A DNA stretch of 63,970 bases, filler included, from Bipalium vagum (Eukaryota): assembly GCA_037834085.1 (NCBI GenBank). It is 3 parts of 3 records of this genome, joined end to end, with 100 filler letters (N's around TTAATTAATTAA, not from the genome) between each part and the next. Parts side by side here need not be neighbours in the genome. Positions count along the whole stretch, not along the records: positions 19,815 to 46,951 come from JBBMKC010105673.1; 2 more parts are not named here. One strand, written 5' to 3'. Below are positions 1 through 63,970 of the stretch, piece after piece. The notes beneath the pieces are model-generated. The model had not been told where the DNA came from. It saw nothing but the letters and a program-made list of their open reading frames with translations, and searched no databases. The position numbers were made by a program, and so were the translations under genes. Position 1 is the first letter of the stretch; each line of letters starts with the position of its first letter.

Positions 1-72
1 TTTGCATAGTTTTTTTGTGAAATTATATAAATGTGAAATAATGGGGTGTGAAATTATACAGTGTTGACTGTA
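1..72. mobile_element. Right end of a pogo/Tigger-like element
   Basis: Ends ...GTTGACTG followed by TA (terminus CAGTCAAC), with three subterminal TGTGAAAT repeats. Confidence 0.45.
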
Positions 73-326
73 TATATTTACTTTTATTTAAACCATTTTT
101 TTACATTTATGATTTCGATTTAATTATTTTAATTAACATAATTATTTTTATATCTACATGTAAAATTTAGATAAATATTTATAGGTAAATTGAAAATTAT
201 ATTATTCATAATTCCATTTTATAATACCACTAATTTCAATAGTGTTATCGTAAGGTCAACATAAGTTTTTTCGAAAATTTTCAAAAAATCTAAAATTACG
301 AAAAATTTGATAGACATTTAATTATA

Positions 327-1540
327 TTAAGTTGAGGAAAAGTATTGTATTTTATTAATCAAAATATGTGTACCATTGGCATCCACAACACTTTTTCAAT
401 GCTCTACGAGTTTACACCTTTCCTGAAAAAGTACGGGTCATGGGATTCAATAAAAAAAGGTGAAGGTATTTTGAACATCATCTTGATTTTTGAACTGCTT
501 GTTTCATAGGAAATAGACATGAATATATGATAATCTGTGGGGAAATATATCTGGAGAATAAAGTTGGTGAGGTACAGTTTCGTAATTCAGTTCTTGTAAT
601 TTTTGTAGTTAATTTAGCAACGTGCGATCGAGCGTTATAGTGCAAAAGGAAGGGATTGCTGCGATTCACCAAGGTATGTTGGTTTTGCTTCGGTTTTTCA
701 TGACAATCATCGAGTTAATGACAATATGATCCCGCTGTGATAGTTAGTCAAAAATGCAAGATATCATAATGAATAATACCGAACATAGACCACCAAACGG
801 TTATCATTTCTTTCTTTGGAGTAATTCCTTGCTTTGCAACTATGCTTGGCTACGTATTTTTGTCTACCAGCTCTCCGGAACGCCCGATGCTATCAAATTC
901 ATTTCTCGTGACAGGTAATAATTCTTTTAAGGATAGTCTCATTTTTGTTTCTTAGAAATAAAAGAGTAAATGAATAATCGATAATTTTTGCAATTTTCAT
1001 TTATTTGATATAGGATCTTTTTGCATCTTTTTCATTTTTCCAATTTGTTTAAGAATATCGCAAATTATTGTGTTGTCTACTCCAAATATATTTGCAAGTG
1101 AACAAATTGATTTTTGGATTCGATCTTGAATTTTAAAAGCTATTATTATTCGCTGATGGTCGACCTGAAAGACACTGATCTTCAATGGATATGTCCCAAA
1201 AACAGAATCGTTTAAACCAACATTGAGCATATGGTTTAGAAACTGAATCTTTACCAATGCTTGGCAAATATTTCACGTAGTCTCTGATGCATTTTCTCTA
1301 ACTTATATTCATAAAGTAAGCAAGTTCTAATTTGCACCGTTGTCATTGTCTGTTAAATAGCATTTTATATTATTAAAACAAACCTAAAATAATAAAATGT
1401 TTTAATTTAATTACGGCTTACCTGTCTTATTATTATTTATCAATAAATATAAAATTACTAGTCGAAATTTTAAAAATATTTTTCTTTAAAGTTAATAAAT
1501 GTATATGAAAAAGCTAAAATACATTTCCTTCAATCAAATA
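327..1540 (-). mobile_element. Decayed mariner (DD34D) transposon
   Basis: Frameshifted transposase remnants (LLHYNARSHVA and a YSPD-like segment) between degraded TIRs starting TTAAGTTGAGGAAA. Confidence 0.7.
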
Positions 1541-1729
1541 ATAAATCTATAAATACAAACAATTTTCTACTTTTAGTTTCTTAATCTGTTCTAATATTGT
1601 ACAAAATATATTGCTGTTTTTTTTCATTTTCTATACAGTAATCTTATAAACTAAAAATTAATTTTTTAAAACGCAATATGTGAGCTATAATATTTAAGTA
1701 TTTTATGTAAATCATATGATAACATATCA

Positions 1730-1735
<6 letters not shown>

Positions 1736-1768
<33 letters not shown>
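1736..1768. repeat. (TA)n microsatellite
   Basis: Seen directly, about 70 bp upstream of the SHMT ATG. Confidence 0.9.
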
Positions 1769-1770
<2 letters not shown>

Positions 1771-1840
1771 TTTTAGAAATATATTTATCTAATAAGATTT
1801 ATTTTTGTTGTTTTAAATTAATTTCATTTCATTTTTGAAA

Positions 1841-2896
1841 ATGTTAAAGTCGTTCCTTTTTAAAAAAGTAAGAAATTATAAATTATAAATTTATCTTCTC
1901 AGGTTTACCAATGTTAGTTATTATTAAAATAGAATCCAATATATCGCAGAATACTTTGATCATATCATTTTAATTTATGAATTTGAAATATATTTAAATA
2001 TGATTTTCAAAAATACTATTGTATTAAATTTCAGTCAAAATATTTTTTTCAGAATCTGTCATTATTTCATAAATTGGTTTGCACATATGTGTCGAAGGAT
2101 ACTGAGGTTCGAGAGAGAAACGGCCAAGAATTACTCCAAAATTCAGATTCAGAAGTATTTGATCTTATTAAACAAGAAAAACAGCGTCAAAGAAATGGTC
2201 TTCAGTTAATTGCATCAGAGGTTGGGAGATTAAATCTTTTTCTTAATAATATGGAAAACTGTTCAATTAGTTTTTCAAATTTAAACTCATACTTCACTTA
2301 GCCTTAGTGCGTTACAACAGCGTAAAATTTAAACCAGAGATGAAAAACTTCTGTTGTCTTAACTGTTATTTTTCCATTATCATGTAAGATATTTAGTAAT
2401 TGAGTTCGTCTGCCGGAGAAAATGGTTTAGAATTATAAATAATAATAATATCTTTATATTGATTTTGATAATAAAATAATAATAAAAATAAAAAATCCCT
2501 AATAAGTATTAATAATAATAAATATTAATGATAAATAATATTCCAAATTAAATTATATTCTCAATTTCCCATTTCTGAATTACGGATGTTAACCCTTTAC
2601 GATCTGAATTCGTTTTAAATATTGGAAGTTCATTAGCTGATCCATCATAACCGACTGAAATCATGTGAGACTTAACTGAGAAAATTGCTAAATTTGCCAG
2701 ATAAAATAAATATGAACTTTGGTTTCGTCGATCAGGAATGTGAACTTATTCCAAGATGGAAATCGTACCTTAATCACACCCATTCATCTTGTGAATTAAT
2801 TTTGTATATCGATCAGAATTTCTGCAGCACAGCGGTCATGCAGGCTGTTGGATCTTGTTTAACCAATAAATATGCTGAAGGCTACTCTGGAGCCAG

Positions 2897-2941
<45 letters not shown>

Positions 2942-2942
2942 G

Positions 2943-2980
<38 letters not shown>

Positions 2981-5900
2981 TATTACTCCATATTGACTAT
3001 GTAGAAGTTTTTATGCATATTATTTGTTATTATTTTTATTTATAAAAAAGACTCAATTTTCTTCACAGATATTATGGGGGAACAGAAATAGTCAATAAAA
3101 TTGAAAATTTGGCGTGTGCCAGGTTATTGGATCTGTATCGATTGGATTCATCGGAATGGGGAGTCAATGTACAACCTCTCAGTGGGTCTCCGGCAAACTT
3201 TGCCGTTTACACTGGTCTATTGCAGCCTCATGATCGGATCATGGGACTCGATCTACCAGATGGTGGTCATTTGACTCATGGGTTCATGACCAAAGACAAA
3301 CGGATCAGTGCCACATCGATTTTTTTTGAATCCATGCCATATAAATTGAACGTAAGCTTGATAGTTGCTCTTTCTTCCATTATTTTCTAAATTATTTATT
3401 TAAACTTTACCCTCTTTCGCAAATAAGGAAAATATACTAATTTCGATTTCTTCAATTAAATCATAAAACTCTTAAAGTTTTATTTTATTCAATTTAATAT
3501 ACAGGATGTGGCAAAAGTAACTCAATTTTTTGTTTTATATAGTTTTATTATAGTAAAACCTGCCAATGATGGGCACTACTAGGACCGAAACTTTTGCCCA
3601 AATTTGCTCAGAAAAAATATCAATATTTAATTTTTATTGTTTTTAAATAAAAGTATCGAATTAATCTGTGAACAAATTAAGAGGTCTCACTATATTAAAT
3701 ATTTCTAATTATTAGTTTTGTGGGATATAATTTTTTAAAATACTTTATATTGATTTTAATATCTGTGATTATTTAAAGAACACAAAGTGAAAGCAATTCA
3801 GTTTTATTATGGAAATAACAGTAATAGTACTACAGCCATTCGTTTATTATCTGCTACATTTAACATTGGACAGTCAAAACTCACAAATTTAGTTAGGATA
3901 TTTAAAAGAAATTGGAAAATCAGGAAGGTCAATTTCATCAACAAGTAAAGACAAAACTATTGAGCTAAGAGTAATACCAAAAATGCAGTAGATGAATTTC
4001 TTAACAGTTGAATATTCTTGATAGAAGTGTTCGTCGAATCTTGAATAACAAAGTTAACATGATGGGGATAAAGACAGACGAATAGAGTTTTTTGGTTTTC
4101 TATGGCAAAATATTTGATAGGACAAATATTAATATTGAATTAATTTTTTTCTCTATCAATAAGAATAATACCACAAAATTTCACTCCTTTCAGCCATCAA
4201 TTTATTGATATTGTGCTACTGAATTTGAAACTTATCAATTTATTATTCATAATGAAACATAAAATTGGAACACTTTTATTATGTTGCTTATTCCGTATGA
4301 TAATGTTAGTTGTAGAAAATTAAAATCAATTATTTATCGATTAAATTAAAATTTAAATCAATATTTATAATTTTTATTTTAATTTATATTAATTTTTACC
4401 AAATTTAAGTTGTTAAAATAAAAACATTTCGAAAAAGCATTTATAAACTATTAAAAATATGAAAAAAAATTTTATTATATAATAATAATAAATCGATTGA
4501 TGGTTTCATAAAACATTTATTTTGATTGTTAATGTATTAATTATTGATTAGGTAAAATTCAATATTAAGAGTTTTCTGAAAAATCTAATTGTTGTTTTGT
4601 TTGCATTTAAACAATTTTGGAATTGTGAATTTTATTTCTTTTCAAATAAAAAGCTATTCTTTATTAAATTATTTTTTTAATTCTAATATAAAAACAAAAT
4701 TTCAACCGGTTTTCGAAACAGGACAAGTAATATTAAAGAAATAATTATACTAATATTCTTTATTATTTTATAAATCAGCTCTTTCTATTTTTCCCATTCT
4801 CCCGCCCATACGTGTTTTATCTCCTTTTTTCTCTGTTTTATTTTAAAATAACGAATAGTTACCTTTTATTTCGATTTCAATTAGGATAGTTAATTAAGAA
4901 TCTCTCTTAAAGAAAGAATTGTGTTTTCCACAAACAGGTTCCTTTCATGATATATATCTTTAATGGACTTTCTAGACGAGATGCCGTTAAAAATACATTA
5001 AAAAAAGCTTTTTCTAAATATCCGAAGCAGATAAATAGAGAGGAGTCAGAATAATGAATAGGTATATGTCATAGATTATTTTTTGAAAAACTGTAAATAC
5101 CAAAAATTCATAATAACTAAATAAATTTAATATTAGGTAAATTTAATCGAAAAGATATATTTCACCTGTTCTCTTAGACTTGCTACTAACAAGCTTTTTA
5201 CATAACTTTGTTTTAAGTTCTCATTATTCTGAGAAGTAATTTTTAAGTCTTATTCATTTTGGCAATCTTGGTTCAACTTGTATTAAAAAACTAAATATTT
5301 TAATATTTTCTAACAAACTTAATGAGTATTATAAACCACTAATAATTCAATAGATTAAACTATTACAAACGATTTCTTACAGTTCACAGTTGAAATAAAA
5401 TATCGATCAATTTTATTAAAAAATATTTTCTATTTTTAAAATATTTTTAAAATCCATAATAATACGAATTTTCAGCAAATTATTCAGTAAAATATTTAGA
5501 ATTTTAAAATTATCAAAGACTGGTTATATATAATATTTTAACAATCAATGTTTATTTCAGCTTGTAATATTCATTTTATTTAAAAAATTGTCTTAATTCT
5601 CTAAATTTAATTTTCGGTTCTCATATAATATGGTTTGAAGAATTAAAAAAAACCACCGAAACACAAATGCTTTTATATCATTTAATAAAGGTAGATTAAA
5701 ATTATTTCCAAAATAATCAATATCAATTCATAATTCGTAATATTGGTCAATCTAAATTACTTTTCTGCTAATTAAATGGAAAATCATTAAGTTGCATTGA
5801 TTTTTTAAATTATTTATTTTATTTCGATCGATATTGTAAAAAAATATATTTTGACTTTGATCTGTTCGTCGTGTTTGATTTCTTGACTTCAATTTTCTAT

Positions 5901-8900
5901 CAAATTTGTTATTAGAACAAAACCGGTCTCATCGATTATGACGCTTTGGAGAAGTCAGCTGAGATTTTCAAACCTAAATTGATCATTGCTGGAGTCTCAG
6001 CCTATTCCAGATTGCTGGACTACGCTCGATTTCGTCAGGTAAGCTAGTCAAAAGTCATTAGGATCATTCCATAAAAAAATAAATAAGGATTTCTTTTTAT
6101 TGATTTCATTCTTTATATTTATATTGTGGTTCAAAATTTTTATTTTTAATTAAATCTGTCTATTAATTTTAAATCTGTTGTCAGGGCTAGAGAACTCAAT
6201 TTTATTGGTTTCCTGGGAAAAATCGATTTTTATTAAATCAATATTACTATATATTTAGAGCATTGCTTTTAATTCAAAAATTATTATCAGTTTTATTTAG
6301 TCTCATATATTTATTGATTTTATTGAAATATATATTAATATAAAGGGGTGTTAAAAATAATGTTTTTAATAAACAATTTATATTTCGTGTAAACCTTTCT
6401 ATACAGAAATATTTTATGAATAAGAAGAAAGCATTTTAAGACCAAAATTTTATTATAATTTATTTGAATCATCCTATCTGAAGGACAATACTTGCCTTCG
6501 TTTAGCCAAATTCAATAATTCTTTGGAGCAAAATTTAATCGACCGTATCTCACAACCAACTTACTCTCCTCTCATGAATGTGGTGGATAGCCTCATATTC
6601 GGGAATTTTGAGTCAAGGAGAAAAATGAAAGAAAATGAAATCCGTGCGAGAAATAAAATGTTCCTAGAACAGTTCTTGGTAGAAAAGGCAGATTACAAGC
6701 GATTTTTTGATTAGCAACACGAGGTTTGTCATTTTGGTGTAATGGGATGACTGCTATTCGTCCCTTAACTTTTGTATTTTCGTTATCCAAATCCCTCGAT
6801 CAACTTTATAAATCGATTTCTGTACTGAACTACCATAATTGATTAGTTTCTTTTTCTTTTTCATGAGCATTCATCAAATTTAAATTCTACACAACCAATA
6901 CTTGTGTTCATTTGATTCTTTTTTTGATAGAACTGCACCGTTGTGTTACCATTTTCATATTTTACATGATAAATTCTTTGTTCACATCCAAAAAGAATAA
7001 TATTGAGTTAGTTAAAGGTCATTTTTTAGTTCCTTAAAACGATTTTGTAACAAACTTATAACCATCTTTTTGAAACGAAATTGCTATCAACTCAATATTA
7101 ATTTTTATTTTTCAGCTTTTCTAAAATAACAATAATACTAATTTAATTATTTAATTCGTTTTTATAAATTTTAAGATAAATTAATGTATTATTTTCATTA
7201 ATTACCACAACTTATTTCATTAAATATTGACCGTTATTATTTTTAATTTTATCAATTTTCTATAATCGATTAATGCTAGTGGAATTATATTATTTTTGCT
7301 TATTAAATTAAAAATGGAACTTGTACCGAGCAAATTTCGCCTTTATTTCTTCTTTATTCCGACTTTTTGTATTTACTTAGAAAGATTATGGTACTTTTAG
7401 ATTTGTGATAAGGTTGACGCCATACTGCTTGCCGACATGGCTCATATATCAGGATTAGTGGCAAGCCATGTCATCCCTTCCCCCTTTGAATATGCCGATG
7501 TCGTTTCCAGTACAACCCACAAATCATTGAGAGGTCCGCGAGCCGGTATGATATTTTATCGACGGAAACCGAGGGAGGTGACCAAGGAAACTGCAAAATC
7601 AACTGAAAAATGGGTAAATCCACGTATGGTCAATGCGGAAGAAAAAATAAACGGGGCCGTTTTTCCCGGCTTGCAAGGAGGACCACACATCAATGCAATT
7701 GCTGGCGTGGCTGTGATGGCTAAAGAGGTGAGGTAGACTTTTTAATACATGTTTGTTTTACTTGGTCGTACCGATCACACCTTTAAACATCGATTTTTTC
7801 TTTATTTGTGGTCATTGATTAATAATATAGTTTAAATAAAATAAATGTTAACAATATTTACATAGTTTGCTATAAGATTACAAATGTATATACACGGCAT
7901 TCGATTTTGAAGCATTTAACCAAATATTGCACATCAAAGTTCAACTTTACAGAAGGCGACATCCATTATTTGCCAATATGATAACAGTTCAACCACCTGT
8001 CATTAACAAGATCGATTTTGTACAATTCTCAGACGCAGAGTTAGAAATTGACAATAACACATCGGAAACTGTTCACCAAATTAACGGAAACTGCTGAAAT
8101 TGTATTGCACATGAATGAAATGAAATTACACATCAAAGAATTCCAGGCTGTGAATTGAACGAATAAAAATGCAACACAAATTTAATTATCCATATTCGTG
8201 TATGGAAAATATATAGAATCTAATGGTGAAAGGAATGAAAATAATTTTTTACTTCATTTTAAAGTTTCAAGGTTGTCAAAATCCCCTTTCAGTTTTTTTG
8301 ACTGATCTGCTATTTGTACTCCTGCCTCATATAATGGCAAATATAATGGTATCATGTCGAAAGTGATTTAATGAAAACAAATGACCATTTTACAGACGAA
8401 ATCGACAATTTGATTAACTATTTTCTCAATACATTTTATTGTATTTAGTCGAATTGTTTGTTTAGTTGATATTGATTTGATCACTTGTTATTTTCCGCAT
8501 TATCTACACTGATAATCTTAGATTCAGATCATGATTTCAAGGAATGTTATGAGGTGTGATGTAAACATGTCTTCTGATCGGAGATTTTCAGATTCTGGTT
8601 TTGATATGGATTCTTGTATTTTTTTGTCTTTTTCTTTCCTATTTTGATGATTATTATTTATTTTTAAGTGGCTTTAAAATTTTTGTTTTTTAATCAAAAG
8701 CCAAATCCAAGTAGAATATTCTTTTTTTATTTTTCAAAATTTTTAAATGTAACTTTTTTAATCAATAACTTAAAACTTTTGCAATCTTTCAAAAATTTAT
8801 TTTAATCTTTTTAACCCTTGAACTGATTATTTTGTAACTTATAATATTCAATATATCTCTTTGTAAATTTTAATCAAATAATCTATTATAATAGAATATT

Positions 8901-8997
8901 TGTAATTGATAATTTTCTGAAATCATTTTGGTTTATAAATCTTTTTAAAATTATTTTTTAACACAGTTAATTTTAAATATTACTATGAGATTAAGGG

Positions 8998-9064
<67 letters not shown>

Positions 9065-10454
9065 TTTTAACAATACTAATAAGAAAATGATTTAAAATTA
9101 AAGTAAATATTCAGTTCTCTAAATTAATTAAAAATAATACTATAAAATGAAGTTAATTAAAAATATTCAAAAGCATAATGAAAGTAGAACATTTTTGTCT
9201 TAAGGAAATTATCCTTATGTTATCCATTAAATTTCAGGCCAAATCTGAGGCCTTTGTTGCATATTCCAAACAAGTTTTATTGAACGCTAAGGCGTTGGCA
9301 GATGAATTGACAAAGCTTAATTACAATATTGTGTCTGGAGGCACCGATTGCCATTTATTATTGTTAGACCTTCGTTCCAAAGGTATTGATGGTTCTCGAG
9401 TGGATTGGGTCTGCGAACAGTCGGGAATTGTAGCCAACAAGAATACCGTGCCTGGCGATAAAAGCGCAATGAATCCCGGAGGACTGCGGCTTGGTAAAAA
9501 TTTATTGATTATAATTTTTAATGAATATTGGTATGGAAAGTATCTTATTTAAAACTTTTATAACAACTTATTTATAAATGGACACAATTTTTTTATGTTC
9601 CTAAAGCCTAAATCGTTTTCCATGTAATAATGAAATACGATACATTTCTAAATGGAAAAAATGATACAGGTAAAGTCAAATATAACCTTATCTAAATTTT
9701 ATTTTATAGAGAAATTTCATTATTCTATTTTAAAAAATAACATTTTTTAATATATCTTATTATTTTCAATTTTAATCAATAATGAATTATTTTGAAAGCA
9801 ATTTCGATTTTTTGATATCAATATTTAATCATTGTTTTAAATCATAAACCTCTCTAAAATTGTCTAATGATCATCGATTTTATCAATTGACATTTCTTGC
9901 TATTGTCTCTCAGAAAACACTTGTATAATAAGTATAAAATAATGAATTAAGCTTTAAGTTGGCATTCTCCTCAATTCCAAGAGTACTGGAATTCTGTCGT
10001 TCCAGCAGTTCTCAGATTTTTTTCTGATTCAAGTTCAGTTCTGCTCTATTCATTTTTTTGTTTTTCATTCATAATAAATCCTCCAGATTTTCATCATCAA
10101 TGATTTCTCTTTAACATTTTAATAGGTCTGTTACTTTATCCTTAAATCAGGAACCCCGGCGTTGACTTCGCGAAATTTAAAGGAGACTGATTTCAGAAAA
10201 ATCGCAGCATTTATTGATAAAGGAGTGCAGATAGCACTGGATGCCAAACCTCATTCGAGTAAGTAGTTATTTCACAGTTTCCAAAGAACGATCAGCTTCA
10301 ATTGAGTTTATTTTTCTTATTTGAAGAAAATCTCAAAGAATTCAAAGCATTTGTCATTTCGGATAAGAAAACAGCGACGGTGATAAAGGATTTAAGACTA
10401 CAAGTGGAAGAATTTATTTCCAAATTTCCCATGCCCGGTTGGGATGAATATTGA
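1841..10454 (+). CDS. SHMT: Serine hydroxymethyltransferase, probably mitochondrial (9 exons, about 499 aa)
   Basis: GT-AG exons with consistent phase: 1841-1867, 2053-2220, 2817-2896, 3069-3351, 5916-6038, 7401-7727, 9238-9493, 10151-10258, 10327-10454 (1500 nt). Motifs [55 protein letters not shown]-lysine [39 protein letters not shown], and C-terminal FPMPG. The N-terminus [17 protein letters not shown] is basic and lacks acidic residues, like a transit peptide. Exon 1 is the least certain. Confidence 0.95.
2898..2982. repeat. (TTA)n microsatellite at the start of SHMT intron 3
   Basis: Seen directly; source of the spurious poly-Leu ORF. Confidence 0.95.
6345..7100. mobile_element. Decayed mariner fragments in SHMT intron 5
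   Basis: [13 protein letters not shown] segment resembling the mariner HPPYSPDL..D..LF motif; further fragments nearby. Confidence 0.45.
9001..9060. repeat. (AAT)n microsatellite
   Basis: About 20 perfect units. Confidence 0.95.
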
Positions 10455-10494
10455 AAATGTTATTTTTATTTATTAAAGTTTGATAAATGAGAAA

Positions 10495-10500
10495 AATAAA
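10495..10500 (+). promoter_or_regulatory. Candidate polyadenylation signal (AATAAA) of SHMT
   Basis: AATAAA about 40 nt after the stop codon; weak evidence in AT-rich DNA. Confidence 0.35.
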
Positions 10501-11699
10501 AAAAATTTTCTTATCAGAAATGTTTGCATTTTTTTCATTTGACCAATAATATTTTATCAGAGCTTTTGAGTGAAAAATATTCTCGAAAGATATATTCAAC
10601 AAACCATAATACGTTAAAGGTTTTTAAGTTCGCGCTCACTAGAAAGGACATGGAAGTTGATATTTTATTTTTTACCTGACGGTGCTACGATTATCTTTGT
10701 AATATAAAATTGATTCTAAATCTACAGAAGTCAGTATAAAGCGATTTACTAATAATTATTAATAATTGATTTTTATCAACTGAAAATTTTATTTTATACA
10801 TCTGAAATATTGTAATATTGCGTCATTTGTGCAATATAAGTTCACTGTATTTTTAAGGTTGCTGCAGTCTTTAATTGATAGTTATTTTGAAAGGGTAACT
10901 ATCACTGACTTAGTATACAATTACAAGAGGTTACACTCATTTGAATACTTAATACCAGTATTATTTAGAGTCCATATTTTGTAAATTAAGTTTTTTATAA
11001 GAGGTTCTTGATTTACAATCACAGAAGAGATTAAAAATAAAAATTTTACATTTAAAACTTAAGATTAAAAGACATAAAATATAAAAAGTATATATAATAT
11101 TAAACTTGCATTGTTTTAAAACGCAAATCAACTCAGCTATTTTAAATGTAATTTTTGTCATAATACATGAGACATTTTCAGTTTAAAATTGCATTCTGAG
11201 CTAAGACCAATAATAATATTAAATATAATGTTGAAAGAATTGTGTAAGCATTTTCCAAGATGTAATTGAGAATTTCAAAAATATTACAAATCTGTTTAAA
11301 CTTTGAAAGATGAGAATTATATTCAAAATGATATATTACAAGACCTTCATTTGTTTTTTCAGTCAATTTTAATCCTCTGGTAACTATGGAGACTCAATTG
11401 CCATGTTGCGTAACATTGAATAAAAAATTGAAAAAAGAATTGCTTATGAAAATAAATAATAATAAGTCAAAACAATATCTTATAGTTATATTATTAATAA
11501 GAATTTACGACAAACTGCTTTCGTCAGTTTCTTCTTGAAACTCATCGAAGTTATTAACGCCAATAAAGAATGACAAATTGTAAAAATACATTATTTTTAT
11601 ACTAATAAAATTTAAATTTGAATTATTATTGATTTAATTTATGCTAAGGTTTTTAAAATCTTGTAAAATAAACATACGTTATTTTTAGCAATATTTTCT

Positions 11700-12525
11700 T
11701 TTAGATAATGTGTAAGAAAATTGATAAAAACCCATTATGAAAATGGAAAAACACCGGAAGAAATTTATGAAGATGTAGCAAAAACGGTACTAAAGTCCAC
11801 TATTTATAGATGGACTAAACTAATAAAAGAGTTAATTATCATTACTTGCTCGAAATTGCCCTGGACGTCTTAGAACCGTAAGAACGAAAAAATTTATAAA
11901 AAAAATTAATAGAAACCCTACAACAAACAAATAAAGAATCAGCTAGAAATTTAGCTTTAGATTTCAAATGTTCAAGAGGAACTATTGGAAATATTATACA
12001 TAGTAACTTGAGATTTAAGTGCTACATGAAAATAAAAGTTCCCTATCTATCTGAGTCCAAAATCATTAGTCGAAAAACGTGCTCATGTTGGTTAAGAAAA
12101 AGATTAAATAAACAGGCAGTGAACAAAATTATGTTTAGTGATAAAAAAAATCTTTTGATGCAGATGGTCAGTTTGATCCACAAAACGACGTCGTTTATGT
12201 TGTGTCTAGAAAAGATGCAAATTTAAAAGGTGGACTTTTCAAAAGAGAAAATATCCTTTGAAAGTGATGGTATGGGTTGGACTGACATATCAAGGTCCGA
12301 TGAAACCTGTATTCTTACCGACAAAAACATCTTTTGATACAAGATTTTATATATCAAATGTACTTCCAATCGTTGCCAAAATGGAAGTTAGATCATTGGA
12401 AGCGATTCCATATATCAGCAGAATGTTGCTAGCTGTCACAGAAGCAAAGAAACGATTGCAGCACTCAAAAAACTGGCATTTAAATAATAGCTCGAAATCA
12501 TTGGCCACCAAATTCACCAGATCTT
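11700..12525 (+). mobile_element. Decayed Tc1/mariner, maT (DD37D)-like, 3'-truncated
   Basis: IMFSD, PQND, KVMVWVGL and WPPNSPDL across frameshifts; homology stops right after WPPNSPDL. Confidence 0.7.
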
Positions 12526-13586
12526 TAATTGTTCCACATTTTGAATTGAGAATGTGAATTATCTTTGTCAAATGGGAATATTGTGAAATGATATCATATA
12601 TATCTTTTGTTAAACATAGCTTTTGCACAGCGACACATTCTCTTATGGAAATTATACCCTCAATCAAGAATTCTTCGAGCTCTATTCTTTTTACTTCAAT
12701 TAAATTTTTAGAATAATATTCACATGCATCTAACCTCATTCTTCATCTAGTTGGAATAACAGCAGGTAATTGAGCAAATTTACTACTAATAATTGGTTTT
12801 TAATCGTCAATGCTTTCACTCTGCCTTATAGTTCATCAATCTCAATGTAATATGATTTTATCCTCATAGCTTCATTATGTATCAAATGAGAAGTACAAGT
12901 TACATGAAAAAGATGTCTACATGATTCTTTTAATATAGAAGAAGCTTTAACCATATATGTAGCTGCGTCGGATCATCAACATTAATATCAATTTTTATAA
13001 GAATACCTATAATTATTCTTACAATAATTTTGGAATTAATCGAGCTTTCCGATATAATCGTTTCATAATAATGGTCAAATGGATTTTCCAATAAGCCAGT
13101 ATTTACATTACAAAATTTAATACCTTTTAATTCAGCCTCGTCTATTATTAAAAATATTTTCTTTTGGGTAAATTTAAATTTTAAACTCATTTTCCTAGAC
13201 CGATAAATATCAATAATATGCAATCTAACTGAAGATTCGGATGGACTTGATTGCCCCAAGAAGATAAATAAATCTATAATTGCGGGATGCCTCAGTTTTT
13301 TTTAAAGAATATCGACAGCTAGAAACGATTCAGCAATTTTCATGGATAGAGATGATGTAGGAAAATTAATCTGTTGTTGAATTTTTGGACTTTTCATATC
13401 TTGTGCCAATTTTAAATGTTTTGACGTATTTAAATGTTGAATTACTGATGATTTTTGATCATTGAAAATATACGAAACACATATTTGACAGAATAACTTC
13501 TCTTCATTTGCTATCAAATGATTTTTTTGAAATTCATTTAATATAAATTTGAGTCTTTTGTACTTTGTTTTTGATATCTTTACCAT
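12526..13586 (-). mobile_element. Decayed hAT transposase with CGGBP1-like N-terminal zinc finger
   Basis: LFCQIC...SSVIQHLNTSKH zinc finger, then FLIIDEA, HVTCTSHLIH (CxxH) and PTR*(W); stops and frameshifts present. Confidence 0.65.
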
Positions 13587-13699
13587 TTTATTTGGGATAA
13601 TAAGATAAATTTTAAATATTTATCATTGCTAAGTTAATGATAGACATTAAATAATAAAAATTCAGTCCAATCGGGAAAAAATTTTATCTTCATTTGATT

Positions 13700-16400
13700 T
13701 AATGTGCCTTGAAATTCCTAAATCTGCTCTTTTTCCACCTTCAATCAATGAGAGAAGGCTCAGCAGAAAAGATAGGCAAACTAGAGCTCTCACTATTAAT
13801 AGAAATGATCGAAAAAGATTATGACGTTGACCATATCATGGATAAAATTGTGAGTGTCTTCCCTTCTTACCTTCTGCTTCACGTCATCAACCATATCTTG
13901 GGTCAAACATGTTTAAAGATAAAGATAATAAATTTTCTGTAAGATCTAATTTTAATAAAAATATGAAATACACAGTAAATGAGATTCTCAATGACGATAT
14001 TATTGATTGCCGACCATCAATGATAGACATTATTGGACACTTTACTAACTCTTTAGCTGAAAACAAAACTTGGGTTTTCAACGAATTTTGTAAGTCTTCT
14101 TCGACTGAACTATACCTTGATTTGATTTCACCTCCTGAAGTGTTTATCACACTGAAAAGGGTAGATAACACAATTCCTGGATGCGATGGCATCACATATA
14201 GTAACTTGAAATATTTTGATCCTGACGGAGACATCTTATGCTTCTTGTTTAATAAAATAATTGAATCCGGAAAAATTCCTTCTCTTTGGAATTTGTTTAA
14301 AACATCTTTAATTCCAAAACCTGGCAGAAGTGATAATTATCATCTGGTGTCAAGCTGGAGACCATTTGCTCTTCTCTGTACTTCCTACAAGATTTTCGCT
14401 GCGAATCTCTGTTGCAGATTAAGCATCTGGGTCACGGAGAAAAATCTTCTTCATTTTTGTCAAAAAGCTGGCAATGAGTATGAAGGTTCTAACTGCAGCT
14501 TTGGAACACTCTAAATATTCAGAAAATTGCGCAATTTCCATTGGTTGGCTTGACATCAAAGACGCATTTCCGAGTGTTCCACACTAATATCTGTGGTCAC
14601 TTCTTCGATATATAGGGGTTGGCAAAAGCTTCGTAAAAATATTGTAATTATGTTAAATTAATATCAGCAATTCAGAGAGGTGTGAGACAAGGCTATCCAC
14701 TTTCCAGTTACTTTTCGGAATTGCAATAAATCCCATTCTTGAAGCTGTAAGCTCTGTTTCGATCCCATCTTTTATGATTGGAACTTCTGCAATAACGAGT
14801 TTTGGCTTATGCAGATGATATGGTCATTAATGCCAATAATTCTGCTGACTTACAGAAAATTATCGATGCAGCCATTTCAATCACTGAGTGTTCAGAAATG
14901 CACTACCACCCTGAGAAATGTTCTTTCCTAAATTTGCCACAAGATGAAATGAGTAGTGTCATTCCCATCTACAACATTCCACTTCGTCGGCTGACTTCCA
15001 AAGATTTCTATCAGTATTTGAGTGTTTCTGTTGGTGTGGAAATTGATCAATCGCCCTATGAAACTCTGAATAAAATCATAGCCGATTTAAGAAAGATTGT
15101 CAATTCTCCCTTGTTTGGTTGGCAAAAACTGAAAGCCTACAAAATCTTTTTGCATTCTCGTGTGATTTTTCCATTCAGAACTAGTGAAGTAAAAATTAAC
15201 TTTCTTTAATTAACCATTAAAACATGGTTCGGGTAATGAGAATAGAAGTTCAAAAATCAGATCATACTTAAAACAAGTCCTGAAACTACCACCACAAGCC
15301 GAGTCCAATTAGCTCTATTCTTCTATCGAAAATGGAGGAACTGGTTTGACTGATTTGCGTGATGAATATTCTACTCATGTATTGTACAAGGTTTTCGTCT
15401 CTTGACAGCATCATGCGATTCTACTCGAAAAAACATTTTTGACTCTCTTTGTTTTGTCACGGCTACTAGTCTAACTTCATCTGCTTGTAATATTTCAGAT
15501 TTTTTTCAATGGTAAGACAAAATGCAATTCAGCATCTAAAAAATCTTGGTGGCTGAGAGTGAAATAATTGAGTAATTTAGAAAATCTCTTGCTATTTTAT
15601 TTCTTTTGAATTTGAAAGGGATATGATTACCCATCGAATTTCTCCTGAAAGCAGAGGTACCTCTATAAGCACCTATAAAGAACGAAGTGCTTTGTCCTAT
15701 CTTCTCCATCTTAACATTGAAAGTTCTTACAGTTTGAAGTGGCATAACAGCAAGAGGAGTAATCTTATTGCTGATACTTTTAAACTCTGCTCTCCTGTAA
15801 ATAAAATGATTTTTAACTATGGTTTGAGTAACTTTGGCTTCAAATTTATTCATAAAGCTCGCTCAAACTCGCTTCCTATCAATGCAAGACCATGGAATAA
15901 GTGTAAAGATTCTCGTGCCTGCAGACACTGTCACTTTTCTGAGGAATCAATGACGCATGCGTTGCAAAATTGTTTTCCAAGCATGTCATTGTCTACAGAG
16001 AGTCACAATGCTTGTTTAAAGAAAATTGCTGATGCACTTTGTAGTCCTGATATTATTATAGTCATGGACAAGAAATGTGAGCTCTTGAAGGATTGCAACG
16101 ATCTTGTTGATCTTTTGATTATACATGTTGAGAAAAAATTGATTTTTCTCATTGATTTCAAATGTCAGATGAATTCAGATGAAGACAATTTAGCTGTATA
16201 ATTGGATCCCTAGGAATAGTACAGTCAAAAACAATTGATATATAGGAGAAAATCAGTGTCCGGAGATCAAAATTTGGTCCACTTTTCAAGGAATGTGCAG
16301 CATTATATATTGAATACTCGACAAAGATTTGGCAGTACCGTGTTACAGGAATCCTGAGATTTATTTAGCAGCGATTCTATAATGTAAATTAAATTTGTAA
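13700..16400 (+). mobile_element. Decayed non-LTR retrotransposon with C-terminal restriction-like endonuclease (NeSL/R5/Utopia-like)
   Basis: RT motifs PGCDGI, LIPKPG, SWRPFALLCTSYKIF, LDIKDAFPSVPH, RGVRQGYPL and LAYADD; CCHC knuckle CRHC..ESMTHALQNC; RLE-like DLLI...LIDFK; C-terminal GSLG...IW...TG. Many stops and frameshifts. Confidence 0.85.
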
Positions 16401-16910
16401 GTTAAATATTTTCTATAATCTGCTCTTATGGTATTGAGGATTTTGCCGGAATGAGAATTTAATCTCGTGCATAAAATTTTGCAAGTTCACTATTGATTGA
16501 ATGAATGTTATTTGGTAATTTTCACTGATGCGTTTATTTTCAACCTCAATCTCCAATGGAAAAGTACGAATTCCTTCATTCCGCTTACTCCTTTTTTTCT
16601 TGATTGCAGAACTTTTTTAAGTATATGATTAATGTCCCTTTATGAAAATGACTTAATGACCTTCTTTCAACTATTCTGTAACTTTCAGAATTACAGATAT
16701 TCAATGAGAATAAGAAACTTGTTTCTCTTTTTAAAAACTTTTTAGTATCGAATGGTTACTATTTTAATAAAATATTTTAAAATAAAAGATCAAAATCGCC
16801 AATTCCTTTTGTGCCAACTTAATATTTATTAAATTAAATTGATTTGTTAAAATTGTTGGTCCGTATTATCAAAGATTTGTTTTACTTGAATTAAAACGAT
16901 ACATTTTATA

Positions 16911-17939
16911 TTAGTTTGTTCAAAGTATTGTACGTTTTTTGTACATTCATTTTTAAAGAGTGTAAGTCAGCCGAAAAAAAAGGTGTATTGATTAAAATAA
17001 AAGCCATTAGCGTTTACACACTTTTGCCAATGAATTGATAGATTTTCTATTCCTATACGATAGAATTCAGTAGAGCTAGAGGCATCTTTCGTACTGAAAT
17101 ATTTTTCCATTCAAATAATTTTGTAAATGTTTGAAAAAAATGGAAAGCCGTTGGTGAAAGAACGGACAAGAATGGTGGATATGGCATGAATATCGTAATT
17201 TAAGCTTTTCCACAAATCCGGGGTTTTCTTTGCTATGTACAGAAAGGAATTGTCATGCAACCGAATTTGGCTTTTCTTAATGGTCAATGCTGAGTACATT
17301 CTTTTTAAATTTTCTTGCATAATATCAATTTTAGGCAGTATTTATCTACTGTTATCATTTTTCAGATATGAATCAATTCTTTTGAACACACCTTTCAGTA
17401 ACCATTATCTTCTTTTCCTGTCGATTCGGTTATGGAGAGCACTTGGAACAGTTTAACCATTGTGCTTAAAGTTTAATATTTTTATTTTAAAACAATTTTT
17501 TATCAAAAGTAATCAGATGATAAAGAAATGGTTCCTGTTTGGTTCTGAACATATCTCATAGCTATTAATTTTCTTTTATTTGTTTAGCTCACTTCTTTAT
17601 CTTACCTTTTTTCTTCATATGATTGGAAACGGTTCCAATACTGGTATTTAGACTTATTCAAGTTTCCTTATTGTTGTTCGCGTATCGTCTTTCACCAGAG
17701 CCTTTAAATCCTAGTCATCAAATTTGGCTGGACGGCCAATTCGTTTCGCATCTTCAGGAGATAAACGTCCATTACGGAACTTCTAGTACCACTGTCATAT
17801 ATTAATTGATTTCCAGCAGCAAACTTCATTAACTTTTCGAACAGTTTCAGCTGTTCTTCTGCGTAATTCAAAAATTTTAATATTTACAATTTTAATGTAT
17901 ACAAACAAAAAACGTGCAAAACTTTCCGAACAAACCTAA
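16911..17939 (-). mobile_element. Mariner with recognisable TIRs, internally deleted
   Basis: TA-flanked TTAGTTTGTTCAAAGTATTGTACGTTTTTTG versus the reverse complement TTAGGTTTGTTCGGAAAGTTTTGCACGTTTTTTG; remnants LHDNS and YSSDLSPTDFH-like. Confidence 0.75.
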
Positions 17940-18699
17940 TAATTTTAATTGTTTGATAAATTTGATCTATTTCTTTTCAAAATATTTTTCTGCGGATTTG
18001 GAAATGAATTTTATCAATGTTGATCTTAAACTATTTTCATTTTAACATTAAAATAAGTATAAAGACGTACATCATTAATACAATTTTTTTTAATGAAGTC
18101 ATTGTACTTGATGCTTATTTTAGGGTGATTGGTGAAAATGCCTATTATGTGGGGTAAGACTGTTTTTGAAAATTTTATAAGATGTAATTGTAATAAGATG
18201 TACCTTTAAGTTTTATACAAATATTAAATGACTATTTTATCAATAATCTGAAATAGTCTTACACTTCTATCTTTGTAGAGTTCTTCGGATTAGAAAATTC
18301 GGGACCATGTAGCTAATAAACTATAAATAAATTTTCAATTTTAATTAGATTGATGGCCTTTGATTGACTTAAAGTGGGTTTTATTTATTATAGTTTAACG
18401 TTGCTTTACATAGGACGAAGGAAATATTATATTTAATAATATATGTAATTCTTAACTCTTTATTCATTTGAATTTTGATCGGACTTCAAAAAATCGTGGA
18501 AGTGTTATTATTAGAATAGAAACACACTATTCGAATAAACAAGATTAAATCTATTTATATTCTTACTTAAGAGCTCAAACATACAAATAAAGGTCGCAAA
18601 GGGCATCTGTATAAAATCAGCCAAGTCCTGTTCACTAAGAGAGAACAGAGTCGAGTGAAAAAGTAAAATAAAAATGGAGATTAACAAAAAAAATCTTTA

Positions 18700-19290
18700 T
18701 CCTGATTATATTGACTCAATTATAACTGGTAATGAGATATGATGTTTTAAATATGATCTAAAAACAAAGGGTCAAAGTAGTAAATGGAAGAAAGTTGATG
18801 AGCCGAAAATTTAGTTTTCAATGATCAAGAATTAAGACTATCTTAATTACTATTTATGATTCAAAAGGTATATTCAATAAGGAATTTGTCAAGCTGTTAA
18901 TGGGAAATATTATTTAAATGTTTTACATCGTTTGTGGTCAAGAATTGTTTAAGTTAGAATTCAATAACCAGAAGGAAAACAGTTGTTCTTATTTCACGAT
19001 AATGCTCTGCCTCACAAAACCATAAAAGTTTGAATTCTTGACCAAAAATACATTTTTCATCTGACATCCACCATATTCGCCTGACCTCTCACCATGCAAC
19101 TATTTTCTATTCCCAAAACTGAAATTTGTATTGAAAGGTATATTTTATGATGATGTCCAAGCTAACCAAGCAGCCGTAACAAAAGTGCTCAAGAAAATTT
19201 CTTTAAATGACTTTGGAGAATGTATCCATACGCTAGCTGACCGTTCCAGATATTGTATCGAATCCCATGTAACCTATTTTGAATAATTAT
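18700..19290 (+). mobile_element. Mariner transposase 3' fragment
   Basis: FHDNALPH and HPPYSPDLSPCNYFLFPKLK. Confidence 0.75.
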
Positions 19291-19459
19291 AATCTTTCAT
19301 GGATAATATAATGAGTACTTTAATGTGTATCAATAAAGTTCAGTTATTTATAAAATAAGATGTGTATATAATGAGAAATAAGATTTTTACAGTAAAATGA
19401 CAATAATAAACTACGAACTTAAAGCAATATATATAAAATGCACAACCTTTCTCTTTCTG

Positions 19460-19498
<39 letters not shown>

Positions 19499-19714
19499 TT
19501 AAATTAATTATATGTTAAGATCCTGGAGTTGATGGATAAAAAGGATGTTAAAGTTCGGAGCCTAAATATCTCTCAGGTCTCAACGGTTGAAGGTTGCGTT
19601 TATGCGTGTTCGATTATTTGAAAACTGAAGGTTGCGTTCAAAATTAAAATCACTGAGAAAACGATTTGTGGTTTAATACGTTTATTGAAAGCGATATCAA
19701 ATTACAATTAAAAT

Positions 19715-19814
19715 NNNNNNNNNNNNNNNNNNNNNNNNNNNNNNNNNNNNNNNNNNNNTTAATTAATTAANNNNNNNNNNNNNNNNNNNNNNNNNNNNNN
19801 NNNNNNNNNNNNNN
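19715..19814. other. Artificial contig spacer (44 N + TTAATTAATTAA + 44 N)
   Basis: Exactly 100 bp; the 12-mer has stops in all six frames. Confidence 0.95.

Positions 19815-19862
<48 letters not shown>
19815..19862. repeat. (AAT)n microsatellite at contig end
   Basis: Seen directly. Confidence 0.9.
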
Positions 19863-20756
19863 GTAATGATAATGATGATAATAATATTAACTACGATGGT
19901 AAAATTTAAGTTTCAATAAATATACTAACGAAAATTCATTATTTTCATAAAAATAATAATCAGTGATCCGATCCGTATTATCAAAACAGAGTCTAGAGAT
20001 TGTAATATTAAAATTATATTAAAAATTGAAATAATGAATAGAATCATAGGTAAAACTAATTCATCATCAAAAGCTATTTAATTAAAAACCAAATAAATAA
20101 TAAATATAGCACCATCATCTTTGATGTACCTTTAAAATAATTAATAAAATAAATTAAATTTTTAATAAATTAACTAAAAAAGTAATTACAGAAAAACAAC
20201 CAATAGATTAGAAAATAAGAATAGTAGACAGAAAGCACTAAACATTTGTTTAAATTGTTTTTAAAATAATCTTAAAGGATTAAAGAAATCACTTAAAAAT
20301 TAATAAGATATTTTAACTTAAAATATAAAATTTCAATGTACTCGTTCAGGATAAGGATGTGCCAATGAATTCTTTATAAGTTTTCATCGAAGAATTATTT
20401 AATCAACATTAAAAGACGAAATAATAAGTTTTATTTCACATTTTATCAATTTAAAAAATTTAATAAAAAAGAAAATTTACTCAAAAATTTAATAAATTAA
20501 TTGAATTTTCAATTTTAATTAAAAATTTATTGGTATCAAGGTTTTCGAAAATTTTCATCCTCTTTCATTCCAATGTTAGAAGTATTTAAAGAAAAAAGAT
20601 ATAAGGAATTCACTAACCATTACAACAATTGACCTGTCTAAGTTTAATTTAGTTTAGTTTGTATTATTAATATTATTAATACTATTAATACTAAAAATTT
20701 TTATTATATAAAATTATATTTTAGGTTTGAAATTTGAGATTTATGGAAAGAAATTG

Positions 20757-21844
20757 AATTCTCTGGTCAAAAGTTTGGAAACCCCTAACGAAAAAATCAA
20801 AATTGAAGATTCCAGTCTTATACTACTGGTTTTATTTCTTTTGTTTAATAATTTTGATGTATTTCCTGTTTTTAAATCAAAAATTAAAATACTTTTTATT
20901 AAGATTACATTGACACTATTTTTACATTCAAAATCCTATTAGTTAATTTTCATTTTCATTTTTTGGCTTTATGACGGCGACACATTTTAAGTAATCTCTT
21001 CATAAGTTTATGTATTTTTCTACACTTATGTTGTTCCAAGCAACTTTTAAGGAATTCTATTGACTGTTTGTTCGCATATTTCTCCCTTGACGGTCAAGCT
21101 CATCGCGAAGTAATTCGAAAGGATTAAAATCTGACGATTCTGGCGGCCATTTCAACAATTGAAGTATTCCATCTTCTTCTTTTTTCTTTAAATTATTATA
21201 AAAGCTTAGAAATGTGTTTGGGTCGTTTTCATGTTGAAAAGTAAAACAGTGATCAGGGATGAGATTGCCTATTGCTGAAGAATGCGATGATATAGTTCTT
21301 TTCTTATGATGCCACCAATTTGAACTAACACACCAACTCCATCATAAGCAAAATAAAATATAGAAATAGCATAAATGTTGCTAATTTGTTAAAATTTTAG
21401 CACATTAATGAATGCCAACAAAATATGGATTTTAAATTGAAATTTTAACAGGATCTTAACAAAAAAATTTAATTTATGGCTAAATAACATAGAAACAATA
21501 AATATCAGGTTGTGTAGAATGAAATTTGTAGGTAATGAAATTGCCAACTCTAATTGTTGCTTATTTGTTATCGGCTTGATATTTTACCATTTTGTTTTTT
21601 GCGTTGGTAAATTATTTTATATAAATTTATATCTGTCTTGTTTGAAAATATCATTTTAATTAAATTAAATGATATTAATTAATCATTTTATTTGTAATTT
21701 ATTAATAAACCTTGTTTTTCATTTTACAAATTTCATACTACACAACCTGATACATAAAAATACTTGAGTAAAATAATAGGCTATATATGTAGACATTCTT
21801 GATTTTTCATTTTTTAGGGGTTTCCAAACTTTTGAACTGTAGTG
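20757..21844 (-). mobile_element. Internally deleted Tc1 (DD34E) element
   Basis: Inverted TCAAAAGTTTGGAAACCCCTAA at both ends, with the right terminus followed by TA; remnants FQHENDP and WPPESSDFNPFE. Confidence 0.75.
21505..21750. mobile_element. 246-bp mariner-type MITE nested in the Tc1 element
   Basis: 26-bp TIR TCAGGTTGTGTAG(A/T)ATGAAATTTGTA with one mismatch; TA on both sides. Confidence 0.85.
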
Positions 21845-22419
21845 TACAATAAAATAAAGTATTAACATAAATATAACCACTTTGTATTGTGTCATGTATG
21901 GAAGAATCTAATAAGAGTCTAGTATGAAGAGTAACTAAATATAAATGTCAAACATGGTTTTCTGGGCTTTGTTCCGAAACTTTAAACCTTAAAAATCATC
22001 AAAATTCTGTAAGGCCAGTCAAGACTAATGATAATAATAAAATAAATACTATATAAAATATAAATACTTAAATACGTATAAATACTTATCAAGTTCTCCG
22101 AAAAATTAGGAAAATGTGTTCTACGCGGATAGAATCTTCAAATTATCTTAAAGTTGATAGAAAGTGTTGTATAAAAAGGAAGAATATATTGTTGATTGAA
22201 AATTTCTTGATTAATGGAAATTCTATTTTGAGTTTTTCTAAAAAAATCAGAAGCAATTTCAGAATAACCTTATATTAACTCAAAAGTTTTAAGAAAATTC
22301 AAAAATGAATAAATATGTTATTATAATCAATCACTTCTAATAATTTTTCAACATTCATCAATCAAAATATTTACATATTTCATCGAATTCTAAATATTAC
22401 AATTTAACTAAAGACTTAC

Positions 22420-22443
22420 GGGTGGTAAATTGCTTGGATATTT
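22420..22443 (-). CDS. Candidate 24-nt ACC microexon, (R)NIQAIYH(P)
   Basis: Reads aatttag|AAATATCCAAGCAATTTACCACCC|gtaagt on the minus strand. Phase 2 on both sides, in frame with the preceding exon ending LPSTHPE-AG. Confidence 0.6.
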
Positions 22444-22639
22444 CTAAATTTAGAGTAAAATATTCAATAAAAATATATTACATACAAATATTTATGATAT
22501 AAAAAAATATAATTTGAACATAAAAATAATTACTAAAGTCTAAAAAACAAATAATTATCATATTGTCAGTATTAGATTGTTTCATAATTTGTCGTTTTTT
22601 ATTAATAAAATTTTAAAAAGCAAGATAAAGAAATGATTT

Positions 22640-23710
22640 TATTATAAATTCATCCCTTTCAATTACTAGTCTCCATTTACAAAAAAGATTTCCTATTTCT
22701 GATTTATAAAATTTTTGGTTTTATTGTTGAAAAAGTAGTCAAAACCTTTTTATCACTTTCCAAGCAAATAAATCTTAACTAATTACTGTTGGTCAGGAGA
22801 TGCAACATCAGGACTATACAGTGGATGCGGAAAAAATTTCCAGTTCAGCTGCTTAATATTTTCCTGTCATCTTCGCAATATGTGATCTAGCAATATCATG
22901 TTTAAAAGCTCCTTTTTTCTGATTTGCAAATCAAGAAAATTCTTGGTGATATTTTCCTAGAGACGAGTAATTTGATCAGAATATCGTATACTAAAGCTTA
23001 GGAACAAGAAACCCATTGTCTATAGTACTTATGATTGTCATATTCATGTCATTTCCAATAGGTCACTAACAACCTGATCCAAAAAAGAAGTGTTTTAGTG
23101 TCTGGAAAGTCATGATGCGTACATTGTTAGTCACTCAGATTTTTGTAAATCTGCCAATTAATAAGTTCCTAATTTTCAGCTTCCCTCTCTTTCCATTATT
23201 TGCCTTTAGATGGCGGAGTAGTGTCACAGTATTCGATTCCGTTATAGTCTACAATACAACCCGTCAATGTTTGGTGTAGACCTTTCTGAATTCATTGTAG
23301 GAGCAAGTACTCATTGACATAGGAAAAACGTCCAAATAGAAATTTCTTTCTCTAAATATAGAAAACGAAAACTGTTATGTTCTGACTTCCAGTTCTTCAA
23401 GATACATCTTATTAATGATGGAAATTGCTTCAATACTATTTTTTCCTTTACAGAATTCATAAGAATACACCTCCGAACATGGACACTAGTAGGTTGATAA
23501 TTAATCATCTTTGCACCAATCTTTTGATCGATCTTAAAATTTATGCTAATTAAATAAGCAATATGAAAAATAAAAACATCTTGAATTAATTCCATTGATT
23601 TTAAAAAATGCTCATTTTTTCCTATTTAAAATATGTTAATGAAAAACAAAAATTCTATGAAACAGTCTGATAGAAAAATTGCCTGAATCATGTTTAAAAC
23701 ATGAAAGAAA
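22640..23710 (-). mobile_element. Heavily decayed mariner
   Basis: PHPLYSPDVAS at about 22800-22830 on the minus strand; boundaries approximate. Confidence 0.5.
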
Positions 23711-23939
23711 TTCACATTTAATAAAGTTTCACATAAAATAACATATTTTTACAAATATACACGATGGTATGCATTTCGATTGTTAATTTATCTGATTCAG
23801 ATAATTGAGTATTATTAACAAATCTTTTATGTACATGAAAAAATTCTTTTTCGGAAAGTAAAATATATAAAGTCATTTTTATCATTACAGAATATTTCAA
23901 AACCAAAATTATCAAAATCAATCTAAAATATTAAATGTA

Positions 23940-25240
23940 CATGGTGCGTCAGCTAATCGAGGACAAAAATTGATATTAAAGGTAAGTAATATTGTTAATG
24001 AAAAGAATGAATATTTTTAAGCAATATCAGAAAATTTGTTTGTTTTAAGTATACAAGTTTTATTTATTCAATAAAATCGCCTTCAGTATCAATTACAGCT
24101 TCAAGGTAGCTTCTGAAAACCTTACAAGCCGCGATCAAATAGTTTTTGTTCATATTTATCATAGCAGAACTTATAGAAGCCCGTAATAATTCTTTGGTAT
24201 TATAAGGATGTTTGCTCGTCTCCTTCTCTACGACGCCCCATACTACATAGTCCAAAGGATTTAAATCGGGTGAGCTAAGTAACCATAAGTTTGGAGCGAC
24301 ATGGTCGTTAAAATTTAGCGATATCCATTTTTGTGTTTTTAATGCTGTACGCTAGAGAGCTGAGTTTTGTTGGAACACATAAGGCCTTCCGTGGGCAATT
24401 TTTCATCCAAAGCTTTACATATGTATCCAGACACTCGATATAAGGAGATGCATTAATTCTAAGTCCATGTGGAAAGAAATAAGGAGGCATAGCATGACCT
24501 TCGTTGTTCACAACACCCAATATCATTAAAGATGATGAAAACTTTGTGTGCATAACATTAGGGACTTTAGAAGCACTGGATCACAGCCATCGATCAATCC
24601 TCCTATTAACCTTTTGATCTTGAGTGAAAAGTTTTCCATCAAAAAAGAACTATAGCATGTTTGGATGATCAAGATGCTTGATTTTGTTTAAAAGACACTT
24701 CGAGCGGATTAAACGATTTTCTTTGGTTTTTGCCGATACAAAATGTCTTCTTCTCATGAAGTAGGCTTGCATTTTAAATCATTGTGTACCATTCGTCTTA
24801 CTATTGACTCAGAAACCGATAGTAGATGGGCAATTTATCTCATTGGTATTCCGGGACTTTCATGAACAACATCCTGGACTTTTTGAACAAAATTAACATT
24901 TCTGACAATATCTGAACGTAAAAAGTGTTTTTCTTTTAGATATAGAGGAAAAAATTCGATCAGATGCCAAACATTCCTTTCTAATTTTATTGACAAGCGA
25001 TTTGGCCACATTAAGAAATATGGAAATTTCTAAGTCACTGTGTCCAGCGGCTAATGCAACAATAACTGCATGTCTTTTCATTTCTTTTGTTAATTCATAA
25101 GTTATCTCTTATATTTCTAAATTAAAAAATAATTATTTAATGTTGTATCAATAAATATTGCAAATCAATTTTAGCGCCACTAAAAAAATTATCATAATAT
25201 ATTTTATTAATTTTTGTTCTCAAATAGCTGACGCACCCTG
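23940..25240 (-). mobile_element. Full-length maT (DD37D)-like transposon with disrupted transposase
   Basis: TA-flanked TIRs CA(T/G)GGTGCGTCAGCTA...ACAAAAATT; ORF pieces MKRHAVIVAL, HTKF..MILGVV..GHAMPPYFF and SPDLNPLDYVVW. Confidence 0.9.
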
Positions 25241-25301
25241 TATACCATCATTTAAACATCATTAATTTTTAAAATTTTAATCAAATAGTTATTGAACAAA
25301 C

Positions 25302-28300
25302 CTCTCTGGATGGGTGCTTGGCAGCATAAATCGGAATTCAACAAAAAATGCTCCATTTTTAAGTTGACATTGGTGGATACATGTTAATTCATAAGCAATA
25401 TAAGCTCGTCGCACATAAACCTGACAATGGAATAAAGTTAAAATTTAAATATTCTAGAATTTATGAAGTTTGAAGATGGTGTCGTGGATAGGAGACGTTA
25501 CAGAAGACTAAAATTATATTCTATTGAATAATAAAACCAAGACAAAGTATTTTAAAAATGTTTACTTAGTAGGGTTATTTTCACTGATATTACTAAAAAT
25601 CATTACTCACCTCTAGTGCTGCACTAATGATCAAAGGGTTGAGATGATAGAAAAAATCGCAAAGTATATCAAAAAAAACATTTTCCGAAAGAATTAATTT
25701 TTCAAGGTTCTCAGGTCTAAACTGGTGTCCATATCGATCTATAGCAGATAGAAATATTGATTCCATCTAAATTAATAAAATTAATTTTTTACTAGTGATT
25801 AAAGTGAATAGTTTAATAAAAAATCTTCTAGATATTAAATTATTTTAATTTATTATTTTATAGATTTTTTTTAATAGATATTATTAATAAACACTAAATA
25901 AATTCAATATTTACAATTAGAATAATATTAATAGGGTAACGTTATATATTTTTTATTTTTGGTTTATTATTAACATATGCATATACACGACCGCTCAAAT
26001 GAATCTTTTTTGAAATTCAATTGGCGCATCTACATTTGACAAGACATGATCAGCTTTACACATAATTTAGCGTGTCAAACAACTATTGAAAGTTATGATC
26101 TGAGGAAGCATGAGTTACTATAAATCTGGCAGAATTCACGTGATAGATGGTTCCAAAAGTACACGTCAGTATATTGATGCCCTGAGGACTTGACTGATAC
26201 CTCAAGCGAATCAATGGTATAATGAAGGATGAATTTTTCAGCAAGATAATGCTACATCTCACACCACAAAACTGTCAACGAAGTTTATTCATAATGAGGG
26301 CATCAACATTTTCCCATGGCCAGATATAAACCACATCGAAACTCTTTGGGCAGTGATTAAAAATAAGCTACGATAACTGACAATTACATCTAAAAGTGAA
26401 CTTATTAATAAGATTCTTGACACCTGCGTTCCAGGTAATGAAATGAATGCCAAATTAAGAGACATACGTAAACCTGGTAGATGATATGCTCCATCACATC
26501 GAGGCTCTTATAAAATTGTAATTTGATTTTTAATAAATTTTTGAAATTCATGATTTATCTATTCATTACAATTTTTAGTTTTCTAATAGAAAACCTTTTG
26601 TATTCATTGACTTTTACTTTAATTTAAAATAAAAATATATAACCTGGCTCACTGTACTGTACCTCATTTCAAATATTTATTACAATAATAAAAATTTTAA
26701 AAAATAATAAAACAGAAAAATTAATCAAAGTTTCGAAGTTTTGAATCAGTCATATAATAAGTAAAGTTTTAGAGATTATTTCAGTCTTAAATATTTTTCT
26801 CAAGTAATTCTTAGAAGAACTGATACATTTATAAACCAATATTAGTTACAGTTAAACAATATAAATAAATAAGACATAATAAACAGACAAAAACGTATAA
26901 TTTTGAATAATGTCCGAATAAGAACTGGTAACTTTCATGCCATTGTGTTATGAAGTATTTTATTTAAAATAATTTATTATTAAGAAATAATTTTATTATA
27001 AATCGTTGAAAAAAACTTATACTAATTTTAAAAAGAAAATTAATAAAAAAAATAAATATTTCAAAAGATTTAATAAATTCAAAAAAGATTGTTTTATTTA
27101 TCACCTTAATATCTTAATAAATTTAATCATAAGTTTAAATGGGAAATTTGCAATAACACTTACCTGATTATGTCTGACTTCATAAGACGGATTTTGAGCG
27201 GCAATTAATACTTGACGGCAGCGTAACGAAACTTTGGCATTTTCAGCTTTATTTAGATTCGTAAAATTTACAAGGGAATCCCTTAAGTCTTTAATTAGAC
27301 CTGGTTCATTTTCAAATAGATGATCAATTAAAAGTAATATCAATTTATTCTTGCAAAGCACGTTTTGATGAGAAAATATCATATTCAAAACATTCAGGTT
27401 TTTATCTTTAGAATATATTTCCAAAAGACGATTAATACATTTGTCAAGATGTCCTGCAAAATAAAATTAACAAAACAATATTTCGCATTGTGTTATTATT
27501 TTTACTAAGCTTTATATATAAAACGTACCATCTTGAAATTCTTTCTCCACATTGTAATATTTGTCAAATAATTGTTCAATAGAAATTTTCATATGACCCC
27601 TAACACCAACAGAATATTTATCAACAAGCGAAAATATTGGCTGTGTAATCATCATATAATTGTCATGATCCGATTGTTTTGTTAAAATACTCTTGTAAGT
27701 CGTAAGAATGTTTATTATTTTAGTACTGGGAAATTGACAAAGAACGGAAGTAACGTTATTAGCATAAATCGACATCTGATGTTTTAGAGCTCTTTCTACA
27801 CTGTTGGGTATTCTTCCGGATGTTTGTGAAATTAATTCCTGAAAAGAGTTCTTTCATAAAATCCAAGCACGTCCGTGGTTTCAAAATAAATAATACATTA
27901 ATAAAAAACTTCAAAGAAATTAAACTCTAAAATTTTCTTATTTTTTATAAATGGTTCTAAGAAAAACAGACAAAACTAACTTAAAAACTGAAATGTTATG
28001 AACCCTCTTAGCATTATATTAATATTTCTCACAAAATTATTTCAATGTTTAAGTTTTTTCATATTATTAGTGTTAAAAATAATATTTAAAAATAATAATA
28101 ATACTAAAAATAAAAAAATAATAAAAAAATTTTTAGAATAAATTATAAGACGTGAATTTGTGGCTAAATAATATTTTTCATAAACATGATCCATTTAGTA
28201 AGAGTTAAAATAAATAAATTTCTTAGAATTTAATAAAATAATGTGAAATGAAATGAAAAATCTGCATATAATAATATATATTATATTTATATTATAAATA

Positions 28301-31300
28301 TATAAAATGTGAACTGTAAAATCAATGAATCATAAAAATCATGCTTGTTGTTTTTGACGGTGCAAATAAAGTAAACAATTTTCTAATTTAGTGATAAGAT
28401 AAATACGAAGAAAATTAGCTAGAAGAAATTTGGTCCGAATCATAAAAAGGTTTTTGTCAACTATTTTTAGATTACATTTTTATTCCGATCTTATTCTAAA
28501 AATCCTTAATTGGTCTTAATTTCGAGATGTAGATTTACTAATACTAAGTATAAATGTCAATTTTTAGTTCTTACATCTTGAAGTCCTACATGAAAGGTTG
28601 AGGTATGCCATTGGTCAAATGTGGATTCATATTTTTTCTACTTGTTTCTATTCAAACTTGTATTTGAGAGGAAATCTTACCTGGTCAGCATTCCTATTCG
28701 AATATATTCTAACTTTATTATTCAACGAATTGGTAAAATACTTTTCGTCAGTCAAAATTAATCTTGAATTATTGACAGTTAAGAATTTTTGAGTAATTTC
28801 TAAAAATTGTTTGGGTTTTACATATTTTAAAAGATCTAACTCCAGGTTTTTTCAAATTCTCGTTCATTGTATCCTTTAAAATTCCCAATTTGTTGTCCAA
28901 CTTTCGAGAAAAAAATCTTGTTCTGAATTATATTTTCCTATTTCTTCGATATGATTTTGTCTTAAATCTTCTAATAATTTGTTTTCTTATTTCCAATACT
29001 TTTTTATTATCATTGAAAAGTTGAAAGACGAAATAAATTGTAGAAAAGTTTATATTTTACTTTAGAATGATCACATGGTTCTTTCTTGGCCAACTTTCCA
29101 AATATATATTTTTTATATCTCTTCACATATGATAAACTGATTCTCAATTTCATTTAAAAAACGTACATTTAAATGTACATTTAAAAAACAATTAACTTAA
29201 TTATATATTCAAAATGTATACTTCCTTTTAGAAAAATTTTCTATTTTTATTTCATGTCTTTATTGCTACAAAAAATTAAATGTTGTATGTGCCATTATAC
29301 TGTACCTCTTCGTCCAATCCAATTTTCAAAATTTTCATTTAGCCAATTACGCATGATTGTCGTATAATGCGCTGGAGAACCATCTTGTGTGAACCATAAT
29401 GGCTTACCATCACAAATAAGATCCAATTGCGGCATCAAATCGTTTTGAAGCATATTTAGATATACGCCACCGGTCAACATTTCACAGAAAAAGAAAGGAC
29501 CTGATATATGATTTCTCCATAGTACGCACCAAACCATCAATTTTGAACTTGAGTGTTACTTACTAGCATCTGTTCAATGCGGATTTTTGACTGAATAATA
29601 ACGGCAAATTTGCTTGTTGACTTCACCGTTCACAAAAAAATTAGCTTTGTCTCTAAACAACAAGTGGTCTACAAATTTGTGGTTCCTATTTAATTGATCT
29701 TTAAACCAACTATGTCTCTTTGGCTTGTCTAGGACATTGCCAGTTTCCCGAAATTTAGTCAGCAGTCGTCCAACTGTTATCTGAGAGATATGCTTTTGAA
29801 TAGGATGAGTCTGATTAAATCTCTCAGCCACAGATCTATTTGTAGTATCATCGCGACCAAACATCAATACGAATTCAACTCGTTGATCAACTGATATGCC
29901 ATAATATCTTTAATATAAAAGATAGATATACAATAAAATTTAATTAACAATAAATTTAATTATACCTCGTCAAATTGTAATAATTTGATGCACTTAAAAA
30001 GATAAATTTTCTTATTATGTTTTAGTGTGCTACCTTTTGCACACCCTGTTTAATGATATTCATGTTTAAATTTCAAAATTTTTAAAATAAATTGAACTTA
30101 AAATATTTTTTAAGTAAAAGAAAATGTCTAGAATAAATTTATTTTTGAACATCAAAAAATATATTCACCGTTAGCTTTCCACTTGCGATACAATCCTCGG
30201 TACCAGGATTTACAACTTTCCTCGATTGTATCCTTTCCACTTTTCTTCACTGTGATCTTCAGTTCGCTGATCAATTTATTTTTGGATGTTATTCGATCCC
30301 ACCTGATGCTGAGAACAAAATCATTCCAAAAGCAATTATCAAAAGGGTTTAAATAGGATGAATTAGAAGGCCAACGATTTTTTGGAATAACATTTGGAAA
30401 ATTTTTGGAACAAAATTCAATTGATTTTCCCGTATGACAAAATTTTTTTTCGACCCGTCGCACTATCTTGTTGATATTTCCGATTATTCCCAAAAAAATT
30501 ATTTTTATATTTCTTTGCCGCTTGGAGATTTTTTTTTAAATATAAACGTCCTGATTAATTGTTTCTTTTTCAATAAATAAGAGTGGACTGCAACCTTTGG
30601 AACATACAGCCAATCAAACTATTACTTTTGGAAATTTCTGTTTTTTTCATCTTTTTTCATCAGCATTAACACGAGTAAGTGCCCATATTCTGACATTTTA
30701 GACATTGTAGACTCCGTTCATATGGAAAATTTTTCGTCCGAAAAAAGTATCTTTTTGGTATCTTCCTTTTTGAAATTATGCTTCACCCGATTATAAAATC
30801 CAATACTGGTTTTTAAATGCTTCCTAGTCAATAAAGGTTGTTTTCGGATCTTATACGGCTTTAACTTTCGATTTTTTCGATATGGATTGAGCTGATCCAA
30901 TTGATATTCCAGTTTTGATAGCCAATTTTCTTACGATTACCCTTTTTTCCCTTTGACCAATTGTTTTATAGTATGTATCGCTCTAACTGTTTTGGTATCT
31001 TTGTCCTTTCTGGTGGCTTCTTCAGTTCAATAGAACCATTTTCCATGATCATTCTGTATCATTGTTTGATGGTTGGAAGTTAAAGAACTCCTTCCAATGT
31101 TTGGTATATGTACAAGAGGTAATTTCCATTTTGCTGCTTGGTAAAAAACAATATTCTGTATTTCCAAAGATGTCATCTCTAAAATTCTGTAAAATTTAAA
31201 TTTAAAAATAATCTTTTGTTTACCTATAATATATATGACAAGCCTTTCAGTTAATCCTCTTTAGATTTTGATAAAATATAATTATTTGTTTTTACCAGAC

Positions 31301-34300
31301 ATATAAAGGACAGTATCATTATATGTTGAATACCCGCTATGTTATTGTTTATTTGTACCAGTTTTTCGGAAAAAACAAAAGATTTTTAATATAAATATTA
31401 ATTGGAAGATCTTACAAATATATGGAATTGCATTTTAAACATCATAATAAAAACTTGTTTCCAGATTCGTAATTGTGTTTAATTGTATATTGATTACAAA
31501 GTATAAATAAATACAAAAAACAAAAATATATTCAAATTATATAACCAAAAAAGATATTTCTAAAATCTACAAATTACAAAGTTAACCTGCAATTCTATAA
31601 GAGGAAGTCTAGGATCTCTGAGACAAGCCATAAACTGATTAACTGTTTTCTGAAGCCTTGGAGTAAAATAAGGCTCAGGCAAACAATAGCCTTCAAGAAT
31701 TTGCTCCAATTCTTTAAAGCATTTATCAAATATTTGATTCAATTTTGCGACCGATGAAGTTTGGTTTGAATTGTAAAATGCTCCTCTAAATTACAAAACA
31801 TCTATCATATTAGTTATTCTGGCAAATTTTACTTGTATGTTACTGCTCGCTTAAATTCTACATTACCATCGAGTGTGAGAGTAGCAATCTGAGTACCAAC
31901 ATCTAGAATAGCACCAGCTCGCTTTATATAATGAATACAACCAGATGCCGATGTTCGCAACTCCATTGTTAATTTCATCACCTCCATCAATGCATAAACA
32001 CTATTAGCATAAATGTGACTACCATCTTCTACAGTATACTGAACCAGCTTTCCCGTTGTAGGGGATCTAATGTTTCAATTAAGGAAATTTAACAGAATTT
32101 CTTTTTATCTTACACAAGAATAGATGGGTCACTTTCTTTTTCGAATGTCATTGTGTTATTGTCAATAATGATTCTGTAGCTGTATATTTCTTCTTTAAGA
32201 TAAGTGGTATAACTAGTATTTCCATATGTGATAAGTAAACACCCGTCTAATAATTTATGAACTTCTGCTTCTACACAATCATTATTCATAATTAAATGAT
32301 AAATGATAGGACCAGTTTTACAAATCTATATCAAAATTTGTTTGAATGAATTCTCGATTATTTTTTTTAAAAAATTAATATAAATCAACAAAAAATAAAA
32401 AATCAATACCAAAATGGGAAATTTATTGAAATATGAAATAATATGAATATTTATTTTGAAAGAATCAAAACCTGTTTAAGATTCATAATGAAAATATATT
32501 GAAAATAAAATAAATGATATTTTATTTGATGGGTTATAAGTTACAATTTAAAATGAATCAGTCAAAGATTAAAATGAACATTTGATTAATCTTAATAAAA
32601 TTTTTATATTATTAGGTTGTCTCACATGAAATGGAGGTTTTAAAATGTAACTAAATTAAGTCAAATAGAGTTATGAAAAAATTTTGTATATCAAAATATT
32701 TTCCATTGTTTTCAATATGCTTCTGCCATCTAGAAAATAAATCTTAAATTCCATTTTCATAGAAATCAGGATTTCTGGATTCTAAACTAAAGAATATTAA
32801 TATTACGTCATATTGGTTTCAAGACATCTTATTGGTCAGAAATGTATCCAGGTTTGAACATGATAATTTGATGTTGTGAGGTCTGGTGAATAAGTATGAT
32901 GAGGTAAAACTTCGTAGTTCAAATTTTTGATCTGTTAATCTTGAAACACGTGGTCTTGCATTTTCTTGGATTAAAATAGATCTATTCCCATTAACAAGTG
33001 CCGGCTAATATTCAAATAAATCATTTTGCATTACTTCAATTTCATTACAATATAAACTAAACTATGCTAGATTCGCCAAATTTTAAATTATAATGAATTA
33101 ATCGAGTTATCATAGTCTTCTTTGGGTAAAGGCATTACTTATATATATTTTTCAGTTTTATTATGTTTTCAGCCAGTTCTCTAACAGATTTTCTTGTGTG
33201 GCTTTCAACTAATCCTTTCTAATGGTCATTACTTACGACAGTAGTCAGTCTTTCATGTTCATCAATTTTCAATTATGAAGTTACCAATTTTAATTTTCTC
33301 AAAATATCTTTCTTTTGATATTTTGCTTAAAGAACCATCACCCAATGAAAAATTAATATTTCTCGTTGCTTCTAATGCATTATGATGAAGTTTGAATTCA
33401 TAAACCATGCAAATTCGACTTTCTTGTTCAATCATATCCTAGAAAATGTAAAAAAACGTAATTTTAAAATGAACTGTTTACTTTTAGAATTATATCAAAA
33501 AATGAAATTGGCGATTCGGTTTTATATATTAAAAAATCATTATCATTATAAATTTGGATTGATTAACAAAACTAAGATTTGCAATTTCATGTGGGAAAAC
33601 TTGAAATATTATTGAAAATTGCTTATCCATATGATATCCTACTTTTAAATAATAAAAAATTCATTTATTAAAATTATCATTAGAAACAAAAATAATCCTT
33701 TTTTTTAATACGAGTTCAATAATAAAATTAATATTCATTTTGGTTATTAAAGACTTCATTAATAAACGAAATCATAATAAACATTAACTAAAATTTAGAA
33801 ACACTTACTCGAATATAATATTTCAAAGACCCATGAATAAGAACCACATCAACAACATTTGTTAATTTTTGACTTTTACATATTTGGCGTCTAAAAGTGC
33901 GTTAAAAAATCAAAATCGAAAAGTTTATATTGATATATGAAAACTGAATCTAAAACTCACATTGAATATTTTGGATCTATTAAATCTGACAATCACTTAA
34001 TAAAGCCAATTAAATCTGACAATCACTAAAAAAAATTTATTTGATTAAATGATTTTTTAAACCAATCTAGAAACATAAATTCATTTAAGAAATCTTCCCT
34101 TTTATCTTCATCAATTCCTTCCCTGGCTTTGATTTATCTAGTTAGTTTATTATTAAAACTTTCCACATTTTTTGTATGAAATTCTGTTTCTAGGTCAAAG
34201 AGTGGGACTTGTTGACAACAGAGTTATGTTTATATCCTGAATTTGTTTTACCCAAGGCAAAATAATATCAAGCTTCATCTGTATATATTGTCAAGTCAAA

Positions 34301-37300
34301 TTTAACTACTTTTTAATTATTGGGAAAATGGTATATGCTCTTTTATCGAGTATAATTTCAGTGCTTAATACCAATTTTGGTGAAATAGATATTCTTCCTC
34401 TATGGGCTTTAACGTTGTGGTTTATTTTGGTCTCATCACACTATTATTTTACCTATTTATTTATCCGATATTCTTTAATCCGTTTTTTAGAAAAGTTCCT
34501 AAGTCAAATATATAGTGGATCAGATATCTAGCATTTCTGATTTATTTCAGTACATAATCTTCTTTATGATCTGTAATTTGTGCATTTTTTGTTTAGGCAT
34601 CTCCAAACACAGCCATCTGATGTCACTTTTACCATTTTAAAGGACATTGTCTCCTTACAAGCAAAACAAATTTCCTCACATCTTATTAATTGTTTTTCGG
34701 TAAGTTAGTTGAAGAATTCAATATCTTTGGATAAATACAGGGTCTTCCAAAAGAAGCTTTACTACTTTAAATCGCTATTTCTCCGTAGATAAAAATTAAA
34801 AAGCCAAGTCATTTTATTTATATCTTTATTTAAACACAAATATTACAAAAATTTATATTTTAAATATGATGTCATTAAAATGACCGCCTCTGGCAGCCTT
34901 AAAAGTTTGGGCTATTTTTATGGAGTTTAGCATAACTTTTTGTCATAAGTCTTTTGAGATCATAACAATTTGTTCTGAAATGTTGTCTTTGAGTTGTGTA
35001 ATAGTTTTTGGTGATTAATATAAACTTTATCTTATAGATTATATCCCCACAAGAAATAGTCTGGAGCCGTCAAATCGGGAGGCCAATCAACATCACCGAA
35101 ATGTGAAATCACGCCAGATGAAAAAGTTGTGTAATAATGCAAATGTTTTCCTATTTGTATGGGATGTGGCACCATCTTGCTGAAAGTAAATATTCTCCAC
35201 TTTAAAATCATTCAGATAAGGCTTAAGGAATATTTCTATCATGTGTCGATATCTCTCTCCCGTTACTGTAACTGTTTTACATGCAGCATTTTCGAAAAGT
35301 ATGGATCAATTACACCTCTTGCCCATATTCCACACCGTACAGTAACTTTTGGCGAATGTAATGCTTCTTCCTTCAAAACATAGAGTTGCTTTGTCGCCAA
35401 AATTCGATAATTTTGTTTATGAAAATCACCTTCACTCAAGTGAAAATGACTTTCATCAGTCATAATGATTTTTTTCAAAAAATGAGGATCCGCAATTGAT
35501 CTTTCTAATAACCAATTACAATAATTCAGGCGACTTTGATGGTCTGATTCTTTAAGCTTCTGAACTACGGTAAGCTTATAGGCTTTCATATGCAAATATT
35601 CATACATTATCCGCGACAAACTGGATTTTGAGAGGTTTAATTCCTGTACTCTATGACTGATTGAGGTGCATCTATTGTCTTCAATGCTTTCTCGTGTACT
35701 TGCAATATTTTCAGGTATACGCGCAGATCGAGGTCATCCAGATTTTGGTCTATCTGCTACCGAGCCAAATGTTTCAAAACCATTAACCAGACTGTAAATT
35801 ATTGGTTTTCATGGGCATTTTTTTCCCAATTTTTGCATTTAATTTTTTAACGGTTACTGAAATTGAATTACCGCTTTGATAAAACATTTTGACAATTTCT
35901 GCTTGTTGTTGAATATTTTAACGATCCATATTTAATTTTCAAATGTTAAATATTAATTTATTTAAACAAAAAATACTTAGTATTTAATATGTTAAAAGTA
36001 GTAAAGCTTCTTTTGGAAGACCCTGTATAACATATCTAAAAATGCAGGATCCATTGTAATTAATAAGAAATTTAATATATACATTTAAATACCTCTATGT
36101 AATCAATCAAATCTCACAATCACGTTATGTTAATCACTCATTTGATTGTCAGATTTAATAGATCCAATATTTTTTTTAAATGTTATTTACACAGAATACT
36201 TATAGAACGATTAATTGTAAAAACATATTCCAATTTTAATTATTTAAAGTTCTATTCACCAAATATGAAAACATACTTTGAAAAATAACAAAAACAATAA
36301 ATATAAAAGATTTTTTAAAATTTTCAAATTTCAAATGTTAAGGGCATTACCAGAAAAATGTTTGAAAAATATAAGAAAATGAAAATTTATTTTTATTAGA
36401 TTACAAATATCACCCAATTATATCATTATAATTGGATTGCATAACTCTGTCATCATTGCAAGAATATGGGGGATTGGGTAGGAGATTCCCATTTTTATTT
36501 TTCTATAACCTTCGTTACTTTGTGTGGTTTAGCATTGTCATGGTGAAATAGCAACCTTTCTCTGTAGAATAACGATGGCCTCTAGCTTTGGGATCCTCTG
36601 TCAAATTACTTAATTATTCATAGTAAATGTCTGCATTAATCGTCTACCCCATCTTAAACATTTTCAACTGAATGATTTATTGCTCTGTAGTCCCATCAAA
36701 TACATAATAGATTCTTCTTTTGATGTCCTAGTTCTCCACCATTTCTACAAAATTTCCTAATCAGATAGAAATGTTCTGAACAGTTGACTTAAAAATTCTA
36801 TTTATTTTCGATTATCAACTTCGGATCTTCTTCAACCGATTTCCATATAGCATCCTTGTCCCAAGAAATTTTGCGACAAGGTTTAGGATGATCTTCGAAA
36901 ATATACAATATTACAAAAATTAACTTATTGGTTTTTTAAAAAAAAATGTTGACTTAAAACAGTACTTGATTGCAAGTTTTAAAATTACATCATTTTTTCA
37001 AGTTATTGAATTTTGAAATTTATGTTAATTTAATTTAAATTAGAAATTTTACAGATTTAATTTAATTTCTCTTCTTTGATGCATTCAGTTAGAGATACTG
37101 CCATCGTTTTAATGCGATTGTTAAAAAATGCGATTATTAATCATTTGTATGAGTTTTTTTATTTATTTTTAATGTGTTTACTTATAAAATAAAAGGCATA
37201 TTAAATCTTTAAAAAAAATTTTTTTTACAGGTAATTTAAGGTTACTTTTTGACTGACCCTCGTAATTTTATCATTTTTAATGATAAATAATTATGATAGT

Positions 37301-40300
37301 TATTTATCTTTTAAAAAATAAATTAAAAGAATTCTTATTCTAGCATACTTTGAATATGGTACAAATAAATTATGTAAAAAGAATATATTTTGATGAAAGA
37401 CGATCTTTTAGTTGAAAAATGAACAGAAAATATTTTTTATGAAATGGGCACTGCAGTACTTTGTTTAATTTGCCGCATTTCAATAAATTTAATCTAAGAA
37501 AACAAGAAGATATTCTCAAAAACATGTGGATAATTTCAATACATCAAAAATTAGATTCCTTCAATGCGACCAAAGACACTTAAAATTGGACACCCCTGAT
37601 CTAAATCTTTATATAAAAACGGAATAATCGAATAAAAGATTATAGTAAAATAATTTCCAGTATTTCTTTACCTTTCAATTGAGATTTGATAATTGCTGAA
37701 GCTCCGTAACAATTGATCATTCCCAATATGAAGAGCGACAAACATTGACGCTAGGTTAGGATCAACAGAATCTATCTAAATATTATAAAAGATATAAATT
37801 TAAAATAAAAAATATATTCACCAGAACTTTTTCAGAGATTATTTGATCTAACCAGTTTGTATCGATTTCATTCATAACAAAACTGTCAGATTCCAATATT
37901 TTAATAAGGTATTCCACTGTAGTTCGGAAATCTCCTCGAATACTCATATCCTTAAGAGTGAGAACCATGTTTCTAAAACGTAAGTGGTAATAATTTATAT
38001 ATATCTATATATATTAAAGAAACTTAAATTCGATATTGTAAATGTATTTCTTAGGTAAAAAATGCAGATAAACAAAACTAACTCTCGAGCTTTCTCTCGA
38101 GTCTCAGCAAAGGAAAAACAATGTCCAAATTGGCTATCAGAAAATTCGTGAATACCACCAAGTGAACTAACACTGAAATATCCCCATACAGAACGATTGC
38201 TTTTAAAATTTAATTCTTCCATTGTTCCAGGACTTGGTTTGAAACCTTCGTCTGGGTTTTCCGATGTGATTCTTACAGCAATAACATGTCCGTGAGGTCG
38301 AGGTTTATGTATGGGGTTTTTAAATTTTATTGGAGTCAGAAGTGTAGGATCCTCTTTGTATAGTTCTCTAATATCTTTAATTTTATGCAACGGAATGCCC
38401 ATAGCGATCTAAAATTAATTTTTAACAAAAAATTTTTAAAAAATATTATGAACTTGAAATTGAGCAGCTGGTAAATTTATATCTGTAACAACTTCTGTAC
38501 ATGGATGCTCTACTTGCAATCTGGTATTAAGTTCAAGGAAAAAATATCTTTGAGTTCGAACATCATATAGATATTCAACAGTACCAGCACTAACATAACC
38601 GACTGTCTGGGCCAATTTGACAGCATCCTATAAATGACTTTTTGATCAAAATACTTTTTTAATTACTTTGTTCATTAATTAAAAGAAATAAATGTTTCCA
38701 AAGATAAATATAAATAATGAAATAAGTTAATAAGTCTTAGATTTGACTTTATTACTGATAATATTGAACATTTTTATGATCGACCAATAAGCAGCTAAAC
38801 CAAATGAAAAATTATTTTTAACTAAATTTTTATAAAATATGTTTACATAATTTTGCAATTGATTAATTGTTAAATTATAAAGTTGGGGACACTGGAGAAA
38901 AGTAGCTTAAATTAAAAATCATTACGAAACAAAAAAATTTTAAATTAATATACTTATTAATACCACTTAAGTGTTAAAATTATGTTAATGAATTGTGTCG
39001 GAATTGTTGCATATGTTGCTTAATAAGAATAATTTAATAAAATATCCACATTCTTGTATGCAAATCATTTAAATAGGTAAGTAAATAATTTATTATTAAT
39101 AAGAAATACTCGCATGAATCGCCATTGATATCTTAACATGATTTCCACACAAATTTATTTATTTCGTGTGGTTAGATATAATTTCCACTAATTTTATTTG
39201 TTCCTTTTTAATTTTTTTAGTGATGAATTTTTAATGAAAATGATTACAATCAAACCTGCAAAATGGACCGATTTTTTAAAAATATGATAATCAAAACTCG
39301 TTTTCAGTAACGTATGATGTAACAATATTGTGAAATCATATTTTAAAAAATTAAATATTAAAAGATTTATTTAAATAAATTCATTATTTTTTTTCATTAA
39401 GGCTTATATCAAATTATTCCTAAACACAAAAAGTGTTATATTTTCAGGACCAAATTCGTATTTATATTATTTGCATCTTTTAAGCATAACATAAAAAACG
39501 ATCAAAATGAATCCATGATTAATTTGATCTTCATCAAAAGTGACTTAGTTTCCAATTTCGATCTCATTTAAAATATTTCCGTTTCACTCTGTGAATCAAT
39601 ACAGTTTGAACTGTATTACTGTATTGTTACATCCGGTAATTGTGAATTTTTTAATGTCTGTTGGAAACAATTTCTATAACCAGAATACACAGGGTTATCT
39701 TCCTTTGTTGATTTTCATCTTCATTAAAATGTTGCAAGACGAGCAGCTTTTTTCTTTATGTAAAATCTTTTAACTTTGGAGGAATTTTATGCATTCCGTT
39801 TTAACGAAAAGAATATTTTGTAAATCTTCAATTTTCAAAATATGCTAATATTAAAAATGACTTTAAATGATAATTATTAATTTGTTAATATTTAAAATAA
39901 TTTTGTAGATTTTGACAATAATTAAATTTGTTAATTATGTGGAGTAACCCAAAACAACGACATTTTTTGATGAAAAATTCTTTTTGTGATTTATTTATTT
40001 ATTTTTATCTTTTTAATGTGTGATCATCAAGTTAAAGACGAATACAATTATTATTATTTTATTATTTATTATTAATTATTAATATTACCATAAAACAAAT
40101 AAACAAAGGATTTATATAGAAAACAAATAAAAAAATAGAAATTAATATGAATAGAAATTAATGTGAATAAAATAATAGGAATTTCTAAAAATAGAAATTA
40201 TAGAAAATTTTTGTATTTAAACCCACAAAAAATAGTAAAGACACAATAATTCGCACCAAGGGCTCAATAAAACTTAAGCGAACACTCACAGAGTAATATT

Positions 40301-43300
40301 CAGCAGAGGACGATATCAATCAAAACAATAAGGACGAATCACCATAGAAAGCTTCAAAGACACTGTGGACAATTAACATTTGTAAAACTTAGTAAGGAAT
40401 CTCTATTAACATTTTATAAATCTGTGCGATTTTTCGTAACAGCAGTTTATTTTATTCTTAAAATATATTGTCCACTATCAAGCAATCTTTACCTATTGAC
40501 TTGGTAATATTATTAACTAACTCTTCTAAATAAGTGCTCGAAGCTTTTCGAGAATCAAATAGTTTTATTTTTCCTCATTTTCTTCTTTTTATTTTTAAAA
40601 TTAACATAGCCGCTAGCTGGTAAATTGCCGAGAACTTTTTCGCATTAACCTAAGTTTGTGCCAAAAGATTTCTTTACTTGATAATCCCATAGAGTTTAAT
40701 CGTAAAAATCAAATTTGCAAATAAATATTTTGAAACAATTTGTTATCTCAGTTTATTTGAGTTTTTATTTGACCGTTTATTGTGACAGTAAATTTCAGTT
40801 TTTGTGCTTGAACGTTCATCCGTAAGTCCAAATGTGCCTGGAACCAGAAATGCGAGAACTTCATACATTTGTGACATGGAACTGAGATTTTAGCTGATAA
40901 CAATTTGATAGTCTCTGTCAGTTGTGGCTGATCGATTTATGCTTGTTTTGTAATTTCTAGGATTATTGGAATGTTGCACTAATGTGTGACTGTTGTTATT
41001 GACGAAATTTATAGAACTGTTATAGTTCATTGAATTGATTTAAAGAGAAACTTGGACATTTTATGGCAAATCCACAGCATCAATATTTTTATATGACATT
41101 GGAAACCCGAAATCGATTATTTCTTTAGCTTTACATTTTTTACTAGAAATATATTTTGATACTGGTTGCATTTTTGTGAAATCGGATTTTAACCGACAAT
41201 GTACAATGAAGAATTTCTGATACCAGAGAGATAAGTGAATTTTTTAATGGAATTACCAAATGAAAATGACTGTTGATTTACTAATGGCAAAGAAATTTGA
41301 CAAATTTGTTTGTTGAATATTTTTTAAAATTTTTCGTTTTCGATTTTTATTAAGACTGATTACGGAATTATGTGAATTATTATACTTATTCTCTAAATAT
41401 TGTCTTATGAAAAATAAAATAATTTTCTTAAATTTAAAAAAATGCTCAATCATCATAAAATCTTTAAGCGACTTTTAATATTATAGAGATAAAAAGGTAA
41501 TAGTAAATGTTCATTAATTTTTCAAATATTTCTATTTGTATTTCTATTTCTTTTTTTTTTGATTTTCATAAATATAAAATAATTTTTTAAATTTGTATTA
41601 TTTATTTACTTAGGAATCTCTTACGTTAATATAAAAAAATGTAAATGGATTTTAAATTAAATTTTATGTTAAAAAATTTTTATTACAATTTAAATTTTTT
41701 TAAATTTTTCTTATTTTTAAAAAAAAAGTATAAAATATTTAAACTAAAATTCTAACATTTTCCATCTGTTCAAAAATCTCTTCTGGTGCAATAATCACAG
41801 GAGCTTCCTCTAGAATTTTTTGATGGCGACGTTGAACTGAACAGTCCCGACCAAAGAGACTGATAGCTTGACCATATTGGTCAGCAAGTATCTGGACTTC
41901 TAAATGGCGTGTGTGATCAGCAAATTTCATGAGAAATATTGGAGATCCTTGCACTTCGTTTTGAACCTAATTATTTTAATTAAGAATATAAATTTTGTGT
42001 AATTTTTTTTTTACTTGAAAAAAGAGATTTTGAAAATTTTCTGAATTTGATGCTTTTCTAATTCCTTTTCCACCACAACCTTCTGAAGCTTTTATCATAA
42101 CTGGAAACCCTATTTTATCAGCTGTTTCAAGTGCCACAACTGGATCAGAAACACATGCTTCAAAGTAAAGATCTTGAGGAATAAGGGTTCTCAATGAATA
42201 AATGCTATTTGATGTAGAGGTTTGTGATTCAGGATCCGAAAGAGTGGGTTTTTGTGTTGCTTCAAAAAAAAACTTAGCTGGACAATGGTATCGATTCTTA
42301 ATAGTGAGACCTATATAATATTATAAAATATTATTTCATTCACTTAAGTGATTTATAGGGATCAAATATTCATTAATAATATGATCATATATTAGATATT
42401 TTGCATATGAAATGCTGTTTTTTATTGCATTTTTGAAGACAGTTTTTGAAATATATGAGATCACTCACAATATAAAATATTAACAAGCTAATGCATGATA
42501 TATTTTTTAATAATATTATTGATTTCAGAATTCGAATTTTATCCTGCAATATTTAAATTTTGGTGATGAAATGTATAATGACATGTGAATTATAATTCAT
42601 TACGAATTCATTTTTAGAAATAATGCCGGGACAGCAAGTATGTATCTCCAAAAAGTGTATGGAGATAATATTATATTAATATTAATAAAAAGATAATCAA
42701 ACATGATTCAATTTAAATAAAATAATAAAATATTTACATATAAAAAAAATTATAAAGTAGATTTTTAAATATCTTATTATAATCAAAATCATTATGATTC
42801 AAAAAAAATTTTAAATTTCGACAGATTTTACTTCTATTTAGTCTTAACTGATTAAGTTATAGGAAGAGAAATTTCCACACATGGATTTTTTAAATTAAAG
42901 AAAAAAATCAATTTGTAAATTTTCCTATTGTCAATTACTTGTAAGATGTTTATTGGTGATAATAATGAAAAAATTAATATAAAGTTAAAACTATACATTA
43001 ATAATTTTACATCAAAATTATTTATTGTAGGTTAAGGTATTCTGTAACAATACTTTTTTTAGTAACAGTCTTTTATTCGGTTATAAAAACTAAAATTTTC
43101 AAAATTCAATTAACTCTGAGATATAGGCACTTATTCACACGTTTTTGACAAAAAATCGAATTATGATGACAGTACAATGAGCTAACTAGTTTCGGATGAT
43201 GGGATGAGTTTTGAACTTTCATGTATTTGCATTTAACTTTTTGAGATAGTGTCAAACAGTGGTTTCCAAACTATGTTCCAAGGAACACCGGTGTTCCGCG

Positions 43301-46248
43301 TAAGATTTTGAAATATTCCGTAAAAATTTTAATTTAAAATATAAATTTAACATAATATATTCAAAATTTCTAATTATGTAATCATATTGAATTGAAGAAA
43401 TATAATATATTTTGTTAAATTTTTATAATAATATAGATGCTTCGCAGAAAATTTTTGATTAATGAAATGTTCCGTGACGTAAAAAGTTTTAGAACCACTA
43501 GTTCAAAAAATTAACCGCTGTGAATCTTAGATTTTTAATATCACAATTAATTTATTTATTTTTCAATAAAAATTTTGAATCAAAATAATAATCAAATTTT
43601 TAAGTTTTGTAGATTAAAATCTTACCACTACCACTCCATGGTAATGTTGGTATATTATTACTTTGAGCAATGATTGTAGCTGCCACTTTATCTCCTAGAC
43701 ACCACATAGCTTCGTGTGGTGGTCCTAGTTATAATTTTGAAATTTTAATTATATATTTTCTGAAAAATACCTATGAAAATTATATTATGTTTTGACAAGA
43801 TTTCTGGTAGTTTTGGATTTTCAGAAGCGTGTCCCCATCCTGCCCACACTGCCTGAAAATTTATAATTTTTTGTATTTTTGAAAATTTTAATCAAATTCT
43901 TGATATTAAGTGTTATGAATTTAAAATAATAAAATAGCAAGAAATAATTCATATTACAAGATAAAATGACGAAAAAACTTATCTGAGATGAAATAAATAA
44001 ATTATTGAAAGAATTTCAAAAAAAATTATCTTATGGAGCCAAATGTTGTTTTCCAGTATGATAATCCTTTTGCAAAATCTGCTTAACATGCAAAAGAGTG
44101 ATTTTGAGTGAAAAACTTTGAGGTTCTTGAGTGGCCATCATGCAGTCTGAATGTAATCCCATAGAAAACTTGAGGGAATCATCACCAGACAGGTTTACAG
44201 CTGTGACCGAAAATTTCAAACCGTTTCACAACTCAAAGTCCGTATTTAAGAATCAGGGGTGTAAATGACACGATAAATACCGACACACCTTGTACAATCT
44301 ATGCTGCATCACATTTATGAATTGATTTTAAAAAGGTAGGCATGTAAAATATTAAATTTTTTTGCTCTTTTTATCTTTTTATCTTCGTAAAAAGTTTTTG
44401 AATGCAATCTGTGGTGGATCTATTCGTTTTGTATTGCCAAGAAATCAATTAGATGCATCTAAAATTGCAAATTGTTCAACAGAAAATGTCCAATTCTTCT
44501 TCATGCTAATGTTCTCCAATTTTTGTACAAATCATATTACACGCAATGGGATACGAAAATTTCTAATCCACTACATACTCCGGATTTTTCGCCTACCGAC
44601 TATCATTTATTGAATATTTTAACATATTCATAATAGAATTTTCAATAACCAAAGTGCTGCTAAAATGCTTTCCTTCAATTTATCGAATACAGAATTAGAT
44701 TTTGATAAATAAGCTTCATTCCTGTTGTGAAGCATATGTAAACGATAGTGGTTGTTATTTTGACTAATAAAATCTATTTAGACCTGACTTATCTAAGTTT
44801 AATGTTAAAATGGGACAGTATTTTAAAACTTTAAAAAATATATTAGATATTTGCACAAATTGCGGCTTTTTGACTCTAACACTCATAATTTTCTTTAAAT
44901 ATATAAACTGATAAATATTGACTATTATATTAATTTTAGTAAATCTATTAATAATGATAATTTCGGTTACATTAAATTTAATCTCCGAAAATAGAAAAAA
45001 TAGGCTGTTTTTGGTAAAAATTTAAGTTATGTAAAAAAGAAGTTGAGAGATTTCTCTAATTAAAATGAATCATACAAGTACCAAAAATGAACCGATAGTA
45101 TAACAATAATTTCATCTTTTTCGTTTCTGGTATAAAAGATTGGAAGATTAAATCACATCAGTCGATCATTACTACAGGATAACAATCAATTGAAGTTTTT
45201 AATGAAACCTAACTAGATGTAACCATTCGTGGAGTTAAAAAGGAACTGCATGTTGACCACACATTTTTAGTTTGCCATTCAAAGTTTGAAAAACAAGTGA
45301 CGCATGACTAACTAAAACTTATAAAATTGGGTCTTTCAAAAAGTATGAAACATAAGACTGGAAAACTAGGTTTGATATTTTGACAAAATGCAATAATTTA
45401 TTTTATTTAATTTTTTTATTTGAGGACAAACATTTTTTAAACATCTAATTTCATTCTTTTAGTATAATAATAATATTTTTTTTGAATGCGGAAAAGTGAA
45501 AATTTTTCTTATTCCTGAATAGGAATTTTGTGGGTGAACTTACTATCAATAATTAATAATTTACACTTTTAATTTAAAAAGAAAAAATCTAACGTCAACT
45601 TTGGATCTAAGTGCTACATCAAGAATTAATTCAACATTTGCAAAATTGTATTGATTTGAACCACCTGGAACTGTTTCTATTTTGTCTGACATTTTAATGT
45701 ACTCAGCGTTTGCATTTGTATCCTCTGGGGTGACCATACATACGAATCGAATAGCGTGTCTATCTTTAAATGTTTCATATGCCCAACTTCGTATAGATCG
45801 AATACACTTCACTGCGGCTATACCGTTATTTGCAATCAATACCTAATAAAAATTGATACATGCTTATTGTTAGTAAATATCAATGTTAAAGTTCAGACTT
45901 ATTAAATTCAATCTTTCAAAATAAAATATATTTGGTAAAATGAATAGAAAGTTTTTATGATTCTCAGTGTTGAATGTAATATAAATTCAGTTTCTTATAA
46001 TATATTTAATAAATTGTACACCTTATTAATAGGCCGATTTCCTCCTTGATTAATAACGAATTCATCTATAGATGCTGCAAATAGTCTGGGTAAACTTATG
46101 ACACTGGTAGATAAGTTAAGCTTAAAAGAAACATGTAGAATAAGTACCGTAAACTTTCTTGACGTTTTATTTTATTTGTGTTACCTTTCTTTTTGTTTAA
46201 ATCAATATCATCTTTGGTCATATTAGAAAAACTTTGAGAATTTGACAT
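25302..46248 (-). CDS. ACC: Acetyl-CoA carboxylase, 5' part (biotin carboxylase, BT, BCCP, start of central domain; about 1158 aa traced)
   Basis: Minus-strand exons: 46248-46148, 46103-46022, 45842-45594, 43852-43771, 43724-43626, 42310-42015, 41966-41757, 38627-38454, 38408-38083, 37972-37822, 37775-37672, 33890-33809, 32325-32114, 32066-31833, 31785-31587, 27838-27529, 27453-27164, 25766-25611, 25420-25302. All are GT-AG, phase-consistent and free of stops. Motifs [53 protein letters not shown], biotin motif EVMK, AALEVYVRRAY. Confidence 0.95.
25930..26655 (+). mobile_element. Internally deleted Tc1 (DD34E) element
   Basis: [10 protein letters not shown] and [12 protein letters not shown]; right end ...CTCACTG followed by TA. 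Confidence 0.7.
29295..30048 (-). mobile_element. rosa (DD41D)-like mariner fragment
   Basis: [25 protein letters not shown] and WIGRRG; one terminus CAGGGTGTGC. Confidence 0.75.
30055..31400 (-). mobile_element. Decayed maT (DD37D)-like transposon
   Basis: ILFSDEKF and [17 protein letters not shown]. Confidence 0.7.
32612..33608 (-). mobile_element. Decayed mariner with TIR remnants
   Basis: TA-TTAGGTTGTCTCACATGAAAT versus inverted ATTTCATGTGGGAAAAC; remnants QENARPR and PHHTYSPDL. Confidence 0.7.
33973..36165 (-). mobile_element. Merlin (IS1016/ISXO2-like) transposon relic
   Basis: 23-bp TIR GGATCTATTAAATCTGACAATCA, identical 8-bp flanks AATATTTT, and a subterminal tandem repeat. Transposase remnants CFAC..DGCVWRC..KC, QIDEA and NVESFNN...FLNEFMF. 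Confidence 0.85.
34738..36025 (-). mobile_element. Full-length rosa (DD41D)-like mariner nested in the Merlin element
   Basis: Perfect 31-bp TIR CAGGGTCTTCCAAAAGAAGCTTTACTACTTT with TA flanks; [27 protein letters not shown] and [11 protein letters not shown]; frameshifted. Confidence 0.92.
36420..37260 (-). mobile_element. Decayed mariner
   Basis: [11 protein letters not shown] and PTQSPYS on the minus strand. Confidence 0.55.
40700..41400 (-). mobile_element. Possible PIF/Harbinger nuclease relic
   Basis: [22 protein letters not shown] and AFG-like segments; highly decayed. Confidence 0.35.
43257..43500. mobile_element. hAT (Charlie/Buster-type) MITE
   Basis: Ends CAGTGGTTTCCAAACT and AGTTTTAGAACCACTA with internal TGTTCCG repeats; the 8-bp flanks are only partly similar. 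Confidence 0.7.
44300..44820 (+). mobile_element. Mariner 3' fragment
   Basis: TYSGFF.PTDYHL-like segment and a mariner-like C-terminus. Confidence 0.5.
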
Positions 46249-46651
46249 TAATGTTTAATAACAATAATATTTTTATTAAATAAACGAAAATTCAAAATAT
46301 CTAAAATTAAATTATTGAATTTTTTAACCTTGTAATGAAAGCTTATTTAAACAATGATAATTTCAATTTTGTCCTTAAATTATTTTTATTATGAAAAATG
46401 ATCCAAATTGCTAATAAAATGAAAAAAATTATAAATAGAAATACTGCAAAAAATTGAGATAATTTTTAAAAAATAATAAATATTGAATTGTTTCACAGAA
46501 ACGTAGAAAAATTAAACTATTCTTTTTCTTAACGGCATTCTACTAACGTTAACTCAACTTATAAACTTAAGGTCATACTAGTTATATAATTTCTCACTAA
46601 AATTTACCATTTAATAAAACAATGATACATGTAATTTGTAATTAATTTGTA

Positions 46652-46788
46652 TAAGGGGTCCGTAAAAAAAACTACGTTTTTAAAAAATTATATTTTTATT
46701 ATATATTATTATTATATATAATAAAAAATGTTTTTGTAGTATAATAATAAATAATTTAGAAAAAACAAAGTTTTTTGCGGACCCCTAA
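46652..46788. mobile_element. 137-bp mariner-type MITE upstream of ACC
   Basis: T(A/T)AGGGGTCCG(T/C)AAAAAA inverted ends with TA flanks. Confidence 0.75.
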
Positions 46789-46879
46789 TATATACGTGGT
46801 GTAGATAAAAAGTCATTAGATTCGAATAGAAATATAATTAAGAATTTAATAAAATTTTAAAAATAAATAAATTAATATA

Positions 46880-46951
46880 CAGTGCAACTTCTATTTTGGA
46901 CCAATTTCTGAAATGGACCACTTCTATAATCGGACCAAACTCCATATTTGG
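46880..46951. mobile_element. Left end of a pogo/Tigger-like element cut by the gap
   Basis: TA-CAGTGCAACTTCTAT with repeated GGACCA motifs. Confidence 0.45.
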
Positions 46952-47051
46952 NNNNNNNNNNNNNNNNNNNNNNNNNNNNNNNNNNNNNNNNNNNNTTAAT
47001 TAATTAANNNNNNNNNNNNNNNNNNNNNNNNNNNNNNNNNNNNNNNNNNNN
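46952..47051. other. Artificial contig spacer (44 N + TTAATTAATTAA + 44 N)
   Basis: Same structure as 19715-19814. Confidence 0.95.
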
Positions 47052-47290
47052 TGTTCCATTAGAGTCCAGTTCAATTCCTGAATAACCTTCAATGTCTTCA
47101 TTGATTTGTGAGGCTTGGCATTATCTTGGTGAAAAATCACTTGTTTTCGGTTTATCAAACTGCTCCAAATTTCCTACATAATGGCATGAACTCTTCTTAG
47201 CATGTCACAATAAACATCAGAATTAATGGTTTTCCGGATTTGAGAAACTCCTGATAAATAATTCTACGAGAATCTCACCAAATGTATAAA
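47052..47290 (-). mobile_element. Mariner fragment
   Basis: TINSDVYC and VIFHQDNAKPH. Confidence 0.65.
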
Positions 47291-47479
47291 AGAACCTTGT
47301 TTCGTCTAAGGTTGCGTTTTTCAATTTTAATTAATATTTTTATTGTTTTTATATATTTATTTTATATCCAAATTATATTCATTACTTATTCTCATTCTCA
47401 AATTATTTTGTCGTTAAATTGGAAATTTTCTAATAATAATTCTGTTTACTCGCTTATAATAATATCTTGGCTATTATTT

Positions 47480-47900
47480 TAATATTCATTTTGAAGGGCA
47501 ATCTCAAATCTTTTTTTATAGTATGTCAATATTTAATTGATCTTTAAAAATGCAATAAAAATTTTAGATAGAATTAAGAAAAAATATTGTATAGGGATGG
47601 GTCTCCTATGTCAGCTATTGAGTAAGGGTATTCAAACCTTATGTCAGTGCCTGGAATGGAATTAACATTTCAGACAGGCAATGAAAGCCACAAAAACATG
47701 GAACATAGAAAATGTCCGGATATCGTCAATAATCAGTTGACCCAAACTCAAACTGGTTGTCAACTGGCGGAAAGAATTTTCTGCCATTATTCCACCATTA
47801 CATTGCACTTATTCAATTGGAAAGAATAACCGATGAGAAAATGAATACAACATTAACCTGGAAGTATACCAAATCAATCCAAATCAGACTTAGGTTCCTA
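47480..47900 (+). mobile_element. Possible Penelope-like relic
   Basis: GSPMS (RT-like) and CQCLE..QTG..EH (GIY-YIG-like) across frameshifts. Confidence 0.3.
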
Positions 47901-48707
47901 CTTATGGAGTTAAAAATGAATTTTGGATTTAAGTTTGTTTTAATCTTCATTCATTTATTTAATTTTTTGATACGGATCATGTAGCAATTATTATTGATTA
48001 AAATACCAGCATAAAAGAATTTTATTTTCACGATAACTCAGAAAGCTTATAAACAATTAATTATTTATTTAAGACATTAAAACAAATCATTAATAAACTA
48101 AAATTAATAAATTTTTAATAAGGTCTCGATGTTTATATTTAGTAGTTTACTTAATATATTATCTATTTATATTATCAATATAAAAATATATTGTCACATT
48201 CAGTTAAATATAATAAAATCCTAAAACGTAAATTAATTTGTTTTAATTAAATCATTGTAAATAATTCGGTTTTTAATTTTAATAATTAAAGTGATGTTTT
48301 ATTAATAAGTCCTTGTTAGAAATTATGAATAAATATCCCACGATCATAAATTAAATTTTGTTAAATTATTGTTTTAACATAATAATATTAATACTAATTC
48401 TAGTAATAATTATTAATAATAAAACATAATAATACTACTGACAAATATGACTAATAATTATGATATTAATAAATATAATAAATAATTAATAATAATGATA
48501 AATAATGGGAATAATATTATTATTATATCGCTGAAAAGTTAACACCTGCAGGTCAATTTCATATGCATAATTAAAATCAAAACAATTTTCAATGACAGAT
48601 GAAAGATTGAATCGAATACAAGAAACACATTTCCAAGCATGTTATGATTCGATTTCTAAAGAGTCCTTCCTTGATAATGATAAAATGGTCTTCCAATGCC
48701 AACGGAT

Positions 48708-51700
48708 TCAATCGCAAACGGATTCAACCACGTTCTTTTGGCAAAAATCACATTTCACATCACAACACCATTGAAATTTGCAACGACATTGTTCCATCCG
48801 GGTTAGCGTTCGTTTCGTATGACCTCTTCCACAACACAGTTCACTGCAACTCCCGGTTGTTTGATCTGACTGTTTTTCGGACGGTATGGTGGAATCGTCA
48901 CATTTTCGTCCCTGTGTACCTATGCTTCCAATGTGGGGATTGTGAATACAATAATCTGGTGATCTGCTGAGATAGATGAGATCGTTGTCGGTAAACATGC
49001 GATTAGTTGAATAACGAGGTACGAGTCTGGAATCAACGAAGTGTACTTGCATTGCTTTGTGGAATCTGGATTTTAGTAGATCTCCGACCTGCCTGAAATC
49101 AGGTAATGCTCTGATGCACGTTTTCATCTCGCAAGAACCACTGACGCCATGGCATTTACACTTTTTCCCCATTTTCGAAATTACTGCCTAAAGATATGGA
49201 ATTATTTAATTAAATTAATTATTGTTTAATTTCTCAAATGAAATAAATGTGAGATAAAAAATTATCAGCTAAAGTTTACTTTGTCCTTTGATGTTATGGC
49301 AGATGTAAAAATTTCTCTTTTGCCAAGTATAGGGTGTCTAATAAGTATCCAATTAGCTTACGTTTCTTTTCAAATGATAAATTATTTCTTTTTCGTTTTT
49401 GACTCATCTTTGGCATATTCATAATAGGCGGATAATATTCATTATTTAAACAAAATCAAATGTTATTGTTCAGTTGTTTTAAAATAAATAAATATAAAGA
49501 AACTTTGCTTATTTAAAATTAATTAAAATGATCAAGGTTCATATCGAAAATCCGTTTTCCCTTAAGTCTGTGCATTTTTAATAAGTTTTAAGTCAAATTG
49601 GGTAGCTCAAAAGTTCATCCGGTTTCTGCGAACGCATTACTTCAATAAGAAATGTTTTATCTGCGAAAGTAATAAATCTAACATACAATCTTTAAATTAT
49701 AATAATTAAAAATAATTTTGTTTAAATACATCACTTTATTTGAATTGATAAAATATATTTAGCGTTGTTTTCAAATGGACTATAACAAAAAGCATTTCCG
49801 ACATATTTTTGTTTTTTATTTTGGAAATGGCAAAGTTGCAGCAAAAGCGCATAGAAATTTGTTATAACCGAACATACATGTCAGATATGGTATAAAAAAT
49901 TTAAATCCGGAACCTTTGAGGTTTATACTGCTTTCCGTTCCGGGAGGTCAATTGAAATTTCTGATGACCAAACAAAGTCTATTTTTATAATTGATCGTCA
50001 CCTAACGGTTGATGAAATAGCAGGACAGTTACAAATATCAAAAATAGTTGGTAGTAGACCTTTGGTATGACTGGGATACGTAAAAAACTGGATATTTGGA
50101 TTCCACATCAATTAGCAAATAATCATTTAATATAAAGATTCTATATTTGTGATATGAATGTTAAAGCGTAACATTACCGATCAATTTCTGAAGAGATATA
50201 ACTGTCAATTAAAAATAGAACATAAATTAATGTAATCAGTATAAAAGTCATCTCTAACATAAAACGACTAAATTTGATCGAGTTTGCAGTATCAATTTGA
50301 GACAACAGTTTGTCAATAACCAAGTACTTCAAAATATAAAATTTCGTTCCAGGTTCCACCATACACACAACAAACAATTTTTACCATTTATTGGGCCTCT
50401 TGCAGTTGGATTTGGAGTCTGTTCTGTAGGAACCCATTGACAATAACATTCACAGCTCTTATACAAAATCAACTTTTCATCAGAAGTGGCAATTCTATCC
50501 TAAAATGGATCTTTGTTATGTCTATTATATTTGCATTTGAAATCATGATCTTCAGACTTCCTATCAATTGATAAATTGTGTGGAATCCAAATCTAAGCTC
50601 TATGAGTTCCAAATAACATACTCATGATCTAGTACAGTTTTTTCACTACAGTGGAGATTAACAACCATTTCTTCGGTGGATCAGATTTGGCAAATTGTTT
50701 TACAATTTAATTATCCAGAATCTGTGGCCGGTCAGCTTTTGAGTAGTCTACCATGATTATATCACAATTTCTGAATATATTGAATATGCATATCATATCG
50801 GAATTTCCTTTATTCTTAGGTGAGCAACTCTTGCATTACAAGCCTGGTCAAATTTACACAGTAAACTTTGTATAATATGTATTTTATCTGAATTCAAATC
50901 TTGATATTTAAAAATGCATCCAGCAACAATATTATTTAAACAAAGAATCGATTAAACATTCACTTAATCATTAAATCAAATTTTATTTAATATCAAATAA
51001 GTACTATTAAAATTGTACTTGCAAAATCGTCAGTTTCGTTTTGGAGCATCTTTTGATGTCTATATTGAACTGTGTTCAAGTTCACCAATGTTCATATTGA
51101 CCAGGTATTACTGAATTTTTTATGTTTCTTCTCTTTATAAAAATATTATTGAAATAATTCAATTTAATTTAATTACAAAAGCTTCTATTATACTATATGT
51201 CAGTCGAAAAGTTTCGGGAGTGACACACAAACATTATTATTATAGTAATTAACCTAATTGTTTTCACCGTCACAATCTATAAATTTTTACATTCTGTCAA
51301 ACCACTCATTAAAACATTTATTCCAATCCGAAGTCGATATTTTCAAAGAATATGATTTGAACGCTTCTACAGCCTGTTTGGGACATGAAAACCGTTGGCC
51401 CCGCAACATTTTTTTGATGAAACGAAATGTGAAAAAGTCATATGATGGCAAATGAGAACTATGAGATGGATGGCTTAATAATTCAGCATTTTGAGTCCTC
51501 AAAAAATCAATTGTTTTATGGGCTGTATATGAAGTTGCATTATCACGAAGAAGGATAATGGAGCGTTTCAAGTTGATTTTTCTCTATACTTTGAAAACTT
51601 CAGGCAAGCAAACTGTGGTTTACCAATTCGAAATAACTTTGAGACGGTCATCTAAAGGAATGGTAACTACAAGATCTAATTTGACGATGAAACAGGCAGC

Positions 51701-63970: not shown

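Follow-up and report, generated by a model that had tools for sequence, protein, structure and literature searches.

A likely 24-nt microexon at the start of the regulatory loop of ACC in a probable flatworm

The window, by which we mean the whole 63,970-nt stretch of DNA that was analysed, contains the N-terminal half of a gene for acetyl-CoA carboxylase (ACC), the rate-limiting enzyme of fatty-acid synthesis. Behind it on the minus strand lies a 24-nt segment (22443-22420) that is flanked by splice signals and keeps the reading frame. We think it probable that this segment is a real microexon in a probable flatworm ACC, that its intron position is likely common with vertebrates, and that, when included, it would lengthen the beginning of the central-domain regulatory loop by eight residues. 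That 22443-22420 is an exon we infer from sequence; it is not an observation.

The window and its ACC gene

The window is eukaryotic, has a GC content of about 27%, and its pieces are separated by gaps at 19715-19814 and 46952-47051, each of which reads N44-TTAATTAATTAA-N44. The first gap stands behind an (ATT)n run, and the sequence is in both cases a six-frame-stop linker; among the literature matches listed for this linker, none concerned an animal assembly by its title. The ACC piece is flanked by an SHMT-like gene (2676-10453, plus strand), which we take to be SHMT from its motifs, and by a multi-exon Wnt gene (48711-55998, minus strand) with PF00110 look-alikes, for one exon of which the ESM Atlas returned 'Wnt' only. 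Sampled exons of these two genes have a GC content of about 0.40-0.44 at the lowest codon position, versus a GC3 of 0.23 in the ACC exons. Whether the three pieces truly adjoin one another is doubtful. Broken frames at 13846-16198 (plus strand) with reverse-transcriptase-like and cysteine-rich C-terminal parts resemble, judged by their motifs, a non-LTR retrotransposon. On the same strand, a tttag-30 nt-gtaaga arrangement at 18124-18153, with a GC content of 0.43 and AT-rich flanks, possibly represents a small exon that belongs to a gene not yet recognised.

The ACC model (46120-25302, minus strand) comprises 18 exons that encode 1,130 aa without a stop, covers BC, BT, BCCP and the first part of the central domain, and is 57% identical to quail ACC1. 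With quail ACC as query, the best 120 of 1,435 matches comprised one moth model and 119 proteins that were from vertebrates or nearly identical to those. A single central-domain exon used as query against proteins of up to 2,000 aa gave no match, and a flatworm ACC profile search returned 32 proteins, none of them named as coming from a free-living flatworm. In a tree of its residues 501-1130 with 24 rows, the window ACC grouped with one trematode, one monogenean and one JGI protein at 100/100. It keeps an HP motif that is lost in the ACCs of parasitic flatworms, which points to a free-living flatworm as the likely owner of the gene.

Intron sizes between 25302 and 46120 are bimodal: 6 of the 17 introns measure 45-48 nt, and 7 measure 1.3-3.8 kb and carry transposon relics. 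An ATG frame at 46221-46148 (minus strand) ends in KRQESLR and resembles an N-terminal kinase site; it has no in-frame join to the next exon over a gap of 27 nt, and the start of the ACC model is provisional.

The last exon of the model (25420-25302, minus strand) matches residues 1152-1189 of human ACC1 (chain 6g2i_D, E 3.8e-9). It ends in ...HPE-AG followed by gtttgt, at cumulative phase 2. The intron between this exon and the candidate (25301-22444, minus strand) had been described as 2.9 kb long and filled with transposons; it measures 2,858 nt and does hold a 1.3-kb high-copy DNA transposon (23938-25242), which is bounded by 38-nt terminal inverted repeats and whose transposase-like frames are decayed. 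The read depth of this element in run X1 is about 15,000-25,000, versus 22-30 in single-copy bins; from its motifs we assume it to be Tc1/mariner. A second repeat, a 250-nt MITE-like element at 21503-21752, has 28-nt terminal inverted repeats and a depth of about 18,000.

The candidate microexon

The candidate reads AAATATCCAAGCAATTTACCACCC and lies between a tttag acceptor and a gtaagt donor; read directly on the minus strand, the sequence upstream of 22443 is ...actctaaatttag and the downstream sequence is gtaagt. Entered at phase 2, it adds the peptide R-NIQAIYH-P. The earlier note had given the same signals, length and reading, and the sequence at 22443-22420 is as it described. All three frames of the 24 nt lack a stop, so that its entry phase of 2 rests on the cumulative phase of the upstream exon and not on the candidate.

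The candidate has a GC content of 0.375, versus 0.12 and 0.19 in its flanks, and consists of single-copy DNA outside the transposons. A transposon origin of the 24 nt was rejected, there being no repeat match over the candidate within the window, as was an origin through duplication of the tail of the upstream exon, with which it has only CCAAGCA in common (p 0.14). A 2,260-nt contig of run X1 spans 21729-23988 with 0 differences from the window. This run behaves as DNA, without splice joints, and is possibly the window's own source; the match thus speaks only against a local assembly error.

Position and phase compared with the vertebrate exon

Vertebrate ACC1 (ACACA) contains a 24-nt cassette exon, which is exon 28 of mouse Acc1 (PMC11494077, whose reference list includes Kong 1990 and Barber 2001). 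The claim that it directly follows FMLPTSHPNR is confirmed by that paper and by 163 vertebrate proteins, in which the eight residues after FMLPTSHPN-R are included in 155 and skipped in 8. The candidate agrees with this exon in position (after FMLPxxHPx-R) and in length, as had been claimed. The suggested agreement in phase also holds, given a vertebrate phase of 2 deduced from genomic reading frames and an antisense oligo. The vertebrate genomic ORF P0064 stops at HPNR, that is, at the junction; the Taenia-cluster genomic ORF P0332 stops at SMQM, whereas the full proteins read SMQI; and the antisense oligo of PMC11494077, which the paper names as directed to the 5' site, reads after reverse complementation as an acceptor followed by A-GGG. 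We infer from the sequences a phase-2 intron at this codon in both vertebrates and the tapeworm. Since the ORF ends and the oligo fit a phase-2 GT intron, the position and phase of the intron are probably ancient and common to both lineages.

The candidate and the vertebrate cassette are therefore alike in following FMLPxxHPx-R, in comprising 24 nt or eight residues, in their deduced phase of 2 on both sides, and in standing at the entry to the loop. The peptides R-NIQAIYH-P and R-GNIPTLN-R, in contrast, are similar only when shifted by one residue; the vertebrate exon restores an arginine at its end, whereas the candidate ends in proline and so does not put back the arginine ahead of the serine. 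In catfish ACC1, the 8-aa exon is followed at the same junction by an extra insert of about 46 residues; the junction tolerates inserts.

Splice signals, sequence context and the possibility of chance

The splice signals had been called strong. AG and GT are present; their strength depends on the model. Among the 18 real ACC exons, 7, 10, 10 or 18 score lower than the candidate under four matrices, which were built on 18 sites only. The GTAAGT at 22419-22414 (minus strand) is the only one in the 5,487 nt from 25301 to 19815. Within these 5,487 nt, the candidate ranks first under three matrices, both among 41 stop-free candidates of 9-30 nt with a length divisible by three and among the 8 of exactly 24 nt; it ranks 12 of 538 once all lengths from 3 to 60 nt and stops are admitted. 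In the known ACC introns (16.6 kb), its score was reached by none of 22 candidates of 24 nt and by 0-1 of 149 short candidates that keep the frame; in other null sequence (61 kb), 0-1 and 0-10 candidates of these two kinds reached it. The pattern YAG-N24-GTRAGT occurs twice in the window versus 0.54 expected, the other match being the tail of a real SHMT exon.

The 3' splice region (22543-22444, minus strand) has its tttag behind an 87-nt stretch free of AG, and 55 of its 100 nt are T. No other of 379 intronic YAG sites has so high a T content, the length of the AG-free zone falls within the top 3%, and both features are found together at 5 of 2,316 YAG sites on both strands of the window. The exon-like rise in GC is in the top 2%, and both flanks are as poor in GC as those of real exons, a level reached by 7% of the background. 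These context features were picked once the candidate was already known. Judged by splice scores, the candidate is moderately beyond chance; its context sets it further apart.

Exons regulated by eMIC are reported to be marked by long AG exclusion zones and by long pyrimidine tracts (PMC8797185). The candidate resembles the neural eMIC (SRRM3/4) microexons of bilaterians described there in being at most 27 nt long, in keeping the frame, and in its long AG exclusion zone and U-rich tract; it differs in that the 100 nt upstream contain neither a UGC close to the acceptor nor a CUAAY. Those 100 nt also lack YGCY and UGCAUG, and no other eMIC, MBNL or RBFOX motifs were found around the candidate. 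At least 262 microexons are reported in planarians (PMC4978528). Those under CELF/MBNL control in that paper share with the candidate the phylum (as judged by the tree) and the size class, whereas the candidate has no YGCY within 100 nt on either side. A search by name did not find ACC in the text of PMC4978528 or in 8 of its supplementary files, where genes may be listed under other identifiers.

The main rival to a real microexon is chance: AG and GTAAGT would have come to lie 24 nt apart in an AT-rich intron, and the upstream exon would splice to an exon beyond the gap. In 400 block shuffles, a 24-nt candidate of equal strength arose in 0.7, 6, 9 or 28%, and one of any length divisible by three in 4-92%. 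Look-alikes are present as well, with 16 YAG-3n-GTRAG arrangements in the window, and an equally tidy tcag-27nt-gtaagt at 29590 lies within a transposon relic. The candidate has nil in-register similarity to GNIPTLNR, and a reader who seeks 24 nt sometimes finds 24 nt. Against chance stands the U-rich, AG-free upstream tract, which is found in no other look-alike: these have at most 44 T and at most 77 nt free of AG, versus 55 and 87 for the candidate, which thus leads the 16 in both respects. Chance would further need the length match, the rise in GC and a shifted match at NI (described below) all to be coincidences. On balance we regard a chance arrangement as unlikely, though it is the explanation that competes most seriously, and the candidate as probably a real microexon.

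Ancestral switch or independent gain

If the microexon is real, it may have been gained independently at a permissive loop intron, or it may descend, together with exon 28 of vertebrate Acc1, from a single exon that was already spliced alternatively in the bilaterian ancestor. We slightly favour independent gain, itself a tentative reading, over inheritance, which we consider rather doubtful. Under inheritance, the 24-nt exon at the loop entry would be an ancestral bilaterian microexon, kept for >600 million years in a free-living flatworm and in vertebrates, and would tune kinase access to the loop; orthology of the candidate to the vertebrate exon is not established.

The junction, the length and the deduced phase are all equal, as common descent would have it. 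The in-register score versus GNIPTLNR, however, is -8. When shifted by one, NIQAIYH scores 9 versus the NIPTLNR of GNIPTLNR (p 0.036 from 20,000 random stop-free 7-mers of the ACC contig, 0.057 from 1,123 ACC 7-mers), but the shifted match requires the loss of a codon at one end and the gain of one at the other. Ancestry is kept alive, at the doubtful level given above, by the identical length and by the NI that the two peptides share after the shift. The loop start of S. japonicum, SSSTVNRRSS, fits the included vertebrate form (score 20, shuffle p 0.0013, best of 18); none of the remaining 17 loop starts scores above 10 against that form.

In protein models, the junction varies in none of the 10 invertebrate species with at least two models (a chiton, six trematodes plus Calicophoron, and two tapeworms), and 4 of them show a 7-aa cassette elsewhere. 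This count includes model sets that represent different assemblies and not isoforms, would miss constitutive small exons, and comprises no free-living flatworm among the models that cover the junction.

The 7-aa cassette was resolved in models of S. japonicum, S. bovis, O. felineus and C. sinensis; the trematode ACC proteins concerned are P0297/P0349, P0348/P0351, P0347/P0343, P0354/P0359 and P0358/P0356. It follows FQDPPY[HQ]T and reads YFNQFNQ or YFNRFNK in schistosomes and TTPRIRK or TTSRIRK in liver flukes; it is probably encoded by a 21-nt microexon. Like the candidate, it is a small in-frame insert in the central domain of a flatworm ACC and is present in some isoforms only; it differs in its site, about 160-190 residues downstream, and in having 7 residues and not 8. 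Between schistosomes and liver flukes its length is kept and its sequence is unrelated. Poor similarity is therefore compatible with homology, which helps the case for an ancestral switch, and small cassettes evidently recur in the central domain of ACC. Chiton ACC (P0322, P0306, P0323) has two cassette inserts, one of 9 aa immediately ahead of a phosphosite-like motif, RHSMSG, in the N-terminal part and one of 13 aa after QFPSQQ.

Published surveys weigh against inheritance. Only 4 eMIC exons of fly and mouse are at the same position, and these are mostly read as convergent (PMC8797185); only 2 neural exons are confidently traced to the bilaterian ancestor in 20 species, and recurrent gain at equivalent positions is reported (bioRxiv 10.64898/2026.09.05.749416). 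The alternative exons of fly ACC among those listed measure 267 and 177 nt. The literature searched yielded no report of an invertebrate or conserved ACC microexon, and in PMC9929638, PMC11653684 and PMC8641155, ACACA appears in unrelated senses. The earlier note's proposal of an ancient bilaterian microexon switch is thus not upheld, given the in-register score, the 0 of 10 species that vary and the mostly convergent outcome of the surveys (PMC8797185; bioRxiv 10.64898/2026.09.05.749416).

The downstream side of the gene

The C-terminal half of ACC (about 1,150 aa) is missing from the window, where its best profile match has E 0.85; the same profile method recovers 15 exon frames of the N-terminal half at E below 1e-12. 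No credible next ACC exon was found between the candidate and the gap or beyond it in the window using tblastn, the C-half profile and an R-x-G...F..F..F matrix, from which 7 of 25 proteins without a motif match were left out. Two sequences were rejected as exons. IIRIGSLIIIF at 19981, the best local hit of the matrix, scores 8.7, versus 22-45 for true homologues, and comes 12th among 35,320 windows; the frame at 22237-22140 (KTQNRISI..., with 'NRISI' like NRMSF) has no GT before its stop and an intron-like GC content of 0.20. A 17-nt ag/gt piece at 20129-20113 (minus strand), which runs from phase 2 to phase 1 and reads YIKDD, is a possible small exon. A 63-nt piece at 19992-19930 (minus strand) reads DSVLIIRIGSLIIIFMKIMNF and weakly resembles the R-x-G...F motif that follows the loop, with a score within chance.

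That the gene truly ends here, as an ACC that is split or truncated, its last exon being the candidate or the frame 22237-22141 and its carboxyltransferase half elsewhere or lost, would agree with the absence of C-terminal sequence and with a stretch beyond the gap that has repeats and the opposite-strand SHMT gene; it is very improbable, however, considering that the contig breaks 2.6 kb past the candidate at a microsatellite and linker gap in a gene whose introns reach 3.8 kb, that the frame at 22237-22140 is intron-like in GC, that the N-terminal half is intact and without stops, and that in related flatworms ACC forms a single chain of 2,200-2,950 aa.

Proposed working of the exon and its significance

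As a real microexon, the candidate may be defined by its long U-rich, AG-free tract together with the consensus donor, as in regulated microexons, and from these two features its inclusion would probably vary between tissues, with skipping in some of them. When included, it would lengthen the start of the ACC regulatory loop by eight residues, as does exon 28 in vertebrates. In human ACC1, Ser1201 and Ser1216 sit in the central-domain regulatory loop, and Ser1201 is described as only moderately conserved (PMC4833862). The vertebrate eight-residue exon has been tied to phosphorylation and activity in earlier work (cited in PMC11494077). Inclusion of the flatworm exon would put eight residues between the junction arginine and the next exon, with a proline (CCN) at the new junction. 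Together these changes are predicted to alter any basophilic kinase site that follows, as is reported of the vertebrate exon for Ser1200. An RRxS/RKSS motif is found 6-8 residues after the junction in schistosomes and Paragonimus, and not in liver flukes or tapeworms.

Were the candidate a pseudo-exon, the finding would be ordinary. Were it ancestral, it would join the very small number of regulated microexons with such deep ancestry, and its role would be metabolic, not neural. If the microexon is real, the flatworm exon would represent either rare deep microexon ancestry outside the neural programme or repeated gain at one regulatory loop.
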